From: Selaginella moellendorffii
Taxonomy: Eukaryota; Plantae; Lycopodiophyta
Assembly (NCBI RefSeq): GCF_000143415.4
Contig: NW_003314427.1
Location: forward strand, 144,378 to 208,377
DNA length: 64,000 bases
Reading direction: 5' to 3'
Shown: piece by piece, positions 1-64,000 of the stretch
How the letters are laid out: the number at the start of each line of letters is the position of its first letter
Numbering within the stretch: position 1 is the stretch's first letter
Notes under the pieces: generated by a model
What the model was told of the DNA's origin: nothing
Database searches by the model: none
The model's input: the letters and a program-made list of their open reading frames with translations, nothing else
Translations under genes and position numbers: made by a program

Positions 1-300
1 AGATGGACCCGAGATGGAGTCCGAGATGGAGTCCGAGATGGACCCGAGATGGACCCGAGATGGAGTCCGAGATAGAGTCCGAGATGGAGTCCGAGATGGA
101 GTCCGAGATGGAGTCCGAAGTCGAGACCGAGACCGGGACCGAGACCGGGACCGAGACCGAGACCGAGACTGAGATCGGGACCGAGACCGAGACCGAGGCC
201 GAGGCCGAGACCGAGCCCGAGCCCGAGTCCGAGTCCGAATCCGAGTCCAAGTCCGAGTCCGAGTCCGAGTCCAAGTCCGAGTCCGAGTCCGAGTCCGGAG
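1..300. repeat. 12-bp (GAGATGGAGTCC) and 6-bp (GAGACC/GAGTCC) tandem arrays inside LTR A
   Basis: Directly visible; the same arrays occur at about 24700-25290 and 30343-30911. Confidence 0.95.
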
Positions 301-1341
301 CCTGAGAGGGTGAAAGCCCAAAGCGTTCGTCTCCCAGACCCTGGGGGGTTTGGTGAGCTCCAAAAGTATAGTAGGGGGAGGACTGCAGTGGAGCCAGTTT
401 GGCCAGGAAAGGCCAGTTTGGCCCAGGAAGGCCAGACCCAGTGTTGGGTGATGAGCTGCCCACTGGGAAGTCCAAGACTAGAGTGAACACAGACCGACAA
501 GCGGGGTAGCTTGGTGAAGTGTTCAAGAGCCGGCTCTAGTTCCCCCGGGAGATCGACTGGCCGATGCTCCCAGTCCAAGTGTGGGTGGCACTACCTACTT
601 GGATACCTGGTGTGGCTCAACGGAACCCGCTCTAAGCCCATGGCTAGAGCACCCAAGGGCAGAAGGCGAGGAGAGTACCTAGGTGGCTCGCGTAAGGCCA
701 CGGTGTTTCGAAATGTTGTCCCAAAGGCCCAGACTGTGGAAAGGAAGAGGAGCAGTCCTTTGGGGTAGTGACCAAGGACACAGTCGTGTGGTGAGGAAGT
801 CTCAGAGGACCGTGGGACTTAGTGGTCGGGCCTGTGGGTCTCGATCCAGTGGCAGTGTTGGCAAACACGGCTAGGGGCAGAAAGGGACTTAGTGGGGACT
901 GACAGAGGGATATTGGGGAAGGCTATTCCCCTTGTCGGTGGGCATCCTAAGGATGCTAAGGAGTGGATCTGAGATGACCACTCACGGATGGTTTGCCTAG
1001 TCTTGGAGGGCCAAGACGGTGATGCAAGTGGTGTTGGACCACCAGTGTGACCAAGGTAAATGGGCATGGCCTTAGCGTAACGGGCCGGTACGTCGGTGAT
1101 ACCTTGGGGTGTCGATCATGGGATCGGACACGTGGAGCACTTGGACCAAGTGCTAAGGTTGAGTGGCATGGATGCCATTCTCGGGGCTAGCAAGCCCCAA
1201 GTCCTGAGTTGGACTTATGGAGGTTGTCAATGAGACTTCTCCAAGTGGTCAGAGGTGTGGTTAAGTGACTAAAGTAAAATGGAAAAGTTAGTCGCTTACA
1301 ATTTGGTATCGGAGCTGTTCCTTAGTTTGACTTTTATTGGT
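1..1341 (+). mobile_element. Partial 5' LTR (family A) plus PBS and a short internal stub
   Basis: Reverse complement of the LTRs at 23691-25523 and 29336-31144. It ends ...GTCGCTTACA at 1300, followed by the PBS TGGTATCGGAGC (1304-1315, tRNA-iMet type). Similarity to the family-A internal region stops at about 1341. Confidence 0.9.
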
Positions 1342-2135
1342 CTATTATTATTCATCCAAGCTCCATATCGGTGGTTACCGTCAATAATTTGGAACATTGT
1401 CCCCGCAAGCTGTCGAGTCTCAGAATGTCTGATAAGCATGTCATCAAATTCTAGGGACTTCCTCCTCCAAATAGGATCCCAGCTATTCACAATCTCGGGT
1501 GTGACAGTAATGATCTCCGTTATTCCTGGCTTGCAAAAAGAGACTAGAAACATACCGATATTTGTTGCAAGGCCATTCTGTTTGAACAAGCTGTATATAT
1601 CCGGGTTGACATACTTGGATGCTGTGCGGACAAGGTTCGTCTGCTGCAAACGGCAAAGGGGGATTTCTCTGATCAAGTCACAAGGGCCTAGCCACTTGAG
1701 CGCCTCAAGTGTTTGGTGAACTGCTTTTTCCCTTGTCCGCATAACAGTCTCTTGGAAGCGTTTGTCCACCACATTGTCAGGAAGGTCTGCAACTCTTTCA
1801 GCTCCAGGCTGTTCGTCAGGTTCCCTATCGTGAACACCACTAGATTGCCCAACTTCAGGGATTTGCGTTGGTGGTGGTGGCGGTGGTGGCGGGGGCAGAA
1901 GCAATAGTGGCAGTGGTGGTGGCAATGGTGGTGGTGGCGGTGGCGGCGGGGGCAGAGGCAATAGTGGTAGTGGTGGTGGCAATGGTGGTGGTGGCGGTGG
2001 CGATGGAGGTGGTGGAGGTGGTGATGGAGGTGGTGGAGGTGGCGATGGTGGTGGTGGAGGTGGTGATGGTGGAGGTGATGGTGGTGGAGGTGGTGAATCT
2101 CTAACTAAATGTGTCTCTGTTGTGCCAATGGACAT
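1342..2135 (-). pseudogene. Truncated gene: Pro-rich N-terminus plus ParB/sulfiredoxin-like domain
   Basis: ORF 1296..2135 contains FQIIDGNHRYGAW (IIDGxHR motif at about 1368-1388). It is homologous to 50880-51290(-) and is cut just after the motif by LTR-element sequence. Confidence 0.75.
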
Positions 2136-2309
2136 GTCGATTGTGATGTCGTCGTTAGTGCCAAATTGAACTTCTCATGTCTTTTTGGCTCCAACAACCT
2201 TTTTATGTGTTACAATTTTCCTTTTCTGCAACGAGAAAAAGTTTTGTTAGTCAAACTAAATAAAGATAATGAGAAATTCAAACAGTCAAAGAGAAAAAAA
2301 AAATCAAGT

Positions 2310-2412
2310 GGGCCTAGACTCCACCTCGGGCACTTTGGTTGCCCAGGGGCCACGAGGTTATTCAAATAACCTCGGCCCCTCGGCGAGCAAAACTGCCCGA
2401 GGTGGCTGGCCC
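2310..2412. repeat. Long imperfect inverted repeat (hairpin)
   Basis: Outer arms CCACCTCGGGCA and TGCCCGAGGTGG; inner arms AGGGGCC(A)CGAGGTTATT and AATAACCTCGGCCCCT. Confidence 0.85.
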
Positions 2413-2562
2413 GAGCTTGACCTCGGCCAGCAAAGAAGCAATCAGGAAAAAAAAAGGGAAGCAATGGAATGGAAGCAATGGAATCAAAAAATGGAAGTGG
2501 AAGCAATCAAATCAAAACTCACCCTTGGTGGCATCTTTCCTCCCCCGATTTCTAGATTTCTT

Positions 2563-2862
2563 GTGCACTCAATCTCTCCCGCTCGCACACTCAATCTCTC
2601 CCACTCGTGCACTCAATCTCTCCCACTCGCCCACTCAATCTCTCCCGCTCGCGCACTCAATCTCTCCTACTCGCGCACTCAATCTCTCCGGCTCGCACGC
2701 TCAATCTCTCCCACTCGTGCGCTCAATCTCTCCTGCTCGCACGCTTAAACTCTCCCGCTCGCGCGCTCAATCTCTCAATCTCTTGCGCGCTCAATCTCTC
2801 GATCTCTTGCGCGCTCAATCGCTCGATCTCCTTCGCGCTCAATCTCTCGATCTCTCGCGCGC
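2563..2862. repeat. ~22-bp CT-rich tandem array (GCACTCAATCTCTCCCGCTCGC)
   Basis: Directly visible degenerate tandem units. Confidence 0.9.
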
Positions 2863-2883
2863 TCCACTTATGATGCGAACAGT

Positions 2884-2950
2884 AACCTAATCTTGGCAGC
2901 TACCCTAACCCTAATCCTGACGGCTGCCCTAACCCTAACCAATCTCTAAT
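2884..2950. promoter_or_regulatory. Telo-box-like ACCCTAA cluster upstream of the ParB-like gene
   Basis: Several (A)ACCCTAA motifs; AAACCCTAA motifs sit at the equivalent position in copy 2 (52646-52668). Confidence 0.4.
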
Positions 2951-3996
2951 CCTGGCCGTTCATTCCAAATAACCTAAATCTAAACCATCACAATATCTTT
3001 GATCTTATTTTATCTTATCATTATTATTATATGTAAATTATGCTTCTTTATTTTGTATATTTTAATGATGGTATAACTAGCACCTATCAACATTTCTGTT
3101 ATTAGAGATATGATATTATATTTTACAAATTATCTAGAAATGATGCATTCTCATCAATATTTTGTACATATTTTGGAATCGTTACAAGAACTTCAAAGAG
3201 TATAAATAAGGCACGTTAAAATATGTTGTACTATATCCATCTATGAATGGATGAATCCTCATCCAAAAATTTATTTTGTGTTGTATTAGATCCTAAACAA
3301 TAGGCACGTGCTTTAAATGTCATTGAGCAGTGTTCACAATTATGAATAAAACTTGAGTTGTACTACGAATCAAATCTATTATTGAAGAATAAGATTTGAC
3401 AAGATTTATTATCATCTACCACTTAAAATTTGACAACTTGACATATCACACGTGCTGATAGTTAGATTGGATCTCTTGGTTTGACACGTTATAGCAGAAT
3501 GTCATTACTGGTATCATTATTAACTATCAAACTTCACGTGCTGAAAATCTTTCCTTGGATCTATGTGTATACATGCATCAAACATCATAATAGATGACAG
3601 TAATATTAATACTGTCACACTTACACATGTTAAATTTGCTATAGAATTTAAATTCATTTTGTACGTTGTCTTCTTATTACTCTATTTAAATTTCAATTAT
3701 GTTTCACTATAGATTTTTACAAGTAGCATAAAGAGAGAGAACTCCAAAACCTATTGAGAAGGATGGAGAGGTTTCTTCTTCATTTTCGAGATCACCCACC
3801 TCTTTCATTCTCTCAGAGTATTGTTTCTGAAAGTTTTTTATGTCGGCGTTTTGATCGTTGTCTTGGCTCTATTTCTTTAGAGGCTGTGATCCGCAATGAC
3901 ACCGGTATAGTTGCATACTCGGAGTTTCTTCTTTCTGGTGTGGGCGAGGGTGGACAACAATGGGATTTACAAAATTCCAAGTCGAAGGAGATTTGA

Positions 3997-6900
3997 GTGT
4001 TCGGATCTCCAGTCAAAATGCCAAAATGCACTCCAGCAAAAGTGAATGTGAAGCAAGAGTCAGCCGTTATCCTCTTGTCCTCTTCTAGTTCAAGTGGAGA
4101 TGTCATGCTAGTGTCGGTGCCAAATTCACCAGCTCCAGCTCCAACTTCAGCAATATTCAAAGCCGTTAGCAATGCTTTCCAGTTTTCACGCCTCTCAATC
4201 GACGTGCACTTGTTTTTGTATAGGCTTGTGAGTGAGCTTCCATCCTCCTACAATGGCAACATTTTCTTCGAGCTACCACCTCTTGTCAGCAGCACAGGTT
4301 TCAAACGGAAGGGGATGGAAACCAAGCAGGATGTCCACAATTGGTGCAAGATCAAGACCACACACTTCCAACATTTTGAATGCATAGTGTCTATAGTTCA
4401 TTGTGGTGGGCATTTAGATTGTGTGAATGAAGTATGCAATCGAGACCGCTCTAGAAACTCTATATTTTTCGAAGGGTCTGCAGTCAATCCTCTAGCCTGT
4501 GACACCATTGCTGTTGGATTCAAATGTCGATTCTGCAAAAATGCTCCTCTATGTCGTGCTATCTGCGAGGCCAAGATGTACTACTTTCTTCCACGGGATG
4601 GAGTGGCTGGAAGAGCTGCAGTGCATGTTGGCACACATATGCATCCAATGCAGGAACGGATACAAAAGAGTTCTCTCAACCGTTTCAAAGATGCTGTATA
4701 GGAAGAGACTATGAGAAACTCATCTGCAACTCCGAAGCATGTTCAGAAGACCGTCCTCAAGGATTTTATCACAAATACCTTACTCAATCCAGGTTGCCAA
4801 AAGACTCAACTAAACGAGGCTAGCTTGCGGGACTTACTACGAGGAGTACAACCTGCTACTAGCCTAAGGAGGTACATCCGTTATTTTTCATATGTTATAA
4901 TAATAATTTTTTTTTACATTATATTGTTTAGGATAAAATCTTGGATGTGTGAATCTCGAGAGGGGAAGTTGCAATCAAAAATTGACTCCATCCTTGAATT
5001 GAAACGGACCTGTCCATACGAGTTCATCCACGGAAGTTTGTTTCCAGACCAAGTTGTGAATGAGCAAGAGCGCCCCTTCGTCTTCAAAATGTCTACCATG
5101 GGCCCTGCCTCTGGCGTAGATCTTGTCTCCTGAATGGACATGTTTGGGTCTAGTGACCTTGCAAATGCATGGGTACATTTTGACCATATGGAGCGTGTAT
5201 CCGGTTGGACAACCATGGGAGCTCATGTGTATGATCCAAGGTAATTTTTATTCTCATTATATTGAAATTGTTATAATATTTATGTTTTCATAGGCTACGT
5301 TGTAACTTAACAATTGCGACAGCAGAGTTTAAAGTACAAGACCAGACAGCACAGGAAATATTTTGGAAGTCCCTCTCTGATATTGTCCTAAAGCAGACTG
5401 GTAAACCTGCAAACTTTCGTGGTTTCATGGCAGATGGGGCTTGTGCAAACTGGAATGGTATCCGAGCAATTTTTGGGAAGGGTCAACCATTGGAAGGTCG
5501 TGAGAGGACTTGTGAGTTCCATTGGGCTCAAAGCCTAAACCAGCACTCCCACCTTATTAAGCCAGAGTTTCAATCAATATTTAAGGAGTTGTGCAAACAA
5601 TGGTAGGTTGCACCTTATGAAGAAGAGTATGAGGCAAAAGCAAACGAGATCCGAATGTGGTGGCGTGAAGATGGCCATACAGACGTAAGTTGCCTACCAC
5701 AACTTGAGTCATGGTTAGGATGGTGGGAAGTTAGGATGTTCCAATGGGGACATCACTCTTTTCAGGTTGGTTTATATTTTTTCTTCTCCTTTTATTACCT
5801 TTTAATATTGCCTTTTCCATTAGGATCAACCACTTGAGGACCTTGCATACAACCCAACTGTGAATCTCTCCAAAAGTAAGCATTGGAGTTGGCGTTCCTC
5901 TGAGGCAGGGAAAGGGAAGATGAGTCTATACGAAGCCTGTCTATCAGATTTGATACGTGCTATAAAGCAATCTTCAAAAGCACTGGCATTCGAGGAAGGA
6001 AGATACATGGGAACAGGGCCTTCTGTTGAAATGTTACATGATAGGATGAAGAGAAAATTAACTCCACCCGCCCGAACAGTGGCAACTGTAGTTGAGGAAG
6101 TGGTCCGTGGCACATCTATGGAGTACACTCCCTGAGCTTCTATTGGTGATATGAAGACTGTCCGCTCAAAGCGTCGTTTTTCCTTTGCTGGGGAAGATGT
6201 TGGTACGGACCTTGGAGCAAAAAGCTCTCACAGGCCTGATGTCGAGTACCATTCTGCTCCAAGACACCGCTCTCGGACCGAGCCACCTCAAGTGGCTGAT
6301 GAAGAGAGTGCATCGCAACAGGTTGAAATTGCTTACCGTAGCGTGGAGCCGAAGCAATGGGCAATCCGACGCGTGCCAGCAAAATCAAATGTAAGGTGTG
6401 TGGGGATGCTTCTGAGGGGCAAGTGTTGGGCCTGGATTCGTGGTGAAAAATCTGCTTCTGTTCCAGCCCCATGTTTCTATGGGGAATGAAAGCAAGTAGG
6501 ATTTTCAAGATGGTGTTGGCTATATTGTTGCAACACCGACGCCAACCATATGAAGCGGCTTGAAGACACTATAGTGACTAAACCTGATGCAGTACCTAAA
6601 GAATGGCTGGTTGCTAATGGGGTCGCACTCACCTCGGATGAGATTGACAACCTTGAGAAATCTGGTTTTAATCTTGAGAGGAGAGTTGGAGACATGAGTG
6701 ACAGGAGCAGGACTATTTCTATAGAGATGCACAGGAGGCCAGCACGAAAAGGTAAGGCAGTTAAATTTATTGGTACCGTCTCCAAGCAGAAGCAAGGTAA
6801 AATAAACTTGGCTCAAACACTTGAGTGTGAGATTCTCTCCACGAAGTACATCACTGTGCTTGCAAAAGAGTACACAGTCAAAACAGAAGGTGGAGAGTAC

Positions 6901-7101
6901 ACAATTGCCATTCACGACTTTCCTTCTTGCACATGTCCAGACTTTACGAAGCGCGAGGAACATGGAAAGGCATATGCTCCTTGCAAGCATATGTACTACA
7001 TCTTCATCAACATCTTGCACCAGGATCCTAAAGTGGATATTCATATACACCAAGCAAGTCTTACTATTGCTGAGTTGCAGAAAACTTTTGGAGCTAATTA
7101 G
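3997..7101 (+). pseudogene. Multi-exon Mutator-like transposase: GCM/WRKY-like Zn domain, DDE core, C-terminal SWIM
   Basis: N-terminal Cys/His pattern (HNWCKIKT..CGGHLDC..C..CRFC..C..C..HVGTHMHP). Core motifs WVHFDHMERV, FMADGACANW and CEFHW (CxxH). SWIM motif CTCPDF...CKH at about 6925-6990. Short GT-AG introns (e.g. 5241-5293, 5766-5823) and several in-frame stops. Confidence 0.85.
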
Positions 7102-7195
7102 ATTTCTCCAACACTATCGATGTTTATTCTCTATCAATAATAAAACTTATTATACTTTATATAATTAATACAAATGTGCTTTTTCATTTCACTTT

Positions 7196-7648
7196 TCATT
7201 TTATATGCTTCCAAGTGTTCTTCTCGCAATACTGCCCATAGTACTCGTGTGTCTCCATTTCTGTCTTTACCATCTCAAAAAAGATTTCATGGTAGTCTTT
7301 CGGGTGTGTGATGTTGCAGTGTGTCACAAGAGCATATATACCATCATATTGATCATTGCCATTGTTTCCACCAAACGCTAGAAAATATATAAGGCACTTC
7401 TTGAAAGTGGCAGAATTGCACTTTTCTAAAACAAGTAAAAGGGCATTCTTTTTCACCCAATTTGTTGCACCCTCTGTCATTGCATTTATCTCCAACTCAT
7501 GATCACTATCCTCACTATCCTCTCTTTCATTCTCTTGTGTGATTTGGTTATGCTGTGCAATGGGATAGTTATTGCATCTCCTAACCCTTGAACCCTGGGA
7601 AGAAAGATTGTGAGAGTTAAAATTACCAACACTAGAACCCATAGACAT
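7196..7648 (-). CDS. Hypothetical 150-aa protein inside the Mutator-like element
   Basis: Uninterrupted ATG-to-stop ORF with protein-like composition, convergent with the transposase; no motif recognised. Confidence 0.45.
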   Translation of the reverse strand: MSMGSSVGNFNSHNLSSQGSRVRRCNNYPIAQHNQITQENEREDSEDSDHELEINAMTEGATNWVKKNALLLVLEKCNSATFKKCLIYFLAFGGNNGNDQYDGIYALVTHCNITHPKDYHEIFFEMVKTEMETHEYYGQYCEKNTWKHIK

Positions 7649-8189
7649 TTGTGGGTGTATTTCTCTTTTTTCGAATGAGAGTGTGAATGAAGATCTATAA
7701 ATTCTAGACAGTATGCTACGACAAACCCCTCAAGAATGTATTTTACAAAGAACCAAGTCTTTCTTTTATATGCAATAAGCTTACATCAATGGTTATTTTT
7801 TTTCCTTTCAAACGGTTATATGGCTTCATATAGAATCTTATTTCAAATTTAATAATTTTTTAATTCTGACAAACCTAACATTTACTAGCTAGAAAGCATA
7901 GAGTACAAATTTAAAGAAGTGACAAGAATACTTTTTTTGCAAACATTTTATTTTATGTTCTAACAAATGTCCCTATCATTGCATGTAGTAAATATTTAAA
8001 TTATTAGAACAAAACGTGTTCTTTAGAACATTTTTATCTATATAATATATAGAGAGTTATTAAATTATTAAGTTCGCCATAACCTTAAAATTTTAAAATT
8101 TATAATGTTTGTACTAAATTACAATTGAAAATTGAGCTCAACTCGTGAGCTCAACTCTTCAACTCGTGAGCTCAAGTATGGTCCGCGCC

Positions 8190-11100
8190 TGGAGAAACCG
8201 CAGAATAAAGACAGAAGGCACTACTAGCTATAAATAATCATTAGGATTTGTCCCCACAAAATAAAGAAGGCCGTCTTCAAGGCGATATTGAGAATGTAAA
8301 TGCCGGAAAGGCAAATTATCAACAAGTGATGTAGGATTCTCAAACCCATTTCAAAGCCTTCGAATCCATGACTCAATCTTTTAAGCCTCGCGAACTTTAT
8401 CAAGAGAAGGTAGATCTTGCTCTGCGCCTTGTGGACACTGAACCTCAAGTACAGCAACTGCCGATGGCATAGAATCCTTGTCTAGAAAATCCACAGATGT
8501 TAGAATAACATGCTCGTAAGAAACATGAGAAGAGAGTGGAGAAGGAAGAGGAGCTCGAGAAAGGGCAATAGCATCAGCCATAAAACTCTCTAGGCGATGA
8601 ACAATATCAAAATTATATATCTGAAGCTTCAAATCCCATTGAGCAGTATGACCAACCAAGTTCTTCCACTTTAATAATGAAGTAACAGCAGCATGGTCAC
8701 CTTCAAGTAACATCCAAAAGCCATGTAGATATACATGAAGTTTCTCAAAACCCTAGACTGCTGCTAAACACTCATTTGTTGTGGAGTAGTTTATCTCCGC
8801 TAGTTGTAATGTACAGCTTATATATGCAATGGGATGGCGCTAACCAGGCACACACGAGCTCTCTTGCATCAACACACCTCCAAGACCAATGTCAGAAACG
8901 TCCACTCGCAAAATAAAAAGTCAAGTATAGTCAGAATATGCCAAAACCAGAGGAGTTGTCAATAGCTCTTTGAGATCCAGGAATGCCTACTCACAATCTG
9001 GAGAATAGATGAAAGATGACGTTGATGACTTCAGCAACTCTCGCAATGGTGTAGTGTGATTAGAAAGATGATCCACAAAATGACCGAGATACTGCACTTT
9101 GCCCAAAAAGCACTACACATCATTCACACACTTCGGAGTAGGGAACATTAGAACAGCCACGAGTTTGTCAGGATCAACTTGCAAACCCTCACAAGAAATA
9201 CAGTACCCAAGATAAGTTGTGTCTTTGGACCCAAACACACACTTCGACCATGCCAGCTTTAAACCAATATCGCGTAGTCGATCCAACACTTTACAAACAT
9301 CACGAATGTGCTCCTCCCACGTCCCCTCCAAGTGGATCAAGACATTATCAATGAAGTCAGCAGTCACCTTTGGCATATTGCAAAGAACTTCGTCCATCAT
9401 CCGCTGGAAAGTTGCTGGAGCATTGTTCAAACCAAATGGCATCACCAAGAACTCATACAAACTAAATAGTGTACGAAAAGCAGTCTTAGGAATATCTTCT
9501 TTGGCCATCGGTACTTACCATTACCTAGAAGCAACATCTAACTTGGTGAACGAACGACTTCGCCCCAGATGATCCAAGAGATCAGTAGTGTGAGGAAGAG
9601 AGTACACATCTGGGATTGTCACTTCGTTTAATGGATGATAATTGATGCAAAAACGAATACTCCCATCAGGTTTTGTCACAAGATGAAGTTCACATGCCCA
9701 AGGACTCTGCGACTTCCAAATAACACCCTTCTCCAACATCTCCTTGACGTTTGCACATAAAATCTTGATTTCCTTAGGTGACTGATGACAAATAGAAACC
9801 TTGATTGAGCAAGCATCCTCAGTTGGAATCAGATAACATATGGCAATCTTGGCTCCAGATGATAGGTCAAATTCAAAGAGATTAGAATACTCTTTTATGA
9901 GCCGGTCAACCACTGCAACACAAAGATTGTCGGAGGGATCGGAAAAGGGAAGAGCAAAACAAGATGGAAACATAGGAGGAAATAGTAGGGGAATAAAAGT
10001 AATGGAAGCAGAAGTAGAAATAAAGGGACAAAAAGGTATAGAAGTGAGAGGAATGGATGAAAGTAATGGAAGCAAAAGTAGAAGTAGAGGGACGAAAAGG
10101 TATAGAAGTGAGAGGAATTGATGAAACATAAGGAAATATGAGATAAGGGGGAGAAGCTTCAAAGTCACACTTGGTATGATTGCACTGCAACCAATCTATA
10201 CAAAAAATGAGATCAAAAGCTTGACTCGGCACCACCCGCAATAACTGCAACTCAAGCTCGAGATTGCCCACATGCACAACCAGATCTGCCTCATCCCGTG
10301 CACATGCATGTGGCCATTGCTATAAAGAATGAAAACTGGTTCCGCCGCATGACACAAGTGTAGACGGCAACGTATGGCAACAGGTCGAGCAATAGAAGAT
10401 AAACTCGAACTTGTATCAACCCACACAGAGAGAATAATAAGAGACCTCTTGTTATAAAAAGAAGCTTGGAAAGTAAACACTAGATGAACCGGTGCTGAAT
10501 GAACCCCTTGATGATACTCTTGAAAGAAAGATGGAAGGGTCACTAACTTATTCGCACAAGGTCCCTCTGTTACTTGTGCGACTCCTTGTTTCCCATATGC
10601 ATCTCAATGTCCAGACCTTCCACTACAATAGCACTAATAGGACGTTGCTGATGCCAAGTCTCTACCCAGGAAATGGAGGCCCCTAATCTGAAAAACACAG
10701 ACAATGCCGATAAGTATGACCAACTTCATCACATGCTCAGGAGTGAACATCACAGCCATGACCATGTCCTTGCCCTTGTCCTTGGACTTGAGTAGCAGCA
10801 ACATCAACCTACATTGGAACATGACCATCACCCATAAGAAATGGAGTTGAAGGATGTGCAACGAGAAGTGGAAAAGGCGACATCTCATAACGTTGTGCCA
10901 AGGGAAGAGCATCGTCAAGGGTGGCAGGAGCAAGTGCATGCACAAGTCCGAGAAGATCTTGATAAAGTGCTAGCCACAACATTCCGAGCTTGATCCACTC
11001 CGACATATTTGGCTCCGCACGAAGTAAAAAACTTTGGAAATGAACACCAAATTGCATCACCAACTTAGATGGCCCTTGGTGAAGACGATGCAATTGTTGG

Positions 11101-11734
11101 AAGGCATCATCACAGTCGTCAGCATGTCCGGAGGCGCGTTTGATGACGTTCTAGAGAACACTCCAATCCCCACGAGTGGCTACGCTCAAACCATTTTACC
11201 ACTACAACGCCGTCCCTTGGAGACACATGGGAAACTCATGCAAACGTCGAGCATCATCCCAGGAATGATATATGGCAATCACCATGAAGTGATCGAACGA
11301 ATGGTACACATCATCCCCAGGATTCCCGCGAAAGAACTCCGGTTGAACGCAAGGATTGGCACCAAGAGCAGGAGGAGTTGTACCATGTGTTGTGAATGCC
11401 ACCATCAACTGAGTTTGGTTGTTCAATTGCAAGTGTATAGCATCAAACAATTGTACCAACTACTGCTCTAGAGGCAAAGGAGGAGATTGTTAATCTGCCA
11501 TATAGATGAACAAAAAAGAAAGAGCAAAATAAGAGAAATGACAAAAAGTTAGAAGGAAATGGTAGATCTAGACAATGCAAAAAGCTAGATCTAAACCAAA
11601 AACCTGAAAGGAAAGAACAAAAGAAAGGAAATAGAAAAAGTTAGATCTAGACAATGCAAAAATTATATCTAAACCAAAATCCAAAATTCAAGCACTTCTC
11701 AAGGACAATCAAGGATGCTTCTCAACTCCACCAA
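8190..11734 (-). mobile_element. Degenerate Ty3/Gypsy LTR retrotransposon (gag-PR-RT-RNase H; integrase cut off)
   Basis: RT motifs KTAFRT..YEFLVMPFGLNNAPATFQRMM and FIDNVLI (9113-9508); RNase H DHAAVTSLL (8381-8713); gag-like 10634-11460. A possible PBS TGGTGGAG (tRNA-Ala-like) lies at 11726-11733, next to a TG at 11735. Confidence 0.85.
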
Positions 11735-11889
11735 TGTGAGTGTTTGGAATATGGAAAGGGAATACAAAAAATGTGCATATTCATTAACCTAAAAACCATA
11801 GCTTATGAGTGGTCTGAATTAAAACTACCAAAATCCCACTATGCTAATATTAGTATACGGCATCGTAGCTATACATTTGGCCCTCACAT

Positions 11890-12115
11890 TATATTATTTT
11901 ATGTTCTAACAAAATATCTCTATTATGGAATAGAGTAAATATTTAAATTATTACAACAAGAAGTGTCCTTTAGAACATTTTTATCTATATAATGTGAAAC
12001 TATTACATTCACCATAACTTTTAATATTTTATAATTTTTGTAGTAAATTACAATTAAAAATTAAGCTCAACTCACAAACTCAACTCTTTAACTTATGAAC
12101 TCAAAAATGGTTGAC
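11890..12115 (+). repeat. Decayed direct copy of 7945-8180 (putative subterminal sequence of the Mutator-like element)
   Basis: Shares TTTTATGTTCTAACAAA, GTAAATATTTAAATTATTA, CTTTAGAACATTTTT and AAATTACAATT..GCTCAACTC. Confidence 0.8.
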
Positions 12116-12199
12116 TATCATTTCCATTGCCTTACAAGTTCTCCTAAGAGGCTTTCAACACTCTAATAAAGCAGAAGCTATATATTACAACCAATAGAA

Positions 12200-13700
12200 G
12201 AGAATTACTCCACAATAAAGAAAGAGTGCTTAGTAGCAATTTGAGGTTTTGAGAAATTCATATATACTTCTATTTGGACATCATTGCAAGATAATTATGC
12301 TGTGATCACTTCATTATTGAAGTGGAAGAATTTGGTGGGCTATATTACTCAATAGGCTCTAAAGTTTTAAATATATTACTTCAAAGTTATTCATCACCTA
12401 AAGAGTTTTGTAGTTGATACTAATGCTTTTTTTCGAGCTTCTCTTCATTCTTTATATTTTTTTCTCATGTTTCTAATGAGCTGATTGTTCTAGAATTAGT
12501 GGATTTTCTAAACAAAAATTTTGTGTTATTGACAGTTGTTATATTTAATATTAAGGTGTAGAGTTAGATTTACCTTATTTTGATGAGGTTTATGAGGCTC
12601 AAAAGCTCAAAAGCTCAAACTATAGATTTGAAGGCTTTATAATGGGTTTGAGAATATTGTATCACATGCTAATAATTTGTCATTTCAGCATTTATATTTT
12701 TATTATTGCTTTAAAAAATGCCCTTCTTTACTTTATAGAGATTAATTTTGATGATCATTTGTGATTAGTGGTGCTTTTGATTTTTATTCCACACGTTCTT
12801 TACACTTGCTATAACTTTTCTATTCTAGGTAGGCATATAGGATATTGTCATATGATTGATAAGTTGCGTAAGTCTTTTGATTAATTGGAGATATAATATA
12901 ATAATTTTTAGTATGTATATAGCTACTTTTAGTGCCAATACTCCTCTTTATGTTGCATATGTAGTTAATTATAATTTCATATTTATTTGAGTTTGTGGCA
13001 TTTGATATAATAGAGTTTTTTTCATAGTCAACTATTGAAATGAGTATGCCATTATTGCTTTTGACTACTTAATTTTTTATGTGGAAGTTAGTGTTTTTTC
13101 TAGTGTGCTTACAATTGCTATTAGATACCTCCTCTTCAATCAAGTAGTATTCTAGCATTTTTTAAAGCAAATTCTTAGATAATGGTCTTGTATTTATATC
13201 TAAGGTATTTCATGTTTTAATGTTTCGGTTGAAAATATACCACACTTTCATAAGTGTTTATTATCCACAAACAGATATTTTGGTAGAATGACTCATTTGG
13301 ATTTTCAAAGAGATGATCACAAGATGGTTATTTGCCATCTCTTGTATATGTATATATATCATGGGAGTACAAAATTCCATTAATGCTTCATTATATAAAT
13401 TTTTATATGGTTATGATTCAATATAGTCAAAAGAATTGAGTTTATCTTCATTGTTGCTAGGATTAATATTTAAAAAACAATCTTCCACTAGTTTGAATAA
13501 AGTTTGTTAAGCACTTTAGTTGTATATAAGTAGAACACCAATAACACTACAACTTCTATCATTATCCACTTGTAAAATATAAAGTGATTAATTTAGTGTT
13601 AGTTTGTTTTCCCAATCCTATGGTACATGTTAAAATTTGTAAATTGATAGGCCAAAATTTAAAGAAATATTACAATGAAATACTAATGTATTTGTAAGTG
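12200..13700 (+). mobile_element. Highly decayed Gypsy RNase H/integrase remnant of the same family as 8190-11734, opposite orientation
   Basis: From 12311 translates as SLLKWKNLVGYITQ*ALKF*IYYF, matching ORF 8381..8713. 12594-12790 is an inverted copy of 8200-8390. An integrase YPQTD-like motif lies at about 13260. Confidence 0.7.
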
Positions 13701-14494
13701 GTGCAACTTATGGTTATAATGTTATATATTATTATTAGTGTAATGGAATTTAGCCCATCAACTAACTGCTTTCTATCTAAATGCATAATTAAGATGCTAT
13801 AAACTATCTATAATAATAAGAACGAAGGGCCCAGACCCAAGCCAACCTTGGAAGCCATGGTTCTCCGGGAGGGGAGTCCACCCTAGGCCCGGGCCAGGCT
13901 TGGTGGCCATGGTTAGCCAAAATATCAGCTCAATGTTGTGGTGGGTAATGGGCAAGATGCACATGTGGTTGGGAAGAGAAGAGGGCATGGTGACAGGTGT
14001 TACACCATGCACTCCTAAGGCTCCATAGTTGCTCTGCTTGCCTGCAGTGCACAGCATTTGCTGGGCAAGTACTCGTTATTATCATAGTGAAATTTTGAAA
14101 ACAAGGTTTTGATTTTTGAATAGACTAAATAACAAAAGAGATACCTTCTTAGTACTAACTTAGCTACATCCCCTAATTATTAAGATTTGTTTAGAATAGA
14201 TCCCACTGGACAAAACTTACATTCTGAAAGAAAGCTATTATAATCCTCTACATTTCTACGGAGACCAGCTTTTGGAAACTTCGATCGAGTATCGAAAGAC
14301 AATGCAAACCTGAAACAAACAATTCAACGATATTAGAAGACTCAATCTACGAAAGAAGCACTACCACAAGCGGTGCTACTCTTCCAGAACTAAAGTCTGA
14401 GAAGAAACAAGAAAAACGATCAAAGATCTATCTGAAAGCCAAGGAACCAAACCAGGAAAAAAAATGAAGGAAGAACAACACTTACGATCGATCA

Positions 14495-15073
14495 TTAGTA
14501 GAAGCGGTGCTGCCTTCCCAAGAGAGACATCATCCTCTCCATTCCATTGATCCCAACGTTGGAGGCGATCTTGAGAACTCCCTGGAGAGGCTCGAAGTAA
14601 TTCCCATAGACGTACTCGGGCTTGTACATCCCTTCCTCCTCGTCGTAGAGAAGCATATGGCCGTGCCACTCCCACGTCCGATATCCCACCTCCATCTCTT
14701 CATCGTAGCTCACGCAGACATGGTGATTCCCCACCGCGATGGATTTGCTCGAGTTGGGCTCCAATCGCTCCCACTGGCCGCTGGTAATGATCTCGATGAT
14801 CGCCTTGTCCATGGCCGCCTTCTCCTGGACGAGCTTGGATCGCCGCCCAATCTGCTGCTGCTGCTGGAGGCCATCAAAGACGACTGGCCCATTGTCACGC
14901 ATTTGCGAGCGAAGCCCCAATCTCTCCATCGCCACGCTCAGCGGGATGTTGTTCAGATGGCTCCCGGCCATCCCAGCGGGCGTCTGCGGCGGATCCTCGC
15001 GCTTGGGCGATGCCGCGACCCTCCCCATGGCTGCAATACAGAGAATCGATGGAATCGCCCTAGAGGAGCTCAA
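14495..15073 (-). CDS. Uncharacterised plant protein (WEWHGH..YDEE..PEYVYGNYFE motif), single exon
   Basis: Intact 192-aa GC-rich ORF with a globular, aromatic-rich C-terminal block resembling a plant family of unknown function. The true start may be a downstream Met. Confidence 0.75.
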   Translation of the reverse strand: MSSSRAIPSILCIAAMGRVAASPKREDPPQTPAGMAGSHLNNIPLSVAMERLGLRSQMRDNGPVVFDGLQQQQQIGRRSKLVQEKAAMDKAIIEIITSGQWERLEPNSSKSIAVGNHHVCVSYDEEMEVGYRTWEWHGHMLLYDEEEGMYKPEYVYGNYFEPLQGVLKIASNVGINGMERMMSLLGRQHRFY

Positions 15074-15120
15074 GAACCCTAAAATGTGGGCGGTAATAAG
15101 AGAATGCTAGGGTTTGCATT

Positions 15121-16912
15121 ATGGTTGTAGGGCTCATGGAGGACGACGGGGAGGAGATCGACTACCCGGAGATTACTCGCGGCGGCGGCGGCGGCGGCGG
15201 CAGCGATCAATCGCTCCCGACGTGCGTGGTTTGCATCGAGAGCCTGGGGCGCCATGGCGGCCCAGCCTCGCTACCCTGCGGCCACAATGGATGCCTCCGG
15301 TGTCTCCAAAAGGTGAGTGAGGCTATGCTCTTCTTCTCGAGCAGTAGCTAGATGATTTTGGATTCCAGGTCCAGAGACACTCGCAATCGCCGCTTTGCCC
15401 TCTCTGCCGGACGCCATTCGATGCCGAGATGAATTTGGGGCCGAATTTGGAGCTCAAGGAAGCAATTCGCCAGGCACACGCAAGGAAGATGGATAGAAGC
15501 TCAAGTACGCCACCGAAGGAGGGGGTCTATCCGAAAATCCACCAGCAGCACCAGCAGCCAGCACCAGAGATCACTATAAGGAATCTCTTCGCTGGGTTGT
15601 ATGCGATTGTCACGGGGGCAGCGAGCAAGAAGAGCAGTGATAGCAGTGATCGTCGCAGGGTAGTGGCAGAGGCAGGAGATGGTCCTCCGGAGGATTTATG
15701 GGGGAGTGTCTTGCTACCCAGCGCTCCTCCTCTTTTCTCCTCCAGCGCTGTTGACGATGTTAGAGCGACCAAAACTCTGCTCGAGGCCGAGCCTCCACAG
15801 TGGCTTCCAGACAGCTCCGCAACGTCGTGTATGCAGTGTGATGCAAGCTTTCGGCCAGTGACTTGTGGAAGGCACCACTGCCGGTTTTGTGGAGGGATTT
15901 TCTGCCGCTACTGCTCCAGGGGCCGCTGCTTGCTGCCGATGAAGTTCCGAGAGCGAGAGCCTCAGCGGGTCTGCGATGCTTGTTACGAGAGACTGGAGCC
16001 AGTCCAGAGACTTCTGGTGGAGCGAGTGAGCAATGCCTCTCAGGTGGCGACGCACGACGTGACGGATTTTAGCTGCATGAGAAGCTGGCTCAACAGCCCC
16101 TTGGGCCTCTCGATGGAGCAGGAGATCTACAAAGCTACAAACGCTTTGCGAAGCTATGCAAAGGTATTGCTCTTCTTGGTTGCTCTTCTCCGATCTTACT
16201 TTTGGCCTTTTTATCTAGATTGGAGGCTTGAAACCTGAGAAGGCGATACCCGAAAAGGTGCTGAGAGGCGCCAAGGGAGTGGCAGTGTTAACCATCGCGA
16301 AAGCTGGCGTTGTTGTCACGTATAAGCTTGGAACGGGACTCGTGATCGCGAGGCGTGAGGATGGGACATGGTCGGCTCCTTCTGCGATTGCTTGTGCCGG
16401 GCTTGGATGGGGAGCTCAAGTATGTGTTCTATCATTTCTCGTTTTCTCTCTTGTGCTAACAGGACTCACTTTCCAGATGGGAGGAGAGCTAACGGACTTC
16501 ATACTCGTTCTTCGCAGCCCCGAGGCTGTGAGGGCCTTCAGCGGACGAATCCATTTCGCTCTGGGAGCTGAGCTGAGCGCCGTCGCCGGTCCCGTGGGAC
16601 GACTCGCGGAAGCTGATGTTCGAGCTGGCGACGGTGGCACTGCTGCTTGCTACTCCTACAGCTTAAGCAAAGGTAAGCTCTACTTTCCATTCGAGCTTCC
16701 AGGGATTTCTCTAACGAGCAAAGAATTCTTCTCCCACAGGGGCGTTTGTGGGGGTCTCGGTCGAAGGGAGCGTTGTGACGCGAAGATCCGACACGAACGC
16801 TCGTTTCTATGGCGATTCTTACGTGACAGCCGCAGACATTCTCTCGGGAGCTTATCCAGCGCCAAGAGCAGCGTACCCATTATACGAAGCTCTTCACGAT
16901 CTCTTCTATTGA
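15121..16912 (+). CDS. RING + FYVE + SYLF/Ysc84 protein (CFS1/FYVE2-like), 5 exons
   Basis: Exons about 15121-15312, 15369-16163, 16219-16419, 16477-16672 and 16740-16912, all GT-AG. RING CVVC..CGHNGCLRC..CPLC; FYVE WLPD..CMQC..RHHCRFCG..RVCDAC; SYLF GTGLVIARREDGTWSAPSAI..GAQMGGELTDFILVL; PSAPP motif. Confidence 0.92.
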
Positions 16913-17088
16913 AAAGCTGTGCATAGGTAGTGTGTAAATGGTGTTCTTTGTAGATACACGCAAGATTTGTTCTATGGGAAAATTCCTGGCAATGGGAATC
17001 GAGCCAGGGATGGGCGGGTACTTAGTCGCCAAAAGTGACCTCTTCCATCTTCATTAAAGTAAGAAAATAGCCCTAGCTCCTCCCAGCG

Positions 17089-17469
17089 ATGGCGTATGTC
17101 GATCACTCTTTCTCCATCTCCGAGGATCCCACCGGCACATTCATCATCAACAACAAGCCGCCAGTGAAGGAGATCGCGTTGTCCGTGGCGCTTCTGGCTC
17201 TGGGCGCCATTGGCATGGTGATCGGGATCTTCATGATCTACAACAAGATCGGAGGTGACTCGGGACACGGTGAGTCTAGGATATTTCGATGCGATCTTGC
17301 GAAATTTCGAGTGGATTGAGCGTGAATTGTGGTGTTCTTCCCTCCAGGCGTGGCATTTACGATCCTCGGAGCTTTGCTCTTCTTGCCGGGGTTCTACTAT
17401 ACCAGAATCGCTTACTACGCTTACAAGGGCTACAAGGGTTTCTCCTTCGCGACGATCCCAGCAGTGTAG
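17089..17469 (+). CDS. TMEM230/DUF872-like small membrane protein, 2 exons
   Basis: Exons 17089-17269 and 17348-17469. Two transmembrane helices and the C-terminal [24 protein letters not shown] motif. Confidence 0.9.
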
Positions 17470-17755
17470 AGGGAAGATAGAAGGTTTCCAGAATTTTTTT
17501 CCCTTTTTTTTGTATGATACTCACTGGTCTCGATCGATACATTGATTGTATTAATCTACACCTCGTGTTTTTTTTTCTTGTAGGTTCTCTCTCTATACTG
17601 CTCGAGTTAGAGCACTGTTTATCAAAAGACTTGGTCGATCGAAAACGAGGGGTTTTTTCTCCTTTCCTTCGCATTGTTTTGTTTGGGTTGTCTTATCTTT
17701 AAATGCAGCAGCGTGTTGACCCGACGAGATCGTAGTTATAGATTGACAGGAAGGA

Positions 17756-19172
17756 ATGAGCAACGGATCGGTGGTACCAGTGGCCGCCAAGGCGGACGAC
17801 GAAGATATCTGGGTTTGCAGGAGGTGTGGCTGGACATACCCAAATCACCATCCCAGCGCCAGGCACCGCAGGAATCACAGGAAGCATTGCGGTAAAGTCA
17901 AAGGGTTTGAAGCAGGTGAAGTGGTGAAGCAGCCTGAGCAACTAGATCACGGATCATCTGACGATGTTTCCTCGGGCGAAGAGAAGAGTGTTCATCAACG
18001 ACAAGGTACCTCTTCAGCCTACCATGGTGCTTTGCTCATCTCGTTTCTCTTCCTGTTCGGCTTTCTCTTCTTCTTTTTTTATTCACAGTTTCAGAGGCTG
18101 CTAGTGGTGTTACTGCCGCTGCTGTAGCTCCTGAGACACACCAAACTGTCGCTGAAGGCGGTGTCGAGGATAAAACGCCGAGCTCAACAGTGGGTCTAAC
18201 GGGAGAATGTAAGAACCGTTTGCTGTTGGGATTTTCGTATCAATAGTTTCGTGAATGCAGTGATTCCAGCTCAAGATGAGGCTGCTTCACATCCAGAGCA
18301 AGGTATGTATGATCAGTCAGTGCGTTTATTGTGATCCCCGTTGACGATAGTTTTTCCGTTTTCTATTTCAGACGCTCCTGCTTCCAGCGACGAACCTTCA
18401 GATCTGTGGGAACAGCTGCTGGATGCTCAGGTGGCTGGAACACCACCATCACGACTGGAAGCCGCGCATGCAAATACTGAAAACTCGTCCATTGAGGAAG
18501 CTTCTGCTTCTCATAAAGGTATGCAAAAGAAATATAGTTTCAAATGAGATTTTCATTCCTAAATGCAGATGAGTTTGGTGGAGAGGACGTTCCTTTAAAC
18601 CCTTTCGTACCTCCGTCTCCCGTTGTCCATCACGAAGGTACGCTGGAAATATACTCCTTTGTCTGATTGCATTAAGCTTGTTAGTCTACAGGCATCCATG
18701 TAGCTGAAAGCGGCCAACTGGAAGAGATTCCAATCCACTCCGAAAAGAATCCTTTTCTACACCCTGATTCTCCAGTGTCAGGTACGTCAATCTCTTCCAT
18801 TGCATTTTTCTAATCGCATTTTTTCTGGTCACAGGGACACAACGTGTTGACAAAGAAAAGGCCGAAGCCTCGTCGTCCACATCCTGGGATAGCATCAAGC
18901 CACATGTCGCCTTGAAATCACTCTTTGACGAGGACCGGACAAGGCAAGCTGATCGATACTACTTGGAGGAGGGCCAAGCTCCGGTGCCGGATGTGCCACC
19001 ACCCAAGCGTACCAACAGCAACGTCCTGATGAAAGCCATTGAGAATGTCAGAAACCCCTCGCCAAAGTTTAGTGGCGGCGGTGGTAGCGGTGGTAGCGGT
19101 GGTGGCAACCAGCATAAGCAGCAGCGATCATGGTGGAGCAACTACATTTGTTGCACGCCGAGAATCAGCTAG
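17756..19172 (+). CDS. Multi-exon plant protein with an N-terminal C2H2-like Zn finger and a C-terminal WW..ICC tail
   Basis: N-terminal VCRRCGWTYPNHHPSARHRRNHRKHCG, a chain of short exons with GT-AG introns, and a last exon ending SWWSNYICCTPRIS*. Confidence 0.75.
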
Positions 19173-19435
19173 CAATTTTTGGACACACAGGGAATTTATG
19201 CCAGACTATCAAAAATAGGAGTAAGATTGTTTTGTGTCACTGCTTAGGAACTATCTTGGTAACATGAATTTCATGTAAACAAGGAGTTTAAGCCAAAAAG
19301 TCAATGAAAGCCAAATAATACGATATTGTCTTTGTGGTAAGGACAATACTAATAATGGAATCTACATTTCCGATGACAATAATTTACTCTTCTTCATCTT
19401 CAAATAACTAAGGTTTCTAAAGGCAAGTAATAAGT

Positions 19436-20340
19436 ATGGATTGGGTGATTAAGTTTGCTGTTCTTTGCTCATTTCTAGCTCTTTCTGCAGAATCATACAC
19501 AATAAACACCCTTTCCACAGATGATATTCGCATCAACCCAGAAGCCATGCACGATGCTATCAAGCTCTTCTCTGGCGAGGAGTATTACCCAGTTGGATCC
19601 GCTTTCATCGATTTCGTGACCGTCACGAACAACGTTGTGGTCAACTTTATCTTCTTTGTGTATGAAGGAGGCCAGGTCCCAGATTACTGCCGAGTAGGAG
19701 CCGATGGACAGCATTACATTCGTGGAAGAGTTCTCCAGGCCACCCTTCGGAATATTCTCTACTATTGCACAAACCAGATGCTCCTCTATGGAGCTAGCAA
19801 GATGTTATCAGTGTGGGGATAGACTATGTGATTGCGCACATTGAGCAAGGTCCCACTCTTGATTTTTACTATGATTATTCCAATACTTCAGTTGAAACAA
19901 TGGAGGACTCTTCTAGAACATCAGTGCATGGTTTACCACGTAGAAGTTGCGTGACTCGATTCACAACGCTGGACAGTGGCTTCTACAATTTGCTTCCAAA
20001 GGGCTATCGCTTGACCACATCAAATAATTACTATAGTTTGGAGGTGGAGGACGATTGTAGTGTGGCAGTCAAAGCTGGTGGCAAAGAGATCTGGAGGAAT
20101 GGCTATCCGCGGCTCAGAGATGTGAATTGTGGCCTCAGAATCCAAACGGATGGAAACATGGTTATGTTTGAGCGATCGAGTAAAAGAGTGATCTGGGCTG
20201 TGAACAAGCTCTGTCAAGGTCTTTGCTATACTTTCCTTACCATCCAGGACGATGGAAATGCTGTGCTCTACCATGTATATAAACATAGCACCGAGATGAC
20301 ACTTGTGTGGGATTCGAAAACATATCATAAGTACAAATAA
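19436..20340 (+). pseudogene. Secreted protein with a C-terminal bulb-type (B-) lectin domain; apparent frameshift near 19800
   Basis: Signal-peptide-like N-terminus; B-lectin repeats IQTDGNMVMF and IQDDGNAVLY. The two ORFs overlap out of frame, with no room for an intron. Confidence 0.7.
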
Positions 20341-20419
20341 TATAAGAAAAGAATGGTCATCTTGTCTCAATACTTTTCTCGCCCAACCCCTCACCGCGAG
20401 CGTTTGCTTGTGCTATAGG

Positions 20420-20524
20420 TCTGGCTGTTCGTATGATTCCTGGCAGGCCACGATGGGATTCTTCCAGAGGATGCAGCAAGAAGGTATGGCACCGAGCCGA
20501 GTAACTCTTCTCACCGTCGGGTGA
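20420..20524 (+). pseudogene. PPR motif fragment
   Basis: Translates to ATMGFFQRMQQEGMAPSRVTLLTV, typical of a PLS-class PPR helix and junction. Confidence 0.55.
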
Positions 20525-20818
20525 GAAATCAGTCAGCATGGGAGCGTCCAATCGAGAGCATGAACAAATCAGTCAGCGCCCAAGTGCGAACACGAAGAAA
20601 TCAGTTAGTGTGGAGAAGACGACCAAATCAGTGGAGTGCCAACTTGGAACACTGTTGGCATGGACTGGCAGGTAGGGATGTGTGCTGTGTTCAGCTTAGC
20701 AGCTGAGTTAACGGGCAAGCCACAGCCCGTTAATGCTCCACCTTTGGAACGCCAGCTCCTCTTCAGGTGAAACCGCTGCCGGGGAAAGGCGATTTAGGGT
20801 TCTCCTGGTCCAAAGACG

Positions 20819-22371
20819 ATGGAAGACGATGGGCTGGATGATCTCTTTAAGAATCGACGTATAGGGGTGGCCACCATTTCCAGAATCCGAGATCTAGATC
20901 TGAAAGCACAGGATTTGCTGCTTCTGTCACCTCAGTTTTTGGCAGAGCTGTGCCAAACTGTGGGAGCATCTGATGACGAGAGGTTCAAGATTTTTGCTGC
21001 CGTGAGTGCAGCACAACAATCCGCAGTGACGGGAATCTACGGATTTGGTAAGCAATCAAGCCCGTTGTTGCCTGGCTGATGTATTTTGTTTCCGGTTCGC
21101 AATCGGAAAGTTTGAACGCGCGTTTATACATTTCTGAAAGAACAGATCTGTTGGAAAAGCTTGAGAGTCTTGTTCGCAAAGAACGACCAGTCATCGTGCG
21201 AGCCCCTCCTCAAAGTGGTAAAACGTCTCTTCAAAAGACAGAACCGAATCGAAATTCAGCGACGTGTTCTGCATCAGCCTTGCAGGCATCAGTGGCCACA
21301 GTTTCGAGTATATGTGGCATCAGCACTATCCTCGTGAGTACTCAAGAAAGACTGTTTATTTTATTCTCTGTGACATGTCTTTCATATCTTGCAGATGTTC
21401 CAATCGAGAGGCTCAACAGCAGCGAGCCTACACTTATACTTGTTGACGAAGGGCAGAGTGGGTTTCATGCTCCTGATATAACTCTATGGGCCAAGATTAA
21501 ATCAGCGCAAGCCGGTGGTATGCTGCATATTGTGCTCGTCTCCAGCGTTGCGAGTGACAAGGATGATACTGACGTACCTCCAACACCAATTATATTTCAA
21601 CCAAGTTGCGCTGTGACTCGCATGTAACGGTGAAGCTTAGAATTATTCGCATGTAACTTGCGTGATTATCCTGAATGCAGGCTGCAACATGATTGTGAAT
21701 CTTCGGGTCTTTCTCTCCAGTTTTCAAATGCTGAATGCATGGAGTTATGGCAGAACTGGTGCAAATTCTGTGGATTTGTACCCAGCAACAACGATATCCT
21801 CTACTACATGATGATGGAGGTTGGAGATAGACAACCAGGGCTCATGACACACATGCTTGACTGGCTTGTGAGGGGAATGTTCAATGACAAAAATCGGGCA
21901 GATTGTGAGGAGTTTGCTAAGAAGGAATTGCTTTCTGATGGAATCGCTATCTGAGATTCGAAGTATCTGCACGTAAGTAAAACTAGACGCCTGATTTGAT
22001 GTGATTTGGTTTGTGTTCAGGTTTCGTCATAGGTACTGGCAACCAGAGTTATGCGGGTATCCTCTCCAAATTATTAAGATCTAGTTCAGTAAGTGTCAAT
22101 TTTCATGTTTCCAATTTAACTTTTCACTGCAGGCTCTGGGTTTTGTGAAGAAAACAGAGCTGTCATCGGAAGACCTTAGTGCTGCAAATATGCTGTTGAG
22201 AAGGGGTCAATTGGTGAGGACCAAAGCCCATGAACTTTATGTTCCCTTTGCCTTTGCATTGTCACTATTTTGCATCTTTATGTGCCACTGCAACATTAAT
22301 GCTGCCAAAGCTTCAAACAATGTGCATTGAGAGCTTTCTGGTCCATGTGATTCAAAGGATGAGTGCAGGAT
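20819..22371 (+). pseudogene. Crinkler-like P-loop NTPase + restriction-endonuclease-fold gene, 5' part
   Basis: Walker A VRAPPQSGKTSL, Walker B LILVDEGQ, short introns. It is interrupted at ESFLVHVIQRMSAG by an LTR at 22372. Confidence 0.7.
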
Positions 22372-25300
22372 TATTATGATCCGACGCAAAAAGACAAAGA
22401 TTTAGCCACCCTAAACTATACTATGCCACCTTTTACAGTTCTTCACCACTCAACTACCCCTAAGCTACTTCAAAAGCTCCATTGTGCCGCTGCTCCACTA
22501 TGAACCTTAAGGTAGGTTAAATCCTTTACTAAGCTTAACATGCCTTAATATACCCTTAAGCCTCCTTTTGACTAATGTTGACCATGTGGTCAAAGTTGGC
22601 GTCTAACAATTCTTTCCCCCTCCCCCCCCAACAAAGTCTTTGTCCCAAGGATGAGTTGTACTAGTGATCATTTTTTTTGGGGAACCTTGCTCAAGCTCCT
22701 GGTCCATCTTCCACAGCTGTATGTATTAAGGAGGCATTGGGCTCGTCACTCCAAGATAGTACACCTTTCAACTAGCTGACATAAAATACTGGATGAATTT
22801 TCACCTCAGCTGGTAGCCGCACCCGATAAGCCACTTTACCAATGCACTCCAGCACTTCATATGGATTAGCATATCAATGGGAAAGTTTATCACTCTTCCC
22901 TGTCCGTAAAGGCACCAAAGTGTTCTGCCGCTCACTTGATGGAAAGATCACTCCCACAAAGACGAGATCACCCACTTTATATTCCTGGAATTGGTGATGC
23001 TCATTAGCAAACTTCTCCATTCTATCCTGAGCTGCTTGCAAATTCTGTTTGCACACCACCAAAATCTCATCAAGTTCTGTGGCAAGATCAGTCACCTTGG
23101 AATCAAGTTTATCTTGAACCTCCTTACTCAAATGCAATCCCAACTCCACCGCTGTTTGGGGATGCCTTCCAAACATGGCAAAGTAAGGACTTAGCTTGGT
23201 TCCACTGTGTTAGCTATTATTATAAGAAAATTGCACTAACGGAAGATATAAATCCCATTGTGACAAATGCTATAACGTAGCATATCCTCCACCATCTGAT
23301 TCACACGCTTGGTTTGCCCATCCATCTGAGGATGATCTCCACTCGAGAGTTTCAAAGTCACTCGCATAGCCTTTGCAAAGCTCTTTCAAAATCCACTGGT
23401 GAACTTTGAATCTCGATCACTAATGATATCTTTCTAATGAAAAACCTTCTCCAAGTAAACTATAACCAAGTTTGAGGCAGTGACAGTTTTCTGAAGAGCC
23501 AACAACCACACATACTTTGTCAATCGATCCACTATAACCCATACTTGCTCCTATTGCCTTTGTGTTCGTGGTACACTTGAGTAATTAACGCATCCACCCG
23601 TGGCAAATATACACGGCTATTGTAGTAGAGAATCCCATCCACCAATGAAAAAAGGGCTGCCATTTGGTCTTGCAAAGAGGCCACCTCAACTGTAAGCGAC
23701 TAAATTTTCCATTCTACTTTAGTCACTTAACCACACCTTTGACCACTTGGAGGAGTCTCATTCACAACCTCCATAAGTCCAATTCAGGACTTGGGGCTTG
23801 CTAGCCCCAGGAATGACATCCATGCCACTCAACACTGGCACCTGGTCCAAGTGCTCTACGTGTCCGATCCCATGACCGACACTCAAAGGTACCACCGATA
23901 TGGCAGCCCGTTACGCTAAGGCCATGCCCAATCACCTTTGCCACACTGTAGTCCAATACCACTTGCATCACAGTCTTGGCTCTCCAAGACTGGGCCAACC
24001 ATCCGTGAGTGGTCATCTCAGATCCACTCCTTAGCATCCTTAGGATGCCCACCGACACGGGGAACAGCCTTCCCCAATGTCCCTCTGTCAGTCCCCCCTA
24101 AGTCCCTTTCTGCCCCTGGCCGTGTTTGCCAACACTGCCACTGGATCGAGGCCCACAGGCCCGACCACTAAGTCCCACGGTCCTCTAGAACTTCCTCACC
24201 ACACGACTGTGTCCTTGGTCACTACCCCAGAGGACTACTCCTCTTCCTTTCCACAGTCTGGGCCTTTGGGACAACATTTCGGAACACCGTGGCTTTACGC
24301 GAGCCACCTGGGTACTCTCCCCGCCTTCTGCCCTTGGGTGCTCTAGCCATGGGCTTAGAGCGAGGTTCCATTGAGCCACGCCTGGTATCCAAGTAGGTAG
24401 TGCCACCCACACTTGGACTGGGAGCATCGGCCAGTCGATCTCCCGGGGGAACTAGAGCCGGCTCTTGAACACTTCACCAAGCTACCCTGCTTGTCGGTCC
24501 GTGTTCACTCTAGTCTTGGACTTCCCAGTGGGCAGCTCATCACCCAACACTGGGTCCGGCCTTCCTGGGCCAAACTGGCCTTTCCTGGCCAAACTGGCTC
24601 CACTGCAGTCCTCCCCCCTACTATACTTTTGGAGCTCACCAAACCCCCCAGGGTCTGGGAGACGAACGCTTTGGGCTTTCACCCTCTTAGGCTCCAGACT
24701 CGGACTCGGACTCGAACTCGGACTCGGACTCGGACTCGGACTCGGATTCGGACTCGGACTCGGGCTCGGGCTCGGTCTTGGCCTCGGCCTCGGTCTCGGT
24801 CTCGGTCCCGATCTTGGTCTCGGTCTCAGTCTCGGTCCCGGTCTCGGTTCCGGTCTCGGTCTCGACTTCGGACTCCATCTCGGACTCCATCTCGGACTCC
24901 ATCTCGGACTCCATCTCGGGTCCATCTTGGGTCCATCTCGGACTCCATCTCGGACTCCATCTCGGGTCCATCTCGGACTCCATCTCGGACTCCATTTCGG
25001 GTCCATCTCGAGTCCACCTCGAACTCCATCTTGGACTCCATCTCGGACTCCATCTCGGGTCCATCTCGGACTCCATCTCGGACTCCATTTCGGGTCCATC
25101 TCGAGTCCACCTCGAACTCCATCTCGGACTCCATCTCGGACTCCATCTCGGGTCCATCTCGGACTCCACTTTGGACTCCAACTCGGGTCCATCTCGGGTC
25201 CACCTCGGACTTCATCTCGGACTCCATCTCGGACTCCATCTCGGGTCCATCTCGGACTCCATCTCGGACTCCATCTCGAGTCCATCTCGGACACTCCCAC

Positions 25301-28300
25301 GTGTCATGTGTTGGTCCTTTTGGGTCCCTTTTTGGAGCCTTGCCTTTTGCTCGCTTCGTGCTCGTTCCTCGAGCACTTCGTTGGGAGTTCCACTCCCGCT
25401 CTTGACTTTTCAAGTCGGAGCTTTTGGTCCAAACGTGTTACGCTCGTTTGGCTCTCGCTTCGGCCACTACCATGTGGCGCCCTTCCGGCTCCACTTTGGG
25501 GCCTAGGGATTTTGTGTCTCACAACTCCACCACCCATAGATGAAGTTCGATGTCCTCATCGAACGGTAAACCCTTTCATAAAGTAACACCCACATGTGTT
25601 ACCATTTCCATCTTTGGCACCTAGCCAATCTTTGTCTATGGTTTGACATCAAAGGCTCACCATGCCTTGTCCCTCTTGTGCAACTCCACTTCCCATCCTA
25701 GGAAGTTCTCTACTCGAGGGCACCATCATCCTCTCTTCTATTTCGTGCCAAAGTTCCAGTTATCATGCTTTGTGCTAGGGCTGTTCATGGCCGTATCATT
25801 TGGCTACCTTACCGCTCCCTCCCTTGGAGCTTCCACTTTTGCCAACTCGGAGCATTTCGGAATCCCTCCTTGGAAACACACTTCCTTTCCCGCAACTTGT
25901 TAGCGTCCAACACATTAGTGTTCCTCCCCTAACTTTGTCATTTGGATTCCTTCCAAGGGATTCCACAGCCCTATCTTGGCCACTCATCTTTTGCTCCTAT
26001 CCGTTGATTGTTGCACCAAGCAACATCAAATCTCTACCTCCCTCCTTGAGGTATTGTTTCGGTTCCATAGCAAAGACTCTTCTTTGCCAAGTTTGGAGGA
26101 TGTTCACCCCTAGTACGTCTCTTTAGCATCTTCTGCTATGGGCTCTATCCACGGCCCAACTTCGTGACCCTCCCATGGGTCTTTTATAGAGACTACTTTC
26201 CTCGGACTCACTATGCCATCTCACGGACATAGTTTATTTCCCTTAGGTGCTCTTCCCACTTAGTCATCACGACCAAGCCACACCACCTTAAACAGTTCAA
26301 TTTCAACATTTTGAACCAGGAACTTCATTCCTTAGCCAACCAAGGACCTTGTCCTTATCTGGCCATAAGATCACCTAGTGATCTCACCTTGGCATCTTAA
26401 CAGAGTTGTCAAGAGGTACTTGGTCTTCTAGACCTCCAAGTTGTTGACTATAACCCCGGGGGCATCCCCCACACTTGGCGGTGCACCCAAGCCAGCCCTT
26501 ACGGCCAAGGGTTCATAGCAACTGAGATTAGGTGTCCCCATCTCACTCACCACGACCTTGGTGCCACTTGCACCAAAGCGTTCAAGTTAGATATGCTGAG
26601 CTTTCACACTAAACAATATAACCGTGCATCATGACTCCGAGGCATCCCTCGCTTGGCGGTGTGCCCAAACCAGTCTCCCCACTGAGAGTCCATGACCACC
26701 GAAATATGAGTGTCCTCATATTCCAAACCATCACCACGCCCTAGTGATTTGGGACTCGAACCCAAGCACTAGAGGGTCGGGACTCGAACTCAACCTCCGT
26801 ATATGCATCTACGGACGGCATCACACAAGATGCCTGGCATGACTCCCCACGCCGGTGCACCAACTTATTTTTAAAGCGCGCTACAGATCACAGCTTAGGA
26901 ACCTAGTTCCTCCACACTGCCAAGTCCTCTCACTTGACATGTCTGTGATCATGCATGGACTCCTCCATGCTCAGCCCCATGGCCCACCCTTTTTGAAGTT
27001 ATCACCTTCAACTAGGGTATTTGTTCCCCCGACGTGCCAATCTCGCTTGGCAAGTCCTCCGACCACTATAACATGGTTCCTGCATAAGCGTGAAAGTCCT
27101 TGACTATCGACTTTCGTTCAAAGCCCTCTCTTTGAACACTCGGGAACTACTTCCCTAACCTTGATAGCCTTGCCTCATAGCAAGCTTCAAGACCACGCTT
27201 CTGCTGCGCCACTCTGATTTCGCGCGTTCCATGAACCATTTACACTTGGCCTTTCTAGGTACTAAGCTACCTAGAATCGTCTTTGGGAACCTTGAAGGAA
27301 CTCTGTCCCTCAGCTTGCTAAGGCCTCCCTTTTTGCAAGCCTTCCAAATGCCACATAGTCTAACATGGACAATTCCATATTTTAGACTCTCCATGGCATC
27401 ACGGTTGCTAGCGGCAACACCCTCGAGCCCCCACTTGATTCTCCACTCCCAGCTGGCATAACCAACCTTGGTTATGCCCTTTGATTTCTATGGTTCAGTT
27501 CCATCCCAATACTACTTGCCTTTTAGCCCCATATGTTTCCTTTGGTTATTCTCCTCCAGACCAGGAGGATAGCTTTGCACTTTCTATCATGCCTTAGCAA
27601 GTATTCTTAAGGATGAACCTACCCAATAGCCCAGGGAGTGGTTCCTCAATCCAGGTATGCTCACTTTATAATCCCACACACTGGGATTACATTGTTGCTT
27701 ATGGGCCTTTACATGCCCATCACTAACCTTGCCAAAATTCCATTTTTGGCTTTGTCCAACTCGGGTAGACAGTCCTCTCCTGTCTCCGCAACCTTGGATA
27801 GCACCTTCTATCCATCATTCGCTAGGGACTTAATCCCTTGGGCTTTATCCATTGCCCTCGCGACATCAAACACCACCTTCTGGTGTTCTAGAGTGTCCGG
27901 GTGTCCCAATGATGGCTTTCTTGACAATGAGTATTTCCTTTTACGACATTGACTTACTATATCGCAACACAAGCAACTTATCCCCCGTAAGGGTATATCC
28001 AACTTCCCTATGCTATTAAGAAGTTTTGGGTAGCTACCTTCTACCCGTTTAACCAGTTATATTGCACCTCTTGCTTAGTTGCCTCATAGTTGTCAAGTCC
28101 TACAACTCATTGTTTGGTGCTTTCACACCTCCATCATTATCTAGGTCACCACACTCCAACTGCATGCTCTGCAGCTTAGGCTATGCTATTCCCATTTCCA
28201 TTGGGATTCCTTTGACAAGGGGTTCTCATGAACCCACCAACATAGCCTCAAGGTATCACACCTTGGCACATTTGGTGTCTCCACACCATCGGCTCCACGA

Positions 28301-31300
28301 GCCTACCTCTATGACATTTCCCCTTTGTGTCTAAGTCTTTTGCCAAGACCAACACCGCTCTTTCTCATGCCAACCATCCGTTAACACTGCACCATAGAGG
28401 TCACACACAACTTCATGTCAAAGTTTTTTTCTTCTGGGAACACCTTTCCCATAACTTTAGCATGGCATATTTTGCCATCGATGAGATACCCTCTGTTCTC
28501 ATCCTTGGATCTTATGATCCCCCCCCCCCATCCTTTGTGGGGTACAACACACCTCAGTCCAAATGCTTCCATCAGTCCTTTTAGGACCATCCGTTGACTC
28601 TACTTGAGTCATCCAGCAGTTTTGGACTTGGTTAATCCACAGACCCGTAAGGTCCTACTTGTGAGGCACTAGCTCACTGGAATACACTTCTTGCATTCCT
28701 GTCCTACTCAAAAGGACTATTTTCACAAGTGTTACTCCGACACTTGATTTTGTTCTCTGGGGGCAACCTTTGCCCCTTAGGACTACTTGTCCATGTGATG
28801 AGAACACCAACTCATCCACTTAATACACCCCCAACTCCTGGGGTTGTTCCAGCATTTATTAGAGGTAGCCCCGGCTACCTTTTCAAGGACTTGAGTCCTC
28901 TTCCGTATTTGACCTCCCACGGTCATTACTTCTGGTCTCACATTCATGAGCACCAACCTCAACTATATGAGGAAAATCTTGTGACTCCTTTATTGCTTTG
29001 GAGTCTTTATCTTTCCCGTGATCCCAACTGTAGTTGTTTACCACAACTACATTAGCCAGTTTACTAAGTCAAACGCTCATCTGGATCACATCCTCAACTC
29101 TTTGAGGAAAACCATTTACTGTTCCCAAGATCCCAAAGTCGTTCCATTATTGGCCCTTTTCTATCCACCACCTCATCTACTAGTTCACACATGAACTGTA
29201 ATGGAGAGCCATGTCTTCCCGACTTGCTACTCCTCAAGGATAGGCCCACTCCTCGGACCTTCCGATGCCAACACTAGTGGTGATATACTTGAGCACCAAT
29301 AAAAGTCGGACTAAAGAACAGCTCCGATACCAAGTTGTAAGCGACTAAATTTTCCATTCTACTTTAGTCACTTAACCACACCTTTGACCACTTGGAGGAG
29401 TCTCATTCACAACCTCCATAAGTCCAATTCAGGACTTGGGGCTTGCTAGCCCCAGGAATGGCATCCATGCCACTCAACACTGGCACCTGGTCCAAGTGCT
29501 CTACGTGTCCGATCCCATGACCGACACTCAAAGGTACCACCGATATGGCAGCCCGTTACGCTAAGGCCATGCCCAATCACCTTTGCCACACTGTAGTCCA
29601 ATACCACTTGCATCACAGTCTTGGCTCTCCAAGACTGGGCCAACCATCCGTGAGTGGTCATCTCAGATCCACTCCTTAGCATCCTTAGGATGCCCACCGA
29701 CACGGGGAACAGCCTTCCCCAATGTCCCTCTGTCAGTCCCCCCTAAGTCCCTTTCTGCCCCTGGCCGTGTTTGCCAACACTGCCACTGGATCGAGGCCCA
29801 CAGGCCCGACCACTAAGTCCCACGGTCCTCTAGAACTTCCTCACCACACGACTGTGTCCTTGGTCACTACCCCAGAGGACTACTCCTCTTCCTTTCCACA
29901 GTCTGGGCCTTTGGGACAACATTTTGGAACACCGTGGCCTTACGCGAGCCACCTGGGTACTCTCCCCGCCTTCTGCCCTTGGGTGCTCTAGCCATGGGCT
30001 TAGAGCGAGGTTCCATTGAGCCACGCCTGGTATCCAAGTAGGTAGTGCCACCCACACTTGGACTGGGAGCATTGGCCAGTCGATCTCCCGGGGGAACTAG
30101 AGCCGGCTCTTGAACACTTCACCAAGCTACCCCGCTTGTCGGTCCGTGTTCACTCTAGTCTTGGACTTCCCAGTGGGCAGCTCATCACCCAACACTGGGT
30201 CCGGCCTTCCTGGGCCAAACTGGCCTTTCCTGGCCAAACTGGCTCCACTGCAGTCCTCCCCCCTACTATACTTTTGGAGCTCACCAAACCCCCTAGGGTC
30301 TGGGAGACGAACGCTTTGGGCTTTCACCCTCTCAGGCTCCAGACTCGGACTCGGACTCGGACTCGGACTCGGACTCGGACTCGGACTCGGATTCGGACTC
30401 GGACTCGGGCTCGGGCTCGGTCTTGGCCTCGGCCTCGGTCTCGGTCTCGGTCCCGATCTCGGTCTCGGTCTCGGTCTCGGTCCTGGTCTCGGTTCCGGTC
30501 TCGGTCTCGACTTCGGACTCCATCTCGGACTCCATCTCGGACTCCATCTCGGACTCCATCTCGGGTCCATCTTGGGTCCATCTCGGACTCCATCTCGGAC
30601 TCCATCTCGGGTCCATCTCGGACTCCATCTCGGACTCCATTTCGGGTCCATCTCGAGTCCACCTCGAACTCCATCTCGGACTCCATCTCGGACTCCATCT
30701 CGGGTCCATCTCGGACTCCATCTCGGACTCCATTTCGGGTCCATCTGGGGTCCACCTCGGACTCCATCTTGGACTCCATCTCGGGTCCATCTCGGACTCC
30801 ACTTTGGACTCCAACTCGGGTCCATCTCGGGTCCACCTCGGACTTCATCTCGGACTCCATCTCGGACTCCATCTCGGGTCCATCTCGGACTCCATCTCGA
30901 GTCCATCTCGGACACTCCCACGTGTCATGTGTTGGTCCTTTTGGGTCCCTTTTTGGAGCCTTGCCTTTTGCTCGCTTCGTGCTCGTTCCTCGAGCACTTC
31001 GTTGGGAGTTCCACTCCCGCTCTTGACTTTTCAAGTCGGAGCTTTTGGTCCAAACGTGTTACGCTCGTTTGGCTCTCGCTTCGGCCACTACCATGTGGCG
31101 CCCTTCCGGCTCCACTTTGGGGCCTAGGGATTTTGTGTCTCACATCAGCATCTTGAGCCTGAGCATGCTCAACTAACTGCCCAAACTCACTGATCACTTT
31201 ACTCAAATGATGACAAAATCGTGTTTGTAATGTCGTCACATGATGAACACGAAATAAAACATTTGCCACCACATTTGATTTTCCTGGATAATGCTTAATA

Positions 31301-34300
31301 GGAAGCTCCCCAAACTCCATGAGTTTGACCATCCAACAAACTTGCCTAGTGTTCAACTCCTTTTGTGTGAAAAGATACACAAGTGGTTTGTGATCTGTCA
31401 ACACCACAAACACTGCACCATAAAGATAGTGCTGCCACGTCCGCAAAGCATGAACAATAGAGAGTAACTCTTGCTTATATGTGGAATAACGTTGCTCCGC
31501 AAAATTCAAAATTTGACTCTCATATGCAATAAGCTGTCCCTCTTGCATGAGAACTCCTCCCAATGCATAATCACTTGCATCGCATGTTACCTCGTAAGGT
31601 TTTGATGGATTAGCAATGAAAAGCACTAAAGTCTCGCTCAACAATCGTTTCAGAGCCACAAAACTCTCCTCTTGTGGCTTCGTCCACTCGAATGGCACAT
31701 TCTTGCATAACAACTGTGTCAAAGGAATAGCCACCTCTGCAAACTTATGCTAGAAATGTCGGTAGTAACTAGCCAGACCAAGAAAACTACACAACTCAGC
31801 CACTGTATTTGGTGTAGGTTAGATTTCCACCACAGCCACTTTCCTGGGATCCGTCTTGACACCCTTAGATGTCACAATACGGCTTAGATATTCCACCTCC
31901 AACTTTGTAAACTCACATTTGCTCTTCTTCGCATAAAGTTTGTTGTCTCGGAGTAACAAAAGAACTTTGCGCAAATGCATCTTATGCTCCTCCATATTCT
32001 TGCTGAAAACAAGAATATCGTCCAAGAAAATCTCCACAAACTCATGAAGATAATGCCTAAATACCTCCATCATCAACTGAGTAAATGTGGCTGGTGCATT
32101 CGTCAAACCAAACGGCATAATTGTAAGCTCAAAATGTCTGAAGCTTGTGTTAAATGCCATCTTGGAGATAGATGCATCATCCATTACAATATGATGATAT
32201 CCACTCCTCAGATCAATCTTGGTAAACACTCGTGTTTCACCAAGCTTGTCTAGGATATCATCCACACATGGCATCGGCATCTTATCCTTCATTGTCTTCT
32301 TGTTCAAAGCACGGTAGTCAACACACATCCGCATTGAACCATCCTTCTTCTTCACAAGCAAGATTGGAGCACCAAATGAAGATTTACTTGGCTGAATAAA
32401 TTGAAACTCAAGTAACTCCTTGAACTTCTTGTTCCTCCCCATAACTTAACCGAAATGAACGCTAGTAAATTGGCCATGTCCCTGGCTCCAATGTAATCCC
32501 ATGCTCCACACCTCATAATGGAGGCAACCCATGAGGAAATTCGGAAAAACATCAGAAAACTCATCAAGTACATCCCATATTGCTGCTTCTCCCCCACACA
32601 TGCCTTGGTCCCCCAAGTCACGAAGAAATAGCAAGTGACTCAAAAGTGCTTTTCCATTACGACAAGCCCGCTTCAAAGATGTAGCAAAGAGCATAACAAC
32701 TGGTGGTTGAACACCCTCTCCAAAGCACACATCTTTAACACCACCGTACTCCAGCGAGACATGCTTAATACTCCACTTTACCTCTCGATTCACCTTCACT
32801 AACCATGGCATCCCAAGAATGAGATCCACACGATGGATATCCGCGAGATAAAAAGTCTCCACAAGTGTGGTTTTGCTAACCAACACTTCTAGCCCCTTGA
32901 CACAAGCATCGAAATGCTGAGCAGAGGTAGCTGCACCTTCCACTGTGTATAGAAGAACCCCTTCTGTGACTAGGCCATGCTCCGTAACAAATTTTGCCAA
33001 AACAAAGTTGTCATCACTCCCACTATCCAGTAAAATCTGCATTGGATTGCCACGAAACACACCCTTCAGCATTAAAGCTGATTCACGAGTATCCTCGAGC
33101 TCCATCTTGTTCCACACACAGTTGAACTGATGAGCAATGATCGAAAGTCTCTTCCTCTAACCAGAATGGTCGTTCTCAGCATCCTCACGCTGCAAAGTTT
33201 GCAACTTTTTAGTATATAACTTACCGTGAGTAGAAGATTGGCCATTCTTCTTGTCCTGTTGCTTGTTCTTCAACTATAGACAATTAGCTTTGTAGTGTCC
33301 AAGTTTGCCGCATTGATGACAACCTTGTCTATAATTCTTCACAAAGAACTTCTGCTTCTTGGACCCCTTTGCATCCCAAGTAGTCACCACTGACTTCAAC
33401 TTGTGATGCTTTTTCCCATCCTTGTGTCCACGACGATCATCATGACGATTCTCGATAGAAAGACTCCGCAAACGCTTGCGAGACTTGTGCTTGTCATTAT
33501 CAAGTCGATGAGCCACATCAAAGAGCTCCTCTAAACTCTTTGTAGGCTGAGAATGATGCAAGTGTTGCCGCATGCTCTCACTATGAAGGCCATTAATGAA
33601 GTAAGACTTGTTCTGATCTGGATCCTTCGTTGGAACACGACTAATCAAGCGAGTAAGCTTCTTAATATAGTCCCCAAGCGTCATTTTCCCTTGCTGGAAA
33701 TGTCAAAGTTCTATACTAGCATTCTCCACATTGTAATGAAGGGAAAAATGTAAATAAAAAGCAGCCTCAAACTCATCCATGGTAGACACTAGTGGTTTCT
33801 TATCCGCAACATGAGACTCCTCAAGCCAATTCCACCATCGAAGACCTGCATCACGTAAAACCATCGGAATAGCCACTAAAGCCTCTACATCTAGAGTTCC
33901 CTTAACAACCAAAAACTTCTTCACATTGGCTAGCCAAACGAGACACCCGTCCACACCACCATCACCGGAAAAGGTTGGAGTCTTGAGTCTATCTACCAAA
34001 GAAGGCTTACTTGGAGCGCTACCATGTCTAGCCTTGAGTGCTTCAACACGCCCACGCATGGTATCCATCATGCCATGCATCTCATTTTGCATCTCTTGCT
34101 GATTTTGATTAAAGGCTTGCAGTTCATGAACCACATCTTGAATGGTCCAAATCTCTACAGCTTCATCGGCACCATCATCGGCACCACCATCGACAATAGG
34201 ATTCTAGCATTCAGCTTGGTCGGCCATCACAACCAACTCCTCTAATACCAATGTTATGATCCGGTGCAAAGAGACAGAGATCTAGCCACCCTAGACTATA

Positions 34301-34475
34301 TTACGCCACCTCTTGAGGTTCTTCACCACCCAACCACCCCCAAGCTACCTCAAAAGCTCCACTACGCCACTGCTCCACTATGAGCCCTAGAGTAGGTTGC
34401 CCTAACATGCCTTAATATACCCTTGAGCCTCCCTGTGACCAACATTGACCACGTGGTCAAAGCTGGTGCCTAACA
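22372..34475 (-). mobile_element. Ty3/Gypsy LTR retrotransposon (family C) with short LTRs, hosting a nested family-A element
   Basis: LTRs at 22372-22608 and 34252-34475; degenerate TSD AGGAT/GGGAC; PBS TGGTATTAGAGG at 34239-34250(-); PPT at about 22609-22629. gag with CHQCGKLGHYKANC knuckle (33274-34134), protease LLDSG, RT FLDDIL, RNase H (31145-31800), integrase (22870-23690). Stops and frameshifts throughout. Confidence 0.92.
23691..31144 (-). mobile_element. LTR element of family A: 1.8-kb LTRs and a decayed internal region without long ORFs (LARD-like)
   Basis: Near-identical TG...CA LTRs at 23691-25523 and 29336-31144; TSD TCAAC/TCAGC; PBS TGGTATCGGAGC at 29321-29332(-); purine-rich tract next to the left LTR; no long internal ORF. 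Confidence 0.93.
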
Positions 34476-34911
34476 GGGACGTTTGGTGTGTTCTGAATCT
34501 CTTGCAACTAATGCTGGGACAATATACGAGCAACAATACCAGAATGAGTTCTATTGGTATGTTGTTATTTATGTTGTGTTGGCCTAACTAAAATCTTCTG
34601 TTATAGTGCATATTGCACACTTTTTGGATGTTGGTAGACTGTATGGTGTGGCAGGACATGTTGATTTTTATCTTGTAGCTCTCAAATAGGCTTTTGAAAT
34701 TGCTCAGGATGGTATCAAACTTAGGGAATTGAAGGGCTGCTACCATGCACTGATATTGAAGGGAGTGGTGAAGAAGTATATGGTAGTGAACATGGATGCA
34801 AGTGGTGTTGTTTATGAAGATGAGGTAGGATTGGTTCAGGTGATATTTGCAGATGGTTATAAGAGTGCCACAATTTACCCCTCAGGCCATGTTGTAGTCT
34901 TACAAGCTTAA
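34476..34911 (+). pseudogene. Crinkler-like gene, 3' part (PD-(D/E)xK nuclease fold)
   Basis: Continues in frame after the LTR as GRLVCSESLATNAGTIYEQQYQNEFY, then an intron, then DVGRLYGVAGHVDFYL..K*AFEIAQDGIKLRE..VIFADGY. Confidence 0.7.
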
Positions 34912-37748
34912 ATGCTGTTTTATTATTAAATTTTCTGTAATATATAAATAATATCTTTTATATAGTTCAAAAAGTGTTTTTACTATATATTTACAATTTT
35001 AGAAAGATAAAATATATTATGTTTAAATAAACAATAGTCTATATGTGTTGTTTACCTTTTCACTATAGAATATGTTAAACCATCGCAGATATTTGCTAGA
35101 GTCTTGACTTTTAATGTTTAAATTTGTAAAAGTTATAAAAATAATTTAGAGTATATAACTAGATATTTAAAATATTTTTATTACAATATTAAGCATAATC
35201 TAAAACTGGGATTAGATTAATTATTTTAATAATTTTTTATTTGATTAAATTTATGTAGAAATGAAAATTCTTGAACTGTGACAAAGGTTTGCAAAAATTG
35301 CTTTGCCACTATAAAACTGAAAGAAGAAAAGAATGTACTGACTAACTATTATAAATATTGACAACCAAGACCTAGAGATAGAGAGTGGCTAGAATTTTTT
35401 TTTTCTAAGTTGGTTACTCCTCAAAATTTTACAATCCAAAAACTTAAATGATCATATTCAATATATCATTGAAAGGATGAAGAATCTATAGAGGTGTCTT
35501 TTGAAGACTATTATAAAGATATGATACACTAAATATTACAAGCCAATTTTATAAAATCTTGATCTTAAGATCGAAAATCCTTCTCAAACTTATTATAAAG
35601 CTCCTCTATTTTTTATAGTAGTGAGAATATGTCTAGATCACCTAGTATCCTTAACATCTTTGTAGTGGACATTTATAAAATCTTAGAAATCTCTACTATA
35701 ATTTGTAATTTGTTAATATCGGCTAACCTAATATTGTGTATAGCATACAGAAAATGCATATTAGCTTAGCCCAAAAACCCTAACATATATAGAATCAAGT
35801 GGTGATATCAAAATCCTTATACTAATAATAGTATATGACATCATAATTATACATCTAAACTTTATATTATCCCCTCTTTTTGGAAGGATGAAAGGCAGTT
35901 AGGGTCCTTTTATTAATGGGCCAGGATTTAGATGAAGGAAGAGGCATTAGTGGATTTGTAGGTGGTGCAATTTGTTTATGATTCCTTTATATAAAGTGTT
36001 TTAGCAATTGCATAGCAACCTATTGAATATTGTTTATAAACTTGTAATCCAACATGCTATAACACTTGATATAGTCCCTTCCATTGAACAAGAACTCTTT
36101 TAAACAAACCATATAAGATTAAGAAAACAAGCCAAAATCAAATCCTCCACTTTATACTCTATAGATGGAAAATGATAAAAATTATAGTGCTATTGTTGTC
36201 CCATATAGATGTAGCACACGTGGTTTTGACCATTTATCCTATGGTGATTTACCATAGGATAACACCACAAAGCAGAACTTAAACCCTTCATGTGCCACGT
36301 GACAGATGCCATGTGTCACATGCCACGTGTCCAAAGGAATGTGGTGCAGAACCCGAGGTTCAGGGCCTTGGGCTACTAAACGAAGGAACGGTGCCAAACC
36401 CCCAAGCATGGAGCCAAGGAGTGATGGAACCAGACCACGGAGCAACTCCCGATCATACAGCCCAAGGAGCAAAGGAATAGGAGCCTGGAGCGACTTGGAA
36501 CAGTCTTAGAGCAACTAGCATCCCAATGCTAGGACCAGCACGCAAAATGGAGCCAAATAAAGTCTGGCACTATTTCTGCATACCGGTGGCCTAACATGAG
36601 GATATGGGTACTCCACCAGCTAGTATGGAATGGAACTTGGGCTTAGACCCAAGCCAGACGCAGAACAAGGACAAACACGCAAGTGGGAACTAGACTATGC
36701 CTCAAGTTAGTCGGCCATGCCCAACCTACCCACTATCCCTACTATACATTTGGAACCCCCTATAGCCCCCCCCCCCCCCGCTATATTTAAACCCCAATGA
36801 ATCGTCTCTCGAGTCATTCCCTTTGTTTGCTTTCACCCCAAGCCTCCCTTAGTATCAGGAGTTAGTCTCTGGGATAAGCTCGAAACTTACTAAATATGGA
36901 ATGGTGATAGATTGCGAATTTGGATATGGGACGAACACCATTGTGTTCAGGACAATCTCTACATTCCGTAAATATGCCAAATGAGCAAATCTGGACACTT
37001 TCCATAAATAGCATTTGGGACCGAAATGAGACTAACACAAAAGGCATGATAGCGAGGGTGTTTGGCAGACATGGTAAGCTATCATTTAGCGATATTAAGG
37101 GACTAATTTCAATATGTGAGAGTTCTTACCAAGCCAGTGCAAGACAGAGCAAAAGAGAACTAAGAGCCAGGCCGAGTATGCTCAGCTAGAAACACATAGG
37201 AGTTCCTACCTTATGTCCATCTGGCTAAGTACAGATGCTAAGCCCAGTAAACTAACACTTGAACAAGAGGGGCTGATAAAGGGAACTAGCAATACCGACC
37301 TCCTGCCATTGTGGCAGTAAGGAAAGAGTGTCTGTAAGGATTAGCCAATAGGTAACTTTTGATACCCAAAGTCACATTTGCGACACTCTCCCCCTTAGGG
37401 AAGATCGACATCCTCATCAATGCATACTCGAGTTTAGACCACCGCCAAGGAAACAACTCCAAAAAGAAGTTCATAGTGATCACACTATGTGAGAAATGCA
37501 CCGACTTAAATGAGTTAGGAGGCACCCTCTTTGTCTAAGGCGGATGCGCTACCAGCTCAAACACCTTCCAGCCATCGCCGACAAGAAAAAGACCAACAGA
37601 GTCAGCCACCCTTGTTACTCTGAGTATCACCCAACTAACAAAAGTGTGATATGCCCCTACCCGCAAGGACATAGAGAGAGAAGCTAGAGGCCCCAACCCT
37701 CCTGAGCAAAGAAACCAAACCTGTCGGTAAGGTTTAGATAGACTACTG

Positions 37749-38341
37749 TGTAAGCAACCAAAGGGAACGACTTGAGAGATAATCCATGGGGTTCAAATAT
37801 AGAGGGAAAGGGCCCATAAACAAGAGTGCACCCCCTTTTCCAATTGGTTAAGGGTCTTGGGATAGTTGGAGTTAAGCGTTCTTGGGTTTGAATAGTACTG
37901 GGCTGGGTGACCTCCCATGAAGTCCAAACTCAGGAGCTTACATTTGGTATCAGAGGGGTCTCGGGTCCGACTCTATTGGTTGGCTAAGGGAATCATACCA
38001 CATGTTGATTAACATCTGGCTGGTCCAGTTTGCTCCTACTGGGCTCGACCCGAGGGGTAGGGTGTCAAGAGAGCGGGGCTCTCGGGAGAGCTGTAGCTCT
38101 CAGCTTCCGTTCACAAGGGCGTGAACTTGCAGGGAAGCGTGGTGGATTGTAAGCAACTAAAGGGAACGACTTGAGAGATGATCCATAGGGTTCAAATATA
38201 GAGGGAAAGGGCCCATGAACAAAAGTGCACCCCCTTTTCCAATTGGTTAAGGGACTTGGGATAGTTGGAGTTAAGCGTCCTTGGGTTTGAATAGTACTGG
38301 GCTGGGTGACCTCCCATGAAGTCCAAACTCAGGAGCTTACA
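37749..38341 (+). mobile_element. Cassandra-type TRIM with a 5S rRNA-derived segment in each LTR
   Basis: 194-bp LTRs at 37749-37942 and 38148-38341; PBS TGGTATCAGAGG; ~205-bp internal region; perfect TSD TACTG. The LTR core AGTTAAGCGTTCTTGGGTTTGAATAGTACTGGGCTGGGTGACCTCCCATGAAGTCC matches the plant 5S rRNA A-box/IE/C-box region. Confidence 0.92.
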
Positions 38342-41300
38342 TACTGTAAACAGGCAGTTAGAGTTGTTTACACGGTCACGCCCTTTTAACAGAATAAGGA
38401 ACATTAACAGAGAGCCAGGTTATGTGACCAATTGACAGTAGCTACCCTATGACTAGAGATTTCACCATGCACACGAAGTGCCGAAGCCAGTCTGCCTATA
38501 CTGGCCCAAACTCAAAGATCAATATATGGACTATATCAAAGTCATAGACAATGATATCTGAGAGACTTAATTAGCAGTGAATAAATTTTAGATTAGAATA
38601 CAAAAGTATTCCAAGTAAGTTATCATTTGATAAACTAGTATTATAGTAGAGGAACCACTAAGATCATTATTTTTGGTAAACATAGGATTCACCATCCAAC
38701 AAAATTCAATAGCCAGCGTATCATCAAGAAAACTCAATGATAAAATTTAATTATTAAAGATTGCAGACAGTATGCCAAACAACTTACGAAAAACAACTCA
38801 AAGAACAAAAAAGTATTATCGATTGGCAAGCAAGATGCTCGCGAATGTATCACCCAAAGGAAATAACATCCCAATCTATCAAAACTAACTTAAACAATAA
38901 TCAATAGAACAGAATGAATGTAGTAAGACCAGCAAACACCCATTCATGCCAACTATCACAGAAGATAATCTGAATAGATCCCAGTCAATAACATGAAGGA
39001 ACTTAAGTTGCTTAAATAAGTGTTAGCAACATCCTACTGATGTCTCAAACCCAAAAGACCAATCCAAAGCAAACCACAAAGAACATGTGGTAATGCGAGA
39101 AGCCAAAAACCATCAAAGAGAATAACTAACCATCATGAAAGATCATCAATCATCCCATCAAATGAAGAGATGTATAATCATTGTCAAAGAGGAATTCACC
39201 ATCCCAAAGAACGGCAACTCATTCCATATCAACAACAATCAAGCAAAACCTTTTGACAAGGATAATAAACTATCATAAATGATAGTTAATCATCACCAAT
39301 GGTTGCCAGATGCAAATACTAACTTCAACATTGAAGCTAATGAGCCAAAATGCCTTCCCCAACAACTTTTAACAAATGAACCATAAGCATGAAAACTCAA
39401 AGAACCAAAAGCTCGAAGAAGCCTATAGCTAAGTCTTGCATAACAATGATCACAAGTCTTACATGAACTAATTTCAATGCTAAAGAAAAAACCATGGTAC
39501 AACCCACAATATTCTCCTCAATTGTAGCGCATATTATCTCTCTCCCCTTAAGCCAACTGAAAAAGGGGCAATTGCTTGATGAGAGAGCCCTTAGTGGCTA
39601 TTTTATCCACGATGACAGTATATCCAAATCTCATCCCATGATCACATGCACTACATAAACACATTCATAAGCTAAATTTCATAATGCCAAAGCTAATGAA
39701 GAGCATGTCTGCATCAATCCAAAAGCTAAGCATAACGAAGTTATGCTCAACAAGTGATCATCACATGATCCTCCATAAATCCTTCTATAGCAAGATGTAA
39801 CTCACTTCATAACAAGCACAAGAAGAAGCATTAATGATCGATATATTCCAACTCAAATCCAAAAAGGATTCAAATATTCCAATATCAATCACTAACTCTT
39901 TCTCTTATAGAGTTAGTATAGTTCATGACTGAATCACTTTTCAAGGAAAAGCCAAAGCTCAACCCTCTACTAAATAATCTCGTCTGGAACACAACTAATT
40001 CAAACTTGCCACTTAGTTTGTTTGAATGTCAACACAATTGCTAATTAGCAAATGCACGAATGCCAATAACACAAAGCTATAGCCAAATCATCAACACTAT
40101 CCTCATCGAGATTAATGAAACTCGATATCAATCTTTCGGAGAGATATTTCATTTCACTCAAATCTCAACATTAACTATGTCAACGACAAGGCATCACTTC
40201 AATGCCATCAACACTATAACAAAGCTAGAAGAAAGCACGAGTGAATCACCACTCAAGGCTCTCTAGCAACTAAGCTAACCAAAGTCGAAGATACCTTAGT
40301 CAGTATCTGAGACCAATCCTTCAACAAGACTCAGCTACAGATAACACTTCATCAAGGAGTGATTCACCACGTCCAAGACTCAATGAAATCCAACACTACG
40401 AACTAAATGCAACAAAATGATATTGACAGAGGTAGAATCGATATGCTAACATGGAATAAACCATATAAGTTTAACGACACGATCCTCTGCAACACCATCC
40501 GGTAAAGCAAGCCCATCACTGCTAAATCATCATTGAGCAAAGCAAGTGTCAATAATCCTTGACAAAGTTTACTAGCAACCACTAGTCACAAAGCAACCAA
40601 TAATCACTTTTCAACTTGCCTTCACAAGATTTAACACTAAACTCATATCATCAAGTCATATACTCATCCAATATGAATGTAATACCTCAAATACGAGATA
40701 AAGGTTCATGGACAAGCACGAACTAAATGACCACTCGAATCCAACTCAACCACGATAAGCTCATCAACACATTTAGTCAATAGCTTTGAGCATGCTTTGA
40801 AAAGACTAGCTATGTATGATCAACACTCAGCTGAAGCTAAAGTGAAGACCATGAGATGGACTCATATCGGTACACAACCTCCACTAAGACAAAGCTATAG
40901 TATGGGTACCTACATCTCAACTCAAACAACTAAGTTGGACATCATCATCCTTAGCCAAGGCACAGGGCCACCAAGACTAAGTCAAGATCAGTGAAAGCTC
41001 ACTACTCTCATAGAGTTTAACGAAATACAAGGTGTATCCTACCACTAAGCAAAACACTATAGAAGAAAGGCACAAGGGTCACCCTTCTTAGAAAAGTGCA
41101 ACAGTCACTTTTCTACATCAACTCTAGACTCTATCCAACTCAATTGCCTTAGTTCCAAAAGTTAGCATTCTTTTTGGGCTACATCATACAAACTACATAC
41201 TAAGGTCTAAGCCAACCAAAGTCAACTCCAATCCCTTCACTAGTTGTATTGGTTATGAAACGGAATGGTTTCAGGCAAAGTGATCAATAGATCAACCTTT

Positions 41301-41661
41301 GGAAAAGCCTAAGAAAATTTGTGGAAAAATTTCCATCCTAGAGAAAGAATGACTCTCAGTCTAGGAATGCAAACTTTCAAGACTCAACCAACTTCCTCTT
41401 ACTAACAACTTCACATAGGTTCATTTCAACACCAATTCTCATGACCCATAGTATGCTTAAGCCTCGAATATCTTTTGCCCATTTTTCCGATATCCAACAC
41501 TGACATCCGTAAAATGCGAATGGAACATCCAAGGCTTGATCACGAAGACCATATCTTTAGATATCCATATTGCACTAACACTCTTCTTTAATCATTCTCA
41601 AGATCAATGTGAAGCCAAAACACTAACACAAAAAATGCCATAGACAATCAAGCTCTAAGGG

Positions 41662-42812
41662 TGTAGCGCACGTGGTTTTGACCCTTTATCCTATGGTGAT
41701 TTACCATAGGATAACACCACGAAGCAGAACCTAAACCCTCTTTGTGCCACGTGACAGATGCCACGTGTCACATACCACGTGTCCATGCCACGTGTCCATA
41801 GGAACCCGAGGTTCAGGGCCTTGGGCCACTGAACGAAGGAACAGTGCCAAACTCCCAAGCGTGACGCCAAGGAGTGATGAAACCGGACCACGGAGCAACT
41901 CCCGAGCATATAGCCCAAGGAGCGAAGGGACAGGGGCCCGGAGTGACTTGGAACAGTCCTAGAGCAACCAGCATCCCAATGCCAGGACCAGCACGCAAAA
42001 CGGAGCCAAACAGAGTCTGGCGCTATTTCGGCATACCGGTGGCCTAACGCAAGGATATGGGTACTCCACCAACTAGCATGGAATGGAACTTGGGCTTAGA
42101 CCCAAGCCGGACGCAGAACAAGGACAGGCACGCAAGCGGGAGCTAGACTATGCCTCAGGTTGGTCGGCCATGCCCGACCTACCCACTATCCCTACTATAC
42201 ATTTGGAACCCCCCACAGCCCCCCCCCCCTTGAGGAACACACGCTTTGGGCTTTCACCCCAAGCCTCCCTTAGTATTAGGAGTTAGTCTCTAGGACAAGC
42301 TCGAAACTTACTAATTATGGAATGTCCCTAGATTGTGAATTTGGACACGGGACGAACACCATTGTGTTCAGGCCAACTTCTACATTCCGTAGATATGCTA
42401 AATGAGCAAATCTGGACACTTTCCATAATTAGCATTTGGGACCGAAATGAGACTAACACAAAGGGCATGATAGCGAGGGTGTTTGGCAGACACGGTAAGC
42501 TATCATCTAGCGAATATTGAGGGACCAATCTCAATATCGCGGGGGTTCCTAACACTAGCAAGTGCAAGCCAACATCATGAGTTTCTCATCACCGTGTCAA
42601 GTCTGCTTGACTAAATGACAACTTAGGATTTCCTTCCTTAGTGCCCTTCTGGTCTAAGTGCACATGTGATGACCAGTTTCTCAACTAGCTTAGGCGGAAA
42701 TTGATAACGGGTCCAGCAATACCGACCTCCTGCCATCGTGGCAGTAAGGTAAGAGTGTCTGTAAGGACTAGCCGACAGGTAACTTTCGATACCCGAAGTC
42801 ACATGCGCGACA
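41662..42812 (-). mobile_element. Solo LTR of family B nested in an element of its own family
   Basis: TGTAGCGCAC...GCGCGACA with a perfect TSD AAGGG. Confidence 0.92.
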
Positions 42813-43366
42813 AAGGGAAATCCTCATCACTTGAAATAATAATGCTACTTCCACTAACACAAGTGTTAGCGATGTCAATGCCTTAACTACACACCTTCTC
42901 TATCCAACAATTTACTCCAAGTGTTAACAGATAAACCAACAAGCTATAGCCAGTGAATACTATAACCCTTTCCAACACTTTATGGGCAAACCCTTGAGGA
43001 AACAAGGTACCAACTTAAGCTTAGCATAATGAACCATCTTCGAGAATCCAATTAAAGCTACTATAATGCTACTTCATGCAAGTAGACTAGCTTCACCATC
43101 AACCACTTTGGGGTTGATCATCGTTTAACCAAACAACTTCATAAACACATTGTTCACTATCAGATGGATATGAAATAGAAATCACAATGATTTAATCATC
43201 AATTGAGCAACACCACGAGTAATGCCCATGTCACTATTACAAAGGTTTATGTGACTATCAAGTGTCAACTCGACTCGACAAAATGCAACATAAATGTCAC
43301 ACTCTACTGATAGAGACTTATAACACCCAACACCACTAACTTTTATTCACAACATAGACAAGCTCA

Positions 43367-44827
43367 GAGGCAGACACCATGATCCAGCCCAACCAGACGG
43401 CCCACAACTGCGACCGAATCAGAGCTTTCTATGGATTAACCATCTCGGAACACAGGATGCGTAAATTCCAGACAGCCTTTTTAGCAGCCAAACACGCATG
43501 CCTTGAACGACTAAACCTGCAAGAAGATCAGCACCATCGTTGGTGGAAGGTGGATGAATCGATCGTATGCACCCTCCCCAACATGGCATCGGGACTAGTT
43601 TTCGAGGCAGGACAGGCTGGACGCTTGTACCCCATCGTTACCCCCGAGTACAAGGACCTCCCCAACATGAGCAGAGATAAACCGATCAGAGTGATTCAAA
43701 TGGAGAAAAAAACTGCCAACGTTGATCCATCGATACCAGAAAACCAATATGCTCGCCTCTACTGGTTCCACCAACAAACCTTGGACGAACTCAAGTGGGA
43801 TCCTGCAGAGTGGCATTGGAAGGGAACCACGTGCAAGGACTTCTTCCAGTATGAGACCAAGCTAGGCCGCAAACTGATCAAGGTGCCGACTCGATCCTCC
43901 CTCATCCGGAAAGCAAAGGCCCAACAGATCAGTTCCAGGAACCACTCACACTGCATCAACAAGATCTGGAAGGGGCGCTGGTCAGCTAAGAACCGATACT
44001 TCATGTGGCTGGCCCAACAAGAACATCTTCCCTCTCTGGTCGCCATACATCTTCCGAACACAGCCTGCAAGACCTGTGGCGCCACAGAAACACACCGACA
44101 CATCTTATGGGAATGTCCGGCAGCACAGGAAGTATGGGAAGGTGCAGCAGCGGTACTCAAACGAACGTCAACCGGAGGAGCTGCAATCACATACGAATCA
44201 GTGCTCTGGGGTAGCTTCATCTAGGGAAAAACAAAGAATCCTGATGCATGGAAGTGGAGACACAACGAGGCCCCACACTTTGATCAACTCAACCAAACTT
44301 GGACACACATTACGCATCTCCACCAGGAGCTCTTCGATGTGCTTCGGGGATGCACACTAGCAGAGATATGGAAGGCTTGCTGCGCCAGGCTGTTCGAGGA
44401 CACAGACCCCTCGGCTCGAGCAACTATCTCAAAGGTTTGGTCCAGACTGATCGTCTCACTCGCGGCCCGCTTGGACACGCTGATCAAACGAGGCGAGGAA
44501 GGGAAGATAGCGAAGGAGAAGAAGCTGTGGCCGTTTTTTAGAGGAAGAAGCGAGGCTGGAGAAGAAGAATGGACGTGGAAGCCACCAATATGGATTTGGC
44601 AGCACATGTTCAGGAACAAAGGCATGTGTACCTCCCTGAGTCGACAGAGTTCCACACCAGGAACTTCAGAAGCTTGGACATCGGACATCACGGGCTCGAG
44701 TACCAGTTCTACTTTGTCCCCCTCGTCCCACCCCCCCTAAAAATCTTTAAGAGCTCTTTCCCGGTTTCGAGCATGTCGAAATCAGACTCTATGGTTTGTA
44801 GAGGATAAACTAATTAAAACCCCATTG
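43367..44827 (+). mobile_element. 5'-truncated L1-type LINE (3' part of ORF2 with zf-RVT)
   Basis: IWK..FMWL..LP..CKTCGATETHRHILWECPAAQEVW and a downstream EIWKA..RLF in the same frame (one stop). An 18-bp TSD ACAACATRGACAAGCTCA lies at 43349-43366 and 44828-44845. Confidence 0.88.
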
Positions 44828-47800
44828 ACAACATGGACAAGCTCATGCCACTCTCTATCTGACCAAACTCAAAACTAATCTAACATCAAGTTACTCAAGG
44901 AGCAATAGCAAGATTCCCCGAAAAAAAATTGAGCATTGTAACCTAAGTCTTTAATAGCAAGCTTAGACAAAATGGTATAGCGTCTCACCGCTATCCATCC
45001 CATAACTCACCACTTGTAAGACCATCATAACCAACATGCATCAAGGTAGGGACTCTTGCTTGCATAATGTGAACACGAGCAATGAGTCACACCTCGTTGC
45101 AGATCATCTTCCAAGAAGAGAAGATGATTTACGTGTTTGATCCTTCGTCCCTAATGACTCTCTTTTTTGTCTCATCTTTGACTAAACCTCAAACTTGCTT
45201 TCGCACTACCTTCAGTCCAATCCAAGAAATTTTTTATGAGAGAGCATGGTAATGACTACTTGAACCAATAGACTAATCCCTATAGTTTTGATCGATTCAC
45301 TTATAATCATGCTTAGGAAGGACCCACTAGTGCTGTGCTAAATAGCTACAGACTAGCCTATTTGCCACTCATAGCAAACCCAGGGAGGTTTGCTTTCACC
45401 CATGGTACATAGAATAACTCACGGAACCCCTGGAACAACTCATGGAACCATTGATAGGCTTACATTAATCTTGCCAACTCAAAGTGTAACCTTGAGTTGC
45501 TAATGTGCCTCACTCACGAGCCCAAGCACAAACTCATGCAAACAAAACATCTCAATCCATCTTATGAGCCCAAGAGCAAACTCATATTATTACAGTACAA
45601 GAAGGTAACCAAATCCATACCCAAGGAACAATTGCGAAGCCTTTGCACCAAAACATGTACCCACTCGGATCATCATTTTCATCTCTGCGTATGCAATGAG
45701 ACTAGTTGCCCAATCGCATTGGATAGTACTCGCCGAGACTCATCCTCTGATACCAAATGTAGCGCACGTGGTTTTGACCCTTTATCCTATGATGATTTAC
45801 CATAGGATAACACCACGAAGCAGAACCTAAACCCTTCATGTGCCACGTGATAGATGCCACATGTCACATGCCACGTGTCCAAAAGAATGTGGTGTGGAAC
45901 TTGAGGTTCAGGGCCTTGGGCCACTGAACGAAGGAACAGTGCCAAACCCCCAAGCATGGAGCCAAGGAGTGATGGAACCGGACCACGGAGCAACTCCCGA
46001 GCATACAGCCCAAGGAGCGAAGGAACAAGAGCCTAGAGCGACTTAGAATAGTCCTAGAGCAACTAGCATCCCAATGCCAGGACTAATACGCAAAACGGAG
46101 CCAAACGGAGTCTAGCACTATTTCGGCATACGGGTGGCTTAACGTGAGGGTATAGGTACTCCACCAGCTAGCATGGAATGGAACTTGGGCTTAGACTCCA
46201 AGCCGGATGCAGAACAAGGACAGGCATGCAAGCGGGAGCTAGACTATGCCTCAGGTTGGTCGGCCATGCCCAACCTACCCACTATCCCTACTATTCATTT
46301 GGAACCCCCCATAACCCCCCCCCCTTGAGGAACACATGCCCCAAGCCTCCCTTAGTATCAGGAGTTAGTCTCTAGGACAAACTCAAAATTTACTAAATAT
46401 GGAATGGTACTAGATTGTGAATTTGGACATGGGACGAACACCATTGTGTTCAAGCTAATCTCTACATTCCATAGATATGCCAAATGAGCAAATCTGGACA
46501 CTTTCCATAAATAGCATTTGGGACCGAAATGAGACTAACACAAAGGGCATGATAGCAAGGGTGTTTGGCAGACACGGTAAGCTATCATCCAGCGATATTG
46601 AGGGATTAATCTCAATATGCGAGAGTTCTTGCCAAGCCAGTGCAAGACAGAGCAAAAAAGAACTAAGAGCCAGGCCGAGTATGCTTAGCTAGAAACACAT
46701 AAGAGTTCCTACCTTATGTCCATTTGGCTAACTACAGATGCTAAGCCTAGTAAACTAACACTTGAACAAGAAGGGTTGATAAAGGGAACTAGCAATACCG
46801 ACCTCCTGCCATCATGGCAGTAAGGAAAGAGTGTCCGTAAGGACTAGCTGACAGGTAACTTTCGATACCCGAAGTCACATTCGCGACAATAGATATGGTA
46901 TAAATGTTCAATAGACTTTACTCAAACCAGTAGAAGAATGTTCATTAAATATTGATCTTAGAACATAGCATCAACAACTTGTGGCAATTATGAATATAAA
47001 CTCAACTTTATTAGTAATATCAGATCATGATTATATAAGAGTTTATATGATAAAATACTAATAAAACTCTACACCCCTATGACATATATATACTAAAGAA
47101 TGACAAAGAATTATCCCAATATGAATATTGAAAATTCATATATTTGATGAAGAAATAAATATTTTATCTTATGTATTTCCCAGATAGAGCAAAAGAAGAA
47201 AGCTTAAGCAAAATATAATTATACCTAAGTTTAAGCATCCAAATAAGAAAGACCCAACCTAGGCAACATTCATCATAGATAAGTGTAAAGCATTTAAAAA
47301 TGGTTATAAAATCATATAATATATAAGTAACACTTAAACGTGTTGGAAAATAACCCTTACTCACTATTGTATGCATTTTTTCTCCCGCCTATGATTGTTT
47401 GTGCAAAGTAGAGTTGTGAGAGTGATATATGCTTATCCTTACTCATGGCTTTAGGGTTTAAAGTTGATTTCTCTTCTATTCTCTTCTCATTCTTTTTCTT
47501 TTTCTTTTTCTTTTCTTTTCTATTGTAGTGCATGTGGTTTGTACCCTTTATCCTATAGTGATTTACCATAGGATAACCACAAAGTGGAACTTAAACCCTT
47601 TATATGTCATATGTCACATGCGATGTGCCACATGCCATATGTCCCAAGGACAATAGAGTGGAACCTAAGTTTTAGGACCTTGGGTTATTGAACGAAGGAA
47701 TAGAGGTAAACTCTTAAACATGGAGCTAAAGAGTGAAGGAACTGAAGTATAGAGTGACTTGGAACAATCCTAGAGCATCTAACATCATAATGCCAAGACC

Positions 47801-48330
47801 AACATGCAAAACGGAGATAAAAGGAGTTTGGTGCTATTTTAGCATATTAGTAACCTAATGTGAGGATATAAGTACTCCATTAGGGGCTGGGTAGTTTTTG
47901 AGTTAAGCTCAAGTCAATGAAAGTCAATGAAAGTCAATATAGTCCACCAAAGACAAAAGTTGATGTTCAAATGATTGGTTTGGGACAAACTAACAATTCT
48001 ATTCAAAACTTAAGACCTATTTTCAATCCAAGAAAAATCTAAATAATATAAGTCCAATAAGAAAATAAATATCATAAGTCAAAGAAGAAACTCTATAATA
48101 CCACTAAAAAATTCGACTAAAACAAAAACTAAACTTAGTCTTCTTCGGCATCCACATCCACAAAAGGAGGAGTTTGTATAGTATTATGCTTTCTAATTAT
48201 GGGCTCTTGTTGTATATGAGCTTGTGCCATTGCTTCTGCATAACATGGCAAATTATAGCCCACATCATTGATCCACCTAATATACACAACCATGATGAAA
48301 TTACCATAATCAGAAATTTATACTTTATTA

Positions 48331-51300
48331 TCACCTGTTATAAAGTGTCCCAAGAACACTTTCAAATGCACTCTCCTTCTCCAGTGCAAAAACTACATAG
48401 CCAATCTCTTTAGCCACTAGCACCATTGAACCAAAATCTGCTGTAGCATCAAACACAATCCCCTTAAAAGGTCAAAATAGCTTTAAGAGGATTTGCATGG
48501 CTTTTGGTGAATGGTGTTGATAGCCAAAGAACTCTATATGATAGTCCTCATCGATGACATTCGGGATCATGTCTGTTGAGCTATCATATCCTTGCAATGC
48601 CAAACCTACATGCTCATCAGCTCATGTAATACTATGATGGTAAGAGTAGTGGCAAAGAGCATGGTAGTTCCATGCTAAAACCTATAATGAAAAGAGGCAA
48701 TCAATTTAATATATGAAAAACAAGGAAATGCAAACCTTTTGGATTCGGCCACTTGCTCCTATTGTTTCGATGGGGATGTTTGAAAATAGGCAACCTAATG
48801 CAAACTTAACCAATTAGAGTCATCATTCTCCACTATCATTGCAAGAAGACCTCCCCAAAATAAAGAATGGGGAAGAATAACTAGCATAATACCCTCATAT
48901 TGCAACACCCTTGGATGCCACATCCACCACTTGAGAAATATGGTTCGGTTGAAGGATGTTCCAAGATGGAGTGTTGCTTTGTAAAGGTGGTAACCCATCA
49001 GGCAAATTAAAGAATGATGCCGAAGGTATTATTCATTCCCAATCCTTGCATCTATTTATGGAATATAAAAGACTCTTGGCTCACATTATTGGAAAGCAAG
49101 TAGTCCCCACTAACTATTTCCATGTTGCCAACACTTCCCTTAGGAGAAAGAGAGCAAACTTGAATAGTGTTTAAAACTGGGAAATATTAAAATTAATACA
49201 TATTTTATTCATACCTGTTTATGTGAAGCCGATGAAGATAACTCTTGGAGGTCATCCTCTATAGCAGTGGGGAGGGATGGAAAGAATGCATTTGTACGTC
49301 GGTATATAGAGTGCTAGTTGGTTTTTCCGACATCTACAACTAAATTACAATAAGCAAGGTCATTAGAAATCAAGTTCTTACTCTCTTGGACATCTTCACT
49401 ATAGAGCTACCTTCGTATATTTCAAGTAGTTGGGCTGGATGAGCAGTGGCAGTAAGATCTGGGGAATGAGTAACTACTATAGGATGAGATGGGGCAAGAG
49501 AGTTTTTAGCTAGGTTCTCCACTTGTTCCTCTTTGGTTTGCTCAATATAAATCTTGTCTTGTCCTGAGGCATCTCTACTCCTTCCAAAAGTGCCTCTATA
49601 ATAAAGTAAAAACATAAGTTATTGCTAAGAAGTTTTACTCATCAAACCTGAATGAATCTTGAAGTAGAAATTGAGCTCAAAAAGGTGACAATAGCATTTG
49701 CCTCCACAACTCCAAGTACCATGGATAAAGTTCTCACTCCCATGCAATGGGATAATGGAACTTTGGCTCATATATGCCAAACTTCTTCCCACTAGTTAAG
49801 AGCTTGAGAAAAACATTTGTTATGTACATTGGAGCACTTGGGCAATGATTTAAATACCTACAAAAGAGCCATGATTAAATAAACATGTCAATTTTTTACA
49901 ATATACCTATATGCCATATGGTGTGAGAAAAATGGTTGGCCCAGCTGGTTCTTGAAATCCATGGAGCTTGATCTACCATTAGGAAGCCATCCATCCCCAA
50001 GCTCTTGAAGGGAAGCTTAGACATATTCTAGAAGTGTTATGCTGGTGTGGGCACTAATAAAGAACTTCATATCCCATGCTTGAAGTAGCTCCTTAACAGC
50101 CACAATACTCTAAATGATATAGAGTTTCTCCTTCATTACATTCTCAAGTTTTCTCTCCAACCTTTTATCATTGTTATGATGCCAAGTGTTGAGGAGCTCT
50201 AAGCAAGAGGTTTGTTCGTTGAAGGAGAGCTTGTTTTTTGCGATGTTATAGATAAATTCTTTAGGTGCTTTACCATTTCTTGCAAGGATAGGGATTTCAA
50301 AGTGGAATGATAAAGATAAAAGCGATTAACTTACTAACACAAGAGCATATCTTTGCAATGCAATTTAGCTAATCTTTATCGTGTTGGATGTCCACAATCG
50401 CAAGTAGCTTTTTCACCTTTGACTTCTTTGAGTTCAAAATGTGTTACTCAATTTGTTGCAGTTCAAGGTTCTTTTGCCCCTCATCCATCACTTGTGTAAT
50501 CTTCAAGTATGAGTTTTGCTCCACCTTGACAATTGGCTATGCAAAAAAAGGATACCTTTGCCCAGACCACAACCAAAAAATCCATAGACACCTAATACTA
50601 AGTAAGCAACTTTTGGCCTTTACGTGTTACAAGCTTTGCTTGAATTGCTTCCATAACCTTGCAACTATACAAAAATCTGGATTTCCTTGAGAAAAAGCAT
50701 GCCAACATATCAAAGGTGCTTGATATCATGGACCAAGGTATGTGTCTGGAAAACAAATTGATTAAGCCTGTAATATAGTTGGTGAAAACAAAGGTCACTA
50801 GTAAGGGATTCTTACATATTGATGTTGTGACATGCCAGGTTGAGCCTCATAGCTTGGTTTTGATCCTTTGGCTCCACAAGTGTCACTAGAACACAAATAT
50901 GTCACTTGTTATTGTTCTAGAACTTCTCTTGGATACACCTCCAAAACGTTAGCCACCAATGGTTTCCATCAATAATGAAGAACATCTGGCCTACAAAGGC
51001 TTGTGTCTCCTTGTGGCACACCATCAAAGTATCAAATTTCTAAGATTTCCTTTGCCATATCTGATCCCAAATCTGCTCGATCTTGCGAGTAACCATGTCT
51101 ATACAATTTGTTCTGGGGAATGATGATGACACATTAAATGATCCAATAGTGTGCCCGAATCCAACTTTTGTGAAAAAGGTATAAATAACCATGTTGAGGT
51201 CGTAGGCTGAGTGCACCTAGTGACTCTGCTTAAGACATCAAAATAGAATCTGAAGATGTTGGGATCCTTCCAAGCCATTTCACCTAACACCCTATTGATA

Positions 51301-51981
51301 TGTCATTCTTGAGCTTGGACAATAGTCTCGCGTACTCGCTCATTCTTGACCATTGTAAACTCATAAATTTAGACTTTTCAGGAGGTCACCTAGCCCAGTA
51401 CTATTCAAACCCAAGGACACTTAACCCCAACTATTCCAAAACCTTTAACCGATTAGAAAAGGGGGTGCACTTTTATTCATGGGCTTTTTCCCTTTATATT
51501 TGAGGTCACAAAAATGAGGTGGTAACTATGCTAAAGGCTGACATGATTGTAAGCAACCAAAGAGAATGACTTGAGAGACGGTCCATAAAATTTCAAGAGC
51601 AACAGTATATTCACCATTTCCACCACCAAGATCTACCCCACCACCTATAGCACCAAGTGCCTCATTTCTGCCACCAAGTTCTACCCCACCACCTATGGCA
51701 CTAGGTGCCTTATTTCCACCACCACTAGCAACTTCTCCTACACTATACATAGGTTTTGCATTTTCACACTCTCTAGAACCATCTAGCTCCTGCATGCTCA
51801 CACCTGGATTAGGATCAACCATTGCTTGGATCTGGACACCATTATTCCCACCATGGTCTTCCTCCGAAGTAGTGCCTTGAACTTGTGAGGTGTCCCTAGT
51901 GAATCTAGCACAACGATCTAGTCGTTTTTCTAGAGAACGGGTTCATTGAGGTTGACCAGCATGCTTCTTCTATTGTGGCAT
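48331..51981 (-). pseudogene. Multi-exon ParB/Srx-like domain plus beta-class N4/N6 DNA methyltransferase-like protein
   Basis: ParB part WDQIWQRKS*KFDTLMVCHKETQAFVGQMFFIIDGNH (motif at 50956-50976). MTase part: FNLPDG (48994-49011), RVLQYEGIMLV, then HHSPKAMQILLKLF*PFKGIVFDATADFGSMVLVAKEIGYVVFALEKE (48370-48520). Many stops. Confidence 0.7.
51354..51596 (-). mobile_element. Solo Cassandra-type LTR, rearranged by a micro-inversion
   Basis: 51354-51503 is the reverse complement of most of the TRIM LTR, including the 5S core. The first ~40 bp of the LTR appear in + orientation at 51548-51587. Confidence 0.85.
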
Positions 51982-52059
51982 GATTTATATGTCTACATAA
52001 AAATGATAGAAAAAACTTGAGTAAATATTAAAAAAAAGTTTTGAAGAAAAATAGGAGGA

Positions 52060-52445
52060 ATTTCCTTGGCACTGGGAAGATCAATTTGTTGCCAAACCAA
52101 TCTTCCAGTACCAAAGGAACAAAAGAAAAAAGAAAAGGAGTAGCTCCCTTAGTGTTGGGAAGATCAATTCAGTGGCAAATCAATCTTCTAGTGTTGAGGG
52201 AACAAAAAAAAATAAGAAAAGAAGCAATTCCCTTAGCACTAAGAAGATTGATTTATTGCCAAACCAATCTTTTAGTGCCAAAGGAACAAAAAAAAGAAAA
52301 AAAGAAATAGTTCCTTTGGCACTGGGAAGATCGGTTCATTGTCGAACCGATCTTATAGCACCAACACAATGACAAGAAAAAAAAACCCAGAATCTGATAT
52401 GCTAGGAAAATTAGTTTGCTGCTGAACCAATCATTCTAGTGTGAA
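52060..52445. repeat. Array of 4-5 hairpin-forming units, ~83-bp period, A-rich spacers
   Basis: Unit 1 arms TTCCTTGGCACTGGGAAGAT and ATCTTCCAGTACCAAAGGAA; similar units start at about 52145, 52228, 52311 and 52400. Confidence 0.85.
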
Positions 52446-53059
52446 GTAGCCATGAGATGCAAGTTGCTTGTGAGATAGGAGTAAAAGATGGGGAGATGGA
52501 AAAGCAACAAATAGGGAGATTGAGAGGCATACCTTGAATGAGGAGTATCTTTCTAGTGTCTTGAAGAGCATCTAGCGTCCTGATTGAGATGCATCTTGAA
52601 GCACATTACGAGATTCAAGCATTTTTCTCTCGCCCTTCCTTGCTCAAACCCTAAGTGTAAAACCCTAAAAATTAACAGTCATAATCAATGATCACGATCA
52701 ATGGTCATGATTTTCATTCTCTCTAATGGCAATTGCTTTCTAGATTCTAGTGGTATGTCAATTTTTAACAATACTTTAATTTTGCAAATGGTAGGATATA
52801 TTTATTGGACAAATCCATTATGAACATAAATTTCATATGTTCTTCCCAAGGAGACAATTATTCAATTCTTTAGATATTAAGATATATGTAATTGATTGTG
52901 AGAGCAATAATATTGTTGAAATAAATGGGGTTATGAGTGAGAGGCACTGATAAATCACAAGAGTTTTAGCATTGATTGCTTATTCTCCCTCTCATCTCCA
53001 TACTCTTTTCCCTTCAAAAGAGTTTCATTTTTTTATGATAAGTGAGAGAGAGTCAAGCT

Positions 53060-55867
53060 CTAAAAGGTTGGTTCATGCATGGTTTTTCCTTGCACAAAGC
53101 TAACTATGTAAGGAGTGAAGGATGAAGTTGTTATTCTCTTCAGTGACGAAAGTGAAAAAGATGAATTTTGTGACATAACTTCCCAGATAAGTAGGTGCAT
53201 TTCTTCTAGATCAGTTTTTGAAGCAGTGGATAAAGCATTTTGGCAATCTCAATCATTACAATTAGAATTGAAGGATTTCTAGTACATAAGAGGTGAGGAG
53301 CTTTTGTTTTCCTATAATAGGAATATATTCTTTGAAATTCCACTGGCCAGTTTGTCAAGTAAGAAGAGGGGCATAGAGACGCATTTTGATCCACATAATT
53401 GGTGTAGGATACCACTAACATGCAATAAAGGAAGGAACTTGCTATGATTTGTTTTGCTTTTTGATTCAATTTTAAGGCTGCTATTACTATAAAGGCTGGG
53501 AAGAAAAGTGCCGCAACTCCAAAGTGCATTCAATAATCTGTACTAAAGGACTATGTGGTGGACAAACTGATAGCAAAAAAGAGTTCACAAAGAATAGCTT
53601 GAAAGACATATTTTGAAATATAGAACCCGTGACAAATTTAAACAAATATAAGATTAATGCTTAACTCTACTTTGTCACTAGAAATACTTTTTTTTTTTGT
53701 AGAATAAAGAACTGGATGCAAGAAAGGCAAGATGGAAAGCTTCAATCTAGATTGGATGTGATTTTAGAATTAAAAAGAAAATATCTTTATGAGTTTATTC
53801 ATAGGAACTTGTTCATTGGTTAAGTGACTTTGAACATTCAACACTCTTTCATCTTTAAAATGTCCACCCTTGGTCTTGCTTATGGTGTGGACCTTGTACA
53901 TCAAATGGATATGGATGGAGATGGATTTGGTTAATTCTTGAATCTATTTCAACCATATGGAATGAGTTTCAAGCTGGTCAATAATGGAAGCCTATGTTTA
54001 TAATCACAAGTAAGTGGCTTTTCATTTTTTAAAGATTTTATATTGAGTTATATCATAACCATTTTTTCTATAGGTTGTAGTGCAACTTGATTATAACTAT
54101 AGCCAAATTCAAGGTTCAAGATTTCCAAGCTCAAATTGTCTTTTGAACATATATGTCTGAGGTTGTTGAACAGCAAATCAGGAAGAAACCCAACTTCCAT
54201 GGTTTCATCATAAATGCTATTGGTGTTAATTGGTTGGTTGTATAACAAGTATTTGGAGGTGAAAAAAATCAGTCATTATAAGGTAGAGAGAAGAGTTGTG
54301 AGTTTCATTGGGCAAAGAGTGTCAACAAACATTGCCAATGCATCAAGTCTAACTTCCATCACAAGTCCAAGCAACTTTGTCGAGAATGAATGGATGCACA
54401 AACTAAAGAGGAGCACGAGACAAAGGTAAATGAGATGTGCATATGGTGGTATGAAAAAGATAAAGTGCCAATTAAACACCTTCTATAAATAGAATGTTGG
54501 TTTGCATGGTGGGAAATATGAATGTTTCAATAGAGCCATTATATTCTTTATGTAAGTTTTTTCTCATTTTCTTTTCTTGTCACATTCAAATGTTGTATTT
54601 TTCCTAGGATCAACCACTTGATGACATTGCACTTAAACCAATAATTAATCTCTTTGAGAGCAAATATTGGAGTTGGAGAGCTTTCGAAATAAGGAAAGGA
54701 AAAATGTCCCTCTATAAAGCTATACTCTCCAACCTCACTAGATCTCTTGACCAGTCATCAAAAGCTTTGGCTGCACAGGAAATAAAGTTTATTAGTACAA
54801 ATCTAAACTTAGACAAACTTCGATAGTGGGTTGGTAGAAGGACAACACTAGTAATAAAGTCAATGTTTAAGATGGTGGAGGAAGTTGTTACTGGAACTTT
54901 TATAGAATCAAGTTATGAACCACTTGAGGACATGAGGATAGCCCATATGAAGTGTCGACAGACATTTGATGGGCTTAACATCACTCCTTCTAACTCTCAC
55001 CATCTAGAGCTTGACTACCATTCTGTTCTACGACACCAGAGAAAAATTAAGGAATATGGAGTGGAGGAAGTGTCAATTGTTACACAAGTAAATCCAGTGC
55101 TAAAGGTTGAGAAAATTATTGCTCATGAGCCAGTTTCTTATATTAACTGGGCAATTCGAAGAGTCAGTGCCAAGAGTAATGCGTGTTACTCCAGATTGAT
55201 TAGGAGTCGAGGTCAGTGTTTTGCATTTGTGCACTCAAGTTCAAGTTCTTTAGCAATACCATGTTTCTGGGGCTATCGAGATCTAGAGGTAAAGGGTTGC
55301 CAATCAAGCTGGATTTATTGTTGTGGGACTAATGTTACTTATATAAACAGGATCCATAGCTCAATTATTTCGAAGCCAGATTTTGTGCTAAAGGGGTGGC
55401 TAGTTGAGCAAAGCTGCAATCATTTGGTTTTAAGCTGAAGACTTCCTCAAATGTTGCTATTGATACTGCTATGCCATCAATGTTAACATTAGATCAACAT
55501 ACATGACCAACTAGAAATGAGATGTTGTACAACATAGGTCTTCCATTTCAAAAGGTGTACAAGATAAGATCAAGTTGGCAAAGGCGTTGAAGTGCACAAT
55601 TACAAAGATAAACTACATTAATGTCGTGGCTAAAGAGTTTGTTGTTGTGCTTGAGTTGTCAAAAGGTATGAACTACACTATCAAAATTTGTGAAAATCCA
55701 TCTTGTACCTGTGCAGATTTTACATAAAGGAAGAACAGGAGAAAGGCATATTTAGTTTGCAAGCACATCTATATATTTTTATGCAGGAACTAAACCAAGA
55801 TCCTAAGATTGACCATCACATCTACTAGGTAAGCCTTACAATTGTAGAGCTTGAGAAGTGTTTTTAG
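53060..55867 (+). pseudogene. Decayed Mutator-like transposase with SWIM (paralogue of 3997-7101)
   Basis: KKRGIETHFDPHNWCRI matches KRKGMETKQDVHNWCKI; shared exon start GATCAACCACTTGA (54608 vs 5824); EEVVTGT and WAIRRV; SWIM PSCTCADF..CKH at about 55700-55770. Confidence 0.85.
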
Positions 55868-56453
55868 ATTTCTTTTAGTGTTTGAATCTATATTTATATT
55901 TATATTTTATTGGTTGAATTTACTTGGAAATATAGATTAAATCAAATTTTGAAAAATAAAAGGATGTTAGTTCAAGACAAACCAATGTTTTTCTTATGTT
56001 TGAGAAGTCATGACCTCAGCTCATGAGCTCATAAGCTCAAAACCTATCCAGAGTTGTATGGTGTGGAATTTGGGCTTAAGCCCAAGCCAAATATAGAACA
56101 AAGACAGACATACAAGTGGAAGTAAGAATATATCTATGCCTTAATTTGGTTGGCCATGCCTAATTTACCTATTATCCCTATTATACATTTAGAACCCCTT
56201 ACATCCCCCCCCTTGAGGAATACACATTTTGGGCTTTCACCTTTAGCCACTCTTAGTATTAGGAGTTAGCCTCTAAGATTAACTTGAAACTTACTAAATA
56301 TGGATTGCGAAATTGGATGTAGAACCAACACTATTGTGTTCAAGACAATCTCTACATTCTATAGATATGCCAAATTAGCTAATCTAGACACTTTCCATAA
56401 ATAGCAATTGAAACCGAACGAGACCAACACAAAGGGCATGATAGCAAGGGTGT

Positions 56454-57418
56454 TGTAAGGAACCGACTCCCCGAGATGTCGTAAGCTAAAGGATCCCCAA
56501 AAGCATGACCAAAATGACAAAGAGTTCACCGGATGGGACCGAGTCGAAGATTGAGTCTAAGACGGACTCTGAGACCGAGTTTGAGATAGAGTCTAGGATC
56601 GAGCCGAGGCCGAATCGGAGACCGAGTTCGAGACCGAGTTCGAGACCGAGTTCGAGACAGAGTCCGAGATCCAAATCAGGTCCGAGACCGAGTCCAAGGT
56701 CGAGTCCGAAGTCGAGTTTGAGATCGGGACCAGTCTTGAAGGAACTCTTCAGTGGTGCTTCCAAATTGACTTGAGGTTGAGATTGGGGCCAAGGGGCCTT
56801 GGGTGGGAGTGAGCATGGGCTTGGGTGGTGCCGAAGGGGCCACCCAGGGAAGTGCTCAAGAGCAGCTCCCACTCCCGAAAGGGAAACCGACTGCGGTGCT
56901 CCCGGCTCATGTGGAGTGGTGCCTCACTTGAGTACCTTGTGCCTCATTGGTCCTCGCCCTTCCTAGGGGCTTGGGCCTTCCCTTTGGGATGGAAGTGGGG
57001 GGGTAGAGGTACCCATACCGGGCCGTTAGGCCACGGTGTTTCGCCCCGACGTCCCGAAGCAAGTGTTGCACCCAAGGCTTGGGATTTAAAGGGTCCCATC
57101 ATCAAGTCTTGATGTACCAAGGGGTGTTAGGAACCTGGAGGCTTGGTGTGCTTGGCTGCTTGTGCCTGTAGGGAGTGTAGCCGAACCTTAAGTCCAGTCT
57201 AACCCGGGGAGGGGGATTGGGAGAGATTTGGGAATCCGTAGATGGATGGCTAACACTCCGTTGCTCATGTAGTGAGTAGTTGAAACCAAGTAGCACCAAG
57301 TAGGAGTTGGTACAATAGGCGGGAACCTTGGCGAGAGAACTTAGCACAAGCCAAGGCGGTGTTGGTCGGATAGACGAGGTAAGCTGGCAAATTGGAAAGG
57401 AAAAATTTGTGGCTTACA
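56454..57418. mobile_element. Solo LTR (965 bp) with GAGACCGAGT-type tandem repeats
   Basis: TGTAAG...CTTACA ends with a perfect TSD GGTGT; inserted in the family-B LTR. Confidence 0.9.
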
Positions 57419-58479
57419 GGTGTTTGACAAACATGGTAAGCTATCATGTAGCAAATATTGAGGGATCAATCTCAATATAGCAAATGTTCTTGTCAAGCTA
57501 ATACATGACAGAGCAAAAGAGAACTAACAAGCCAAGCCAAGTATGTTTAGCTAAATAGACACTTAGGAATTATTTCCTTATGCTCGTTTGGCCAAGTACA
57601 AATGCAAAATCAACTTTACTAACACTTGAACAAAAAGGACTGATAAAAGGGTCTAGCAATACTGATTTCTTGCCATCGTAGTAGTAAGGAAAGAATATCC
57701 AAAAGTATTAACTAACATGTAACTTTTGATACCTAAAGTCACATTCCTGACATCTACATTCTTGTCTCTATTTATTTATCACTATTTTGCAAACAAAGGA
57801 AAGAACATGAGTATAAGTAGAAAAAGCCTTACTCATAGCAATCACAGTGGGATAAGCCATCACTCTTTGGCTTGAACAACAACTAGAAGAAAATCATTTA
57901 TGAATTTTAAATATGCCTAGCACTAGGAATCACAAGTAAATCTTTTTAATGATTGCAAAAGCCCTAAACCTAAACAACATTAAACAAAGGACCACTTTTT
58001 ACAATTGCAATGGTTTAGTGTTTAAAAAATGCAAGAAAGATAGTTTTTTAACCATCACCTAAGCCATAGAGCATAGGACAAGTTTGAAATTGGAGTTTGA
58101 TATTGCTAAAAAACTCAAGTTCAAATTGTTTTCCCAACAATTTCTTGAAAAGAATCCAAAAGAAGAAAGAAAAGAGTTTGTTTAATGTGGAAAACACAAT
58201 TAACTACTCTAAAATTCTTTTCTTTTGAGCAATTTTTCAGTTGGGCTTTTAAATGATACATTTTTCAGCAACGTATCACAATTTTTTTAGGTATACACAA
58301 ATAAGAAAATTAAACATCTGTAACTTTTGTTTTTGACTCCAGCTTAAAGAAAGATAGAGTCTATCTTAGTGAAGAATAAACTGGGGAATTATTCACCCAA
58401 ATGTTATAAGGCTTTAACAAAAGTAGAATCACAATAAGAATATTATATTGTCTCAAGAGAAGATATGCTGAAAATGTTT

Positions 58480-60342
58480 TGCCATTAACTGAGTTGTTGT
58501 GTAAGGATGTGACATATGAGTGGAATGAGAAGCGTTAGCAGGCTTTTGAAGAATTGAAGATGCTAGATTGGTCTCAAGAATTCCATGTTCATGTGGATGC
58601 TTTGGTAGTGGCGATTGGTTCAGTTTTATGCCAACCTTTTGAAGACAGATGGGATCATCCTTTGAGTTATGATAGTAGATAGCTTTCTATGGCAGAGAAG
58701 AGTTATTCAGCAATAGAGCAGGAACGATTGGGAATGATTTTTGCAGTGTGATAGTATCAACACTATTTGCTGGGCAAGGAGTTTATGTTTTATGTTGATC
58801 ACTAGGCCTCTATTTTAAACTGGAACTCTTGCAAAATTAGCAATCAGCAAGTCACTCTACCTGTCCTCCATGGCTTCAAAATAAGATTCTTAAGCCTGGG
58901 CAGAGTCACAGTATGCCAGATGATCTTTCTTGGTTGCCAACTCTTATTGCAAATGGAGAAAAGGGTGTCGATGATGAGCTACCAGATGCAAATCTTTTTC
59001 TGGTGGATCTTGAGAGCTTAGATGAGCAGATTTTTCAAGTTGAACCTGTTCCTGAGTGGTACGTTGAGGTAGTGCAATTTTTGGCGAGTGGTGAGTATCC
59101 TTCAAAATTTTCAAGCAAGCAGAAGAAACGATTGCTTCTTCAATCTTGACAATTTACTGTTATTGTGAGGCAGTTGTATCGAGTGGGAAATGATGGCATT
59201 CTCAGAAGATGTGTTTTATCACATGAGGTACCTCCAATTATATATTCTTGCTATGATTCACTAGTTGGTGGACATTTTGGAGCGGAGGCCATAGTCGAGT
59301 TGGTGAAGAGAGCAGGTTATTGGTGACCAACTATGCACAAGGATGTTGCAAATTATATGTGAGGTTGTGATCAATGTCAGAGGATGGGGAACCCGACATG
59401 ATGCAGTATGATATAATTGCAGCCACTTCTTCTAGTTTTACCATTTGAGAAGTGGGGAATCAATTTTGTGGGACCTCTTCCATCTTCTAAGCATACTCAC
59501 TGTAGGTATGTGCTAGTTTGTACAGATTATATGACCAAGTGGACTGAGGTGAAAGCGTGATAGGTAAAAAAGTTGCTAAGTTTTTGTACAAGTAGGTGAT
59601 CATTCGTTTTGGCTGTCCATTGGAGCTGGTTAGCAACAGAGGTTTTCATTTTTTGAATGAGGTGGTAGCTTCATTGACAAAACTGTACAGTGTGGCTCAC
59701 GGGAAATTGATGCCATATTATCCTCATTGTAATGGTAAGGTCAAGTGGACTAATGGTACGCTTTGCAATATTATTTCAAAGACTTGTTCGGACAACAGAA
59801 TAGATTGGGACAAGTAGCTTTTAGATGCAGTTTGGGCTTACAGGGTAGCTTTCAAAGTGATGACACAAGCTTCACCATTTCAGCTAGTGTATGGACAGGA
59901 AGCAGTGTTGCCAATTGAGCTAGAAATTCCATCTTTGCGTATAGCTGTGGAACATGATCTTGATTGGGATGGAGCTATCAAAAACAGGTTGCAGCAGTTG
60001 GATAAGTTAGATAAGAGGTGGCTCTTGGCATTTCAAGCTTGTGCAGTGATTCAACAACGTTGCAAAGTTTGGCATGATTGGCACTTCTACAAGAAAGAGT
60101 TTCGGGTTGGTGATAAAGTTTTGCTCTATGATTCGAAGTATTGAAAACATCCTGGAAAATTGAAGTGTTGTTGGACAGGGCCGTATCTAGTGGCAGAGAT
60201 CTTCAAAAATGGATCGGTCCAGCTTCAGGATTTTACAAGGAACTTATTGCTGACATGAGTGAATGGCTATTGCATGAAGAAATACTTTGAGTAACCTTCT
60301 TTATGCCTCGAGGATGATGTACCAAATTTAGTGGTGGGGTGA
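58480..60342 (+). mobile_element. Decayed Gypsy RNase H/integrase remnant with PPT; an LTR probably starts at 60343
   Basis: FHVHVDA, GGHFG, CDQCQRMG, PFEKWGINFVGP, IIRFGCPLELVSNRG, SPFQLVYGQEAVLPIE; AGTGGTGGGGTGA followed by TGTCA. Confidence 0.85.
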
Positions 60343-61503
60343 TGTCAGTGATAAAACATTGTCAAGGTATGGCATTTTCTTTTGTTTTTCTAATATTTGA
60401 AGAGTTGGCAAGTCATGGAGTGGAGAAGTGTTAAGATTTTAGAGAATATTCAAAAGAAGGATATTTGAAGAGTTCATTACAAGAAGAGAGGAAGTTAAGA
60501 GAAGTTAGGAAGAGAGGAGAATGATAAGTGGAGCTTGGCATGAGTTCGAGAAGTAGAACAATAGAGCACAGGATAAAGCCAATGTGGTGACACGGCATAT
60601 TCAAGTGCGGCGACGTTCGGAACAAGCAAGGTTATCTTGTGAGAAGTGAGTGAGTACAGTGTGCTTGCACTGTGGGCAAGAGTGAATTAAGCTATTAGTT
60701 GAAGTTTTGGCTAAATTATTAGAGGAATAAAAGCTTTTCTTCCTACGTAGATCTTGGAGTAAAAGTTCAGGGTTCTAGTTGGACTTCTAGTTATCAAATA
60801 TTGATCCCAAGACTTAGCATTGGAAATTTGTCATAGTTGTGAAGGTAAACTCAACTCTGTCAATAGTATTCGATCACAGTAATAGATCAAAGTTTTATTG
60901 TAAATTATTCAAATTAATTATTTTAGAAAATGCTAAAGTAGTTAGTATGAAAAAAAAATTTAAATATATCATTAAGCATAAATTAAAAAAACTTTCAATT
61001 TAAATAAACAAAAAACAAAACTTTTAAAGCTATATTTATATTTTTATTTCTCTTTAATTGGTTATTGAAGATTAAAATTTCAGCCATAATTCATAATATT
61101 AAACTTAGAAAACTATTTCAATACAATGAATGAAAAATAGTTTTTTAATCTCTTATGGCAGTTTTTTTTCTAAGTTTCACTTCTTTAAAAAATATAATAG
61201 ATTCATAGTCTAGCTTTATTTAGTAAAATGTAAATTTATAAAATTATATGTTCACATGATGTTTTTGAAAATGAATTAAAACAATATTTTTATTAAATAA
61301 ATTTAAACTAGTGTTATAGCAGTGATTTAATAAGGAAAATTTAGATAATTAATACTAAGTAAAATATAAAAAATATTATATTCAAGTATTTTCTTTTGTA
61401 TTTATGAAATTATTTGAATATAATAAATTTAACAAGAAAAATATTTTAGTCAATTGCCTTGAAAGAACTACATCTTCTTTTTCATATAATGTATATACTG
61501 TTT

Positions 61504-61506
<3 letters not shown>

Positions 61507-61548
<42 letters not shown>

Positions 61549-61556
61549 ATATATAT
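61507..61556. repeat. (TA)n microsatellite
   Basis: Directly visible. Confidence 0.95.
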
Positions 61557-62030
61557 AAAAGAGAGAGTACTTGAGGAGAAGATGAAGATTTTATGGATGA
61601 GTTTTTCCAGAAAAAAAACAAGACTAACTAGCAACTCAAAATCATCACAATTTATAATTCTATAAAATCACAGAGGTGAGGGTGCCAATCCCCTTACCTA
61701 TAGCATGTAAAGTGATCACTACTACACCCCCTTTTAACACACTTATGAGTGATTACAAATGTATAGGGTAAAATATGTTATTATACCTTCTAGCATATGT
61801 TATACATTTAGATTAATCAAGTATAAATATATTTAAAAATTTAAAAATTTCTTAAACAGCTATCTTCTGGATATTTATAAATTATAAAAATGTTTACAGT
61901 TATAAACTTTCTTAAGCACCCATTCTTGCCATAAATAATCATATTACCTTACTGTGCTGGGTTGAGTGATGGGCTCTCCTATCATATATGTGATGATAGG
62001 AGAGTGGCAATTCTTTGCTGTCCTGCTGTA

Positions 62031-62733
62031 NNNNNNNNNNNNNNNNNNNNNNNNNNNNNNNNNNNNNNNNNNNNNNNNNNNNNNNNNNNNNNNNNNNNNN
62101 NNNNNNNNNNNNNNNNNNNNNNNNNNNNNNNNNNNNNNNNNNNNNNNNNNNNNNNNNNNNNNNNNNNNNNNNNNNNNNNNNNNNNNNNNNNNNNNNNNNN
62201 NNNNNNNNNNNNNNNNNNNNNNNNNNNNNNNNNNNNNNNNNNNNNNNNNNNNNNNNNNNNNNNNNNNNNNNNNNNNNNNNNNNNNNNNNNNNNNNNNNNN
62301 NNNNNNNNNNNNNNNNNNNNNNNNNNNNNNNNNNNNNNNNNNNNNNNNNNNNNNNNNNNNNNNNNNNNNNNNNNNNNNNNNNNNNNNNNNNNNNNNNNNN
62401 NNNNNNNNNNNNNNNNNNNNNNNNNNNNNNNNNNNNNNNNNNNNNNNNNNNNNNNNNNNNNNNNNNNNNNNNNNNNNNNNNNNNNNNNNNNNNNNNNNNN
62501 NNNNNNNNNNNNNNNNNNNNNNNNNNNNNNNNNNNNNNNNNNNNNNNNNNNNNNNNNNNNNNNNNNNNNNNNNNNNNNNNNNNNNNNNNNNNNNNNNNNN
62601 NNNNNNNNNNNNNNNNNNNNNNNNNNNNNNNNNNNNNNNNNNNNNNNNNNNNNNNNNNNNNNNNNNNNNNNNNNNNNNNNNNNNNNNNNNNNNNNNNNNN
62701 NNNNNNNNNNNNNNNNNNNNNNNNNNNNNNNNN
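62031..62733. other. Assembly gap (N run)
   Basis: Run of N. Confidence 1.
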
Positions 62734-64000
62734 AGAGAATGTTTTGTTTTCCATACTTACATGGTAATGTGAGGTAAAAGAATGCCCCTTTTATAATCTG
62801 CACTGCATTAAGTCAAACATCTAAGGTACAACTAATCAAGACTTTTTTCAAATCCAAATATTCTTATTTATGTGATCTCATATTTCCTACTTTTGCTATG
62901 CCAATGATCTTAAACTTGGAATAATAATAATAATAATACTCAAGAATCTTTGTATATTTTTCAAAATCTAAACTTTGCATCTAATATTGGTTCAAATAAA
63001 TTAGATTAAAATGGTGTTTAACACCTAGATTAAGAAAGAATATTCTCAAAATTGAGTGCTTAACTGCTACATGGAGGAAAACACACCTTAGTCGTTAATG
63101 CAAATCAGACTTTACTGCATACAAGTATCTAGGTATCTGGATAGGTGGTACATGTGTTAACATAAAGCATCCCACCTAGATCTCTATGATGTTCGGTGTG
63201 CCCCAAGTTTCCTAAGGTAAAAGTCTTGGTGCAGCTGTAAATCTCTTTTTAACCTTTAACCTTTATACTTTGAAATTATGGTCTAAAAGAATATTCTCAG
63301 AATAACCTTTAATTTTGTGTCAAATGAAATAATATATTAAAGAAGATAGCTCACCTTGGTGCAACATGGCTGCCAAGCAATGGTTTCTTCATTCACCCAC
63401 ACTTTCTTGCAACGCTCAAGATATAAGGTGCCTCTAGCAGCCAGATCATCATTGTGTCCTTGAATGTTATTTATGGAAATAGTGTGGATTTCCACACTAT
63501 AGATGCTACAATTGATCAAGTTTGGTCAACACCTCTTAGTCTAGTTATTTTCAACAGTTATATCTTCTTTCTATAAAAGCATAGATACCAGTGACAAATT
63601 TATTATTATTGAGTTTAATTTTATGGTTGTGGAGAATCTCCAAGAAGAAAAAGATTTCTGTCTTCATCACTTTTGAAGGGGTTAATACCTTCAATCTAGA
63701 ATTGAGCCCAGCAATGGCAAGAGAGTTTATATGGAGTGAACTAATCTAGGTTTGGGTTTGGCTTAAGATCACTTATCCTTAACCATATCTAAACTTAGAT
63801 AATGAAAGGATAATCCAAGCACTTAGCCAAAAGCCATAAACATCACAAACACCTATTCCATCCTTTGTTAATTTCTGGAGGATTGGTTTGTTAAATGTTA
63901 TGCTAAACCTTATAAACTTACCCTCCGTAGCACATGATAATCATGAAGGTAAAATGCTTCCTTGTCTAAATCTTGAGTATAAACTGACAACTATCAAGGC

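Follow-up and report, generated by a model that had tools for sequence, protein, structure and literature searches.

A stretch of 64,000 nucleotides of the Selaginella moellendorffii genome (hereafter the window) encodes on its minus strand several peptides that recall both a ParB/Srx domain and a DNA amino-methyltransferase, which raises the question of whether a working gene for such a fusion protein lies here and what the protein might do. An initial annotation had taken them for parts of an intron-containing gene at 48331-51100 that the open reading frame (ORF) track had overlooked. The minus strand does encode every peptide that it quoted: FFIIDGNHWW lies in the stop-to-stop piece 51039-50920, FFNLPDG in the piece 49032-48898 and RVLQYEGIMLV in the piece 49028-48798, and HHSPKAMQILLKLF at 48621-48475 is followed by a TGA and then by PFKGIVFDATADFGSMVLVAKEIGYVVFALEKE at 48471-48334. 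Taken jointly, the results below make it very probable that this locus is a dead transposon copy and that the peptides are remains of its accessory gene, in which a ParB/Srx domain and a PF01555-like methyltransferase domain were fused. The copy (copy B) spans 47883-56057 and is an old, dead member of a cut-and-paste DNA transposon of about 8-9 kb; its second gene, at 51368-48138 (-), is ruined.

The ParB-methyltransferase gene of the window is a pseudogene

The eight exon blocks of an intact S. moellendorffii gene (L003:7090-10706) all match the region 51368-48138 (-) by tblastn and in the same order, with E values from 1e-13 to 5e-51 and 40-60% identity. Judged by these alignments, the similarity is not due to chance. 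The remnant of exon 1, which encodes the ParB/Srx-fold domain (…WDQIWQRKS(stop)KFD…FFIIDGNHWW…), lies at 50815-51368 (-) and is 55% identical to the first exon of L003 (E=5e-51); it carries about six stops, one frameshift and a Trp in place of the motif Arg (DGNHW, an AGG to TGG change). The helical middle of the protein (exon blocks e2-e4) has left remnants at 49680-50775 (-), where tblastn found matches with E values of 2e-16 to 8e-50 and where about eight in-frame stops and one frameshift were counted. Upstream of the methyltransferase domain, a small conserved block, FFPSLPTAIEDDLQELSS, is left at 49212-49376 (-), with 51% identity to residues 53-106 of L003 exon block e6. The next exon remnant, at 48709-49162 (-), encodes FFNLPDG, which resembles motif IV, and the strand block RVLQYEGIMLVILP; it was traced by collinear tblastn matches in different frames and by three-frame translation, and is disrupted by a single stop and at least three frameshifts. 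The SAM-binding half of the methyltransferase, with motifs X-I-II, is found at 48334-48696 (-) with 61% identity to block e7 (E=9e-44), interrupted by two in-frame stops, one after SIT (about 48622-48624) and the TGA at 48472-48474. The last exon remnant (…LPCYAEAMAQAHIQQEPIIRKHNTIQTPPFVDVDAEED, then a stop) is at 48138-48257 (-) and is 55% identical to block e8 (tblastn, E=1.6e-13).

In total, the window copy has about 17 in-frame stops where L003 is coding, several of them within PLCRL, RKS-EFD and LELFCPP, and at least five frameshifts inside exon blocks. In motif I, an Asp stands at the first Gly, with a stop 12 codons upstream; the codon is GAT in the window, GGA in L003 and L001, and GGT in L002, in agreement with the earlier suggestion that the D of ATADFG arose by a G-to-A change. 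Likewise, the stop in LKLF(stop)PF is a TGA in the window and TGT or TGC (Cys) in the paralogues. Because of these stops and frameshifts, the Arg to Trp change in the ParB motif and the Gly to Asp change in motif I, no protein can be made from this copy, and it is a dead pseudogene.

A live, intron-rich host gene missed by the ORF track is therefore hardly credible. Such a gene would have introns, and the intact paralogues do have real ones at corresponding places; however, the stops fall at L003-coding positions, some in the most conserved motifs, the frameshifts lie within exon blocks, key residues are lost, and the partner transposase gene and the palindromes of the element have decayed too. 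Many of the gaps that had been read as introns are in fact stops or frameshifts. The limits drawn in the initial annotation were too narrow: exon 1 extends to about 51368, and the last exon lies at 48257-48138. As a locus, this is an ordinary decayed repeat copy, of value only as a pointer to its family.

The gene is a passenger of a cut-and-paste DNA transposon

The intact element is about 8.9 kb long and contains two divergent genes, a transposase gene and, as the second gene, the ParB-methyltransferase gene. Young S. moellendorffii copies are 99.4-99.9% identical, share sharp common ends and carry imperfect TIRs of about 40 bp flanked by TSDs of 8-9 bp; for example, AACAGAGT is found on both sides of the copy L006. 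In most young copies, both genes have open exon blocks. Since the copies are almost identical and both genes are open, the element has probably been active recently.

The same architecture can be traced in the window. The right TIR remnant of copy B (…CTCAAAAACTACCCAGCCCC) lies at 47883-47960 (-) and ends at 47883, the same end as in L003 (10907-10984), with a pattern match at 47889-47904. Beside it, the subterminal 10-mer TCATTGACTT is repeated 2.8 times in tandem at 47911-47938. The left TIR remnant (…TGGATAGGTTTTGAGCT…), at 56034-56057 (-), was recognised by comparison with the left end of L003; the TIR remnants proper occupy 47883-47904 and 56034-56057. A TSD is not recognisable around the window copy. 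Divergent from the ParB-methyltransferase gene, a decayed transposase gene (DDE-type, with a C-terminal SWIM-like finger) is located at 53095-56033 (+), with 83-84% nucleotide identity to L003 2137-5418 and to L001; its frames are fragmented.

The window also contains a second, truncated and diverged copy (copy A, 1299-7101), which belongs to a different subfamily and has the same two-gene layout as copy B. Its ParB gene retains an intact first-exon ORF with the ParB/Srx domain (…MFQIIDGNHRYGAW) at 1299-2135 (-), 95% identical in nucleotide sequence to S. moellendorffii L002, and downstream an LTR-like repeat truncates the gene at about 1345. Its transposase-like gene, at 3997-7101 (+), has a SWIM finger at about 6920-6995 and is collinear with that of copy B by tblastx. 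In Pfam, this finger scored 17.0 bits (E=0.004), below the cutoff of 19.6, and no transposase family, including PF10551 and PF00872, was matched at E<=1. The motifs FMADAAGANW…CEFH…NLSESKH were seen in the transposase, and a protein search with it returned three unnamed Logan proteins. By superfamily, it may be MULE or Zisupton-like.

Between the two divergent genes lies a palindrome array. In L003, where the array is intact (6050-6720), the stretch 6189-6631 has five exact copies of GGTTCN6GAACC compared to 0.02 expected. The window keeps it in decayed form as an intergenic tandem repeat of 3.5 units of 83 bp (52064-52358), each unit with a copy of the element palindrome, and only 52333-52348 (GGTTCATTGTCGAACC) is still palindromic.

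Taken together, these results show that the ParB-methyltransferase gene is a passenger of a cut-and-paste DNA transposon. Rather than a 4mC/6mA writer that the host had acquired as a gene of its own, the locus represents an accessory gene in an element bounded by TIRs and TSDs, with a divergent DDE/SWIM transposase. A reading of the peptides as chance ORFs was rejected in view of the collinear L003 matches, the near-identical copies with common ends, and the TIRs and TSDs.

The N-terminal domain has a ParB/Srx fold

The N-terminal domain of the intact paralogue (L003:7447-7926), not of the window copy, was modelled with AF2 from 69 sequences, with a pLDDT of 94.4 and a pTM of 0.88. When this model was compared to the PDB with Foldseek, the top matches (about 45) were all ParB, Noc, KorB, Srx, PadC or SbnI proteins (probability 0.9-1.0, E about 1e-2, TM 0.35-0.59). 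In the BFVD, the best matches were phage ParB proteins (E=1.1e-4), ParB-methylase fusions among them. According to the model, the N-terminal motif that had been read as ParB/Srx does belong to a domain of this fold. In sequence searches, PF02195 gave no match at E<=1-10 in the window pieces, copy A, L001, L003 or the fern proteins, and a profile of the N-terminal family found no ParB match among PDB sequences. The fold came to light only by structure comparison.

Intact copies carry the N-terminal motifs PLCRL…DGNHR. DGNHR is nearly invariant across the family (G and N in at least 90%) and is present in copy A. It may be the counterpart of the GxxR nucleotide-binding motif (GERR/GCHR) that follows the central strand in this superfamily, and NTP binding by it is putative.

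The C-terminal domain resembles beta-class methyltransferases

The last block had been ascribed to the motif X-I region of N6/N4 methyltransferases, and several comparisons of motifs X-I-II agree with this. Against PF01555, the exons of L001, L002 and L003 scored 19.2-20.2 bits (E=6e-4 to 1.3e-3), below the gathering score of 26.7 bits, and in these three independent paralogue exons the match always fell at positions 169-218 of the 221-position profile, which is its C-terminal end. A paralogue methyltransferase exon matched an IncI plasmid DNA methylase when compared to plasmids by tblastn (E=3e-5, 41% over 64 amino acids), and hhalign aligned motifs X-I-II with a probability of 95.7-96.7% (E 9e-9 to 5e-10). 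Against a five-sequence profile of bona fide PF01555 methylases, the spliced L003 domain scored 46.8 bits and the window remnant 48621-48334, with an X at the stop, 19.9 bits. In intact copies, the SAM-binding motifs are well kept (DATAGFGS, DCTAGSGS, EFGCGT). Pfam found no match at E<=10 in ten window pieces, PF01555 found none in the fern proteins, and the two domains and the transposase all stayed below the Pfam thresholds. A phmmer comparison of the window pieces with the first 79 proteins retrieved gave nothing significant outside the N-terminal domain, and P0080 was the only protein obtained with the L001 methyltransferase exon by word matching.

The motif IV-like block lies upstream of the X-I block, about 150-180 residues away in L003 and in the fern protein P0090, which is the beta-class order that the initial annotation had noted. 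Its doubt about motif IV was justified as well: this position reads NLPD in the window and L001, DLPD in L003, and DLPF or DVPF in ferns, and the canonical (D/N/S)-P-P-(Y/F/W) was not found in any of them. When the catalytic half was aligned with known methylases, hhalign gave a probability of 6%, and 65 of 500 shuffles scored as high; this half is therefore assigned only by its position and the short motif. For the fern C-terminal domain, AF2 gave a model of low confidence (pLDDT 48), and the beta-class methylases in its Foldseek ranking, whose matches were not significant, are at most suggestive. Since motif IV is without the second Pro and, in Selaginella, without the aromatic residue, methyl transfer may have been lost. 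In the methyltransferase exons, dN/dS between L003 and L001 is about 0.4, an estimate weakened by L001 being itself a deleted copy.

Relatives of the gene occur in ferns

The intact gene has about eight exons, which encode an N-terminal ParB/Srx-fold domain, a helical middle and a C-terminal PF01555-like methyltransferase domain in beta-class order, with motifs X-I-II well kept and a non-canonical motif IV (DLPD). That both domains belong to one gene, as had been supposed, is borne out by the fern models P0090, P0088 and P0048, which carry both; P0090 has GNHR, motif IV and motif I together. Judged by their extent, NCBI Selaginella models of 698-738 amino acids appear to span both parts. A profile search with mixed fern and Selaginella sequences matched mostly Adiantum, and these Selaginella models were not among its matches. 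Relatives of the gene occur in ferns. The Riccia protein P0063 was rejected as a full family member, since it ends just past DDPPI and has no methyltransferase C-half or transposase nearby. Literature searches gave no description of the family in land plants. Its proteins are at present annotated only as hypothetical.

Known systems with similar parts

Among known systems, phage and plasmid ParB-methylases and the red-algal genes PAG2 and PAG3 come closest. Phage and plasmid methylases with a ParB-like domain and orphan PF01555 methylases (for example, the DNA methylase WP_000086129 of the IncI plasmid leading region and the 'DNA methylase' proteins of Mycobacterium phages) have the same two domain types from N- to C-terminus, the same beta-class order (motif IV before X-I), and are carried by mobile elements, as here. 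In contrast to their DPPY motif IV, the Selaginella/fern family has DLPD or DLPF, and it has about eight exons and a helical middle of about 300 amino acids; it is also eukaryotic, is carried by a cut-and-paste transposon, and has neither domain past Pfam thresholds. Accessory genes of red-algal Plavaka, Mutator and Zisupton elements include PAG2 (PF01555 plus SET) and PAG3 (ParB-like plus 2OG oxygenase) (10.1101/2025.02.11.637652). There too, a PF01555-type methylase and a ParB-like domain are passengers of DNA transposons, inverted-repeat arrays lie beside the ParB-bearing gene, and most copies are degenerate. Compared by description rather than by sequence, PAG2 and PAG3 have the two domains in separate genes, with SET and 2OG oxygenase, whereas in Selaginella and ferns they are fused in one gene; the hosts are red algae in one case and a lycophyte and ferns in the other.

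The remaining systems share single aspects. Marchantia DN4MT1a/b and bdelloid N4CMT also have PF01555-type ancestry in a eukaryote, and both Marchantia and Selaginella are land plants without seeds. They are, however, single-locus host genes without ParB, with (T)SPPY and clear PF01555 membership (10.1101/2021.02.12.428880; PMC8885841), whereas the Selaginella gene is transposon-borne and ParB-fused and has a degenerate motif IV in place of (T)SPPY. Fusions of ParB-HTH with a chlorophyte-type Dam from chlorophytes and chytrids (Iyer, Zhang and Aravind 2016, PMC4738411) similarly join a eukaryotic ParB-type module to an adenine-methylase-type domain of phage origin, but their methylase is M.EcoKI/M.TaqI-like (DpnM type) rather than PF01555 beta class, and they are described neither as transposon passengers nor from land plants. 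Transposon-borne chromatin modifiers include VANC of VANDAL/Hiun, SET in HarbingerS and oomycete MuDR, and TET/JBP in fungal KDZ (PMC12730594, PMC6446971). These systems resemble the present one in that a Mutator-type or related transposon carries an extra gene thought to act on its own epigenetic state via element repeats, but they have no sequence or fold relation to the ParB-methyltransferase gene, whose function is inferred.

Possible roles of the fusion protein

The mechanism that we propose is tentative. By analogy with phage and plasmid ParB-methylases and orphan methylases, the protein may be an accessory factor of the transposon. Repeats within the element would serve as loading sites for its ParB-type part, as operator or parS sites do for KorB or ParB, and the palindrome array between the divergent genes is predicted to be the likeliest place. 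There, the methyltransferase-like part would bind SAM, whether to methylate element DNA or to serve as a module without catalysis; in both cases, a putative outcome is that it tunes expression or counters host silencing.

Two other readings have to be weighed against this one. If the family protein were catalytically active as a DNA amino-methyltransferase and wrote 6mA or 4mC on the transposon or the genome, with the window copy as a dead member, as the initial annotation had suggested by its comparison with the 4mC writers of Marchantia and bdelloid rotifers, it would fit the well-kept SAM-binding motifs of intact copies, the motif IV aromatic kept in ferns, purifying selection on the methyltransferase exons and the fact that the nearest sequence matches are real DNA methylases. 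We consider it unlikely, as Selaginella has DLPD or NLPD instead of (D/N/S)PP(Y/F/W), the Pfam threshold is never reached, and the known eukaryotic 4mC writers have SPPY/TSPPY and clear PF01555 matches (10.1101/2021.02.12.428880; PMC8885841). Alternatively, the ParB-type domain could be a nuclease or an NTP-dependent clamp that aids transposition as a mudrB-like helper, with the methyltransferase-like domain as a non-catalytic SAM- or DNA-binding scaffold. Many members of the ParBc family, which the fold match includes, are nucleases or CTP-dependent clamps; Mutator-type elements do carry helper ORFs (PMC6446971), the conserved subterminal 10-mers adjoin the gene's end of the element, and motif IV is degenerate. 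However, motifs X-I-II are better kept than expected of a mere scaffold, and we regard this helper role as improbable too.

Returning to the accessory factor, its most far-reaching version, which has only a slim chance of being right, is that lycophyte and fern SWIM-type transposons would use a CTP-dependent ParB-type clamp on their own palindromes together with 6mA/4mC writing against 5mC silencing by the host. If so, the bidirectional promoter would stay open under this mark, and the element would represent an anti-silencing system of land plants assembled from parts of phage origin, of which the window holds a fossil copy.

Transposons with their own chromatin or DNA modifiers (VANC, SET, TET/JBP and the PAG genes) are rare and reveal how mobile DNA fights host silencing. 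The present analysis adds a lycophyte and fern family in which a ParB/Srx domain and a PF01555-like methyltransferase domain are fused in one intron-bearing gene beside a conserved palindrome array, a concrete candidate for non-5mC DNA methylation or for the use of a ParB/KorB-like clamp by a plant transposon. The element palindrome GTCGGTTCGCGCGCGAACCGAC and the element repeats TTGACTTTCG are both candidate protein-binding sites.

Copy B contains a decayed transposon gene

The initial annotation read a ParB/Srx domain fused to a beta-class methyltransferase on the minus strand at 48331-51100. Translation of the window places all of the quoted peptides where they were reported: FFIIDGNHWW is encoded by 51039-50920, FFNLPDG lies in 49032-48898, RVLQYEGIMLV in 49028-48798, and HHSPKAMQILLKLF-TGA-PFKGIVFDATADFGSMVLVAKEIGYVVFALEKE in 48621-48334, all on the minus strand. 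Since no single piece matched a Pfam family at E≤10, sequences from outside the window were needed to judge the observation. The exon blocks of an intact S. moellendorffii paralogue, L003, match the window in collinear order over 51368-48138 (tblastn, E of 1e-13 to 5e-51, 40-60% identity).

The locus had been read as a live host gene, and this reading is rejected. About 17 in-frame stops correspond to coding positions of L003, including stops inside the conserved PLCRL (LF*CL in copy B), RKSREFD (RKS*KFD) and LELFCPP (LKLF*PF), and at least 5 frameshifts fall within exon blocks; both counts vary with the exact exon borders. Key residues are lost as well: the Arg of the ParB motif has become Trp (AGG to TGG), and in motif I Asp (GAT) stands in place of the first Gly (GGA in L003 and the paralogue L001, GGT in the paralogue L002), which matches exactly the G-to-A change that had been inferred. 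The partner transposase of copy B (47883-56057) is also fragmented, and remnants of the terminal inverted repeats (TIRs) are found at 47883-47904 and 56034-56057. The short introns are partly confirmed, as L003 has real introns at corresponding places, but some of those proposed are decay. Copy B is a dead relic, an ordinary dead copy of a transposon.

Intact copies of the gene lie in a young DNA transposon

A unit of ~8.85 kb, reached through the related protein P0080, is present at six places in S. moellendorffii (L003-L008), with 99.4-99.9% identity between places. Its ends are sharp and common to the copies, with imperfect ~40-bp TIRs, and target-site duplications of 8-9 bp are found, such as AACAGAGT on both sides in L006. 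The exon blocks of both genes are open in most copies, and the NCBI gene models over L003:6857-10831 are of 698-738 aa. These features identify the unit as a cut-and-paste DNA transposon with probable recent activity. The duplication GTGATTGC pairs the left flank of L004 with the right flank of L007, and GTGAATGAG pairs the left flank of L003 with the right flank of L005, in both cases across scaffolds, pointing to switches of the assembly from one nearly identical copy of the element to another. The transposase has the pattern D…D (FMADAAGANW)…CEFH…E (NLSESKH) plus a SWIM-like finger at the C-terminus. No Pfam transposase model matched it and a database search returned three relatives only; it may be Mutator-like or Zisupton-like.

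The protein combines a ParB/Srx fold with a methyltransferase-like domain

The two domains are parts of one gene, as had been proposed: four fern models (P0090, P0088, P0048 and P0051) have the GNHR motif together with motif IV and/or motif I, and the Selaginella gene models span both parts. The domain reading itself was largely right. Comparing L003 with L001 gives a dN/dS of ~0.4 for the methyltransferase exons and of 0.55 overall (Fisher p=5e-4), a weak estimate because L001 is itself a deleted copy.

For the N-terminal domain (L003:7447-7926), an AlphaFold2 model from an alignment of 69 family members reached a pLDDT of 94.4 and a pTM of 0.88. The top ~45 Foldseek matches in the PDB were only ParB, Noc, KorB, sulfiredoxin, PadC, SbnI and serine kinase structures (prob 0.9-1.0, E ~1e-2), and among viral models the matches were phage ParB proteins (E=1.1e-4) and phage ParB-methylase fusions. 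The PF02195 profile did not match the domain, and the family profile found no match among PDB sequences. The ParB/Srx assignment of the IIDGNH block is thus borne out as a predicted fold, outside Pfam membership.

In the C-terminal domain, three independent paralogue exons (L001, L002 and L003) matched PF01555 (N6_N4_Mtase) at E=6e-4 to 1.3e-3, always at profile positions 169-218 of 221 and below the 26.7-bit threshold. In tblastn, the L003 exon matched plasmid DNA methylase genes (E=3e-5, 41% over 64 aa) and phage methylases (~1e-3), which are bona fide PF01555 members. Motifs X-I-II of the Selaginella-plus-fern alignment aligned with four PF01555 methylases at 95.7-96.7% probability (hhalign), and a five-methylase PF01555 profile gave 46.8 bits for the spliced L003 domain and 19.9 bits for the window remnant, with X at the stop. 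Evidence for the upstream half is weaker, and the best local alignment there (IDFIFFDLP to IDFILTDPPY) is not significant alone. At motif IV, Selaginella copies carry DLPD or NLPD and fern proteins carry DLPF or DVPF. The AlphaFold2 model of the fern domain was poor, and its ranking of M.BceJIV, M1.HpyAVI and M.RsrI is suggestive only. In sum, the PF01555 claim holds for motifs X-I-II but falls short of the Pfam threshold: the domain is beta-class-ordered and PF01555-like, keeps the SAM-binding half, has a non-canonical catalytic motif, and is a putative enzyme.

Palindromes lie between the divergent genes

The young element carries an array of ~7 palindromes of the GTCGGTTCGCGCGCGAACCGAC type between its divergent genes (L003:6050-6720), with a full unit of approximately GATGTCGGTTCKYGYGCGAACCGAC. 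Exact GGTTCN6GAACC occurs five times in L003 6189-6631 compared to 0.02 expected. In the window, four units survive inside an 83-bp tandem repeat (52064-52358), and CG-to-CA/TG changes have spoiled three of these units, as methylated CpG would give. A TTGACTTTCG array (x3.7) adjoins the right TIR and is also kept in the window.

The protein may be an accessory factor of the transposon and would then work on the DNA of the element itself, tuning expression or countering silencing. We propose phage and plasmid ParB-methylases and orphan methylases as analogues of the protein, and KorB/ParB loading on palindromic sites as an analogue of its action. The closest eukaryotic precedent is in red algae, where Plavaka, Mutator and Zisupton elements carry PAG2 (PF01555+SET) and PAG3 (ParB-like+2OG-oxygenase) genes that adjoin inverted-repeat arrays (10.1101/2025.02.11.637652). 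Further comparators are ParB-HTH+Dam fusions in chlorophytes and chytrids (PMC4738411), and VANC plus SET and TET/JBP passengers (PMC12730594, PMC6446971). Literature searches turned up no description of this family from land plants, and the family indicated by copy B merits a bench test.

Relatives and surroundings

An exhaustive phmmer search with the conserved part of copy A returned 72 proteins at E≤1e-3, none of which has a Pfam domain. Those with a named source belong to Selaginella, to the ferns Adiantum capillus-veneris and A. nelumboides, and to the liverwort Riccia. In Riccia sorocarpa, P0063 (L015:10001-11972) has a stop directly after VDYVDDPPI, and both the methyltransferase C-half and the transposase are absent within 10 kb. 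A ParB/Srx-like homologue with VWDGNPQ in place of GNHR lies at L013:9944-10507 (ENA ERZ24794494), where the methyltransferase part is not visible; this contig bears HET-domain and laccase genes and is therefore probably fungal.

The window is 80-95% identical in nucleotides to scaffolds of S. moellendorffii GCA_000143415.2 and holds two diverged copies of one two-gene unit, with ~45% amino-acid identity to each other. In both, the minus strand carries the ParB-type gene and the plus strand a divergent transposase-like gene with a SWIM-type finger; the latter gene is more intact in copy A (1299-7101) than in copy B. The first exon of the copy A ParB/Srx gene is open (…MFQIIDGNHRYGAW) and DGNHR is kept, and the gene is ended at ~1345 by an LTR-like repeat. 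Its intergenic array (2565-2864) has ~13 repeats of a 22-bp unit, CTCAATCTCTCCCACTCGCGCG, and differs from that of the young element.

LTR-like repeats with many short tandem motifs lie on either side of Ty3/gypsy-type gag, protease and RT ORFs (1-1341, 23929-25523, 29574-31144; 30925-34134), and copy A is truncated by one of these repeats. A ~1.2-kb dispersed repeat is present in the window in at least three copies (36210-37408, 41662-42810 and 45758-46886) and is inserted within the ParB-methyltransferase gene at L001:10890-12048. An N run at ~62000-62750 is an assembly gap. ORF translations at 15429-16926 give apparent host gene exons, with an FYVE zinc finger and, after it, a Ysc84/DUF500-like region.
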